Part shown: in pieces, positions 1 to 64,000 of the stretch
Layout: each line of letters opens with the position of its first letter
How positions within the stretch are numbered: position 1 is the first letter of the stretch
Source: Octopus sinensis
Lineage: Eukaryota
DNA: 64,000 bases
NCBI RefSeq assembly: GCF_006345805.1
Contig: NW_021836125.1
Span: forward strand, 183,315-247,314
Direction: 5' to 3'
Position numbers and translations under genes: made by a program
The notes under the pieces: model-generated
Told to the model about the DNA's origin: nothing
The model's input: the letters and a program-made list of their open reading frames with translations, nothing else
Databases searched by the model: none

Positions 1-995
1 ATATGAAAGAGGAGAAACAAGAGCAATAAGATAACGGGACCTTCTGACTAGAGAAGGTGGCCAACATACGAGACCTCTTTCAATACTTTTTGAGTTGACA
101 TTCGGCAGGCAAATTGCTGCCCTGTCACCCTGGAATGAAAAATGTAATTACTTGACAAATCGAGTTAATTGGCTGCCCAAACGACTGCATAGACACAATT
201 TTTCTGACAATATTTAAAGAAGAGACGTTCACGTTTAAACCGGTTTTCCGACATCCCGAGAGAACTGTGCCTGTTAGGACAGTCCCTCGTCCTTTGACAG
301 TAAAACAGTGATCGATGGCCATCAAAAAGTCATCTCTGTCACGACATATAGTCGGCTCAGCCATGTTGTCCATCAAATCGATCAGTTGGTCTATTCCAAT
401 AAACTATAAACAATTGCAGTGGATTTATCTACATTTCCAACATTATTTTTCTTTACAAGGGAAACAGCCACGATCGGACATTGCCTGAACTTTGTTTTCT
501 TGATAATTTTCTCCAATTTTGATTTCATCTACAACTTGTTGATACACTAAAACTGTGGAAATTGCCTCTTGACAAGCTTCAGTGATAATGTCGATTTTGT
601 TAAGTACAATTATCAATTTTTGGCATGTCAATTCTGCCAGAATAAGACACTCTGCAGTCTGTGGTTGAATTCCCTTAGTAATGTCGATCACCAAAATACA
701 AATACTGATTATGGACGACCCTGAGGGGATGGTAATGTTATAGAATACCACATATGATAGTTTTAAGCAAAGATGCGTGTCCAGGACAGTCAACTAATGT
801 AAACTGTCGGGTATGTGAATCCCTCGATATTTGAAGGACAGAAAATCCAAGATCAAGGGTTATACCTCGTTCCTTGCTTTGTGGATTCTTATCAAACGCT
901 GCCGTACTTCCTTTGGTACTCAGAACTTTGCAGAGTGTCGTCTTCCCACAATCAACATGGCCGAGGATCCCCACACTTACATTAAAACTGGCCAT
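1..995 (-). CDS. EEFSEC: Selenocysteine-specific elongation factor, 5' part (continues past the window start); multi-exon
   Basis: GHVDCGKTTL, AFDKNPQSKERGITLDLGFS, LVDCPGHASL, VIDITKGIQPQTAECL, VLNKID and AIDHCFTVKGRGTVLTGT match eukaryotic SelB/eEFSec. A 28-nt GT-AG intron joins IICG|SSII. Confidence 0.95.
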
Positions 996-1099
996 TTCAA
1001 CAACGCTAACGGACAGTAATTTTATAAATTATTTTTAATATTTAAATTAAATATTCTCAAATGGAAGGTTAACCTTAAGTTTAATAATAAATGTATTTG

Positions 1100-1765
1100 C
1101 GACGTCGGCATGAAAAAAGCAAAGATTTTCCTTTCGTAAAGTCGCCAATGTGCGTCTAGTACGTGTAATTCTGGTCTCTCCGATTAAATTATATCATCGT
1201 TAACGAGTGCAACAAAAGCTTCATGTTTGTAGAAGTTGAGGACTTTCCTGTACTCTAACGCTCGTGAGTGTAAAAGCTCTTTTCAGGCTCGCCTCGATTT
1301 TCAATTTGTTGATCCAGGAAATTGATTTATCCCATATCTACATGCGTAGTTACCCCGGCTTCTCTAGCATGTAGGAAGCCGGCAGCAATCAAATAGCAAG
1401 AAGCAGAGATTGAGCGCTCTCAGAGATCCAGAATCTCGATAGGTGAGGCGGTCCAGAACAGAAAAAGAGGTCTTTAGCGGTTAGCGAATGATATGTTTCA
1501 AAAATGAGTGAATGATGTCCCGAGCGAAGTTGTGCAAGCTGGAAACGGAGGTTGCAAGTTGTTCTGAAGGATGGAACAGCGGGGAGAATCAAGAAATTTG
1601 TGATTTTTAAACATCCTGATAGCACGAAATGAGATTTAATCATGAACTAGTTTCTTCCCAATTTGCCAATTGTTCGTTAAGAGTATTTTTGAGAGATATC
1701 TGCATTGATCAGTCAGAGTAGTGATAATATGTTTTTTGTTTTCTGAAATAGAGATTTTGTGGCAT
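1100..1765 (-). other. Possible unannotated multi-exon gene between EEFSEC and NUP160
   Basis: Higher-GC stretch with open frames on the minus strand (MPQNLYFRKQ..., IWDKSISWINKLKIEASLKRAF) and candidate short GT-AG introns. No family recognised. Confidence 0.25.
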
Positions 1766-1902
1766 GGATGAGATAGGTCTTATATTTTGTGGAGCAATTG
1801 GAGTCCTCTTTGGAAAGTGTTGAAAGCACAATTTATTAAAATTTAGATTTATTCATATTGTAAAATTAATTAAATTAAAATTGATAAGACATACTCGACG
1901 TG

Positions 1903-4900
1903 ATGTCTTTTTCTCTGATTCATATACGATCTCCATCTGAAGCAGCTCAAACAATAAGTCTTGACGAAAACACTGGTTATATATATAAATTACTTTCTAG
2001 AAACGGTTTTAAATTCATACAAAGAATTTACTAATGAAGGTGGGATTAAAATTATACCTTCCAAAGACTCTAATAGATATATATTCTGGTATAAAATACT
2101 TATTAACAATCGAGGTACTGCAACGAAGACCGCATACTTCTCTGTGAAGAATCATTCCGGGCAGACCTTTTTGGTCGGTCCCTCAATTTAATTTACTCAA
2201 ATAAAATTATTCCAAATTCAATCTCATTTAATGAATTTAGTCAAACAGACAAGTTTTGTTTGTCTAATAAATATAGAACATGTCGAGAATATGTTCTTCT
2301 CTCTGCAAGCATTGAATGTTGTTACATCATAATGTTCAACTCCTGTGGGGCTAATCATTCCATTCTAAACAGCCGACCTGCCTTTTATTCGGTCGAATGT
2401 GACAGGACTGACCTAAGTGGTTGGGAACCACTTTGTTCAACATTTTCCACAAATTCAAAAAATGCGTTCTTTGGGGCCATTTCGACTGCTTTTAGCAAAA
2501 TTCATATTCTTGTGATTCCTCTGTTGAGCTGTGAATCTAAATCTGGTGTTTTGAATGAATAAATTTAAGAATTGTCACTGCTTTCTGAGTCTTTTAAAGT
2601 CGGGATCTCTTTTTATGTGGATCTGTGTTGTTCGACGTCGTATTTTCGAAGGATTTCTAATTTGGTCACCTCCAGGTCCTCAAATCGGTCGATTATCCCG
2701 TCGGCCTGCCTGTTTATTGAATTAAATGGACAAGATTACTTTGCCTGTCTCCACGATGGACAAATCGAGATCTGGGAATGCTCCACCGTTGGTCATTTGT
2801 CAATAAATTTAAAAGAAGGGGAGACTTGTGGCGAGTTGTAATATATTTGACCTACTTGGTGAGTCCGCTGAGCACTCAGGGGACTCTGAGAACAATTTCC
2901 TCGTCAAATCCAGAGGATATAATTCAAATAAATGTGAACTATTTGTCCAAGTACGTCTAAAGTCGTCATATTGTGTAATATTTTGTTTATTCAATCATTT
3001 CGGTAGGTGGCTGCCTTTATGTTATTTTTGGATGAAAATGTCAGTTTAAATTTCGATCGAAGGATCAGTGAGACACATGTATTTTTGAATTGTCTCATTT
3101 TTATAGAACCCTTGCTTATCTATAGTCTCTACTCGTGATTATTACGTACTGATGACTGGAAGTGTTGATCATAAAAGTATTGAATTGGTAAGAAGGTAGT
3201 GCTTGTTGTATATTGAATATTAGAGAAAATGACTATCCCTGTACTGTAGTGAGTGACAGTCGGTCAGCCCATTCAGAGTTGGTGTGTAATGTTATTGGGG
3301 ATGATGCGAATGATTTGTGTTTAATGGCATTTAATAGTTTTCGTCGGGCACTGAAATCATTCTCTCTTGACACAATCCGTCGATCTATTCTGGTAGCAGT
3401 GATTTGAGGAATGCGTTGTAGTTGGAGGTTGAATGTGGTGGACTTTGTTTTAACGTTGGGAATATTGAGGCAATGGACTATGCTCAGCTGACAGATTTAT
3501 GTTCTAAGCTAATTTATGAAAAGGTTATTGTTGTGGAATAAGTTTTAGATTGGCTCTCATGGGGTAGTTGAGGGGGAAGAGGACTTGTATTTAGAAAACA
3601 CACATTTTGCAGATATAAAAGCATTTTATTCCACGTGTTTGCTTTGTGATCAACAGGTAGCTTTTGATGATTAAATTAAGGAACATAATTTAATTTCCTT
3701 TGACTGCATGGAGGATTCCAACGAATTAGTGCTTCTCTCGAAGGTTAGACCTAATTTAAAGGACAGTAGAACGGATTGTCATTTCTTGTGAGAAATGTTG
3801 GTCAGAATTTGTGCTTTCAGCAGTCTTTTCCAGCCTCTCATGTTGGGGCTGAATTATTCCCTGATTCCGAAGAGTTAACTTCTCAAATCCTGATTGAAGG
3901 ATTACGATTAGTAGATTCCGCTGTCATGCACAGCATCGGTTCCTCCACTTTTGACAATTTTATGTTTAAATTTATCAAGAATTACTTTAACTGTAAGATA
4001 CTTGACTCAATTGATCTGTTGAGTCGAATTATCAAAGAAAATCTGTAAAATGAGTGAAATATTTTTAGTAATTCACGGGATTATGCAGTACTTGTGAGTC
4101 TTTTGTCAAATATGAGTGTCTCTCTGTTGTCGAACTCAATAAAACAACTCGAGGATTTCAGGTTCCCACAAAAAGAAGATGGTTTTGTGTTTTGTACATA
4201 AAATAGTGAGAAAATGCGGAAAATGTGAGATTTCCTCATTCGGTTTGGAGTATTTGACAAAACAATTCCAATTATATGTCAGTTCCCACCGCAGATATGT
4301 TCGATCCCTCTTCATTCTTTGTTCAATGAGTGGAAATCTACAAGTTTGGATAGGTTTTACGAATTATTTGCAGTTTTTGGAAGATGATATGAAAACTTAT
4401 TTAATCAATCATATTTTGAACTTTTATTGCATTGATTTCTCACTTGGAGCTGCTTGTCTGCCGTCTAACAAGCTTCCTGATTGCTTGTTTGTACAATAAT
4501 GATTTAATTCTCCTATTAGTGGACGTATTGACTCATTATACCACGAATATGCCACAATTCACTTCAATTTTAACAAAAAATATAGTCCAGAACTGAAACT
4601 GGTGGCACTGATTTTGGAAAACGGGGTGGAGTTGTGTCAGAATGACTTGAACGTCTGCTCTCAGTCTGACATGTTCGACTCTTTACTGAATCTATGGGGA
4701 AATGAGTCTCTTAGTCTGTTTGGGCTGCTGTTGTTTGAGAGCGGATGTCTGAGTGCTGTCGTTGAATATTCGAATACTCTATCCACGTCTCAGAGACAGA
4801 TTCCTCCCACACTTTTATTTATCACCTGTTTTGCCAATCTGTATTTTATTTTCATTACAACAAATTTAGAGTGCTAAATGATGGATGTCTGGGTAGGACA

Positions 4901-6770
4901 TTTAAAATGATTGGAGGAAAAGAGTTTATGAACGAATTGTCTGTGTTTTTTAAATTTTCCAATTGGGAAGAATATAATTTAATGGTATTATTACAATTTC
5001 AAATTGAGGTTGTCACTGCCATGTCTTTGTGTAAAAGACATGAATTGGTCTCCGACTATTGTGAGGATATATTCCAATTCGGGCCATATCCGGATGAATT
5101 TGTAGTCAAAGTTGATGTATTGTAGATTCCATTTCTTTTTGACGCCTATCTGCACATCGAACAGTATACCACAGCCATTCTACTTCTCGCTGCCTCTAAT
5201 ATTCAGTTCGTATCATATTTGAATATTTATAGACCTAAAACCGACCTGATTGCTTCATTTTTGGATTACATTGAAGAACATTATAAATATGAAGTAATGG
5301 ACACAATTCCTTTGAATTCTCTGAGTATTCAGGTTGAGTGTTTGGCTAAATTGGCCAAGATATTCGATTCGATGACAGGGAGATTGGCAGGTGTCGACTA
5401 TTCTAATTGCTGTACTTTCGCTCCGCACTATTTCATTTGGAAATAGAATCTATCAATTCCAGAGTGGTTATTGGTTCATAAATCACGATTCAATAGTGGC
5501 TCAAGTTGCCTACAACAGTAGCAGGAAACTTATCAAGCACGACAAAGCTGAATTTGAGGGACCTTGTAGACTCATGGAGGAAGCATTGAAGGCTTTGGCA
5601 AGTCTGCCTGAATATGATCAGTTTATTGTCTGTAACGAAGACACGTGTTTATGTTCACTCGACTTGGTTGATTTGTATGTTTTATTTAAGCGTATTGCCA
5701 ATGAACATATTCGCGTGTCGGGCGAGGGAATTGTTCGACTAAAACCAACAAATCTGATTTTGGTAGATAGGAAACGGATTGAAGCCGAACTGTTGATTTT
5801 GAAGTCAAAAAGAACTCTTGCTGATCTCGATCTGTTAATATCGACTTCAGAGAAAGCCAAAGATTTGATTCCAGTCCTTTGCATAGCTGGGCTTTATGAC
5901 GAAGCATTTCAAGTCACTTCTTATTATTCTATTTCGAATGTGGACATTATTGATAGTTTACTCAAAAGGTATGAAATGTCAGGGAAATTGGTTAGATGTG
6001 TCGAATCAAAGTCCGTCGTCAAAATGAGTCCTGATTTATATCTAGAAAATTCTAAATGGATTCTTCAAATTCCATTTTTTGAAACATTTGAGTCAAAAAA
6101 GTGTCAAATGATTATTTTATTTGCTTTAGTTACGTCGATTCGTGTATTACTGTTCTGCAGACTCTGCTTCTCAAATACGACGACACGGATTCTTTCAATC
6201 TACACAGACTTTCTATAAATTACTTCTTAAAACATGGAACGTTGCCCCGTTATGCCTGGAGACTCAATATATGGTATAATCTGGATTGGGTTATTCCAGA
6301 GCGTATTTCCCGTGTCTCTCCTTCGTATTTATGTCGATAACGAGTTTTATGAACGTGCGGCTGAATTGATAATCGAATGTGCAGAGCATATTTGGGGGAG
6401 GGAGAGACCCAACTCGATTTGGTGTTAAAGTAAGAAGTGATGTGTATTTACTTAGAATTGCCTGCTTTTCAAAGATTCAGAAGTTTGTTTCCCATATTCA
6501 GCAGTCGAGGAGTTTTTGTCGCTAATTGGGAGTTTACAGAATAAGGGTCGACTTGATAAAGAAGTATCACGTGCCATTTGTGTTGTAGTTATTGTCGGAG
6601 TTGTCCGAGGAACTTGTTTATTACATGGACACTGTTGAGAAGACGTCGCAGGACATGCAGTATTATAGAAAATGGAAATTCAAGTTAAAACAGATCATTC
6701 TTTTGAGTGAGTGTTTAGTTTCTTTTTATCTTTTTTCCATTAATTATACAACTCACTATGACAATTAATT
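1903..6770 (+). CDS. NUP160: Nuclear pore complex protein Nup160; many micro-introns, several apparent consensus indels
   Basis: NRYIFW (human NRFIHW); FACLHDGQIEIW; IEAELLILKSKRTL...LCIAGLYDEAF; SINYFLKHG...LLRIYVDNEFYERAAELI; CFPYSAVEEFL; ELVYYMDTVEKTSQDMQYYRK. These are collinear with metazoan Nup160. Start ATG at 1903 is inferred; the end is approximate. Confidence 0.85.
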
Positions 6771-7000
6771 AAGGCAAAGGCTGAATCGTGAATTCAATTA
6801 ATTTAGATTTGATGATATATAAAAATGAGCATTCTATTATTTTTGGTTTACTTGGAATACCGTTTACTTAATCGAAATAGAGCTGTCGATTCTACAATGA
6901 CTAGGGCGATTTTTTAACCTAAAAGATAAAAAAAATTTAACCTAAAAAATTTAACTTTCTTAATCTGAAAACGAAAAAAAATACCCCAAAAATTTAACTA

Positions 7001-8653
7001 CAGTCCGACCTCTAAATGGGGCACTAGTGCCTCAAATCAGAGGTTTCCCCAAAAAGAGGTTTTTCAAAAAGCTCAATAAATAAAGAAAAGAACATTATTT
7101 TTAAAATAATCAGTTAATTTTTCTCCATATTTATTTTTAATTCCTAACGACACTTTCTTTCTGAATTCATAAAAATCATGAAGAGAATCTGGAATCAAAT
7201 CAAAGATGTTTGTCTCTAAGTTTTCCATCAAACTTAAAATTTGTGATATTGATGGTTCGCAGCTTATATTCTCATAGATATTTGGATCATTATCTTCTAT
7301 TTCATCAATAACATTATTAAATATTTCTTAAGATGATTCATTTATGCAACTCGAGTCTGATGGAGATTGTCGAAAACCTTTTGCCAGCAGTTATAAATAA
7401 TATCCGCAGATACATTATTCCAAGCATCTGAGATTATTGTTACCACTTGCCGCAAATTTAATTTAAATAAAGACTCTATAAACAAATCCTGGTCGTCTTG
7501 AAAACATAAAAATCAATTAGACAATTCAAATAATTATCCTTGAAATTTTTAATGATTCCAGCATCCAATGGTTGAAGTATTGGTGTCGTATTTTTGGTAA
7601 AAATAAAAAATCAACGTTGCTAAATGTCGATATTTGTGGCAAGCAGCGTTATCTAATAACATTAAGATTTTCTTTTTGAATAATCATTTTTTCATTAATT
7701 TTTTGAGCCAGATATAAAAATGTCTCTTGTCATCCACGCATTTTGGACGAGAGTATAAAATTCCATAAATTTCGGGAGAAAATTTTTGAAACATCTAGGA
7801 TTTCTATATTTCCGATTATTAATGGTTCAAATTTTTCTCCAGTGTAACTACAGCATAGATAAGAGTAACTTTATCTTTACTCCTTTTAAAGCCCCGTGCC
7901 GAATCACCAGTTTTCACGAATGATTTACGTGGTGTAAGTTTGATAAAAAGAGAAGTTTCGTCACAATTAAAAATGTTCTCCTTTCCATATTGTTCAACTT
8001 TGATATTTAATTCTGATAAAAAATTCAAAATTATCGCATGATCAGCAGATGCGGATTCGCCTGACAATGTTCGGAATTTTAATTCATGCCTCTGCTTGAA
8101 TTTTTCTAACCATCCATTTGAAGCTTTAAACTTGTTTAAGCCCATTCTCGAAGAAACAGTTAGGGAAATTTTTTTTAAAAGAGTTCCAGAAACTGGAACA
8201 TTCTGATCCCTTAGACGCTGAAAAATATCAAGGACTTTTTCATCAAATCCGTTTTTATTTTCACTTAATGATGAGGAAAGAAATCCTTTTTGATAAATGG
8301 AAGAATATTCTTTTTTATACGAAAAATAGTTCCCTTGCTAGTATTTTACATTATGGATAATCTCCTCTCAGAATGTTCTTTCTTTAAAAAATGATCAGCA
8401 ATCTTCAACTTGGTTTCATAATTCAAAGGCATTACACAAGAAATTTGAAATGAAACGGTGTCTTAAAATATTTATTTTTAAATTGGTATAATTAATTTTA
8501 TTTAATAAAAAATCAATGCCCCAAATAGAGATGTTAAAATTAATTGATTTTTTATGATTTGGTTAAAAAAATTTATAATGCCCCAAAACAGAGTTTTCCC
8601 CAAAAAAGAGGTGCCCCACCCCTGGAGGTGCGCCCCAATTAGAGGTCGGACTG
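7001..8653 (-). mobile_element. pogo/Tigger-family DNA transposon with degenerate transposase
   Basis: TIRs CAGTCCGACCTCTAA(A/T)TGGGGC at 7001 and 8653, each flanked by TA. CENP-B-type HTH and DDE_1 fragments: FKASNGWLEKFKQRH, IFNCDETSLF, DNAACH, LQPLDAGIIKNFK. Confidence 0.92.
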
Positions 8654-9659
8654 TATAACTAAACAATAGAAAGGCTGAAACTCTTTGATACACATACAAA
8701 TTACATTATTTTCTAAATTTTATATAAAATGGTCTTTGTGTTTTAATAAAATAAATCAATCAAAAATTATAAGGTTAAAATTGTTTTGCATTGATGTGGC
8801 GGGAAAATCTCAATGTCAAGGCGTATTCAGAAGAGGAAAAGAAAACAGAGTTGACAAAATTAGTGGAATCGGACAACGATGATAGATAGCATGGCAGGGA
8901 TAAATCTCTGCAAAGCGGATATCGATGCCCCCGCAACGATTAGGTAAATTGCCACGTAGTATGGCACCAGGTTTGAATATGATATTCACCAGCAACTCGG
9001 GGGTTTTGAAACCAAATTATAAAGACGAGATAGATGTTCTTGCTTGAGAAAGAAAGGCGATGAGTGCATAAGGAAAGTAAGTTTCGGAATAAAAAATAGT
9101 TCTTCATTAGGAAAGCTCCAGATGAGATTCAAGTTTGCAGATACGTAAGATAAGGATTTCTATTTCTTTTTTGTGGTCACTGAGAGCCTTTCTAATCTCC
9201 TTGCTACTGATTTGGAAACCAAGGCAGCTCAGATTTCGAACCGTTAAGGACAAGCCCAATAAAAGCAAACCCAAAAATAATTTGTGGAAATCGCTTCGCT
9301 TCCTAAAGAAGCTTGGACGCTTAGCCACATTAAAAAGCCACGACACACGTGAGACCCGGTGGCTTCTCCAGTGATCTCCGTTGCTATCGTGAGAGGCAAC
9401 GCAACGTCAATTATGTTGGCGGGGTCCACTTCGGACCGGTAAAATTTTCTTAATTAATTCCATAAATTAACTTCTATAAATAAAGTTGATTTGAATTTTT
9501 GTGACATCATATTTGACGATTTCCGAGGTCCGAATTTTTTTATCAATTAATAAAATGCATTTTTTTAAATTTAAAGACTAATTAAAAAATGAAGACATTC
9601 ACTTCCTTTAAAAAATCAGTATTCTCGTTTTAATACTTGTTTTAATGTTTCAACTAATA

Positions 9660-10045
9660 TTATCAAGATGATAAAAGTTCCACAAATATGACCTTTTGGA
9701 AATTGAATTAGGGGTGATTCATCGGGCTAAAGTGAAAATAATCCCTGTTGTACTTACTTGCGACGGAATTGTCTCAAGATTCTTCAAAAGTCATCTGCAT
9801 TCTATCGCAATGGAAGACAGAGTGAAGGCATATATCCAAACACTCGTTTTAAGAAAAATATAGAGAGTATGCATGAGGAGACAAGACATGGAATATCGGT
9901 TCCCGATGAGAGCAAGCAGTGATTGGGTGTCACCGAAGGATTCTTCTGAATCAGGAATACGTGTGGACGAGGACCTCTATGTACCGACTATGATTATTGG
10001 GCATAAGAGACAAGAAGATTGTTCTAAAAAGAATATGTAATAAGA
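9660..10045 (+). mobile_element. 3' fragment of an R4/NeSL-like non-LTR retrotransposon (restriction-like endonuclease region)
   Basis: Frame reads KYDLLEIELGVIHRAKVKIIPVVLTCDGIVSRFFKSHLHSIAMEDRVKAYIQTLVLRK, typical of a REL C-terminus. Confidence 0.7.
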
Positions 10046-10329
10046 GGAAGAAAAATAATTCACTTCATTCTTTTGTTTAATAAAAATAATTATCAAGGTG
10101 ATTGAAGACATTTAAATTAACTTCATCTTTCTATATGAAGTATTTTATAATTATATAGACACTATTCATTACATTGTTCATTTTCTAAAACGACTTGTTC
10201 ATTCTTTTGTCCTCCACAATCAATGTCCTCATCATAATTTTTATCCAACTTGTCCATAATTTATTCACTCTCGTATGCTCGTATAGAAGATACACTTGCT
10301 CTCGAATGGATCATTTATTTGTAGTCAAC

Positions 10330-10700
10330 ACAAATCCCTGATAGGTTTCAGGCGAAGACTCATCATATATTTTTCAATAAATTGTGGGTCCATTTAGATT
10401 ATTGAAACAGTTTATTATTGGTTTATTTTTTACATGCCTCAAATGATGATTTTCCGAGTTCATTTTTTTAATAATTTCAAGAATTTGAATTTATTGACTA
10501 GCGTCTTGAATATCTTAATAACTCCTTGGTCCATCGGCTGTAACAACATGTAGCACTTGCCGGGAAAAACATTATTTCATTTGCTGTAAATTTGTAAAAA
10601 TCTTGTGAGATGGACATTGGTCAATTACGAGTAGTATTTTTTCATTTTTCTTTAGCCAAACTGATATCTTGGAATCCATTCAATATTTTTCTGAATTAAG
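10330..10700 (-). mobile_element. Decayed pogo/Tigger DDE_1 transposase remnant
   Basis: LLVIDQCPSH...LQPMDQGVIKIFK with stops and frameshifts. Confidence 0.7.
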
Positions 10701-11039
10701 ATAGCTTACAAAACTTCCGTATCTAAAAATTTTTAATGAAGATAGATTTTTTGATTTTTCCAATTATGAATGATGCTAGTTTATTGGTAGCGGTTATATT
10801 CGAAAAAAAGCATTATTGATAATCGATCCTTCAATAATTTATGCACGTAACCGTTCTCTGGCATTCTCGCAGATCGAGCTTGTCTTTCGTCTTGGACTCT
10901 TTTTATTTCAATTACAAAAATATTAAAATTTATGCCTGTATTTCTTCATGCTGTACGAAGATTTTAATGAAAAATAAGGTCCCCAAAAGACTCTTCATCT
11001 CTTTCAGTCTTGTTGGACATCGTCTGAGGAACTGTCAAG

Positions 11040-11350
11040 TGAAAATAATTCTTTACTTTTTTGCTTATAATATTTAAAGGGATCTTATCATAAAAGTCGA
11101 AAACATTCACTTTGCTTATTTTAACCAGTATGCAAATTTTTTTTAAATTTTCTTGGTGTGAAGGTTTTAAGGATCACGTCATCGAAGGTATTGTTAATAT
11201 GTTAGATTTTTAGGTGGAATGTTTTTAAAGGACCTCACCTCATCACTTGTTCCCCATTATTGACTAATTATAAGGAAAAAGTATTTTCACAATTTATCAG
11301 TATCTTGCTATTTTGAAATTGGTGCAGACACACCATACTATTTTATTATT
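11040..11350 (-). mobile_element. 5' fragment of the Helitron-related family also at 21112 and 60490
   Basis: The reverse complement shares AATAATAAAA..GTATGGTGTGT..CACCAA.TTCAAA with 21115, CCTTATAATTAGTCAATAATGGGG with 60570, and a diverged copy of the 95-bp array unit. Confidence 0.7.
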
Positions 11351-11555
11351 ATTTCACTAGAAAGCTTATTTTTCTATTAATAAATCAATAAAAGATGCAA
11401 TAAAACAATCAATAACAAATGAAACGAATATTCTTAATCTAAGGATGATTAGTATACTATGTGTTGTGTTTGAAAGACGAGTATGGCATAAAAGAGTCCT
11501 GGTTTAAAGGAGAAAGAATGACTGATCCAAATTCGACCACACTCCATTTGACATT

Positions 11556-11805
11556 TTAGGTTTCTAAAGTAAATTCATTTTGGATTACTGATGAGGCTAA
11601 ACATAAATCAACATTAAGAAAATACAGGGAATCCATTTAAAAACTGTAATCGTAGTATTCGGTAATAAGCACCACTCCTTAGTCCTAGAAGGATAATTTT
11701 TATTTAAAAATCTACCATTATTTTTTGGGACGTAACTGGAGAGGATGCTGTAGTTCAACGAGTCCTTAACCTTATTCCTCGATTCTGCACGAAAGTACGA
11801 GACAT
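11556..11805 (-). CDS. Minimal BCL7-family protein (~65 aa, essentially only the conserved N-terminal domain)
   Basis: MSRTFRAESRNKVKD...TKEWCLLPNTTITVFKWIP resembles BCL7 RAETRSRAKDD...EKKWVTVGDTSLRIYKWVP. Two short introns; the reading needs one or two single-base corrections. Confidence 0.55.
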
Positions 11806-12096
11806 AATAGTCGATAAAGCTTATATTTTAATTAAAAATATAAAAACAATTTAATATTACAAATAAACATTCTGGATTAGACGTATAATTACAATTGATA
11901 AAATAAATTAATTCAGAAAGCTCTGCAATATTTTAGAATTAATTTTTTTAATTGTCGAAAAAAGTATTCTGATATTAAATTTATTTAGTTCATAATTTTT
12001 GTTTCAATTTCGACTAAATAGCAGATTACTGGAATTTGGTCTTGTTGAGTCATACACGTGTTACCATTTTTGAACAGAATTTAGAGATTTTATAAC

Positions 12097-15000
12097 ATGC
12101 AGGCCGAAATTGAAGATAACTTATTTGATTATCTCCATCGGATTTTTGCTTTCATATTTCCCGTAAATTTTTGCTGATTTACTTTTCAGAATTGATAATC
12201 ATGAACACCAAGAAATGATTTCGTATTTCAATCATCTTTATTTAATTCAAGCCCACAATTCTGATATAAAACCGAATATTTTTGCATTTATTTGTTTCAA
12301 AAACTTGAATATTATGAATCAAATATGTACTGTTTTGGCAAATCATGTTGATAAATGGGAACATTCGACGTACCACTGAATGGCGACGAAGCCAATAAAA
12401 TAATGATTTAACAGTTAATATAATGACGGAATTGTAATTAATTCAACCGATGAATTTGTCACAGATGTGTTGTATTTATAGTAAGTAACTACTATAAGTA
12501 TTTCAGTTTAATATTCAAGCTAAATTAGCTCACATTGCTGTCTTGCCCCTAAATATGAAATGATTTTTCGGACCATGTTAAAGTCTCAGTTTACTCAGAT
12601 TTTCTCTCTGGTTGTTATATTTAAAATTATTTTTTAGCACAACTCTCCAAAATTTCTCAGCATCAGTATTTTAAGGACATTGTGCAATATGTGTTCAAAG
12701 ACGATCTAGGAATTTTTACTTGATCAGTCATTTTGCTCCGTCGTTCTAATCATCTTCCCACCGAGTCCCAGGGGGTCATTTATTGATTAATTTTAGACTT
12801 TAATAGCCGAGTTATTGACCACAAAGTATTTTACATGCAAAAGCTGTTTCAAAGCCTTCCTATCGTTTTTGGTATCAAAGTGTGTCATTATTTAAGAATG
12901 GGCTGAAGCATGTAATATCAATTGTTGGCCGAGATCTCATCTCATCTGTTGTGTTCCCTGCAGTTTTAAGCATGCTAAAGAGAAGTTGGGTCGTTTTTTG
13001 TCCGAGTTTGTTTTATTTTGCTAATTCTGTTAGTTTTTAGTGTCGTTGGCGGAGGAATGGTGTACGATAAGGAATCCCTCATTTCTCTATCCACTCAATT
13101 TATTGGTTGGACATTTTATTTCAAACCTGTAGAAAACATGAAGAGTTATCCAACGAACAAGGAAATGTCAACTAGAGCCCTCACTGTGCTGTACTCGGCT
13201 GGATTTGACGACGAAACAGCCATGTCTCTTTTGACGATGCTGACTAAAAGTCATTTTGTTAAGTTGCTATAAACCAGGCCTGAAAAATTTGTCGGATGTC
13301 AGCAGCAAAGAAATGTTTTGCTCGCAATATCTTTATTGTCTAAATTAAGGACCCCGCGATTAAAATTATGTGCTCATGTGTTTGACACTTGACGATGCTG
13401 ACTAAAAGTCATTTTTGTTAAGTTGCTATAAACCAGGCCTGAAAAATTTGTCGGATGTCAGCAGCAAAGAAAATGTTTTGCTCGCAATATCTTTATTTTC
13501 TAAATTAAGGACCCCGACTATCAAATTATGTGCTCATGTGTTTGACACTCTTCTCCCTCTTCTCATGACTACAAGTAACTCATTACTTTTATATTGTCAG
13601 CTTCTCCACGTATTACTGCCGGGCTGATGGCAGTATTTACTAACTGGACTACAGTTCTTCCCCAAAATGTCAATACTTCTGGTCTAATTCCGACCTTAAT
13701 CTTCATTATTTGTAGTTTATAAATAGACTGATTGTTTAGCCAACACCAAGTTATTCAACTCTCCTGGTTTTTCATCTGTTTTTTTTGCGTCTGTCGTTGC
13801 ATTTATTGCGCAATGATGGTGGGTTTTTGTTCGAATATTATGGATAGTCTCGACAGAGAATTTACTTCTCGATGTGTTGAGTCTGTCCAGAGTTATATGG
13901 AGAAATGCACAACTGAAAAATGTCCTCAACAAAAATTACTTTCCTTGGCTTATTTGATTACGTATTTAATTGTAGTGACTGTATAGTACGATTGTGCCCA
14001 GTCCGGAACAAGTAAAGAGTTTAATTAAAAAATGTAATTTGTTTACTGACAGAGCTCTTGCGTGTTACAATTCTGAAGGTTTTTATTGCCTTGTTAAATC
14101 CAGATTTGACCATTGCTTATAAAATGGGATTGCTGTGGGCGGATTGGATAGTCTGGAGAGAGGTTGCTTGTATTTATTACTGGCATTGCTCGCTGTCGTT
14201 TTGTTATTTTGGTAATTTGTCACCGCTGGATAGAAGGTTGCTTGTTATTTATTACTGGCAGTTCTCGCTGTCGTTTTGTTGTTTTGTAATTTGTCACCGC
14301 CTTGTGAAGTCAGTAAACTTTGCGTTGAAATACCCGAATTTTGTGTTTCAGAACTGCTTAATCAGGCTGTCTTTTTATAGACAACGTGAAAGGCATTTCG
14401 GCATTGCTTTTTGTATTTTGAATTATTTAGACTTTATTGTCGTCCCATTGCATGTTGAAACCATCGCGAATGAGTTGATTTTTAAGATTATATTCTCCCA
14501 AATTAAGAAAGATGATTTCCTTCTTTCTCAAGACTGTGATTCTTTCGCTGACTTGTCCACTAATCTGTTCTTTTATATTTTTATTATTTAGATAATCCGG
14601 GCTTTTTATTGGCGAATTTCGATTTTTCTGTATTTTCAGTCGACGAATATCTCACTTTAATATCAAATAATATCAATTCGGAGGCTGTGGTGAACCTTTG
14701 CGACTTATTGTCGAGAATAAAAAATGTACGACTCGCTCTTTCTCCTGTCCTATTGGACCGTCTGTATTTTGTTAATGAAGAAATTATTGCGTCTACTGTG
14801 AGTCTGTCCGATTGTCAAGTGATGGATTCGGCCAAAGTCGGAGATTTGCACGACGTGGGAATGCTTGAAATGTTTGTGTATTTTTGATATTTTAGGTTTA
14901 ATGAAGTAAACAAGAAAATTTCTAAATCAAGAATTGACGAGGTTTGATAAATTTGTTACCCTTATGCTTAGGATACGTTCAAATGCAGTTTCATGGGAAT

Positions 15001-18000
15001 TTCCATTACGGAAACGCAATTGTTGAAAATTAAAGACAAATTGGCGGAAGAAGCAGAATTAGCCAACAAACTCCACTCAGTATTAAGCATGTATATTGGC
15101 GTAGATGGTTGATAGATCTTCGTGGTTTATTAAAATAATGGAAAAGGTGAATTCTTCTTACATAACGCCACAAAACTTTGTTTTTTTACTCAGACATTCT
15201 GACCGTCTTCTCAAGGACAACTTAATTTACGATGTCGGGATTAGCTGACTCATTCTCTGGTCAAATATGCATTCCCTGCTTTGTCGGATGCAGAGAGTTC
15301 GATTTGTGAGAATTAGATTATAGGAATTTATATCTCTGGAACAAAAATGGCCTTCAAAGACTCCCTCCTATTCACCAAACTGTTTTTGAAAAGAACGTGA
15401 CGGAATTACTACGAATAATTCGTTCAAAATCAACACTTTCCAATGAATTTGCCATTTTTCAGACGTGCTATTTGATTTTTCTGATCAAGTCTATAATTAC
15501 CTGGAAGATATACGATCGTTTTGTTACCACTTCAGTCATTTCATGCAATCATTTCGTGGTTCTACTTTTTGACTATCTTGAATTCATCGAATCAGTTTGT
15601 CTTGAGGAAGTGGTATTTTTTCTATTTTACTTCTCTAGTCCAATGTCCATCAGCTTGCTATTGTAGAAATAGTTGAATTAGCCGCCATGATTTTGAATGA
15701 TTTTTGCGATATGAACGATGAAGCAGCACGATTGCTAAGATTTGCGGCGTTTTTTTGTGAATTGAAAGAGAATTGTATTTCAGAAATAGATGAAATTAAC
15801 AAATTTTTACAAGCTGATAGTCTATATTTTAAACGTCTAGGATTTGAGGTTTTTGGTTACTTAATTTGAAATAGACTTTTCTAAAAATGCCCCTGTCAGT
15901 TAATGTTTCGGTACAAAAAGATAGAAGACTGGGGATTGAAATTTTTTGCTCTGTTATTACATCCTTGCATTGCAAAACTAATGAAAATATTTGAAATTTG
16001 GCACAAGAGTTTGAAAAATCAATTATGTTGTTTATAGAATACTTGATTTGGTTAATTTTGACGTTGATTGGGATGTTTTTGACCGCTTGTTAGAAATGGC
16101 ATTTTCAGAAAACCTACAAGTCCGAGAAACAGCTTCCCAGGCGTTGTGTTATGTGTTTCCAAAACTCCACGGTCGCCCCATAGATGTGATTTTGGAACAA
16201 ATAAAACAAATTTACCATCAGAATTTGCCTGTTTTCATATTATCGATAAATTATTGTTAGTATAAAGACCAAAGGAAGGGTCACATCAATGTAGTAGTTG
16301 TGGACAAATGGTGGATAAGACATGGCTCGGGTCTGGCTATGTTACACCTCAGCAGTTTTTATGGTGATTCTTGCCTCATAATGATCGATTTGCTTAAATT
16401 TATTCTTACCTTTGCTGTTGACGACTGCTGTTCGGACGTGGAGAGTCTTTTTTTCAACTTTGCAATTAATCTTACAGATAAACATGGGGGAGTTTGTCCC
16501 TTTATATTAATTTGGATAGAAACACGTCGAAGTTTTGTTGCCATTTCTCAAAGGACTTCTTAACTCGGAAGCCACTGAGCAACTTTATACAAAAAAGCAC
16601 GTTTTAATAACAATAATGGGATCCCTTGCACACCATTTGGATGCTAATGATCAAAGGATGTTGGAGATCCTGGAAAATCTTTTGGGAGTTTTATCAACGC
16701 CTTCTCAAATGGTTATTATGCTGATTTTAATGCGAATTATAGGTGCAAGAAAACATTGCTCGATGTTTGCCAACATTTATTAAGGCGATTAAGGATTCCG
16801 AGATCGCCTACATCGATCGAATGAGAAAAGGATTGACCGAATCTACTAAATATGCCGAGAGACGTGGATTTGCGTTTGGATTAGCTGGACTCTGTAAAGG
16901 AATTGGATTGTCCTCTATAAAGAAATACGATATTATAGCATTTCTTACTCAAAATTTCAACACAAAGGAAAATACCGGACGAGAAAGTCAATTTTTTGAT
17001 AAACATGTTATAGACGCCGCCTTTCTTTTTGAGGCACTGTTTATATTGATGGGAAGGACATTCGAGCCGTATACTGTTTTATTTCTTCCCAACCTTTTAA
17101 TTCTTATCGGTGATTCGGCCAATAATGTGAGAAAGGTGGTTTGTTTATTTGAAGGTGTTTAGGCCGCTTCGGATTGTTGTCGTGTTGTAATGGGAAATCT
17201 TAGTTCGCATGGAATGAAACAAATTCTGCCAAAACTATTGGAAGCATTATCAGACCGTTCGTGGAGAACAAGGAGTGGTGAGTGTGGTGTTTTGAGTGAT
17301 AGGTTCTATTGAAATTATTTCTACGATTGCGGATTCTTCATCCCCAGTTATGTCTCAAGCCCTCCCTCAAGTTATGCCCAAAATTCTCCAGACTCTGAAT
17401 GACATAACTTGTACGGTTAGAGAAAGTGCAGTGAGGACCCTCAATAAAATTGGATCCGTTATCAAAAATCCAGAAATTGCGAGTTTTTTCTCATTGGTAT
17501 ATTTTCAGAGGTTGTGGATGTTCTTATATCTGCCCTTTCCAATAATGAACTCATTCATAAAGCGTTGAACACCTTGTCACAAGTCAAGTTTGTTTATGCA
17601 ATCGACTCTCCCTCACTCTCAATCATTTTTCCTGTTATTCAATACGGCTTCCGTGATCCAGACCCAAAGAACAATTATTTGTCTGCCCTTATTTTCTCAC
17701 GACTTGCTTCATTGGCCAACGTTAAAGTCAGTTTTTATTATCCGACATTCTTAGGATCTTTGTGCCTATAGCGAGGAGGTACTGCCTAATTTGAAGGCCT
17801 GCTTTCACAGTATTAACAGTGAAGTTCGAATAATGACTGCCAAGGCATTCGCAACTGTTGCGCTGACTACCTCGAATATCGATGACACTCTGGAATGGTT
17901 GTACAATCTCATGACGAGAAAGGATACTGTATTTGACCGACAAGGGGGTGCCAGAGGTTAGTAATGAGAGTAGAAATAGTGTAAGGATACTACGAAATGA

Positions 18001-20980
18001 TTAAAGTGATGGGGGTAAATAAAGTGGTGAATGTGTTGGATGAACTAATGGAGGCTTTAGTTACAGGTGATGCTGACTTGTACAGGGTGGATGGCCTCCT
18101 GAGGGTTGCCATGTATATTGTTGTTGATTTCCCGAATGAACTGACTCCGCATATTCCACTGCTCGTGAGTTCTGTAGTTGAGGTTAATTTTTTTTTCTAT
18201 TTTCATTAGAAATTCAATCACGATAGTCTAAGAGAAACAGCTCTTCAGCTGTTAATGTGCATTTTTGGCCGACTTGGGGATTCTTCAGTCCATTTGGTTG
18301 TACCTCATATTCAAAAGTCATTGTTTCATGTTGATAAACTTGTACGTAAGTGGTCTGTCCATCTCATCGGACAACTGTTTTGTCAGCTAATTGGTTTCCC
18401 TGCTTGTATATTGTGTTAGGAGTGACTGTCTCGACTGACGAAGAGAGCATGGAGATAGTTCGCACAAGTGATGCCAACATTGCCGTTTATTAACCTTCTT
18501 TAACTTTTAGACTATTCGTACTATATTTGGTGATGATATGCTTGGTCGCGTTCTATCGATTCTATATATTAATCGATTTGATTCTTCCAATCACGTTTGC
18601 CAAGTCTCCGTTCGTGTGTGGAAAATTATTGCAACAAACAGCATGAAGACTGTTGCGATCATTTTGGGAGTTTTTTGTCGATTGGTTCTAGACGTTGTTT
18701 CCAATGATCAGTTTGCTCATGTTCATAATGTTTATTTCACATTTTCACATCTCGGTTTAGGCGGCTTTGTCGGCTCTGGCTGATATTTGCAGAAAATTCG
18801 GGTCGAGAAGATATGAAGAGATTATTGATAAATTATTATCAGAGAGTCTTTGTGAGAACACTCGATTACATGCTGCATTCCATGTGGCAATGGGATATAT
18901 TCTCTCTTCCTTAAATAGAGAACAGGCCGTGTTCATGGCGACTAAATACTCCGACTTTCTCATTTCTGGATTGAAGGATTCTGCGGAAGTAGTTCGACAA
19001 AGTGCTTTTGAGGCATTGCAAAAGTTTTACACTACTTCGGGCAACTTAGCTCTAGAAACTATTTTACCAAGACTTTCCCGATTTGCCGTTTTATTTGATT
19101 CAGATTAATTTTTAGTCAAAAGATAAACAAATCTGCAAAATACTTGGACTAGTCTGCCAGTTCAAACAATCTGTCTTTTCCCAGTTCATAATTCCTCTTG
19201 TATGTAATATTTTATATTATTTAGTTTTGCGACCAAACTCTAGATTTGGAAGGATTAGTCTGCCTGTCTTGGAATACGGTGATTTATTTGGGATCGGAAT
19301 ATCGACGAATAATGGAAAGGATTGTTTTTGATTTGTTAGAACGTGATGACATCCTCTTGGTGTTATATATTTGTTTAGTTTTAGGAAATTACTCGATATG
19401 AACATTTTCTGATTAATATCGGCGACAAAGAGAGTTGTGGGAATGTGATAAACTTCATTGTCGACAAGTTGGTCAATCAGACCACTACTCGACGACTTAT
19501 CGCAGCACAATTTTTCGGATTTGTGTGTCAGTGTGCTAATTTCGACTCTTCGCAATTTTCCATGCCAGTATTTCAAGCATTATTTGAGCTTCTTTGTGAT
19601 TCCGACGTTCAATTGCAACATGTCGCGTGGAATTCAATGGATTTGTTTATTAAGGCATGTTTCTCTCATTCATTCACAGAACATAGATCCCGATGTATTC
19701 AACCAGTCTTTCAAGAGTATTCGTGGTGTGGTGGACGGATTATTACTTAAGTGTCCTCAATCTGTCATTCACGGGTTTGGCCTCCCCGATAAGGGAATTC
19801 GATGTTTCGCTTCCATTTTCCGAAATGGGCTTTTCAGTGCAAAGTGCAGGAATAAAGAGGATTGCACTGCAGTTTTGCTTGCAATTTTGGTGAAATGTCC
19901 TCCTGGGGCACTTGATTCTTCCGCTATGTTTATAGTTGGGGCACTTATTCGAGCACTGATACACAATCAGTCTTTGCTAACTAAATTAAACTGTTTGTCT
20001 CTCATACGTGAGTTTATTTACCGGGCTGGCAAGTGCCTTTTGCCATTTGCTTCTCAATTCCGTGTTACGTTTTGTGCCACAATTCTCGATGTTAATTTGA
20101 AGGTGAGGGAACTGTCGGTTGAGTGCATTCGAGAAGCTGTGGTCTTTGATGGAAATCCCGGTGTTTATGCGGAGAGATTGGTGGGCGCTTATTTAGAGCA
20201 GACAAATAGTGGAATACGGTGTTTCCATTGGTTTATATTTTGTAGAGCTTCCATAATTGGTGGACTGTGTTGTGTTTTTGAATTTTCGAGTAAACCATTC
20301 TCATTTGATTCTCTGTCGTTCATTAGGGAGCATCTTCTTTCGTATGAAAATGACCCTAATCCTGTCACTTTACAACTGGCCGGAAAGTGTATGGGGTTGT
20401 CATTTTTCTTGATTTCTGATGTGGAGTTTGAGAGTGCGACGGGTCTTTACTTTTTGAGTATTGAAGAAATATTTTAATTTCTAGATTCTGAGTTCGGTGA
20501 GTTTCGTTTACATGCGTTCCAGTGGGCTTTGTATTCTAACATTGAAAGGATGAAACCGCTTATTCATCGAGTTGTTACTAAATTGAACAGTCTTTCTGTA
20601 ATTTCTGAGGTTTTTATTGCTTTTATAGTTTGTAGAAATGTGCTATCATCGTCTTGGAAATAATTTGTACTATAGTCAGAAATTACACTGATTCCGAAAT
20701 TCTCACGTTTGTTTTTTCGCTAGTTCGGAGAGTAATGGATTGTTAATGTTTATTTTAGAATCTTGAATCGACTTATTTGTTAATTAGAGAGAAGATGTTG
20801 GATGTGGTTCTTGATATGATTGAACGAATTCGTCTTTTAATCAACTGTGATGATATTCTGTCTCTTGCTGTTCGACTGGGGAATGATGAAAATGAGCGTG
20901 TTGCGTCTAAAGCAAGATTATTAGTGGCAACACTTTCTTCAGATAAAATAACATTTCAAAATGTTAATAATTCCATCTAG
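12097..20980 (+). CDS. GCN1: eIF2-alpha kinase activator GCN1 (HEAT repeats); dozens of micro-introns
   Basis: IMGSLAHHLD, LSTPSQMVQENIARCLP, ESTKYAERRGFAFGLAGLCKGIG, FEPYTVLFLPNLL, IGSVIKNPEI, FVYAIDSPSLSII, VWKIIATNSMKT, GFGLPDKGI and IVGALIR are collinear with human GCN1. Start ATG at 12097 is inferred. Confidence 0.92.
13231..13549 (+). repeat. ~158-bp tandem duplication inside GCN1
   Basis: TTGACGATGCTGACTAAAAGTC...GTGTTTGACACT occurs at 13231 and again at 13389, with small indel differences. Confidence 0.9.
14158..14300 (+). repeat. ~74-bp tandem duplication inside GCN1
   Basis: AGGTTGCTTG..TTTATTACTGGCA..CTCGCTGTCGTTTTGTT..TAATTTGTCACCGC occurs twice. Confidence 0.85.
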
Positions 20981-21174
20981 GATTTTCATTTTAATGAGTG
21001 CTATTTTGAATATAGTGTCTTTACTTAGTAATCTCGCTGGGAGAATTTATTAGTTTGTTGACTTTACTTAGTAGTTTGACCCTATACGTGAAAATGAATA
21101 GTGTCTTTAAATCTTAATAATAAAATGGTATGGTGTGTGTCTGTCTGTGTGTGCACACCAACTTCAAATTGGCA

Positions 21175-22650
21175 ATACGATGTCCTCGACTTACATGATG
21201 AGGTCCTTAAAACCTTCCCGCCAAAAAAAAATTGAAAAGAACTTTTCTGCATTTTGGTTAAAATGAACAACTACGATGTCCTCGACTTACATGATGAAGT
21301 CCTTAAAACCTTCCCCCAAAAAAAAATTAAAAAAAAATTTTCTGCATTTTGGTTAAAATGAACAACTACGATGTCCTCGACTTACATGATGAAGTCCTTA
21401 AAACCTTGCCCCCCAAAAAAAATTAAAAAAAAATTTTCTGCATTTTGGTTAAAATGAACAACTACGATGTCCTCGACTTACATGATGAAGTCCTTAAAAC
21501 CTTGCCCCCCAAAAAAAATTAAAAAAAAATTTTCTGCATTTTGGTTAAAATGAACAACTACGATGTCCTCGACTTACATGATGAAGTCCTTAAAACCTTG
21601 CCCCCCAAAAAAATTAAAAAAAATTTTCTGCATTTTGGTTAAAATGAACAACTACGATGTCCTCGACTTACATGATGAAGTCCTTAAAACCTTGCCCCCC
21701 AAAAAAATTAAAAAAAAATTTTCTGCATTTTGGTTAAAATGAACAACTACGATGTCCTCGACTTACATGATGAAGTCCTTAAAACCTTGCCCCCCAAAAA
21801 AAATTAAAAAAAAATTTTCTGCATTTTGGTTAAAATGAACAACTACGATGTCCTCGACTTACATGATGAAGTCCTTAAAACCTTGCCCCCCAAAAAAAAT
21901 TAAAAAAAATTTTCTGCATTTTGGTTAAAATGAACAACTACGATGTCCTCGACTTACATGATGAAGTCCTTAAAACCTTCCCCCCAAAAAAAAATTAAAA
22001 AAAATTTTCTGCATTTTGGTTAAAATGAACAACTACGATGTCCTCGACTTACATGATGAAGTCCTTAAAACCTTCCCCCCAAAAAAAAATTAAAAAAAAA
22101 TTTTCTGCATTTTGGTTCAAATGAACAACTACGATGTCCTCGACTTACATGATGAAGTCCTTAAAACCTTCCCCCCAAAAAAAAATTAAAAAAAAATTTT
22201 CTGCATTTTGGTTAAAATGAACAACTACGATGTCCTCGACTTACATGATGAAGTCCTTAAAACCTTCCCCCCAAAAAAAAATTAAAAAAAATTTTCTGCA
22301 TTTTGGTTAAAATGAACAACTACGATGTCCTCGACTTACATGATGAGGTCCTTAAAACCTTCCCCCAAAAAAAAATTAAAAAAAATTTTCTGCATTTTGG
22401 TTAAAATGAACAACTACGATGTCCTCGACTTACATGATGAAGTCCTTAAAACCTTCCCCCCCAAAAAAAATTAAAAAAAAATTTTCTGTATTTTGGTTAA
22501 AATGAACAACTACGATGTCCTCGACTTACATGATGAAGTCCTTAAAACCTTCCCGCCAAAAAATCAAAAAATTATTTTCTGCATTTGATTAAAATGAACA
22601 ACGTTAATGTCCTCGACATTCATGATGAGGTCCATTAAAACCTTCGAGGC
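21175..22650 (+). repeat. Tandem array: 15 near-identical units plus 1 diverged unit, period 94-96 bp
   Basis: Unit GATGTCCTCGACTTACATGATGAAGTCCTTAAAACCTT(C/G)CCCCC-An-TT-An-TTTTCTGCATTTTGGTTAAAATGAACAACTAC starts at about 21179, 21275, 21370 ... 22514. There are no unique spacers. Confidence 0.97.
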
Positions 22651-22855
22651 AAAAATCTCACGTATTAAGAATATCCTTGATGAAAACGACAGCAAGAATA
22701 TTAACAATGATGAACTTTCAATTATTCGCGATAAAGAAATTCAATTCATCCTATGATTTTCTCTTAAAAATTAAATGCATATATCATTATCGACCATGAA
22801 TCAAAATTAAAGCTATTATCATATTTGACTTTGACAGAATGTGCAATTACAGATT

Positions 22856-23060
22856 GCACGACCTTGAATAGAGTGTGCAATTAACAGATTTTGAAAAACC
22901 ACTTTGATAGTTGAAACCACATTAGCACAATCATTAACACAATTTACCACCAATTGACGCACGACCTTGAATAGAGTGTGCAATTAACAGATTTTGAAAA
23001 ACACTTTGATAGTTGAAACCACATTAGCACAATCATTAACAGAATTTACCACCAATTGAC
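22856..23060 (+). repeat. ~110-bp tandem duplication within the Helitron derivative
   Basis: GCACGACCTTGAATAGAGTGTGCAATTAACAGATTTTG...CCACCAATTGAC occurs twice; a single copy is at about 63650. Confidence 0.85.
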
Positions 23061-23582
23061 AGCGCAATCAGAAGAATTTGCGTAAAAATATTAACTATTT
23101 AGTTAAGTTTTTCGTAAAGATAGAATTTATTTTCGGATGCCTCTTTTCCTAAACTTTTTTATTATTCAAAAATAATTTTTTCAATAGATAACCGAAGGAG
23201 GGAAGACGAAGCTGAAGAAAAAACGGTCAGCTTAAGGTAATTAATTAAATCTTTTTTGTGCGTCGCTTTTTTGGCTGCTGCTACTCTGCCTGCCCAATCT
23301 CCGCCAGTGGTTTGTCTAATCAAGGTCACTAAGCTAAATCTCCGGACTATAAAGGCTCTTAAGCATTATCTTAATTGGCTGTTAAAAAAATTAGACAGGT
23401 TGTTGCCGTGGCGGCAGAGATTTTTTTTGTTTATACTATTTCACAAATTTTTAAAGTTTTTTTTTGTTTTTTTTTTATTTTTTTGTTTTTAAATTATTTA
23501 TTTTTATTTGTTTTTTTTATTTTTTTGTTATTTTCTAAAAATTCAACCGGATTGAATTTTTAAACTCCTTAGATCCCTTGGA

Positions 23583-23909
23583 ATGCCGAATCATTTTTTA
23601 AAGTTAAAGATAGGCGTTCCAGTGGTTTTATTACGAAATCTTGCGCCACCTAAATTATGCAACGGAACGAGGTTAGTTATCAAAAATTTGATGGATAACG
23701 TAATAGAGGCGACGATATTAACAGGTAAGTATAGAGGTGAGGATGTATATATTCCACGAATTCCGATAATTTCTGATGAATTACCATTTAGATTTAAAAG
23801 GCTGCAATTTCCTTTGAGGATGAGTTTTGCAATGACAATAAACAAGGCCCAGGGACAGTCATTAAAGGTAGTTGGGTTATTTTTAGAGAGTGAGTGCTTT
23901 TCACATTGA
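23583..23909 (+). pseudogene. Helitron PIF1-type helicase C-terminal fragment
   Basis: MPNHFLKLKIGVPVVLLRNLAPPKLCNGTRL...IPRIP...FKRLQFPLRMSFAMTINKAQGQSL...FSH*KLYV, with a stop in the HGQLYV motif. Confidence 0.92.
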
Positions 23910-24269
23910 AAGCTGTATGTGCCTCATAAACTTTTAAGTTTTTTTTCATTGACATAACTAGCTTTTCTAGGTATTTTTTTGGTGGTGGCTCCCATATTGG
24001 AAAGAATTTTGTTTCCAAATCTTTTAAATTTTTGGATGGATTTACTCTTCATCGTATCCAAACATGCTCTATTGAATTTGTCTTTTATATATTCAGTTAC
24101 TGTCCTTGAAAAATAGAAAGGGGTATTATCTTGCGAAAAAATTAAAAAGTTTAGCCCCATTTTCGACGTTTATTGTTTCAGATTATTTTTATGCACTTTC
24201 GCGATGTCATGGATCATGACAAAGCTTTTGCAGCGAAAGAAACAACAAGAGTTATTAGTTTGGTTCATT

Positions 24270-24420
24270 TCCCTCTATTCTTGGCGGTCTCCATGAAAGT
24301 AATCTAGATTCAAATTGTCCGTATCAGAAAGTCTCCATGTTCCGGAATTATAAAGGAGAATAGGTTTAACCAGAGAATTGTATAAGCGTATCCGTTTTTG
24401 TGTACTGAGTATTTTAAGAT
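24270..24420 (-). mobile_element. RTE-like LINE C-terminal remnant
   Basis: KRIRLYNSLVKPILLYNSGTWRLS; same family as 36400-37185. Confidence 0.65.
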
Positions 24421-24617
24421 TTAGCTAATTTTTCTTTTTTCTTTAAGCTGTGTAGTGCGCTGTTTTCATATTTTTAACCATTTTTTACAAAATAAAGTTA
24501 AAAAATTAACAAGTAGTTTAATTTATTTACTGTTTGATAAAAAAAATTTGTTTCGTTAAAAGAAACCTAACATATATTTCAAACCAATATTGAATTCTTG
24601 AATAATTCATTAGTCTA

Positions 24618-27050
24618 ATGCTAAAAATTCTAGCATTTATTCTAATTTCTGCTTGTTGGAGTGAGAGCAGTATTTTAAACAGATAGAAATCAGTTTCACG
24701 AGATCTACAGAAGAATCCAATGAAATCCCACCTTTTTCACCAGGGACTTCACCTGACGCCATGGTCAAGTTAATTAAGCTTATAACACAATTTAGAGAAA
24801 ACTTAAATTCTCAAGATATGGAACAATACCCATTTAAAGCTGATGTTAAAAATATGATGAACGTCATAATTCGGTCAATCTACAAAGTTCGAGATGTACC
24901 CTACTGATCATCAGGCTAATTCTAGATTTTTGTCCGAGAACTTATATCAAACGGTTCAGATGCTTGTGACAAAATCCGAATGTTAGCTTTAACGGACCCT
25001 TCTGTTTTGGACACCAATCCTGAACTTAAAATAAGAGTCAAAGTCAATGATTTTAGTAAATTACTTTTTAGGCAAATTTGGAAAATGGGACTCTGACATT
25101 TGAAGACACTGGAATTGGAATGACAAAAAATGAACTTATTAATAATCTTGGAACCATAGCCAATTCAGCAACAGCAAAATTCCTTGAAGAATTTTCGAAA
25201 AATGAGGCTGAGAATTTGGAAAATGATTTAATTGGAAAATTTGGAGTTGGATTTTATTCTTTGTTTCTTGGTATTTGGTTTAATGCAGTTCCTAGTGGCC
25301 GACCAAGTAACTGTCGTTTCAAAGTCGAATTTTGACGATCAATATATTTGGACTTCCGACTCAAAGAGTTTCAATATTGTCAAAGACCCGGATGGAAATA
25401 CTTTGGGAAGAGGAACTCGCATAATTTTTCGGCTGAGAGAAGATTCGACACATTTTATAAAAACCCAAAAATTAAAAGAACTGATAGAAACTTATAGTCA
25501 GTTTATTAATTATCCTATCTATTTGTGGCAAGATGTTATTTTTTATTTTTATATTCACAGGGTCAAGAAGAAGAGCAGTCAACAGGCGGAGAATGGAAGT
25601 ACGTAAATCCTGTTAAACCGATTTGGATGCAAAAGTAAATATGTAAAATTGATGTGTAGTCCATTGGATGTAACTGAATTAGAATATGCAGAATTTTATA
25701 AATCAATCACGAAGGACACTGAAAATCCTCTCCATTACATTCACTTGAACGTAGAAGGCGAAGTTCCTTTTTCTGCCATAATTTTTGTTCCTTCAGAAGT
25801 TTTTAGTAACAGAGAACATACAATCGGGAAGAAATTAAGCCATTTTCGGGTTGTTCTAATCCCATGACACACTAAACTAATTTAGCTGTATACCAGACGC
25901 GTTTTTATAACTGACTCATTTGGAGACGAAGAATTCATGCCAAGATATTTAAATTTCCTTTTCATCATAGTCAATTCGGAAGATCTCCCGCTTAGTGTGT
26001 CTCGAGAACATTTACAGGAAAGCAAACTACTCAAGTTAATACGAAGAAAAATAATAAAAAAGACTCTCCACTCATTTGCAACCAATGAAGTTGTTATGGG
26101 AAAAATTTGGAACCTTTATTCAAATAAACTTAAACTTGGAATTGATGAAGACGAAATTAATAGAAATCGTCTAGCGGATATTTTGCGATTTCCTAGCTCC
26201 AAAAACCCCAACGAGATGACAACTTTGAAAAAATACATTTCTCGTATGGAACCTGATCAGAAGTCGTTATATTATTTTGGTGGAAGCAGTCGGATAGAGG
26301 TAACAAAGTCTCCGTTTGTGGAACTTCTCTTCAAAAGAAACATTGAAATTATATATTTGTTTGAATCGTTAGACGAGCATCTATTGGGAAAATTAGAGAG
26401 TTATCGTGGGATCTCACTAGTCAATATCGCACTTGCAAACATGGATGACCTGTTTGACAAAAATGACCTGAAAGAACAAATGGAAACTTATAACAAATTT
26501 TACTCAAAGTTCATATCAAAATCAAAAACAATTCTCGAATCAGCACTGAATGATGTAGTTATTTCAAATCGCTTAATTTCTTCATCTTGTATTGTAAAGG
26601 GAGATTTTAATGGGGTATCTGGAAATTTGTTGAAATTTATTACTTCTCAGGCACACGAAAAAAACGATTTAGCCCAAGCCAAGTTTGATTTATAAAAATG
26701 AAATTTTCAGTTATTTTAAACAATTGAAAAAAATTATGGAAATAAATCCATTCCATCCAGTTGTCAAAAAACTCAAAGAACAGCTCGATGTTCTTTTTTT
26801 TATTTATTTTTAGTTTGAAGAAGAACCTTCCGAAGAATGGATTGAGAATTTAAAATTCTTTTACCAACTGTGTGAAATCCGGTCTCAATTTACTCCAAAA
26901 GACCTGTCCCAATTTGCAATAAGGGCAGAAAAATTTTTGAAGGCGGGATTTGGAATTTCAGAAAATAATGAAGTTTTAGAGACAGTAGATGACAACATTT
27001 TCAAAAAATACTCGACGAATAACGGCGATTCGTTAAGTGTAGAATTATAG
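24618..27050 (+). CDS. HSP90B1: Endoplasmin / GRP94 (ER Hsp90), divergent; signal peptide, C-terminus SVEL
   Basis: Hydrophobic N-terminus [12 protein letters not shown]; [19 protein letters not shown] (30-nt intron), [55 protein letters not shown]. Stop at 27048-27050. Confidence 0.9.
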
Positions 27051-27184
27051 GAGTTTGGAATAATGTTTTACTAATCTCTTAATGTGCCTAATGGTTAATC
27101 TTTTGGAATTTTGTTTAAAAATGAGCACACATTTATACCTCTCATCTTTAATCGCTTTCTGAACATAACTATACCATTTCTCAT

Positions 27185-27345
27185 ACTTAATGAGATTAAC
27201 ACTAAACTAAGTGGGATTAGCAGAAGACTAAGATGGTTTAGAAGAAAACTATGTGGGACTAACAGTAAACTAATTGGAATTAACAGTAGACTAATTAGGA
27301 TTAGGATTAATAACGAACTGAATGAGATCAATAAAGGATTACTTT
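27185..27345 (+). repeat. Degenerate 21-bp repeat encoding heptads (INTKLSG ISRRLRW FRRKLCG TNSKLIG INSRLIR)
   Basis: 21-nt periodicity of ATTAACAGTAAACTAATTGG-like units. Open frames on both strands (27111-27353 +, 27095-27331 -). Confidence 0.7.
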
Positions 27346-27649
27346 TATTATAAATATTATATTTTGACCCGGCAAATAAAAATGTTACGTAGATTATTGT
27401 AAAAGAAACATCAAATGCATAAAAACAAACTAAATTTAATTTCAGCTACAGAATCAGGTGAGGATTGGAAAAAACAGCAATAGAACTCAATATCTAAAGA
27501 ACGAAAGCATATCGTTGGATAAGGGATGGAGACAAATCTGACAGGAGAGATGGAAATTATAGATAAAAATTTAACAAAGAACATGCAGATTTTTTATATC
27601 ATGCTTTGAAAGCGTTAATACAATTACTCTTTATGGAATAAAACAAACA

Positions 27650-28860
27650 TTTGAATTACATTTTTATCCGTGGGCTCTTGCAAAGCATTTGTGGGTCTGG
27701 TTCGAACTGGTTCTCGGACAGAATCCAATTCTCCTCCACAAAATTTATGACCTCAGTAGCCACCAAGTTAGTCATCAACTTGTACAGGTTGGGCATACAG
27801 GTTATCGGACGATTTATTCGTCAGAGCGAAAGGGTTATCTACCTTAGGAATCAAATAAGTTACCACAGTACATAACCACTCTGGAATCGAGCCAGGGTCA
27901 GGTGTAAACTGTTCGATTGTTTGCAATTTTTTATAAAGAAATTATACACCCTATCGACCCCAGGTGTCTTCCAGTCAGAGAGACGAGTTACTACCTCATC
28001 AATCTTCTTGTGGATGTCAGAGACACCACAAAACTTGGTCATCAAGGGAGCATCGGATCCACAAAACGAAAACGATATACCCTTGCGAGGACATGCATTC
28101 CACATACTCCCCCATATGTCAAGCATTTCGACCTTTTTCGGGGTACCCTTCTTCGTCTCTCCGTCCAGTCGTCGATAGAACAGCTTGCGATTAAACTCAA
28201 ACAGGTTGTTCTCTTGAATGAGCTGACATCGAGACTCATGAAATAAGACCTTTTTTGATAAACGAGAATCAGCTCCTCACTTACTGCCTAGGCACGTCTG
28301 AAGTTGTCGAGTTCCCATTTGGCAGCTCGTTTCCGACGAAGTACAGTACGCACCAAAATGGGAGTCTCTCTCTTGATCCCATTGCTCACATTATAATTGT
28401 GCCCAGTCAGCTCTTCCAGCTCGGCCTTTCTTGCGGATTGTGTAAAAGCCTTACGCACGATCGTGTAAAATATGGTACGATTGATGCAACTCATAACGTC
28501 ACTCCTGAGTTGTTACCGAGGTATCTTTCAGGTCACTCTGCAATCCGCAAGGGGGACAACACGATTCGCAGGAATATGCCTACTAAATATCTCTTTAACC
28601 TGCAAGAGTAGCGATAACTCGCAACTTTGGTGCTCGTGTTGTTCAAAACACGGAAGAATCCTGACGGCGTAACCCCAGCACCAGTCCTCCCCCGCAAGCC
28701 AGGAGGAGGGGTTTTGGCTAGCTTCTTCAGTACATTCAACGATAGGTTTGAGCTAAAGCGTCGATTGAAGCACTAATGCAGGTTAGGCGACCCATTCCTG
28801 GGCATCCTGAAAGCTCTTCCTAACAGATGGGAAAGAGCGGATTTAACCCAGTCCTCCCGT
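27650..28860 (-). mobile_element. 5' and RT N-terminal part of an R4/NeSL-like non-LTR retrotransposon, decayed
   Basis: LSDWKTPGVDRVYNFFIK and RPITCMPNLYKLMTNLVATEVINFVEENWILSENQ; GC-richer than the host. Confidence 0.75.
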
Positions 28861-28878
28861 GCACTCAGTTCCTTCTTT

Positions 28879-29372
28879 TTATTATTATTATTATTTAAGC
28901 CAAACAAAATCACCGTCTTAACCATTAACTAACACGTTCAGGTGATTCCGACACTTCTCAACAGTCGAGCCATCTTTTCACGATGTTCCGACCGTGACCC
29001 AACACACTTTCTGTATGTACGGTGAATGGTTTGTGGTCCATTTCCACGATCCCCCCCATTTGCCTCTACGAGAGACTCCAGTGTTCTATGGACAATTTCC
29101 CTATCGGTATGGTCCTTCAGTAGGTTGATAGATCGTTCTTGAATTTTTTCGATTTTTAGCCGGTTCGTTGCCGTCAGGTTACAGCCCCAAGCAGCACATG
29201 CATAGCCTATTGTTGGCTCGATATACTGCTTGTAAAGGGTCTCTACCCCTGGCGGATAAGTTCTCCCACAGTTCCAAAGGAAGGCTTTTACAAAATTGTA
29301 ATGGGAAGAACGATATTCTTTGAGGTTTATAAATATTATATTGTTCAGAATCGAAATTAAGATAACTGACAA
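28879..29372 (-). mobile_element. LINE 3' end with (TAA)n tail
   Basis: LYKQYIEPTIGYACAAWG..LKIEKIQERSINLL (post-RT region); (TTA)n on the plus strand at about 28879-28895. Confidence 0.75.
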
Positions 29373-29559
29373 ATTTTTTTAATAAATTCAGAAAAAAAGT
29401 TCAAGGATTAAAATTATCATTAATTAGTGTTTCTTTTCCTTTAAAAATGCTGTCCCCTTGTCCGGTCACGTCCAGACATCTCTTTTTTCTTATTTTAGTA
29501 AGAAAGCTGACTTCCCTGGAAAGCCAACTCACACTTCCATCAACTGTTCATCTTTTTCG

Positions 29560-29790
29560 CAATTCATCTTGATTTTCTGATAAGAGTTAAAAGAGTACGG
29601 TCTGTCAGGCCGGATGTATAAGTAACCTGAAAAATTGAGCATAAAGGTTTTGGATGACAGCTTTGTTTCTTGCACCCACGCAATGTCCAGATCGCACTTC
29701 TTCATTAAACAGAGTTCAGCAGTGTTGTGGGCAATCCCACTTGGTATGCGTAGTGGTTCTTCCTCGCGGGTACCAGATTTTGGTCGATGT
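29560..29790 (-). mobile_element. LINE apurinic-endonuclease N-terminal remnant
   Basis: MKKCDLDIAWVQETKLSSKTFMLNFSGYLYIRPDR. Confidence 0.7.
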
Positions 29791-29909
29791 CTTAGGAAAG
29801 AAGAAGGGCGTATAAAAGAAAGTTTCTTGGGAGCAACTTTGAAGCAACCAACATCACGGAAAATATCCGAGAATACGACGAAAAACTATCATTTGCCACC
29901 ATTAGAAAA

Positions 29910-30290
29910 TGACAGATTGACAAAATTTGCCGTACGACACTGTTTGTTCCCAGGCGATCACCCAGCCAAGTACTAGAACATGCTGTAATCGCTTAACTGC
30001 CGTGTTCGATTGGGAACGGGTATTTACGACTAAGTATGATCGTACGTTACTAATAAAATTAATTATAGAGTATACGTGTGTTTTGACCTCTTCTATTTCC
30101 CCCCCTCCCGATTACTGTGGAGCCTGGTTTGCTGCAAGTTAGTGTAGCATTTTCGCCGATAAGAGTCGACGCAAGTGGCATCTCAAACTAGAAGCTTGTC
30201 CTTTTTGCCGGTAATAGTCGTCCGAAGACTTCCGATTTGGAAGACTTTATTCAATTAAGTTTTTTTAAAGCTACTATTGAATAACTCTCT
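29910..30290 (-). mobile_element. Old CRE-like retrotransposon REL remnant
   Basis: KLLV*DATCVDSY...PFPIEHG...WLGDRL, homologous to the intact copy at 30363. Confidence 0.55.
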
Positions 30291-30362
30291 GATTTCACAA
30301 AAATAAAATAATTACCTTCTCAATCAGAAAATTTCCTTAATATCATACACATGTATATAATT

Positions 30363-31224
30363 TTTTTTTTTTTTTTTTTTTATTAAATTTATACAAACAA
30401 GACAAAAATTACAGATAGCTAAGTTAGTTAAAGGCCTCACGAGACACCCGACCAGCCGCGCGAATGGCGAAGACGTTCCCTCGGATCACAGCAATCGACA
30501 GACGTTCCAGGAGCCAAGAAAACTCTCTTGGATCGTGACTAGTCCTTGAAATCCGTCGACCGAGCGAGCGAAGGAAGCGGAGTGTCTTGGGACCGAAGAT
30601 CCCGGAGGACTCCAAGGCAATTGGAGTAAAGAGCAGCGAGTTGGACAGGTGGCCGTACTTGAGAATCTTTCGCTCCTCGGCCTGCCTGGAAGCGTGCCCA
30701 GGATTGGCGGCGGACAGCGCGAGATTTCCCAGCGAGAACGTGTCCGAGCAGGTAGAATCCCAAATAAGGGATTTCCCCTGCTCGTAGGGGAAGGTGGACA
30801 TGCCGTCAGGGCGTTTGCCATCCCCTCTAACCAATCCAACAGGTTCAAGGATAGACGGGATGCCTGCTGAGGCGAGGGCTCTCTGTACGACTGAGTTGAG
30901 TTCACTGTGACGGGGGGCACGACCGGCACTCCGCCGGCAAGCGAGGGGATGCAAACCGTACTCGTCAACAGTTCCCCCACAACGGCATTTGTGCGACTGG
31001 CAGATTTTCAGCCCGACACGGAGGGAGATTGCGATTCTTAGGCATTCCTTGTCCAACAGGTTCCCGATGGAAGGGAGAGGGAGAGCCTTTAACCAGACAC
31101 CGCTGCTTTCACAGCGACCTGCACGGAGGCAAGCGACACGGTGTTGATTGGAGACAGGAAGCAGGCCTTCGAAGATTGCCTGACAAGAGATTTCGTCCCA
31201 TTGGCGCTGTACAGATTGAGAGTT
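30363..31224 (-). mobile_element. Young, 5'-truncated CRE-clade non-LTR retrotransposon with poly(A) tail and 10-bp TSD
   Basis: Poly(T) on the plus strand at 30361-30381. TSD GTATATAATT at 30353-30362 and 31225-31234. Uninterrupted ORF with C-x-C-x9-H-x3-C (KCRCGGTVDEYGLHPLAC), RHSELN, DGKRPDG, WDSTC, ERKILKY, PIALESSG. Confidence 0.93.
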
Positions 31225-31265
31225 GTATATAATTAAAACAAAACCTTCGATTTTAAAAAAACAAA

Positions 31266-32790
<1,525 letters not shown>

Positions 32791-32864
32791 AAGAAAATTG
32801 ATATAGTCATGGAAACATTATTTTAAGTTATTTAATTTAATTTAGTTAATTAATAATATTAATT
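32791..32864. promoter_or_regulatory. 74-bp A/T-rich bidirectional promoter/5'UTR interval between TTLL1 and CENPI
   Basis: Divergent start codons at 32790 (-) and 32865 (+); function is inferred from geometry only. Confidence 0.55.
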
Positions 32865-34820
32865 ATGGATTCGTGTTATGTGTCCGCACATGATCTTAAA
32901 AAATTCTCTAAAACATTATTAAAATGCAAATACGAAGGTAAATTTAAATATATTTTAATTAAAAAATCAGATATAGATAAAATAAAGTCGTTTATTCAAA
33001 TGGCCCTTCCAAAAGAGCGAATACCAACTATTGTTGCCAAAAGAATGATTAAATTTGTTATAAAAAATATATATATCAAAATTAAAGACTGCTTAATAAC
33101 TATTGCCAAATTTTTGGTGATTTCCTTCGAATTTATTGAAGAAAGTCACGAATTGAGACAGTTTTATGGACATTTAGTGTCAATAATAAACACTCGAGGT
33201 TTATCTGAGCCTATATCAATACTTCTTTGTCTTCTCACAAAGAAATCCGATGTAAACCCTCATGTAATAAAACACATCGAAGAACTTTCAGAATCTAATG
33301 TTAAAAACTATTTATTTAAATTTAGTCCGATGTTTTTATCCTTTTGAACAAATACAGAAATTTACAACAAAATCTTCCCACTGTAGTCATTATATTGTCA
33401 ATTTTTAGTTTAAAAATATTAGTTTTGATTTACATAATTGGTCAAAGCGACTTATACGACATTATGAAGTGGTTGAGATCCCAGAAGTCGGTCCTTACCA
33501 TGTTTTTAATATTTCAGTTGAGTCCCAACCTTCATTTGAATGGCTACATACTAATGATCTCACACAAAATATGCTTGATGACTTCCTAGTAAAATCTATC
33601 GATCGAAACTACTACAAAATGTTTCATCTTTCTAGTTTTTGTTTTTTAACAAATAGAATTGTTGACCCAATTAAATTTAACCTTCCCTCTTCTCAGTTGT
33701 ATGTGTCATTTCGCAGAATATTTTAACGTTTGTTCAAAAAATAATTTTTTAGGAGATTCCTGAATCGTGTGCCCGGTTTGTCCTCCGCGTAGTGAAACGG
33801 CGGGATTTTCATTTTCTCAGAGCCGAAATACTCCATCTCATTCCTTATTTGCCTCCTATGGGTTGATCTCTCATTTTTTCAATTTCAGACCTTCAAAGTG
33901 GCATATTTCTTTGTTTTCGAAGAATTTTGTTGTTCACTACATCGGAAGAAGCGAATATTTATTTCACTGTTTTTTACAGACTTTTTAACAATTGGCTACA
34001 ATATGGGGGACCCTTTGTTGTAATTTGCGTTAATTTTAGTATTTTAGTTCGCAGAATGTGGTACAGAGCGATGTTGACGCATTTATAGTCGAACTCGTCG
34101 TTTTTATGTCCCGTCTAGGCGTTTCGTATTTAAACATTCTCACTTTACGTTGTGATGTTGCCACATCCATGCTCAGATCAACTGTGCTGATATTTCTTCA
34201 TACTGTTTTTGGTTATTTGCTCATTTGAAAAAGGTCTTCACTCTTACTTTGATTCGTGATGCCGATGTTTTTTATTTATTGTTTGTGTACTTGGTGTTTT
34301 GTGATGATCTGACGCTGGTCATTCCGTCTCTTTCCTTGTTTACTGAGTATTTGTATGTTTTGAATATTTTTCTAGTGCCTACTTATTTTGGGAGAGTAGA
34401 CAAGATGTTCATGTACTTTCTTAGGTGATAATTTTAGTTTGAAAGAATCAAGTTATTGATGGCGGATATTATTGCTGTTCTGTGGAATGGGGGGAGTTCT
34501 GAGTGTGTTACTAAACTTATTTATTTGGTAAATCCTCGTTTGCAGGGAGGTTATGTGGAGTCTTCACTTATGACCCACCCCGCTTTTGAGAGCATTGTTG
34601 CTGACTATATTGGCATGGTTTTGCTTGGTGTCTTTCAAGTTATTTTTAGGATGTGGATTGTATTAATGCTGATGTTTGCGGAAGTCTTTTAGTATTTTTT
34701 GTTTTTTAATTATAGCCATCTATGAGGTTTGGCTTTCTTGAATATCTCCTCAAAAGAAGTTTTGTCTATAAACCGATTTTTGATTTATTGCGTTATTTTG
34801 ACAATTTTCATGTTCATTGA
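32865..34820 (+). CDS. CENPI: Centromere protein I (Mis6 family)
   Basis: FLVISFEFIE..ELRQFYG..LSEPISILLCLLTKKSDVNPHVIKHIEEL matches human WLVAMFDFID..NLLYG..VCHLLYLLTKKENVKPFRVRKLLDL. C-terminal SLMTHPAF matches VVHHPSF. Stop at 34818-34820. Confidence 0.8.
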
Positions 34821-35099
34821 CTTTTTTATGTATTGTGTTTTTTTAATTATTTTGTTTATTTAATTGCAACGAAAATCATCTTTGTATACAGTACGTTTTT
34901 TAATTTAACAAAAATAATTTCAATACACTCAGAACTTGTTTCAAAAAAATCTAAGTTGAAAAATTCATCTACTTGAAAGCTTCGAGAATTATCCAAAAAT
35001 TTCCAAATGAATTTTCAATTACCCTCAGTGGAGCATTATATTGAAATTTATGGGATATTTGTGTAACATATTATATAAAAAGGTTTATTGAAAAACACA

Positions 35100-36345
35100 A
35101 ATTTACGCTAAAACATATTTCATATATAAACGAATCTGGAAAAACGATTCAAACGTTTCTTCCCAATGCTAGTGATACGAATGATTTTTCATTAAATGTA
35201 CCGAAGCATTTGTTCTAGCAAATATTCCGTTATATAAACTAAGAAATCCTGCCTTAATCAATTTTTTTCAATACTATCGGATTCATGTTACCTTCAGAAT
35301 CCAAATGTAAAAACAATGTCAATATCACGATAGTACTGCAACACGCCACGTAATTTGACGGTAGCGTGGTTTGGCGTATAGTCAGGATTCCTAAAAATCA
35401 TGATTTTTTTGATTTTAATCAGATTTATTTAAAAGCCTGTAAATAAAGACAAGTTTGGCAGATATGAAACTTGCTTATATTCTACTAACACTTCTTTTGG
35501 TGCTGTAGAACATCTCGAATTTGTTTAATTTGTCCAAATCTCGTCATAAAATCTTGTTTTCCTTCTCGTCATAAAATTGGTGGTCCATTACTCGATCAAG
35601 TGTACGACTAACTACATGAGAACTGTCGACAAAGACTTTAGGACAAAACAGTGTCTATGGTGTTGGCTGGATGAATTAACACTTATAATGAATCTCGGCG
35701 GACAGAGTGAGATTTCCGACCGAAAACGTGTCCGAACAGATAGAATCCCAAATAAGGGATTTCTCCTGCTCGTATGGGAAGATGGACATACCGTCTGGCG
35801 TTTGCCGTCACCTGTTACTTGTGTTTCGGTTGTAACATCGGATGGAGAAAGCTATCTAATTGACACTGTAGACACCTTTGGACACAGACACATTGCAGAG
35901 TATCTTGAATCTGTTGCATTAGAATATACAAGTCTGGCGAGCAACAGTTTGGATGTAAAATCGGAAGTCTTGTGATAAACAATCCAACCACCATGACTAA
36001 AATGAGGCTGATAATGATGCAAAATGACTGTGAAATCTTACATATGGCTGCTCGACACATTATTCAACATTCTCGCAAAAAATGTAGAAGTAGCGACGTT
36101 AAAGAAACCATCGTAAAAATACATAGATACTTTCGAAATGTCCATCTTCCAGTCGCAGCGGTACAAATTTGCTTGAGGAAAAGAACTTGTTCTTCCAATT
36201 GATGTTTCCTGGAACACTTTATCAGATTGTTTTTAATCTTATCTGGATAATTGGTCTACAATTTTGAGAATTTGTGAAGAACACAGATCCGATATTGATA
36301 CAGGTATTGCTTCCAAAGTCCAAAATATTCTCCTAAAGAATATTT
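35100..36345 (+). mobile_element. Decayed hAT transposase remnants (two pieces, interrupted by a CRE fragment)
   Basis: EAFVLANIPLYKLRNPALINFF at about 35200; IHRYFRNVHLP..DVSWNTLSDCF..ICEEHRSDID at about 36120-36300. Confidence 0.6.
35580..35830 (-). mobile_element. CRE-like REL remnant
   Basis: Nucleotide similarity to 30720-30830 (GTCCGA..AG.TAGAATCCCAAATAAGGGATTT, GGCGTTTGCC.TC.CC). Confidence 0.8.
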
Positions 36346-36399
36346 GCGGCTGATTTTTTCAACTTTTGGATTTTTACATTTGATTTTACGAACTTCAAA

Positions 36400-37185
36400 T
36401 TATCCAGTCAGCCTGTAGAATTTTTTGTTCGGAATTTTGTTTTGCCAAGAATAATCAAAGTGTTTTCTTAGTTGGTCTCTGTAAAAAGAGTAAGTTGTTT
36501 CATGTCTTCTTTTGACGTTTTTCCAAGTGCCTGCGTTGTACATGAAGACTGGTCGGACAAATGCGTAATATAAGCGCAGTCGCATCTTCGCATAAATTTG
36601 TTTTCTTCTTAATAAAATCGATTGTAATTTTTTGAGTGCTATTGTGGCTAAGATCTTTCTTTGTTTAATATCTTCTGATTCGCCAAGTAAATATCCGAGT
36701 TTTCTGGCGTTCCTCCACTTCTCCACGTAGGTAGGCATTCGTTCAATAGTGGTTAATTATGTTTTATCTTCATTAACTTTGAGAGACAATTTGCTCAAAA
36801 TTGTTTTCTCCCAATAATGTCTATAAATTCCCGATTCTTAGCTACAAATCGATATCATTCGCGTAAATAAGTTGCGTTAAGATTTTTGATTTGTTCTCTC
36901 AGATCTCTCAAATCTGCTTATAGATAATACGGGTGATAGCGTATCTCCTTGTGAGGTTCCAGCATTGGTAGAAAATGGTATAGACTTCTTAGAACCAACT
37001 CTGACGAGTAGTTCAGTTTCAGACAATAATATGTGTATTATGCGGAGACTGTCTTCATCGATAATGTCTTTCAACACGATAAGTAATTTACTCCTGTCGA
37101 ATGCCTTACTTTTATCGACTCCTAGGATATGAAAAGATCGTTTGTACTCCTGACATAATGCAATTAAAATGGAGGATTTATGCAA
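36400..37185 (-). mobile_element. RTE-like LINE reverse transcriptase remnant
   Basis: ILGVDKSKAFD, GTSQGDTLSPVL, RKLGYLLG..DIKQRK..LRLYYAFVRPVFMYNAGTW. Confidence 0.85.
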
Positions 37186-38039
37186 TAAGTACTACTTCAA
37201 CGTTAAAACAAGTGTTATACGGGCCGTAATAAATTCATGTGAAATCTGTAATTTTTCTCGATGTGGGTCATTTTCTCGCGGTGGTAAATAATAGTTTTTA
37301 GCTACAAAAAGACCCACTCGGGCTCTTTACCCTCTCTGTTGACCACATCGCTTGCAACTTATTTTTTCAAAGTAAATTTCTGGTATCTAGACGGCGTGAT
37401 TGTCAGGACCCACTGATGTGATTGTCAATGATATCTCCAAAATTATTTCTGGTTTCTCAAAGATTGGACTCTCCTTAGACGGCAGAAAATGAGAACTCGT
37501 AAATATTTACGTACTCCTCCATTGATATCCTGGTCGAAAGACTACGACTCACTACGAACAATGATTTGGTTATACTAGGCTTGCCAATTTCCGAGAGGGG
37601 CATAGTTAAAGCCTTGTTGAGAAAGTGGGAATAAATTAAGTTGTTAACTGATCGAATAGGTGGTCTTGGTTTCCATTTGGCGTTCTTGTTGACGAATTTG
37701 CTTTTTATTTCGAGGCTTACTTACATCTTTCGTTCATCTCAATGTTTTACTGCAGGTGATTAGTTCTGGGACCGAGGAATTTTTGGATGCTATCGATTCA
37801 TTTATTATTTGAATTTTCTTCTTTAAGATAATTCACAACGATATCGTTTTCTTTGCGGAGCTAACATCTTTTACTTTTTTTTCCAAATGGATTTTTCAAG
37901 TTTATTAATTATTAGAAAATCATCTTATGCGTAGACCTCAATGTGAAACACCCCCTTTTGCTTTCAAATCAGTTGGCGGATACGAGAGGGAAATCTTTAC
38001 TTTCCCAATTGGACAAAAACAATCCTGAACGACCCATCG

Positions 38040-38490
38040 AGGAACACAAGGACTCCATTCAGAGTGACTGACAAATCTACTTCACTCGGTAACTCTATGC
38101 TCTTTATCTACGTAGTGGTTAGTCCTCTATGAAACGAGAAACCACCACAACCCGATCGCGGAAAGTTCCCATTCCATACAATTACAAAGCGGCCAACTGG
38201 CTATGGTTCCAAGAGATATTGAACACGAGATTGAAGAATTGGAATCTGTGCAACTTTAGCTCTCTCGACAAGGCCATTGGCTTCTTCTCGAAGATCATTC
38301 TGGCAGCAAGACCTATGGCTATCTCGGTCCGTCAGCAAATGCCCCGTCAAAAACGGCCTGCCCCCCGGTGTGATCTTGTGTGGGCTCGTGAAAAGATCAC
38401 TGAGCTAAGATGGGGTCCCTGGTCGAGTGCATCGGGATCACGTGACTTTTGTTTGATTTTTATCGTGGTCTTGGCGATTAAATGAATAAA
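38040..38490 (+). mobile_element. LINE ORF2 post-endonuclease fragment
   Basis: YNYKAANWLWFQEIL..SSLDKAIGFFSKIILAA. Confidence 0.55.
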
Positions 38491-38797
38491 ATCTGTGCTT
38501 TTTTTAAATCGCAAAAGATTTGACCTTTTGAATTAAAGAATTAAATTTCTGCATAAGTTATATTTTTGTAATAATATTGTTCAATTAAATAATAATTTTC
38601 CCGTGATTAAATTTTAAAAAATTGTGGAAAAAATAATCCCCACTAGATATAGTTTGTATCTGATTTATTTTCAAAAACATTATTTCACATATTCATCAAA
38701 AGGATTCGGTAGTCTAATATTGTAATTAGGTTTAGCCAGAATTATTGAAATTAAATGTTAAATAGCTTAATTTCAGTGCGCAGCGAAATTGTTATAG

Positions 38798-40206
38798 ATG
38801 AATGATAATCCGAAACAAGGACTGTTTGGGCGACTCAACACAAAAATTAACAAAAAACAATCCATGGACAAAAGCATGACCATAACTCAGCCGGTTCTAT
38901 TCACTCACAACCTACACGTGAGCAAAGATTTGTCTGGTCTGCCATCAGAGTGGAAATCCTTGCTTAAAGCATCACAAATTCCGTTTTCCAATCATTTCCA
39001 ACAGTTATAGAGAGGAAGAACAGCAGAAAAATCCTGGGAAGGTAATAAATGCTCTGCAAGTGCTGGAAGATGTTGAACAAAAACACAAAAAATTTTTACA
39101 AAATGCAAACTCTGAAATAAGCTTGGATGAAGCAGAAGAAACAAGCCCGAAGTTTGAAAAGAGAAACAAGTCTCAAAAAGGAGGAAAAGTTAGCATTGAG
39201 TACGTCATCGAGAAACTAAGTATAGTTATGCATCCTATAGTTAGGGTCTCTTGTTTCTCTAGAAGACCCTCGTGAAATATACACAATTAAAAAGAAATTG
39301 GGTTCTGGGTTAGTTTTTTGGTATTTCTTAATGTGCTTTAGTGCTTCTGGTGTAGTCAATTTGGCAGTGAATAATCTTCTTGGATCTACTGTTGCCATAA
39401 AGTCGATGAATCTCGAACTACAGCCCAAAAAAGAACTTTTAATTTCGGAAATCGAAGTTAACATTTGATTTTAATTTCATAGATAATGCGGAACTTAACT
39501 AAACACGTCAACATAGTTAATTATCTTAATGGCTTCCTGGTTAGTAATAGCGAATTGTGGGTGGTGATGGAATATCTTGATGGAGGGGCCCTTACTGATG
39601 TTGTGATGGAGACAATGATGAAAGAGGAGCAGATGGCTACAGTTATTGGAGACGTTGTTAATGGATTAAACTTTCTTCACAGTCACAACATAATTCATCG
39701 AGATATAAAAAGCGACAATGTTCTTCTTGGACTCAACGGAGATGTCAAATTAACTGATTTTGGGTTTTGCGCGCAGGTTGTGGGGGATAGTGCCAATCGT
39801 AACACAATGGTGGGGACTCCCTACTGGATGGCTCCTGAAGTGGTTGCCAAGTATTTTTTATATTTGAACAACATCTAGACAAAAATATGGCAAGAAAGTA
39901 GATATTTGGAGTCTTGGGATTATGGTGATTGAAATGATTGATGGGGAACCGCCGTATCTCAACGAACACCCATTGAAAGCTCTCTATCATATTGCGAACA
40001 TTGGACGACCCCAGATTCAGGAGGCAGAAAGAATGTCATCTGCTTTGTCCTCTTTCGTTGACAGATGTCTCGAAGTCAAACCAATAAACAGATCAAACTG
40101 CGAAGAACTGATTGAACACGAGTTTCTCAAAGGACCAAAAGCCCCTCGCTCTGAAATCAAACAACTAATTCTTGTCGCTCAAGACAGTATAAAAAAGAAA
40201 TTTTAG
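38798..40206 (+). CDS. Group I p21-activated kinase (PAK1/2/3-like)
   Basis: CRIB-like [28 protein letters not shown]; [70 protein letters not shown]. Confidence 0.95.
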
Positions 40207-40878
40207 TGATTTACTTTTGACGTCTATTTTTATTTAAAATTAACTTTGAATTCAATTTTGTGTTCCATACCCTTGAAAACTCGTTTTTTGAACTTTATAA
40301 TAGTGGCTGTGATACTAAAATATCAATCAATTATTAATTTTTTTTATTTTTCCTTGTTATAAAACTGAAAAGAGTGATATTTTTTTGGATTTAAAAGGTC
40401 TAATTGTCAAAAAGCTTTAGAAAATCTTAATTAATTGAATTATGAGTTAAATACGGAAGTTTATCTTAGACCCTACGGAACACTGGTTCTCATAGACAAA
40501 GTCTCTGTAGCTATACTTGGAGATAATGCCCTTGCTAGACTATTGATCCTTTAATATTAAGATTTTGTGTATTTGCCTTCCAAATGCTTTAGTGCACTTT
40601 AAATACGATAGAGGGCTGCAATAGAAATTATATGAAAAACGCCGCTAAGCGTGTATTTTAGATGCTTAAATAGAAAATTCTGCTTAAAGAACTTTGAGAA
40701 TGTCGACGATTTGACGCAAAAGAATATGCAACTTGTTAAGTATTTTTACTCAATTTTAAAACAAGTATGTGGCATTTTCTGTTTTTGACGTGTACTCTGT
40801 CAGAATTAAAACTAGGAAAATTTAATTTTTACAAATATTTCCTTATTTTAATCACAAAATAAACAAACACATTTTGTG

Positions 40879-41291
<413 letters not shown>

Positions 41292-42099
41292 TTCGAATTT
41301 TGTCTATTCCTTTATTATTGTTGGTTTCTTACTTGAACGAGTTTTTTGATTTTCACGCTTTTTGAAGTTAAAAATCTTGTAGATCTATTAGCCGTTTATT
41401 TCAAAAAATTGTGTAATTCTCAAGAATAATTTTTAGGCCTTGTCAGTACAAAAATAAGTTTTTTTGATCATATCAAATCATTTAGAGATTTACGATCAAA
41501 CTTTTCTCTTTTTCGGAAATTAAACGTACTACTTTTTACTCTTTCATAAAACATTGAGGATTTCTGAGAGCGGATAGAATAGCTGGTCGTTTTTTAATAG
41601 CCGGTTGGTTCATTCTGATATCCTACTAAATAGGGAATCTGCAATTGGCATTCTTCCGGCAGGATCATTCAAACTTATGTTCTTTACGCATACTCTTAGT
41701 GTTTTGGGGATAACCACAGACTGAGTCCTTCGAGACCGATTGAATTGCAGTGATGTTTATAGAATTTATTCAAAACTCCTTCCCATGTTGGTACCAATGG
41801 TACCATAGTTACCTTGACGTTGTGGATTACTTTTAAGCCATAAAGGTTTTAATGTGAAAATACCTTTAAGCCATAAACCATTCCTAAATTAATCACGAAG
41901 AAAAGGTAGTTCAGAATTAAATAAAAACAAACAGCACTATAATAATGAACTGAATGGAAGAAGGTGGAATTCTTGAAACAGCCCCAAAATGTTCATAAGC
42001 ATGCAAATAATAGGGATTGGAAATCAATCAGGGAAGATTTTTTTAAACGATAAAGACAGAAAATCAACTGGAAACCTTGTTGAACAACCAAATTTATTG

Positions 42100-44700
42100 T
42101 TTTGTAGTTTGAAAAGCTCTTTTTAGTGCAAGACCATAAATCAGATATGCAAAAAACTTTGAAACGATCTATCTTACTGGAAGAAGTCTTTAGAGCAATA
42201 AAGAAGCTAAAGCATGGTCGCTCTACGGCCCTGGACAACATCATCTTTAAGTTGTTAAAGCCCAGAAGAACCTGGAAATTTCTTGATAACATAATTGTGA
42301 ATAAGGGATACTAATACAGATCCAGCAAGGAAATCAATTTACCTGGCCTGTAGAAAACTTGCGTTTTATCATTCTCCTGAACACCCAGCAGTAGACTTTT
42401 ATCTTAATCGTCGTTGTTTGACTCAAAGATGTGACAGACGATTATTTAGCTTATAGTCAAAATACTTTCAAAACCAGAAGGTCTACGGGTAAAATAGTAT
42501 GGTTTCTATAGCACTGGGCTATTCTGCAAAAATTCCGGAGAACCCAGAATATCCTTGGAATTGATCTCTCTAGAGCAGGGGTGCGCAAGCTTTTTGGGTT
42601 TGCGGCCGCATAGCATTTATTTTTCCTTCTCTTCCACGGCCGCACATTTTCTGCATTATTTTTTCGATATTAATATAGTAATTTTTTTAATTATTAAAAG
42701 TGACCGCATAAGTTGCCCATTGTCATCGAGACCGAATGAGTTCTTGAACAGGAAATGCTCTCGTTCATCAGCGACATCATATTATTAAAATAAATAATTA
42801 TTTCATGGAAAAAAGATAAGAAAGAAGGAAAATTAATTAAAAGAAATGTATTATACAAGTTATTCTAATGACAGCCAGGATCTTTGGTATTTTTTGCGAG
42901 CTTATTGAAATCCACTGGTAGGATAGATATCATTATGCGCAAACATGACTCTAAGTTTGCATCCGTTATCCGAGATCTATATTGACTTTTTAAATATTTC
43001 ATTTTGGAAAATGTAGACTCACATAAATATGTTCTTCCGAATACAACGAGAATATTTCTTGCCAATAACTGATTTATTGTTATACTCTTCTGAGACATAT
43101 TCAGTTAGGCGTGCAACAAATCCTTGTTTTCTACCCAACATTGCTGGTGCGCCATCTGTGCATATTCCTCTTAGACATGTCATGTCCAATTTGAATTCCA
43201 AACAACATTGTTTAACTATTTTAAATATATCTTGACCCCGTACATTTCCAGGTAGTGACTTCATGGATAGAAAATCCTCATGTATTTCAAAATCGAAGGA
43301 TAGAGTACGAATAAATATGATCAGCTGAGCAGAATCACATATATCATTCGACTCATCAATGGCAAGTGAAAATAACGTAGTTTGAGAATTTAATTTTTGT
43401 AGGAGTGATAGATTAAGATGCTCGGCAATATGAAACTTTCGGCGCTGAATTGTGTCACGTGAAAGTGGAATTGCTTCAAAGTTATGCTCCTTGTTGGGAT
43501 CAATGCATTTAACTGATTCCATGATACATCTTTTCATGAGTTCGCCGTCTGAAAAAGGTTTTCCAGCAGATACAAGGATATGAGCAACTCGAAAGGATGC
43601 TTCAACTCTTGCATTTGCCACATTTAAAAAAGTTTTTAAACATTTTTTTTTGTCTTAATTTGTATTTCAAATTTTCGACGGAATCTTCTCTTGAACACTT
43701 GGACTTGACAACTAGGTGGTCTAAATGTCTTTGAAAATGTTGTTTAGCATTGTCCCGTTTTATAGTTTTCACAATCTCATGGCACAATAAGCATTGTATG
43801 CTATTGTTGTCTGTTTCGACTACGAAGTGATATTTTTTCTTTTTCTTAATTCAAAGAACGTCGTCTTTTATTGACATATTTTATTTAATATGGGGTTTTT
43901 CTTGATTTATTAATACTATGAGCATTATATTTAAGATTAGTTGCTCGATGAACTAATTGTGCCCACGGCCGCACATTCATCGACTCACGGCCGCACTTGC
44001 GCACCCCTGCTCTAGAGCTTTTGATATTTTACGTCGAGAAAAAGTGATTGAGATGTCGCAAAGTTTCCTGAATCATGACACAGTTGAATTGATTCGAATT
44101 TTGTTATCTAGAAAAATCAGAGTTCGTGTTGGAAATTATCTATCTCAAAAGTTCTTAACGACGTTTACCATATTTAAGGAAATTTACTGTCTTTTTTGTT
44201 ATCAGAATATATCTGGAATCTGCCATACGGGCGATTGATGACGAATATCTCAAAACTTGATGTTAAAAGAGTTAAACGAATGTACTCACGAAAAACTGAA
44301 ATATTAAAGAAACCCAAGAAACTCACTTTCTCCTAGGAGATTCTGAAGACATTGCAATGAGAAAGTTCCTATCAACGGCCAAAATTTCTAAACCGATGAA
44401 GAAATGGATAGTCAGACACCTGGACGGCCTTTCGCTCCAAATAAGCATTTATAAACCTATCCTGATTTACAATCCTGATAACTGACGAATTTCTGAACTA
44501 GAGAAGGAACTCAACTCATTCCATGGAAAAAACTACGAAATCTCTTGAATTCCGGTGGCTAAAGCTAATAAAGAAGGATGTTTTGTATGGGATTTGTTCC
44601 AAAGACCCTTTGAATCAAGTTATCGAGGGTAGCAATAGAATCTGTTTGTGCATATCCTAATATTAGAGCCAAGCATACTACAGAATGAAGCATTGGATGA
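42100..44700 (+). mobile_element. RTE-like LINE RT remnant split by a hAT insertion
   Basis: AIKKLKHGRSTALDNI; removing 42576-44017 restores NILGIDLSR|AFDIL; later KPILIYN. Confidence 0.8.
42576..44009 (-). mobile_element. Internally deleted Buster/Charlie-type hAT transposon (GTF2IRD2-like transposase)
   Basis: TIR CAGGGGTGCGCAAG at both ends; TSD CTCTAGAG at 42568-42575 and 44010-44017. ORF with KPFSDGE, FSLAIDESND, ICTDGAPAMLG fused directly to the C-terminal YLCESTFSKMK. Confidence 0.95.
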
Positions 44701-44959
44701 CTATTTCAAAAATCTAAGTTGGGTGTCTACCGTCCACGCTTCCCAGGACCCCCTGATGGGGATTTAAAATTTGTCAAAAATATTAGTTCTACTAATATAA
44801 ATTGATTTATTGATAGAATGACAACGTGAAAGTGAAAAAATTGACCAATAAAAACTACTACAAAATTTTCGATAATACCCAAAATTAATATTTTCCTAAT
44901 ACTAATGTAGACTTGTATGATATCCAATAAATTAAAGAAAACTATTAGTAAGGAAATGG

Positions 44960-46811
44960 TTATTGAGCATATTTCACTGCTCGCAGGAAAGAAGTGTAGA
45001 ATGCAGACGGAGAACCGAATCTTGAATTAAATTCTGGGTGGAATTGAGTAGCTACAAAAAAGGGATGGTCTTGCAATTCACAAAAAAATACAACAATCGA
45101 TCTCAACGATCTCCACGCTCATCCGGACTGCCGAAAAGCCAACAAATTTCATCCTTCGACGACAAGAGTTCGAGATATTGCTTATCAACTACTATTTGCC
45201 CACGTCACAACAACCTCATAATTATTAATTGTCGTTCGTGGATGCGATCGGTCTCAAATAGTCCTCCTGTTAAATATATTACGTGATAGTTGTGTTTTTT
45301 TGTAAAAAAGTCATACTCGTCAGGGAATTGGTCGATGAGATGAGAACCTCTTTAGAACCATCTTTCATGCTCAATTCCCCGGCCTCATTTTTTATCCGGG
45401 AAACCTCGAGTTAGAGCAAGGGAAATACCACGGGAAATGGTGTAGTTGGATCGACCTCCGTCGTATTGGCAGATTCCATTCCACAAACATTCCGTGCAAA
45501 CTCGATTATGGCAAATTGCATTCCGTAGCAGATCCCTTAAAGCATTGACACTAACATTTACCTAAAAACGGGATTTTGTTTACTCTAGCATATCCCGCAG
45601 CAAGTCCTCTTCCTTCGGCACCCTTCACGCCTGCTCCTCCAGCACACATAATTCCCCTGTAAATGACCGGTCACTTTCTTACCGACACGACTTCAATAAA
45701 TTCCAAGAAGACGTATGTTCAGGACTTCCTTGATCTTCCAAATCCGATGACTTGATTTTCTGCAAATAATAATGACCCCGCCAACTTTTAGTGTAAAGGG
45801 ACTGTCCAACCAAATGATTGAATGCTGGAAGGCCTCTTGGACTGCGTCGCATTGGTCGTATTCGGTAAATTCGCCCACAACTGCGACCATCAAACCCTCT
45901 GTCTCCAATGTGTCACTTTTATTAAAATGTAGTGCAATACGCATATTTCGCAAACAATTGAGCTGTAATATCAATCATAGGCTTGTCTACAGGTGTAACC
46001 TTCTGTTGTATCAGAGACATAAGGTTCTGTTCTACCAAAGACTTAGGCATTTTAAAAAAGTCTCCATCGTAAGAGAGGATCTACAAAGTCTTCAGAACAG
46101 TACTTTGGGTAATTCTAAATTTGTTCTTTCCCTTTCCGAATGTTTGCTAATAATCTAAGATGCGGAAAAACAGTTACCACATCAGGCGATAAACCAAATT
46201 CTTTAAACTTCTCAACCAAAGTTTCAAGTTGCCTCAAGTTATTGTCGTCGGCCTTAACATCAAGTCATAAGACCAACTTCATCATTCCACACATGTATGT
46301 GGAAAATGCTTTGATTTCCAATTTTAGAAACAAACTTACCAAGAGAGAACTGTGCTAATTCGTTTTTATTTTTCAAATCTCCAGCGCACTACATTGAACA
46401 TGGTATATTACATCAATGAGACATATTTCTGGTACTAATTCATTCCCGGGCGTTTGGGGTGTGTCCAATAGTCGTTGTACAACATGCTCTTGGGCTTCGA
46501 AGGCAGAGTTAAAAGTAGAAGCTGCGTGGTTATTTTCGCAGTAGAGTTGATTTATGGTGATCACATGTGCCCTCGTAAAGTCAATTCCAAGAAACCGTTC
46601 AAATTTGCCGACAGCAACTGAGCAAACCATTCCATCGTTTAATACTGTCATCTCACAGTCTAAGTAGAGTAAAGACGTTACATTCAATTTGTTTTGGAGT
46701 AGCATCAATGTGAATTAAAGTGGTCATTGATGACTTAAGTAGTAATCCAATACTGCAGGTGACCTCTGCTCTAGTAGTTTTATTGTCGCCAGTAATGAGG
46801 ATGTATTTCAT
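44960..46811 (-). CDS. CTP synthase-like protein with degenerate synthetase domain and intact glutamine amidotransferase triad
   Basis: MKYILITG.., [82 protein letters not shown] are collinear with human CTPS1. About 12 GT-AG introns, mostly 22-37 nt; indels are needed only near 45070-45220. Confidence 0.9.
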
Positions 46812-47970
46812 TTCTGCTCGATTTTGAACAATATGAGGAAATAAAAAACAAAGCGAATTAGGCTAAATATACACACCTTATTCTAAACCACAAAAACTCG
46901 CAAAAAATTTCAATCCAGACCAACAAATAATGACTAATTTTTAATTAATGCGTCTCATCTCAGTCTATTTTCATCCTCTCCGAGTCAGAGTCAATTTTTT
47001 CGATGGTCACACACATCCATCTTGCAAGTCAAACTCACTCATTAATATTTTTAAAATTAATTATCTTAATCACATTTTGGCTTAGGTGGTAACGTGCCTT
47101 TCTTAGTTATGTGACGTGCCAGGGCCATTTACTATCGTCTCATTTAGTGATAAGGATTATCAGCGAGTTCGAAACGGAACACTTTGTGCGAGGATCTAGA
47201 TTGTATGTATTTCCGACCCTAACTTTACCATTTTTTAATGTTTTTAAATTTTCGATCATTTAAAATATTTACAAGATAATATTCTTGCTCATTAATGAAA
47301 AGAATATTCGGTACAAAACCAAGAATTACTCAAAAAATTGCTGGTGATTTAAAGAATACAGGAACATTAGTATCCCTTCGTAAATTACTTCTACACTACG
47401 CAATGAAGGTATCAATAAACTAAGTCCCCGTCGTGTTCCGTTATTAAAGAATATACACATTTTTGCACAAATTAAATATGCCGAATATCTTTTAAAACAA
47501 AGAAAATGAATTCATAAACAATATTTTATGGTTGGATGAATCAAAATACAAACTTTTCGGACGGAACTACACCCCTTCAATTTAGCGTAAATCCAATCAG
47601 GCGTATAAACCCAAATGCACCATACCCACCATAAAGCACAAGGGATAAAGTATCATGCTGTGTGGCTGTTTTTCATCAAGAGGCGTCGGTTAATTATTTG
47701 TAATAGATGGAATTATGAATTTGCTCAAATATTGCAAAATCCTAGAAGAATGCCTGTTTCGTTTAGTCCCTGAATTAAATTTAACACAACAATGGACATT
47801 CCATCATGACAACGACCCAAAACATAAGTCAAAAATCACTGTTGAATGGTTACTAAGGAATAAAATAATGTCAATCACCAGACCTCAATCCAATCGAACA
47901 TTTATAGAAAATTGTAAAAATGAAAGTTGGTTTGAGAAAAATGAAAAACATTCACGAATTGAAAACAATT

Positions 47971-50189
47971 TGTCACCGGCTGGATAATGCCCTGGGTTGG
48001 ATAATGCCCCCTCAACGTTATTTTAAAAAAATAAATATTTTTTCAAATTAATTTTGATTAGATTTTTTGATTTTCTTAATTATTTTAGTAATTTATTAAA
48101 GTTTTTTTCAAATTAATCTAGCGTGAAAATTTGTTTTGGTTATCTAAGTTTCCAATTTGAAAAAATAATAAGTATAATCGATCAAATCTATATTTCAGAA
48201 ATGGTTTTACTCAACCTTACCAAAGATGAACTTGAAGTAATCAAAAATATTCAAATAGATGTTTTATATATTGACCGATTTCAGAAATCTGAAAAGAAAA
48301 GATACAGAAAATTAGCAGAACAGTTAATTTTCGAGGAGGAAGGGATAGTATACTTAAAATACAAAAACCAGAGGTTACGCTTTTTTCCCAAAGAAGAAAA
48401 GGAACTTAAACTAAAACTATCGAGGTGATCGTGATCGTTACATAATTATTATAGATTAAACATATGAGGACACATTTTGGAAGAGATAAGTTGCTTTCGA
48501 TATTGAGAAAGGAAATTTATGCAGTAACCCGAGATGAAATTACTGCTGTGATCTCAAAATGCGTTCACTGTCAGGTGCATATGTATTAAATTATTTTTAG
48601 ACAAAAAAGTTGATGGCGACTAAGCCAACAATCACTCCTATTATTGCAAGAGGGCCTAAAGATCGCTATATTGCAGATTTAGTGGATTTAAGAAGGTATG
48701 CTAGCCTTAATAGCGATAATGGATGGGTATTTTTTGTATAAATTGTAGTTGGTTGTGGTTATAGACTCATTTTCTAAATTCGCAGTTGTAAAACTTGCCA
48801 GGCGGAAATCAGCGGAGGAAATTACTAGAAAATTAAAGAACATTTTTTACATGATTGGTCCCCCATTTATTTTACAGACGGATAATGGGAAAGAATTTAA
48901 GAACAAATGTATGGAAAACAATGTGTAATGATCTGAAAATCATACACATAAGTGGACGCCGTAAAGCACCATGGATTCAGGGTCAAGTAGAAAGAGAAAG
49001 GCAAGTTATTTGTAACGAGGACGATTGAGACATGATATTGATGCGAATCCAAATACCGAAAAATACCCTATACGATCAGATTGATTCCACTATATATGAA
49101 ATATCGGAGGTTGATAAAGACAAATGGGTACTTTTGTCGAAGTGGTCGCAGTTTTTTAGGCCTTTTAAAAAATCTAATAATTTTTGAGGTGGAATATATT
49201 ATATTTATTTAAGTCGCTCTATCAATAATTTTAAAATATATTAAATTTTTTACTAATTTATTTTCTAATTTTTAATATTATGGCGAGCATGTACCTAATA
49301 TTGATATAAAACTGGCACTATAGGTCACATGGAAATTTGTTGTGGACTTATGCAACATCAAATTCCGACAGCTCCCAATAAGTAAGGAGGATGCAGTTGC
49401 ATTTTCTGCAAAATTTGGATATCCTTTCAAAATCACGTATATGTCCGAAGGGACATCAGATGGAATTAGTTTTGGGACCGAAGCTCAAAGAGGAGCTGTA
49501 AGACATCATCTGGAATCTTATTTCGCAGGTTTTTTAGTTAGTTATTTTTTCAGAATTTATGTGGCGAAAACAAATACAGAACTATAAGGAATGTTTTGCA
49601 CAGATTGTAAAAGACATAAATTCCTTCTACAGTCCTGGATTTGGATGCCGCGTACTAAAAATGACTAAATTGGTTAAATAAATTTTTAAATAATTTTAAT
49701 AACATTTAAATTATTGATAGAGGGTTATAAATTAAATAATCTATTTTTCACTAAAAAAATTAATTAATTTTAATTATCTTCTAAAAAAAACTGCGACCAC
49801 TTCGACAAAAGTACCGACAAATGCGTACTTAAGATCTTAATGACGAATCATGCAAATATGTACACAAAAGTCGTATAAAAAAATATAACTCTTATAAAAA
49901 AAATTTTTATATAATAAAAATTCATGAATTTTAATATTTTTTTTAAATGGTAGACCTAAAAAATTGTATAATTATAATAAAATACGTTATTGATTCGGAA
50001 AAATTGGTGATGCCGTTTTTGCCGACTCTTGAAAAATTTTTTCAATCAAAAAATGGATAAAAAATTGAATAAATCGAATTAATTCCATTATCAAGTTATT
50101 TTTAATTAATTATCAGGTTATTTTCGTTTGATTTAAAAAAAATTTTAAGGGGGTATTATCCAACCCAGGGCATTATCCAGCCTGTGACA
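47971..50189 (+). mobile_element. Ginger2/TDD-type DNA transposon with an intron-containing retroviral-like integrase
   Basis: TGT...ACA termini; ~40-bp TIR TGTCAC(C/A)GGCTGGATAATGCCCTGGGTTGGATAAT(G/A)CCCC; 5-bp TSD CAATT. H2C2 zinc motif and D-D-E (IADLVD, LQTDNG, GQVER). Introns at 48425-48454, 48575-48600 and 48727-48748. Confidence 0.92.
49127..49815 (+). mobile_element. Merlin (IS1016-like) deletion derivative nested in the Ginger element
   Basis: TIR GGTACTTTTGTCGAAGTGGTCGCAGTTTTTT; 8-bp TSD GACAAATG at 49119-49126 and 49816-49823. C-terminal RHHLESYFA|EFMWRK interrupted by a 25-nt intron (49529-49553). Confidence 0.9.
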
Positions 50190-50290
50190 CAATTTGCTAT
50201 GAAGAATAGGAAATATACTCTATTTGAATGTCAGAAGCTTATTTATTCTTACAGAAAAAAGATTGAAGGCATTACTACTAGCAAAAGGGA

Positions 50291-50690
50291 ATTATTATTA
50301 TTATTATTATTTAAAGACCAAACACGGGCAAGCCAGTTAATTATAGTTATTCCCGTGATCGCCGATCCAAACGAGAGATCCTTCTGAAAGGTTCATCCTT
50401 CCCGCAAGATCGGCCTGAGACGACGATGTTCCAGGGTCTGCAATTAAATATTAATTGATTCGTTCCATGACTATTTTTACAAAAAAATCGCTATTATTAC
50501 ACCACTACGCTCCTCATCCGGGACGACCTTCCGAGAAAGACCACGAATTACTCTAGAAACCCTTCTGCATCAAGACCAACTTTGATTTGAAAAGCGTTGA
50601 AATCTTGAGCAGCTGAGGGAAGTATCGAGGAACAAAGGGACTTGAAGCGATTAACAAAACGCATCCAGGAGAGGGTGGCACAAGCGAAAT
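50291..50690 (-). mobile_element. LINE 3' remnant with (TAA)n tail
   Basis: (TTA)n at 50291-50310 on the plus strand, followed by GC-richer sequence, the same architecture as 28879. Confidence 0.45.
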
Positions 50691-51000
50691 AACTTTACTA
50701 ACGTTATTTTGCGGTGTGCTTATTCATAATAAATAATAATTATTGCAGTATAAATAACTCAGTTAGTATAGTTTTTTCCTAAAGATTGTAGCTATCTCGC
50801 TTGTTATTTTCCCATAGATAACTTTACTAACGTTATTTCAGCTCAGATGCTGATAAGCAAACAGAGCCAAAAACATATAGAGAAATTAACACGCACAAAA
50901 AATGTTCAGCAAATTAATTCTAAAACAACACTCTGCCACTTCACTTTGCACTCAAGACCCTGGATTATTTGATCTCGTCACCAGACAGATCTATCTAAAC

Positions 51001-51947
51001 CAGCGGTTCTCAAATGCGGCCCCCGGGGCCGCATGTGGCCCCCAGGATTTTTTTTGCGGCCCCTCTAGAGTAACTAACTTTTTTAATTTTTTAATAATGT
51101 TTAAATTTAATTATTCATTCTTAAGGTTAAACATATCCATAATTAGTGATTTCATTAATCAATTTGAAGCACGTTTTGGGGTACATTTATATAAATTTAA
51201 TTTTTAGAATTTTAAAGAATTCCTTCCTTTAATGAAAATATTGACAACTCCATTCAGCGTGAAAATTAAGGATGCGCCTGCAAAGCCCCGGTGGCTGAAG
51301 ACTATGGATGTTGGAATTCAAACGTCGTGGGTTCGAATCCGATAGAACCAAGTTTTCAGCCGGGGTCAAATCTTGTCAACGTTCCCCACCCGTGAGGCGA
51401 CGAGTCCATCTGGCACGACACAGATGTCGAAAGGGGGACCTTCTACCTCCCCTGATCAAAATATCACAAAAAGTATAAATAAGTAAAAAAAAGGAGATTA
51501 AAGGAATAAAATCGAAAAATATCACAAAAATGATGAACTTTCAGATAATTAAATCATTAAAAGAAAATACATCTTGAATTATTCCTTAAAAATTAATAAT
51601 GGACGCATCGAGTTTGTTCCTTTAATCTCCTTTTTTACTTATTTCTATTTATATTTTTTGTGATATTTTTCGATTTTGTTCTTTTAATCTCCTTTTTTAC
51701 TTCGAAACATGATATATAACTGGCGGCATTGTTCAAAAATGCGTCCATTATTAATTTTTACGAATTAATACCTCAAGACAAATTCAAAAATATAACACAC
51801 AATGCATATATGAATCTACATATTTATGCGAATCAATATTTAGTAAAATGGAAAATATAAAAATATATAAAATAATTTTTGTGCGGCCCGCGAAGCTAAT
51901 CTTAATTATCGATTTGGCCCTTGAGCTCAAAAGGTTGAGAACCCCTG
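51001..51947. mobile_element. Non-autonomous hAT (Buster/Charlie-type) MITE
   Basis: TIRs CAG(C/G)GGTTCTCAA; TSD ATCTAAAC at 50993-51000 and 51948-51955; subterminal GCGGCC motifs. Confidence 0.92.
51285..51455 (+). mobile_element. tRNA-derived SINE-like sequence inside the MITE
   Basis: GCCCCGGTGGCTGAAG (A-box-like) and GGTTCGAATCC (B box, 51330-51340), followed by a GC-rich body. It does not fold into a complete cloverleaf. Confidence 0.55.
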
Positions 51948-52479
51948 ATCTAAACAATAGAGTGCTGAAGCGAATCTAAATACAAAGCAATACTTATTGA
52001 CAGATTTTTATTAATTTACTGCTTTTCAACTTTTTTATTGAAATCACCCATTATGTAAATTGCAACACTTTCAGTTCTACTTCCCCCACTTTAAACTTAA
52101 CGAAATCTCGGAATATTCGTCTGCCTGCCGTGCTTGGTGCTCACTTGATTTTCCCGCGAGTCTTTCAGTCCGAAGGGCTGGGACGAAATCTTTGGCGTAA
52201 ATAGTTATGCAAACTTTTTTCAAAGTCAGATCAACTTTAGCTGGCTTTACTAAACTGCCACATGTCAAGTTCATACTGGGACTGGCCTAAAGCACTCTCT
52301 TTCCAGCAAAGGATTACTACTGATTTGTATCTGCATACGCATGGGCGTCGTAAACTGAAAATTGTTGCTTACATGAATATTTTAAAGTTAAAAGAACGAA
52401 ATTTGATTCACTGCAAAGCTTTAATGGTTTAATAAATCCAAGATAATCCAAGAATAGAAGCTCATATGCAGTAATTTCA

Positions 52480-52950
52480 ATTTATATCTAAAACAAATAA
52501 GTCTCAATGATTATCGAAAAAAACAAGGCTCCAATTTAACTGGAGAAAAGATAATTAAACCAGCGGCTCTTGAAATAGCTCGAATTTTGACTATCTAATG
52601 ATTCAATTTCTGTAGAATTTGAAAATTGTCATGTGATGAACTGGGGGCAATTAAATAAACGAATCAATAAAAATAAATGTATGATAAGTATTCTGGACAA
52701 GTTACCGACATTTCTATCGTCTGTCAGATTATATCCTCTGTCAGATTATACGTTTACATTGTTGATCATGTGATATTATTGATGGGTTTTATTTGTTTGG
52801 AGACGGATGGACACACTCGTGGATCTTTAATTTTTGACAATTTTATAAAGACGAATAAAATGCAATGGGATATAAAATTGGATTTATATTTACTTATGGG
52901 GCACCTGCGATGGACAAATATGCACTTTTTCAAACATGTTATTTTTATAT
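52480..52950 (+). mobile_element. Old Buster/ZBED5-like hAT transposase remnant
   Basis: LTGEKIIKPAALEIARIL; GHTRGSLIFDNF; degenerate. Confidence 0.5.
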
Positions 52951-53039
52951 AATAAATAATCAAACATGTTCCAACCTGCCACTAACGAGGCCAAAAATTG
53001 TACGCTAATAGCAAAAAATGTTTATTTATTTAAGATGGT

Positions 53040-55900
53040 CCCCAATCTAAAAAAGGTTGATGAAAACCCGCTGATTGTAACGGGTAATTATAAAATTTGT
53101 AAAATATAAATATTCAAATTAATTAATATTTTTAGAATTAGATTTATAACCACGTTTTCCTGATAATTTGTTTTGTTGGATTTTTTATCGCATATATGGC
53201 ATGTTCATATCGACGAATGAATCATCTGAATATGCAACTTATTTTCTGATTGCAACTCTCATTATATATATTTTGAGATACTTATCAAGATACACTTTCG
53301 AGGTTTCAAAAAATCTAGAGTCCCTATTTTATCTAAATGGTCCCTGTCAGATTTTACAATCCGACAATGGGACAGAATCACAGAATTCAAAATGACATTC
53401 GGGTACTTTGCGAGAAGTTCAAAATTCAACATATCCACGACAGACCTAATAACCCTAGAATCTAGGGTTTCTCAAGTTTTTGAACGTCGGGCCAAATCGA
53501 TAATTAACCATTGTCTTCGGGGCCGCAGAATAAATTAAATTAAAACTTTCATTAAACTTTTAACTAATTTTTTTTTAGATTCATTTTTTATTCAGAACCG
53601 AGATAGTTAGTCTTAATTAATAAAGGAAAATGACTAAAACGAAAAATTGTTAACTAAAACGAAAAATTGTTAGCTATTTTAACTAATTGTTAACTAATTT
53701 GTCATAACACGGAATATAGGAGGCACATGTAGATCGCAAAAGCTGGCATAAGTGATATCAGTCAATTATTTCGATATTTATTTTATGTGAATCATTTACT
53801 GAAAATTGACTCACATAAATAAGTGGATCCGAACATTGAAGCATATTTATAAGCATTTATGAGTATATTCGGATATTTTCTTTGGGAAGTGAACTATAAA
53901 ATTCCATTAAATTTTCAATCTTTTGCACTGAGGTAAATTGCACATCTGATTGAAGGTCTATCAATTCTAATTGGAGGAGTGATGGCGGAGCATTCTTAGG
54001 ATCTATATTGAATGGTGCTGCAAAAATTTTCATTGATGGCAAAATTTCATCAAAATTCTTAAAATAAACTAAATTTTAATAAACCTTAGAACGTTTTTCA
54101 AATTCAAACAATAAGGTGACTGATAATGGTAGTATATTTTTCAAATGAAACCGTTAGCTTTATTTTCACTCAAACAAGTAAAATGAATGTATCTTTGAGC
54201 ATTATTTGATCCCTCCAAAGTTTTAATTTTGATATAAAAGAAGCAATAGATCCATAGAGTTGATGGCAAAATTTATATTTCCCCTGTAATTCACAATTTA
54301 ACGACGATAAATGAGAGGTTAGATCTACCCAAAAAGCTAAATCGGCAATCCACTCTTTACTGCTCAACAAATCATGGTATTTGTGGTCTTTAACAAATTC
54401 TCTTATTTGAGGGAGTAGTTCATAAAATCTAACTTCTATTCAAGCAAATATACCTTTTGAGGCACGCGGCACGACTCAACCATCGAACAGTGGTATGGTA
54501 AAGCACATCATTATGCACTGTGTCAATTTTCCACTAACATTTTTTTAAATCTCCTGTGATTGAGAGATTTACCGCGTATCCAATTCACAATGGACAAACA
54601 CCGTACTTATTACATTTTGCATTTTAAGTGATTTGCGATTATATTCTCCTGATGAATGATACAATGTTGCCAAAATATAGGATCAAGATTTTTTTCAAGT
54701 CTCCATTCTGAATAAAGTCCATGAAACCCTTTATACGACCAATCATATTCGCCCCCCCATCAGTACATATGGAAATTATTTTGGAAGGATCAATGTCAAA
54801 TTCTTTAATACTTTCAAGGAATTCGTTAAGTACATCCATTCCTTTGTAGTGCCTTTAATGAACGAAGAGAAAAAAAATTCTTCAGAAATTTTAAAATCCG
54901 AAGTGACACCTCTAATGCATACGACCATTTGTTCGGTATCAGAGATATCTTTACTCGTGTCGACAGCAAAAGAATGATATAAAAAATCTTTCGATGTTCT
55001 ATAAAAATTATTTTTAATATAGTAAAGAACTTGATTAGCTGACGGGCAAGGTCCTCAAAAATACATTCTATTCTTCTTGTAATAGTATCATTACTTAATG
55101 GTAATCGTTTGCAATATTTTGTATATTTGACGGACAAACATTCATCACAAAAAATGGAAATAGCAGTTTTAATAATTCTCCGTCAGAATAAGGTTTCATA
55201 TTACAGCAAGAAGGTGGCTAATTTTATAAGACGTTAATAACTGATGCTTATTTTCCACTGGTTTAAATATTGAGGACTGATTTTTAAATGACGTCTTTAA
55301 TATATTGAGTTTTTTTTTCTTGACTCTCCGAGATATAAATTGTATATTTCGGAGTGCTTCTTATAATGACGTTCAATAGTATAATTTTCAATGAATTAAT
55401 GACACAGTTGCATATCAAACAAACAGCTTTACCATTCAGTTCAACGAAAAAAAACTTTTCTTCCCATTCAATTTGAAATCTCTATTTTCTTGAGATAATG
55501 TTCGATATTTCTTTGATGGCATGAAAAAATACTCAACCTGAAATATATTTACAAACACGTGTAGTTAAAATATTATCTTTAATAATATTAATTTACAATT
55601 AATTTTATATCCAAATTTATTTTAAAGTTTGGAAGTCGGGGCCGCAAAAAAGATTCTCGGGGCCGCATGCGGCCGAGGGCCGCACTTGAGAACCCCTGCC
55701 CTAGATCACAGGTTATCTTATGGAATACATTTTTTTGTAGGGTATAGTCAAACGCTTTAATCAGAAAATTACGAGATCACTATCGAAGTTGAAGTTCCTT
55801 AGTGAAAATAAATGGGTCTCCATTATTGAATATTCTGTGTATTGCTACAATAAACGATCCATTCATTTTCGAATGAGACCCCATTCAAGCGTTATCGAGG
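53040..55900 (+). mobile_element. Ginger-like integrase remnant split by a hAT insertion
   Basis: GPCQILQSDNGTE; removing the hAT restores NNP|RSQG..VKRFNQKITRSLSK. Confidence 0.7.
53462..55698 (-). mobile_element. Decayed Buster/Charlie-type hAT transposon
   Basis: Right TIR TTGAGAACCCCTG and degenerate left TIR CTAGGGTTTCTCAAG; TSD CCCTAGA(A)T. Fragments PLSNDTITRRI, SICTDGGANMIG, WIADLAFWVDLTSHL, LQLELIDLQSD. Confidence 0.85.
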
Positions 55901-56439
55901 AATTATAGGAACAAATCTGTTACCGATCATGGAATCTGTAGAAAGTGGCATATTTTAAGTAACCTGAAGAATCGTCAGCAGAAACATCTTTTAATTTCGA
56001 AATACATCCGATCGGTGGTGATGATCAAGACATTTATTTCTAGACAATAGATCTTGAAATCATCAGACTAGAAACAATCATTATCCTTCCAACGGACTTC
56101 ACTGACCATGTCAATATTTAAGTGACGCATTTCAGATGTAACAATATCTAATTTACCAATACTAATTTTCTTACATTCCACGTTGCAATATTAAGATGAT
56201 ACGAACACTAGTAGAAAAAGGATTAAAGTTTTTAACTATCCGGACAGGAGGATTTGTGAACGATGATAGCAAAAGAGAAAAGCGCCACATTTGATCTTTT
56301 TCTAAATGTAGAAAAACCAAAATAGTGGGAACTCATTATCTGGAAAATAAGAGTTATCTTCAATAACAAAAAAATAGAATGTGCTGGAAACAATATCTTT
56401 ATTGGTATTCTGATAACTATAATGGTGGTTGTGTCTCGG

Positions 56440-57720
56440 AAATCAATAGACGGATAGCCATGTGCAGAAATACGGTGATAAAGCTAAATAGGATCTGGAA
56501 TAGCAAGGATTCTGTCTTAAGACAAAGATAAAATTTGTCAACGCGATTGTGTTCCCAGTCTTTCTCTATGTCAGCGGTTCTCAACCTGAAACCAATTCTA
56601 CATAAAACGTTAAATATAGTTATTAAAACTATCAACGAAATTAATTAAAACAGCAAGTATGATCGTCTTTTTAGAAAATTTTGCTATGAGGCTAAAGAAG
56701 CATGTCCGTCTTGTGCTTAACACTGAGGTTATACTTTCCAATTTTATTTATAGGTGGTGGGAGGTTATCAAATGGAAATGCATTAGAACGATTTTTAATA
56801 TTATTTGACACAATCGTAAATTTTCAACTTCGAGGGTGACAAAAATTTAGCAGATTTAATTGTATCGAAAAAGAAAGAAATTGTTTATTGACGTTGATTT
56901 TTGGAAAATTTAATGAAATTTCATTAGAACTTCAGGGAAAGTATGTGACATTAATGGAACGAAATAGCATAATTGCTACTTTATTTTCCGACACCATACT
57001 GTGTTGAATATGGATTTAGATCGAATCTTTGGTCAAAAAACATCAGTCACAGGGGTTCCCATTGGTATTTAATTGTTATTTATTATAGATTTATGCTAAA
57101 ATACTAACTTAACATCGAGTTTTTTCATTGAGTTTTGTTTGATTGATTATTAATAATGAATTCATTTTAGATAGGTAGTTAACTAATTTTACTTAGTATT
57201 GTCTATTGTATATAAAATATTACTTAGTATTGTCTGTTGTATATAAAATTTTTTAAGGGGGTCGATTAAATATTAGGAGGGTCAAAAAAAATCAAGGGAT
57301 CGACGAATAAAAAAGGTTGAGAACCCCTGCTCTATGTGATGATGAATGTGGGCATTGTCCAAAGCAGTAAGCAGTAGAGTGGATTTATTCGAATTATGAT
57401 TTATTCTTTTGAAAGTAAATTGGTACGACAAAGTATCAGATGACAAAGTTCTCTCAAAATTAAACTATCATTGTCGCTCGTGACGAAAATATGGAAAAAA
57501 TTATCATACCTGGGACACGTACTTCGGTGGGATGGTATAGAAAAGATAATCTTCTTATCTATGTTTACATGAAAGAGAAAGCCAAGAAAGCCAAAATTAA
57601 ATTGGATATCACAAGCCGTTAAATAGCCGTACATCATTTTTTGGAGATTGTAGAGCTGGTTAAAGACAGGAATTCGTGGATTAATAAAATTCAAATGGCC
57701 GGAATCGGCTGAATATGGCC
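56440..57720 (+). mobile_element. RTE LINE C-terminal remnant split by a hAT MITE
   Basis: KIKFVNAIVFPVFLY| on the left and LKVNWYDKVSDDKVL..LSYLGHVLRWDG on the right. Confidence 0.75.
56572..57329. mobile_element. Non-autonomous hAT MITE
   Basis: TIRs CAG(C/G)GGTTCTCAACC; TSD CTCTATGT at 56564-56571 and 57330-57337. Confidence 0.92.
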
Positions 57721-58299
57721 TAGATTAACCTAACTTATATCAGATTATGTTGCAGAACAGGCGGTAACTTTTTGGGGGTTGTCCACAAAATTTTGATTCA
57801 TCTGACAGAATGCATTGTTCCATGGCCTGGTAGACAGGTGCAGTTTGATCCGTTTTTATGAGGTAGCAAATAGCCTTCAACGACCGTATAAACACATTCA
57901 AGGAGATATAATTATCATTCATTTACTTATATTTCATTAAACTTCCAATATCTTTTCTGTTCATTGGTTTTTGTATTGAATAATGAGTTAAGTAGTCCTT
58001 AAACATTTTCATATACCAGATTAAAAATTTTAAGGCAAAGCTATGATTTAAAATGACGCATTCCTTAAAATTGATACATTAAGTGTAAATTGATAAATTA
58101 AAAGTACCCGAAGGTTTAAAAATCGCACTAAAACTTTTAAGGTCAAAATATTTGGCTTATTTTGTGATGTCACAAATATTAATGATTTCATTTTAATAAT
58201 GTACCAATTAATTTTGAATGATAAATTATAATTAATATGATAAATCTTAATATATTAACTCGGAGAATTCCTAGAATATTATTGTTATCGGACGCTTGT

Positions 58300-60472
58300 A
58301 TGGAAAAAACTGCAGATTCGAATATGTATCATCAAACTATTGCACACGGAATGTTTGTCGTAAGTTTAATACTAATTTTATCTTACTTAGATCCCTAATC
58401 AAAAACACGCCCTAATTTATTCTTCTCGATAAAAGCACTCAATCTAAGAAGAAAATACATCATATTGTCTTCTCAAAAGTACAGTTTTGCCACCGAAAAT
58501 TTCCTTTGCAAAAATAATTACATTGACCAAATCTATGAGCAGCGGGTTGAAAATAATACACGAATACTGCCGCTAAGTACAGATTTTCATTAAATTGTAA
58601 GATACTTCAGATCTTCATTTAAAAATGAAAAATGGGATTATCGGTATCTTCGACAAAAAACTCGAAGAATATTTTTGACTTATTTCGTACAAGGAATTTG
58701 TATCTGATCTCGAATACATTCAGTCTCTCGTCGAAAACGGAACACTGTATCAAATAAATTAGAAATTGTTTTTCAGTAAAACCTACTGTCACAAACGATT
58801 TCAGTATCTCCAATCCAAGTACTCACTTCACGTCTTGATGAACGATTCTATCGAATCTCTAGAAAGCAAGGGCACTAGTCACAGAGACCTCTACAACATC
58901 AGAAAGGCTTATATATGTTTATTATTTCATTATTCAGGTGGACACCCATATACACTGTGCGTCTGCTATGAATCAAAAACATTTACTTAACTTTATAAAG
59001 AGGAAATTACCTCGTGTCTGATATGAAAGTATATCTCGATTCGAATGGGAAAGTTTCTACTCTCCAAGATATCTTTGACGAACTCAACCTGACTGCTTAT
59101 GATTTAAACATCGACCTTCTTGACATGCGAGCCGTAGTCTGCTATATTCAGTTTTAGGATAAAACTTTTCATCGTTTTGATAAATTTTCAAAAAAATATA
59201 ATCCAATAGGGAAGAGCAAACTGCGTGAAATATTCTTAAAATATAACAACTACAAACAAAGGAAATTATTTGCTGACCTGATTAAAGTATGTTTTGGTAA
59301 TTTTTATAAAAACACAGGAGGTTATATGTTACTTGGAGGAAGAAAAATACAATTGGCGGAATTTCGTCTTTCTATTTACGGAAAATCATATGACGAGTGG
59401 GATATTTTTGGCAAGGTGGTTCTTCATAATAAAATGGAGTCCAAAAATGTACGCTGGATGATTCAAATTCCAAGAATATAGTTTTAAAATTTTAATTTTT
59501 TCTAGCGACGCTCTCCGGTCTTCGAACATTCTGGATAACTTTTGGTCAAATGATTAATAATATTTTATGCCGCTGTTTGAAGTCACTTTAAATCCTGACA
59601 GTCATCCAGAACTACACAGGTCATTCATTTGGTGAATTTCAAATCATTTAATATAATTGTAGATCAGTGGATTTGACTCTGTAGACGACGAAGCCAAAAC
59701 TGTTTTTGACTTTTTGGCCAATTCTACAGTAACTCCAGAGGAGTATAATTCCTTTAAAAATCCAGCATATATGTACTACCTCTTCTTTATGTACTCCAAT
59801 ATTTCTACTCTCAATTCTCTTCGAAAAAATTTAAATCTTTCAACTTTTAACTTTCGGCCACATTGTGGTGATCTGGAAACCCTTTGAACCTTTGCACAAG
59901 TTTTTTATTAGCCGAAAATATTTCTCATGGCCTTTATTAAACAAGGTTTTCCGCTATAATATGTTGATAGGTCCCTGTTGTTAAATATCTTTTCTATTTG
60001 TCACAGATTGGGATAGCAATGTCCCAATGAGCAACAATGCTTTAGTCAAAAAATATAGCAATCATCCATTCAGAAAGTTTTTTGACGAGGGAATGTGTGT
60101 CTCACTATCTACAGATGATCCACTCATGCTTCATCTTACTAAGGTAGGTCTCAAAATGTAATTATCCAAGGATTCTCTCATGAAGAATACAGTTAGCCTC
60201 TCAAGTGTGGAAACTGAGTCTTGTTGATTTGTGCGAAAAATAGCTCTTAATAGCATTATATATTGTGGTTTTTCGGATCAGGTATCTGTAGTTGTAGAAT
60301 CTGTTAGCTCAAACGTGAGTGGGGAGTAACGGTTTGCTCAGATGGGACAATCAATAGTAAAATTGAATTGACAAGCGTACCTACTACTCGTATACACTAC
60401 AGACATTCTTGTCTAAAGGACGAATTAGACATATTAAATATTCAGTCAGATAAGTCAAATAATCTAGACTAA
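58300..60472 (+). CDS. AMPD: AMP deaminase; many micro-introns, several homopolymer frameshifts
   Basis: [25 protein letters not shown]|[57 protein letters not shown]. Start is approximate. Confidence 0.92.
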
Positions 60473-60489
60473 TCATTTTTAACTTACTA

Positions 60490-60780
60490 TCTTATAATAA
60501 AATAATTTGTTGTCTATGTGTGGACAACAACCTAAAATTAGTTAAAACACAGTAATTGTGAAAATCCTTTCCCTTATAATTAGTCAATAATGGGGCAAGT
60601 CAAAAATGATAAAGTCCTCCAAGAATCTTCCAACTAAAAATCTAACATATCAAGAATATCCTCGATGATGTCCTTAAAACTTTTCCGCCAAGAAAATTAA
60701 AGAATATTTTCTGCATTTTGGTTAAAATGAACACCAACTATGTCCTCAATCACATGATGAGGTCTAAACATGTCTTTTTG
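60490..60780 (+). mobile_element. Helitron-family 5' fragment with a single copy of the array unit
   Basis: A|TCTTATAATAAAA terminus; GATGTCCTTAAAACTTTTCCGCCAAG...TTCTGCATTTTGGTTAAAATGAACA. Confidence 0.75.
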
Positions 60781-61351
60781 CGTCTGCGACTGAAGCAGGC
60801 ACAGCGGCAACGAAACAGGAGATTCACAAAACAAATAATACGGGATCTTTATTGGAAAGATTCTTCTTTGAACCTGTGTCTGTGGAAAACTTCAGGCACA
60901 CTAGCAGCATCGACACTACGTTTCCTCACCGAGAGAGACCGCCATCTCGGAAAAACTGTAAAAAACCTCCGCGAGCTCAATCGGCTTTTTGAGCGTGTCT
61001 CAATAAGTGCTTTTAGAGGAACTCTTTCTCAATTCTCTCTACGGCTAGTAGATGATTGTTTTGGTTTCTTGTTTTGCTGATTAAAAAAGTTATTTCAATT
61101 AATCAATTTAACATTATCGACCAGTGATTGAGATGTAATTAGTTAAAAAATCATAGAATAGAATGTTGTTTATTGATCAGAGAAAACAGGAAACCAAAAA
61201 AAACAAGGAAAGATTGCTAACGAGGAGATTAAACGAAACATCATAGTGTCTCTTTAATCCGTATTCCCACTTATTGTCGATGTCGACAACCTTTCTCCAA
61301 GACCATCCAGATCGTGGGCACAGAAGATTCTACGAGCTTTCTAGCCTGGCG

Positions 61352-61600
61352 TCAACTTGTACTCCATAAGCCAGATTCAATGCGAAACGTCTTGTTTTTT
61401 CCAACTGTTCGACAAAGGTAGCCACTCTTCCATGGTATATTAATAGACGTGTAGCCTTCAAATTTCACTTTCATTGCTTCCTTCAGCTTACTCTCATTAA
61501 TGTCAGACTTCGCTGAGGATAGGAGGAGCCTCAGCTCCGGTGCCCGTTTCGCAAGCGAGCGGGCATTCGTGATCGTTAGTACGATCAATCCTTTCGCCGT
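61352..61600 (-). mobile_element. LINE apurinic-endonuclease N-terminal remnant
   Basis: IVLTITNARSLAKRAPELRLLL..INESKL..FEGY. Confidence 0.65.
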
Positions 61601-62619
61601 CGGTGACTGACCTCCCGAGGAAGCGCCGCCACCTTGGCTAAAGGAGGCGTATCAATGGTTGCCTTTCCAGACATTTCGAGGGTTGCCCCTCTATCAAGTC
61701 CAGAGTTTCACTTGACTTGGCTTCCTTTTGGTCGTTCTTGTTGCGGCGCCCATTTTCACATTGCTCACTTTCTGTGGAATACAGATCAGATCTGTTTGCA
61801 TGCCAATTCGACAGTCATCGGCAATCCAATGAACTCAGCGTTCGTCGTACACCAACATCAGAGACATTCGGAACAGTTCGTTTCTTAAAAAAATCATAAA
61901 TCTCTGTAAATGGGGGGGTTTATCTCCCTTCGTCGTTTCAAGTGTTTCCGGAGAATGATGAGCATTACATAAACGCAGAAGAGAAAAGGCACAGCAAGGA
62001 AGAATACCTAAGGAAACCAGTTTGCTCGGTCAGAAACTGTGTTGGCTCAAAAATCCAACACATAGAAAAGCTGAGACCTTCCTTGGGTTGTCTGGATTAC
62101 CTAATTATTTTTTTTAATTAACTTGGGCCCATTATTATTTGCCCTTTCGTGGATTTTATTGCCCGTAAGAATTTGTCGCCTTGAAGATTGGTATTTGGAT
62201 GATTGTACTATTGGTGGTCGCCCGATATTTTGATAAAGGACTTGGAATCTCTAATCCCAGCTTGTCATCCATTGGTCTGAAATTAATTCTCTCAAATTTG
62301 AAATCGTAAATGTTAACATCGATCGTGTTAGTTTCAAAACATTTTTTCTCAGTTTCGAGGCATTTTGCCCGATCTGAGACATACTTCCACTGCTGATCTC
62401 GAAATTCTGGGTGCTCTCCGATCTACGACCAATCCGCCATCCGTATTCTTAATACAAGAGGAATGCCCTTTTCTTCCTTTGTGATAAACTTGCAGATATT
62501 GATCCCCACCCTGCTTATTTCATTCTCAAAAATTATCTTCTGATCCCGAAAATCAATTAGGTCTAAGGAGTTCCCGCTGCTTTTCTATTCATATTGCCTT
62601 GGATTCTTCGACGCTCTGG

Positions 62620-63604
62620 TGCGTTCTTCCGCTGAGAAGATTTTTAATGTCAAGTTTGATGACGTTGGTTGGTGTCAGGCCAACTTCCTGTATCCTTTGG
62701 CGGTTCTGGGCTTCGCTCCGCGCTCGACCCTTTCTCTCCCGCTTTCCTTTCATTTCTTCAGGATTGTATCTTCTTGTCCACAAGATTCTTGTAAAATCAC
62801 CCGAATCAAACTTTGGGACTCTGATATCAATTCTGCACTTTTACTTTGGAAGGAAAAGGATTCGTCTTACCGTCGGAACGATCTCTCCAACGTGAATGGG
62901 ACAAAATTATTTGTGAATATTACGTTGACTCGTTGGAGCGTCTCTCGGACCAGCACAGACTAGCTTGCTTCCGTGCCAGTCGCCAACCGTATTCTGGCTC
63001 CTGGCTAACTGCTTTCACGACCCATTTGGATACCGGTGTGATCAACGATGGACACATACGGGCTCCATGCCCTTTCTGCAAGAAAAGCGCAGGTCGCATA
63101 CCTCGTCATTCGGCTCTTAACCAAGATCATTCTCCAAGCCCTCGAAAAGGCAGGGTATCCTTCTGTCCTTGAGCCCATGGTCTTGACCGTTGGTGATGGA
63201 AAAAGGCTGATGGCTCGACGTTGTTCGCTTCGACACTGGTAAACACTAGCTTGGGATGGCCACGTGTGTTGATCCTTCTCTAAGTCTGCCATCAACGAAT
63301 CCGCCTCTTGCCCGGGTCCCGTGCTAAAATAGGGTGAATATAACAAAATCCGAAAAATACCAGGGCTTGTTAGACGGCTTTTGTTTTGGCCAATTGTTGT
63401 TGAGACTCGTGCGTCTTGGCACAAAGACAGTTGATCATCTGAAGAAACTTGGCCACCTCTGTTCACTTACGCTCCAAGGATCCTAGGGAATTTACATTCC
63501 TAATCCAAAGGATCCTGTTGGCCTTGTGCGTGGGAACAGCTGTTCCATCCGGCTTGCTGGCCCGATTAATTCTGATTAATTTAACTTTCGTCCAAAAAAA
63601 AAAT
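62620..63604 (+). mobile_element. Decayed CRE-like retrotransposon 3' part with short A tail
   Basis: CFRASRQPYSGSWLTAF, DTYGLHALS, EKAGYPSVLEP..GDGKR, FWPIVVETR; A-run at about 63594-63604. Confidence 0.8.
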
Positions 63605-63639
63605 TGATATCACTGTTGGCGATTTTGGATAAATAAAAA

Positions 63640-64000
63640 AGACCTGGACAGAGTGTGCAATTACAGATTTTGAAGAATACTTTAATGTTATAATTCGCAC
63701 AATCATTAACACAATTGACCACCAATTGACAGCGCAATTAGAAGATATTTTCGTAGAAATATAAACTATCTATTTAAGTTTTTCGTAAAAATACAATTTA
63801 TTTTCAAGCAAATATTCGGTGAATTTTCAAATTCCTTAGACTTCTCTGAAATGCCGAATCATTTTAAAAGTTAAAGATGGGCGTTCTAGTGATTTATTAA
63901 GAAAACTTGTGTGACCTCAATTATGCAACGGAGCGAGGTTAGTTATAAAAATTTGATTGCTAACTTAATAGAAGCGACGATATTAACAGGTAAGTATAGA
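63640..64000 (+). mobile_element. Second Helitron derivative (shared block plus PIF1 fragment), runs off the window
   Basis: Similar to 22860-23150 and 23570-23740 (GAAATGCCGAATCATTTT..GATATTAACAGGTAAGTATAGA). Confidence 0.85.

Follow-up and report, generated by a model that had tools for sequence, protein, structure and literature searches.

Gene structure and host organism

The window, i.e. the whole stretch of 64,000 nucleotides that was analysed, carries a gene derived from CTP synthase (CTPS) on its minus strand, as well as genes for TTLL1, PAK, HINT and an HSP90-family protein. The relevant features are the following.

44960-46811, minus strand: CTPS-derived gene of 14 exons, with ATG at 46811 and stop codon TAA at 44962-44960
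46178-46811, minus strand: exons 1-4 (46811-46682, 46659-46412, 46388-46278, 46252-46178), degenerate amidoligase (synthetase) core
45786-46154, minus strand: exons 5-7 (46154-46104, 46080-45941, 45915-45786), end of the synthetase domain, interdomain linker and start of GAT
45317-45759, minus strand: exons 8-11 (45759-45683, 45656-45562, 45535-45429, 45404-45317), GAT core with GGAG, GICYGMQ (nucleophile Cys355) and the degenerate L13 loop ELSMKDG
45267-45316, minus strand: intron 11, 50 nt, long for this gene
45152-45228, minus strand: frame-scrambled stretch, seen in comparison with a second copy
44960-45180, minus strand: exons 13-14 (45180-45095, 45069-44960), QFHPEF with His475 and Glu477
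About 31.47-32.75 kb, minus strand: TTLL1, well conserved

All 13 introns (22, 23, 25, 23, 23, 25, 26, 26, 26, 24, 50, 31 and 25 nt) run from GT to AG, and 10 of the 13 measure 22-26 nt. The product counts 500 amino acids by the window letters, or 504 if three lengths of the second copy are adopted. No stop interrupts the 500 codons and all 26 splice dinucleotides are intact; retention of 12 of the 13 introns would shift the frame, and the 24-nt intron contains an in-frame TAA. The stop codon directly follows the GAT domain, and the C-terminal tail of the aligned animal and fungal CTPS is missing. An initial model, which assumed introns of 16 nt (45282-45267) and 23 nt (45211-45189), was dropped on account of an in-frame TGA. 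A model with a 32-nt intron at 45347-45316 is also open, but is ruled out by the 50-nt intron 11, whose position and phase match those of a CTPS intron in mayfly and wasp. Indels had been suspected at 45070-45220 in the preliminary description; they are partly explained by two introns (45316-45267 and 45094-45070), and a real frame problem lies at 45152-45226.

By sequence comparison, the locus is DNA of a dicyemid, a tiny parasite of the octopus kidney. For the neighbouring PAK, a protein annotated on a 421-kb scaffold of Octopus sinensis shows 98% identity, against 57% for a true octopus PAK, that of O. bimaculoides. It was the kinase domain of PAK that revealed the taxon, an exon of the HSP90-family gene having been uninformative in this respect. 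Intron length (about 25 nt) and GC content (about 35%) agree with those of Dicyema japonicum, which has 36.7% GC and was collected from O. sinensis (PMC6736024). The 22-26 nt introns had raised the possibility of a ciliate that uses a reassigned genetic code, which was discarded in view of the terminating TAA, animal-type transposons and animal neighbour genes. As a side observation, the 421-kb scaffold, which stands in a public octopus assembly with 'Octopus' protein annotation, is itself dicyemid DNA.

Descent from an animal CTPS gene

The spliced minus-strand product had been described as colinear with CTPS from end to end, and with the 14-exon model phmmer indeed matches it to residues 1-494 of human CTPS1 (E 1.6e-56), with end-to-end matches to human CTPS2 and fly CTPS as well. 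Pfam scores on the window reading are 38.8 bits for CTP_synth_N (cut-off 26.1) and 64.2 bits for GATase, so that an amidoligase domain is followed by a class I GATase with homology over the full length, as in CTPS. Introns 1, 5, 6, 7, 8 and 11, and nearly intron 3, have the same position and phase as introns of the mayfly and wasp CTPS genes. Since about 0.09 exact coincidences would be expected by chance (our own arithmetic) and six or seven were found, the gene, on the evidence of its introns, is a descendant of an animal CTPS gene. Plant CTPS genes have no exact intron position in common with it, one same-phase intron lying 3 alignment columns from intron 5.

With animal CTPS (human CTPS1/CTPS2, Drosophila; PF06418 + PF00117) the gene thus shares domain order, length to the end of GAT, colinearity over residues 1-494, the GxCxGxQ nucleophile elbow, HPE and the six or seven intron positions. 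It differs from these enzymes in the absence of the phosphate-binding loop, Lys16/Lys38/Asp70, the UTP/CTP contacts, the GTP site and the C-terminal tail, in the change of Glu145 to Asp, in degenerate GGFG, GGTMRLG and RHRHR motifs, and in a synthetase half that is less conserved than GAT, the reverse of the family norm.

The synthetase half has diverged to saturation, at 22% identity and with animal CTPS no nearer to it than bacterial CTPS. A tblastn search of the whole window revealed neither a further sequence resembling CTPS nor any hidden exons of canonical type. A word-indexed search for orthologues returned 30% identity at closest, with no self match, and an exhaustive search with exon 2 alone yielded three repeat proteins as its sole matches, all of them spurious; neither produced an orthologue from another species. 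An exact look-up of an ORF of the window in public contigs gave no match. The publications on dicyemid genomes and transcriptomes held nothing useful on CTP synthase, K01937 or salvage enzymes.

Loss of the nucleotide and catalytic sites

Motif replacements were read from a 121-sequence alignment, with 120 CTPS, representing all domains of life, as the comparison set, and residue numbering and roles are those of Drosophila CTPS (PMC8325340). The glycine-rich phosphate loop is gone, GGVISGIGKG having become GD--NKTTRA with a two-residue deletion, and KIDPYxNxDAGT is reduced to ----HIDA-T by an eight-residue deletion that takes in Lys38/Asp40. DLDLG is changed to SVAVG and TTGKIY to TINQLY, and ELGGTVGDIES is replaced too. 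The preliminary description of these motifs as replaced or deleted is borne out by the alignment, except that two segments reported as absent are substituted: KTKPTQ reads NLRQLE, with an adjoining four-residue deletion, and the KERKGDYLGKTVQVVPH segment is three residues shorter with its last His kept. The key codons of this half, all on the minus strand, are the following.

46772-46770: R14, normally Lys16
46730-46728: S28, normally Lys38
46615-46613: A59, normally Asp70
46414-46412: D126, normally Glu145
46240-46232: N168-L-R170, the Lys-Thr-Lys of KTKPTQ

None of the four catalytic residues for UTP 4-phosphorylation is kept: Lys16, Lys38, Asp70 and Glu145, each invariant in 120 of 120 CTPS, are replaced by R, S (or deleted), A and D. 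The ATP site, defined by GxxSGxGKG with Lys16, together with Arg216 and Asp312, has lost all but one of its eight contacts (G15 to T, K16 to R, R216 to K), only Asp312 being kept, as D272. The UTP/CTP contacts Ser12, Asp40, His55, Gln112, Thr149, Asp152, Glu154 and Lys192-Thr193-Lys194 have all ten been changed (to N, T, Y, E, D, N, N, N, L and R), among them the Lys-Thr-Lys that holds the triphosphate. Most of the catalytic, UTP, ATP and GTP contact positions are invariant among the 120 CTPS compared. With the phosphate loop, the catalytic lysines, the Asp/Glu pair and the UTP/CTP and GTP contacts lost, UTP phosphorylation, CTP feedback inhibition and GTP activation would all be absent; the synthetase (amidoligase) half is predicted to be catalytically dead and the gene unable to make CTP. 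Residues essential to the ancestral reaction have thus been lost, as is characteristic of a pseudoenzyme.

It could be argued that this is a functional CTP synthase with an active site rebuilt in a fast-evolving lineage. Dicyemid proteins do evolve fast, the HSP90-family neighbour reaching no more than about 40% identity with its best database matches, and K16R and E145D are conservative. However, the loss of the phosphate loop, the deletion of Lys38/Asp40, the replacement of Asp70 by Ala and the change of all ten UTP contacts go much further, whereas in fly CTPS the single mutation K16A or K38A already abolishes most of the activity (PMC8325340). Furthermore, TTLL1, PAK and HINT of the same window are as well conserved as had been noted, with their motifs kept and with PAK and HINT about 60% identical to human. 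A rebuilt synthase can therefore hardly be credited.

The claim that the loss is selective for the synthetase half, beyond what fast evolution alone would bring, is likewise supported, because the order of domain conservation is inverted: identity is 22% in the synthetase half and 33-38% in GAT, against 76% and 61%, respectively, in a normal CTPS (fly versus centipede). Of the alignment columns with a conservation of 95% or more, 21 of 60 are retained in the synthetase half and 31 of 47 in GAT.

The GAT half

The glutaminase triad of Cys355, His475 and Glu477 is complete, with Cys355 in GICYGMQ and the other two as H475-P-E477. The codons concerned lie exactly where they had been placed, at 45530-45528 (Cys) and 45040-45032 (His/Glu), and the relevant positions, on the minus strand, are the following.

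45634-45632: A329, normally the Phe of GGFG
45530-45528: Cys355
45040-45038: His475
45034-45032: Glu477

The GxCxGxQ elbow and the Gly-Gly of the oxyanion hole (G327-G328) are also kept, as is Glu379. The three GAT motifs previously reported as altered are indeed so: GGFG has become GGAG (Phe to A329), GGTMRLG of the L13 loop ELSMKDG, and RHRHRYE, by the window reading, RQLIIMRF. The changes affect the Phe373/Arg376 lid as well as the L13 loop, the RHRHR arginines and the GTP activator site. The GTP site is not retained, eight to nine of its nine contacts (Phe50, Leu107, Lys306, Tyr307, Phe373, Arg376, Leu444, Arg479 and Arg481) being different; the only apparent match, R435 of the window reading, vanishes in the homology-supported reading RQFNNYEV. 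CTPS is the amidotransferase in which efficient hydrolysis of glutamine requires GTP (PMC9138612). Because this glutaminase is normally GTP-dependent, and because the GGFG Phe, the lid Arg, the L13 loop and the RHRHR arginines are replaced, competence of the GAT half as a glutaminase appears doubtful. Of the proposal that a maintained, dead synthetase sits on a live amidotransferase, the dead synthetase thus stands and its maintenance stands with limits (see below), whereas the live amidotransferase appears unproven, given the changes in GTP site, lid and L13 loop.

Comparison with a second copy

A second copy of the locus, with about 98% identity, lies on the 421-kb scaffold of the O. sinensis assembly and covers 44960-46351 of the gene. 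The window is shorter than this copy by 1, 1 and 2 nt at 45226, 45186 and 45152, which scrambles about 16 GAT codons. In the window reading this stretch uses a 31-nt intron (45211-45181), and the frame is open only by way of the alternative acceptor at 45181. If the lengths of the second copy are adopted together with a 23-nt intron (45211-45189), a reading much nearer to canonical CTPS is obtained, with scores rising from 195 to 206 bits for human CTPS1, from 164 to 186.5 for fly, from 158 to 178 for Sulfolobus and from 64.2 to 68.7 for Pfam GATase. The three length differences are probably long-read consensus errors, with real decay as a less probable cause. The second copy in turn has two 1-nt deletions (45644 and 45398) that break the frame of the GAT core. 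It also differs in a satellite, which is represented in both sequences.

44921: point, 40 nt past the stop codon, at which the second copy has an inserted block (about 3.5 kb) of a 96-nt satellite
21176-22645: the 96-nt satellite in the window

Small indels cluster on both sides of 44921, with 10 indels and 3 substitutions in 44322-45644, non-coding flank included.

Maintenance or decay

The coding differences between the copies comprise 8 synonymous and 7 nonsynonymous changes, at an expected synonymous fraction of 0.26 (P 0.023), and in a divergent patch at 45864-46338, which includes exons 5-7, 8 and 5 (P 0.006). This excess suggests purifying selection, with the limit that pN/pS between the copies is low because the locally high synonymous rate is taken as the neutral rate. 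The substitution density in exons (1.4%) equals the intergenic average (1.1%), and the 7 nonsynonymous changes compare with 7.2 expected under neutrality from that average.

These figures bear on the alternative that the gene is a unitary pseudogene, decaying after CTP synthesis became dispensable, with the open frame as a remnant helped by a generous choice of splice sites. Frame-disrupting length differences are present in both copies (three in the window, two in the second copy), nonsynonymous differences are close to the expectation from the average intergenic rate, and two of them, the adjacent G397E and E398K, fall in the normally invariant L13 loop. The indel density in the exons (3.7/kb) resembles that of intergenic DNA (2.9/kb), whereas a single indel occurs in 1764 nt of conserved PAK, HINT and HSP90 exons, and the TTLL1 gene is free of them. 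However, small indels are not specific to this gene, as substitution-free tracts of at least 1 kb still have 1.2 per kb, and the cluster of 10 indels with 3 substitutions straddles the 3.5-kb satellite insertion; real neutral divergence amounts here to about 4 substitutions per indel. Because of these indels in substitution-free tracts and the patchy divergence between the copies, indel density was dropped as a direct measure of constraint. The nature of the assemblies also points away from decay: that of O. sinensis was presumably built from long reads. The D. japonicum assembly merges Illumina and PacBio assemblies, and polishing is not mentioned in its paper (PMC6736024).

Neutral drift to saturation would have broken the frame many times, and yet the saturated synthetase half belongs to a gene with 500 stop-free codons, 26 intact splice dinucleotides and 17 indels relative to canonical CTPS that are all in frame. 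Of the conserved hydrophobic columns, 57 of 81 in the synthetase half (background 41%, P 1e-7) and 65 of 70 in GAT have retained a hydrophobic residue. Together with the synonymous excess (P 0.006-0.02), this makes the pseudogene explanation unlikely; maintenance of the gene appears supported with limits, and it is probably kept for some other job.

Proposed function and related systems

We consider a dicyemid descendant of an animal CTPS gene that has turned into a pseudo-synthetase to be the best explanation, with a probability of about 0.55. The protein would still be made and folded, as frame and splice sites have outlasted a degree of change that would be fatal to an unselected gene, and as the hydrophobic core pattern has been retained and recent changes are biased to synonymous ones. 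The likeliest remaining chemistry would be a nucleotide-independent, probably slow hydrolysis of glutamine or another amide by Cys355-His475-Glu477, for which the dead N-terminal half may serve as a structural platform.

An alternative role is that of a non-catalytic partner, i.e. a regulatory or filament subunit with no chemistry of its own that binds another protein, which may be a canonical CTPS paralogue. Both halves preserve the fold-level pattern, and of the His355/Trp358 filament contact the Trp remains (W314), together with a His that is shifted by one residue (H310; T311 aligns with His355). The KTKPTQ and GDIES segments, which also build nucleotide-dependent tetramer contacts in CTPS, are however replaced at the UTP/CTP site, no canonical CTPS was found in the window by tblastn and none is known from the genome, and a purely structural role would leave the retention of the Cys-His-Glu triad, the GxCxGxQ elbow and Glu379 unexplained. 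A precedent exists in herpesvirus vGAT, an amidotransferase-derived pseudoenzyme that binds its active relative PFAS (PMC12282450). Like the present gene, this PFAS homologue is a retained relative of a nucleotide-biosynthesis amidotransferase that has lost its metabolic activity (PMC12282450), but vGAT is viral, is described as having no amidotransferase activity at all and acts by binding PFAS, whereas the gene described here is cellular, has no known partner and combines a kept triad with a dead synthase half. On balance, we regard a partner role as quite improbable.

A pseudo-synthetase with a remaining hydrolase could rather resemble stand-alone class I glutaminase/amidohydrolase domains, in which a Cys-His-Glu domain may hydrolyse an amide without ammonia transfer. 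CTPS1 itself is reported, in work cited in PMC12282450, to deamidate IRF3; in contrast to such moonlighting deamidases, the residues that line the glutamine and GTP cleft are changed here. No description of a pseudoenzyme derived from CTPS came to light in a full-text search of the literature.

As a further step, dicyemids might be without any working CTPS, the sole ancestral locus having become a glutaminase or deamidase that is blind to nucleotides and sits on an inert scaffold, which we offer as a tentative and rather doubtful extension. If there is no second CTPS gene, CTP would come from salvage of host cytidine. To our knowledge, CTPS is kept even by very reduced parasites, and the catalytic residues are present in all 120 relatives compared. 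The loss of all nucleotide sites from the ancestral CTPS locus of an animal would point to a metazoan that has given up de novo CTP synthesis, a parasite dependent on its host for cytidine; dicyemids would then be, as far as is known, the first animals to live wholly on salvaged cytidine for CTP. If true, this would also be the first CTPS-derived pseudoenzyme known to us with a retained amidohydrolase function, and a natural experiment in which the glutaminase domain of CTPS has been freed from both the synthase and the control by GTP.

Gene structure and descent

The CTP synthase (CTPS)-like gene is laid out as follows:

46811-44960, minus strand: CTPS-like gene, ATG at 46811, TAA at 44962-44960

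It contains 13 introns, all GT..AG (22, 23, 25, 23, 23, 25, 26, 26, 26, 24, 50, 31 and 25 nt), and the window sequence gives a product of 500 aa. The N-terminus, MKYILITG..., aligns with residue 1 of canonical CTPS, and residues 1-494 of human CTPS1 are matched end to end (phmmer, E 1.6e-56), as are all other solved CTPS structures. Pfam recognizes CTP_synth_N weakly (38.8 bits) and GATase with 64.2 bits. Intron retention would shift the frame for 12 of the 13 introns, and the remaining one, of 24 nt, carries an in-frame TAA. The introns of the neighbouring PAK and HINT genes measure 21-28 nt and have GTA/GTT donors as in the CTPS-like gene. A tblastn search of the 64-kb window with four canonical CTPS queries revealed neither further CTPS sequence nor hidden canonical exons.

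Exon structures were derived for the CTPS genes of the mayfly Cloeon dipterum, the wasp Prorops nasuta and walnut, and the introns were mapped on the protein alignment. Introns 5, 7, 8 and 11 match exactly in position and phase in both insects. Intron 1 has the phase of an insect intron and is offset by one codon, intron 6 has a mayfly counterpart in the same phase two columns off, and a wasp intron lies three columns from intron 3 in a gapped alignment region. Since the exact coincidences are far above the chance expectation of ~0.09 (13 x 10 / 1500), the gene descends from the ancestral animal CTPS gene; an origin as retrocopy or by bacterial transfer is ruled out by the insect-matching introns. 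An equally open 32-nt intron (45347-45316) was rejected, as the 50-nt intron 11 (45316-45267) matches the insects. By descent the gene is a CTPS family member; by function, its product lacks four of the six sequence-defined CTPS features.

Loss of the synthetase sites

The product was aligned with its 120 best database relatives (bacteria, archaea, fungi, plants, animals), all canonical. Residue roles were taken from the cryo-EM study of fly CTPS (PMC8325340), and fly numbers were carried over via Musca CTPS, which has identical numbering.

Table. Functional residues of CTPS (fly numbering) and their state in the minus-strand product, from the alignment
Catalytic K16, K38, D70, E145: here R14, S28 (inside an 8-residue deletion), A59, D126
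UTP/CTP contacts S12, D40, H55, Q112, T149, D152, E154, K192, T193, K194: 0/10 retained
ATP contacts G13, V14, G15, K16, R216, H244, L246, D312: D312 alone retained
GTP contacts F50, L107, K306, Y307, F373, R376, L444, R479, R481: 8/9 altered

The four catalytic residues are each invariant in 120/120 canonical sequences, and the fly mutants K16A and K38A have lost activity (PMC8325340). The apparent retention of the ninth GTP contact is an artefact of a frame-scrambled stretch treated below. As far as the alignment goes, the protein should be incapable of binding or phosphorylating UTP and of using ATP through the canonical loop, and its CTP and GTP regulatory sites are lost. The motif replacements listed in the preliminary description are borne out by the 121 sequences with two corrections: KTKPTQ and the KERKGDYLGKTVQVVPH segment, both listed there as absent, are substituted (the former by NLRQLE) and not deleted.

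Among columns conserved to at least 95%, 21/60 are retained in the synthetase half against 31/47 in the glutamine amidotransferase (GAT) half. Canonical CTPS of insects, fungi, bacteria and archaea alike share 21-23% identity with the synthetase half and 33-38% with the GAT half, whereas normal enzymes give 76% (synthetase) and 61% (GAT) between fly and centipede and 50% and 41% between fly and bacterium. The order of conservation between the domains is thus inverted, the usually better-conserved synthetase domain being the worse one here, at saturation.

The glutaminase half

The residues of the glutaminase triad are found at:

45530-45528, minus strand: nucleophile C355 in GICYGMQ, retained
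45040-45032, minus strand: H475 and E477 in QFHPEF, retained

The triad is thus intact, as was first proposed, and the GxCxGxQ elbow, the Gly-Gly of GGAG, Q359 and E379 are also kept. The lid residues are replaced (Phe373 by Ala, Arg376 by Lys), the L13 loop reads ELSMKDG and differs between the two copies of the locus (G397E, E398K), and the GTP-site arginines of RHRHR are altered. At the ammonia gate, Gln and Tyr stand for E. coli Pro54 and His57, with the Val60 equivalent retained. The C-terminal tail of the aligned animal and fungal enzymes is missing; of the His355/Trp358 filament contact, the Trp persists as W314, with a His displaced by one residue.

The product would then be a folded protein with the class I amidotransferase triad as the sole catalytic apparatus left. 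CTPS is the one amidotransferase of which the glutaminase requires GTP for efficient hydrolysis (PMC9138612), and because lid, L13 loop and RHRHR are altered, any glutamine hydrolysis would lack regulation and probably proceed slowly, or the enzyme may now act on another substrate; protein deamidation has been reported for amidotransferases including CTPS1 (cited in PMC12282450). Full-text literature searches revealed no CTPS-derived pseudoenzyme, and dicyemid papers and their supplements make no mention of a canonical CTPS elsewhere in dicyemid genomes. The nearest concept is vGAT, an amidotransferase-derived viral pseudoenzyme (PMC12282450), of which the glutaminase is dead, whereas the CTPS-like protein retains the triad.

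Source of the DNA

The PAK query retrieved a 98% identical protein, labelled 'PAK 3-like [Octopus sinensis]', on the 421-kb scaffold VCDQ01003741.1, while the PAK of a genuine octopus, O. bimaculoides, shows 57% identity. A 24-kb piece around the scaffold PAK (L002) runs colinear, at ~98%, with window 26147-46351 and represents a second copy of the locus. Animal introns shorter than 30 nt are described only for myxobolid myxozoans and Dicyema (PMC13644364), and the D. japonicum genome (36.7% GC, 49% repeats) was obtained from a pooled sample from O. sinensis with 1.24% heterozygosity (PMC6736024). In view of the PAK identities, the short introns and these D. japonicum traits, the window is dicyemid DNA, most probably from D. 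japonicum itself or from a very near relative of it. The scaffold, part of GCA_006345805.1, is parasite contamination in a host assembly, which extends to the annotation with its 'octopus' PAK.

Transposon remnants occur at 7822-8337 (minus), 23556-23906 (plus), 36403-37191 (minus), 43022-43654 (minus) and 47694-47984 (plus); by eye these seem to be pogo/Tigger-like, Helitron/PIF1-like, LINE reverse transcriptase, hAT-like and Tc1/mariner-like, and their large number is in line with the 49% repeats of D. japonicum. Within a GC-rich block at 28-31 kb, the remainder of which is retroelement-like, sits a full-length 5S rRNA gene (29929-30047, minus; Rfam RF00001, 84.6 bits). Exons at the left window edge (128-1028, minus) were assigned, by eye only, to a translational GTPase similar to the selenocysteine-specific elongation factor eEFSec.

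Comparison with the second copy

L002 covers the 3' end of the gene up to 46351 (codon 140 to the end). The exons show 15 substitutions, 8 synonymous and 7 nonsynonymous (pN/pS 0.24), where the spectrum of 171 non-genic differences predicts a synonymous fraction of 0.26 (P = 0.023); a divergent patch at 45864-46338 (synthetase end and linker) has a ratio of 8:5 (P = 0.006). Divergence is patchy, with most 500-nt windows at zero and a few at 2-8%, so that densities cannot be used to compare genes, which leaves the ratio of synonymous to nonsynonymous changes as the one informative measure. Over window 26147-46351, kilobase tracts without substitution are interrupted by 2-8% patches (e.g. 33647-34147, 35647-37028), a mosaic suggestive of recombining haplotypes or of a consensus drawn from pooled individuals.

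Small indels between the copies number four in exons (45152, 45226, 45398, 45644) and two in introns of the gene. Relative to L002, the window lacks 1, 1 and 2 nt at 45226, 45186 and 45152, respectively. When the L002 lengths are adopted together with a 23-nt intron (45211-45189), the product aligns there with canonical CTPS, and the bit scores increase: 195 to 206 for human CTPS1, 164 to 186.5 for fly, 158 to 178 for Sulfolobus, 123 to 136 for E. coli and 64.2 to 68.7 for Pfam GATase. The window copy thus carries a frame-scrambled stretch of ~16 codons. Indels had been suspected at 45070-45220, and the scrambled codons (45152-45226) lie much where expected, but the 500-aa frame is still open, solely via an alternative acceptor at 45181. 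L002 in turn lacks one base at each of 45644 and 45398, two sites at which the window follows the frame that homology supports.

Substitution-free tracts of at least 1 kb (8407 nt in total) still contain 10 indels (1.2 per kb), so technical noise exists. A cluster at 44322-45644, non-coding flank included, has 10 indels against 3 substitutions and spans both sides of a 3.5-kb insertion of 96-nt satellite that L002 has at the point matching window 44921; outside it there are ~4 substitutions per indel. The O. sinensis assembly is presumably a long-read assembly. The window sequence presumably stems from the D. japonicum assembly, which merges an Illumina and a PacBio assembly and whose paper leaves polishing unmentioned (PMC6736024). 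From the noise, the clustering and the assembly types, we would attribute the length differences to consensus errors next to a structural polymorphism and take a 504-aa composite, with the L002 lengths at the three sites, for the true product; less probably, the differences are real frameshift alleles. The satellite block (L002 19348-22823, ~3.5 kb) lies 40 nt downstream of the stop codon; the same satellite forms 15.4 tandem copies (96% match) at window 21176-22645.

Constraint and rate of evolution

The protein differs from canonical CTPS by 17 indels, 17/17 in frame. Where at least 90% of CTPS have a hydrophobic residue, so does the product at 57/81 positions in the synthetase half (background 41%, P 1e-7) and 65/70 in the GAT half; of the conserved polar or glycine columns, identity is kept at 21/69 and 38/54, respectively. 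As hydrophobic columns hold while polar and glycine columns change, the fold was probably retained, and the ligand-binding residues are lost. Had the drift to 22% identity been neutral, 500 codons, 26 splice dinucleotides and 17 indels would not all still fit one frame.

Table. Conservation of the CTPS-like product and its neighbours
HINT vs human HINT2: ~59% identity (own count), 151 bits over 114 aa
PAK kinase domain vs human and mollusc PAK1-3: 57-63% identity, 347 bits over 282 aa
HSP90-family exon vs best database matches: ~40% identity, 194 bits over 260 aa
CTPS-like product, whole, vs human CTPS1: 0.39 bits per residue
Synthetase half vs PDB entries of that domain alone: 0.21 bits per residue
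GAT half vs PDB entries of that domain alone: 0.56 bits per residue

TTLL1 appears to share long recognizable motif blocks with human TTLL1. The lineage is thus fast for some proteins, and general rate alone does not explain the inverted domain pattern; the earlier argument that fast evolution does not account for the selective loss is thus upheld by the HINT and PAK identities and by the difference between the halves. The HSP90-family gene (25232-26692, plus), for which HSP90-beta and endoplasmin give about equal scores, is far more divergent than PAK, HINT or TTLL1; in the second copy its long conserved exon has a 1-nt deletion at 26356, most likely an assembly error. Exons at ~59000-60200 (plus), which by eye we take to encode AMP deaminase, have well-preserved motifs, so this second nucleotide-metabolism gene of the window is presumably not degenerate.
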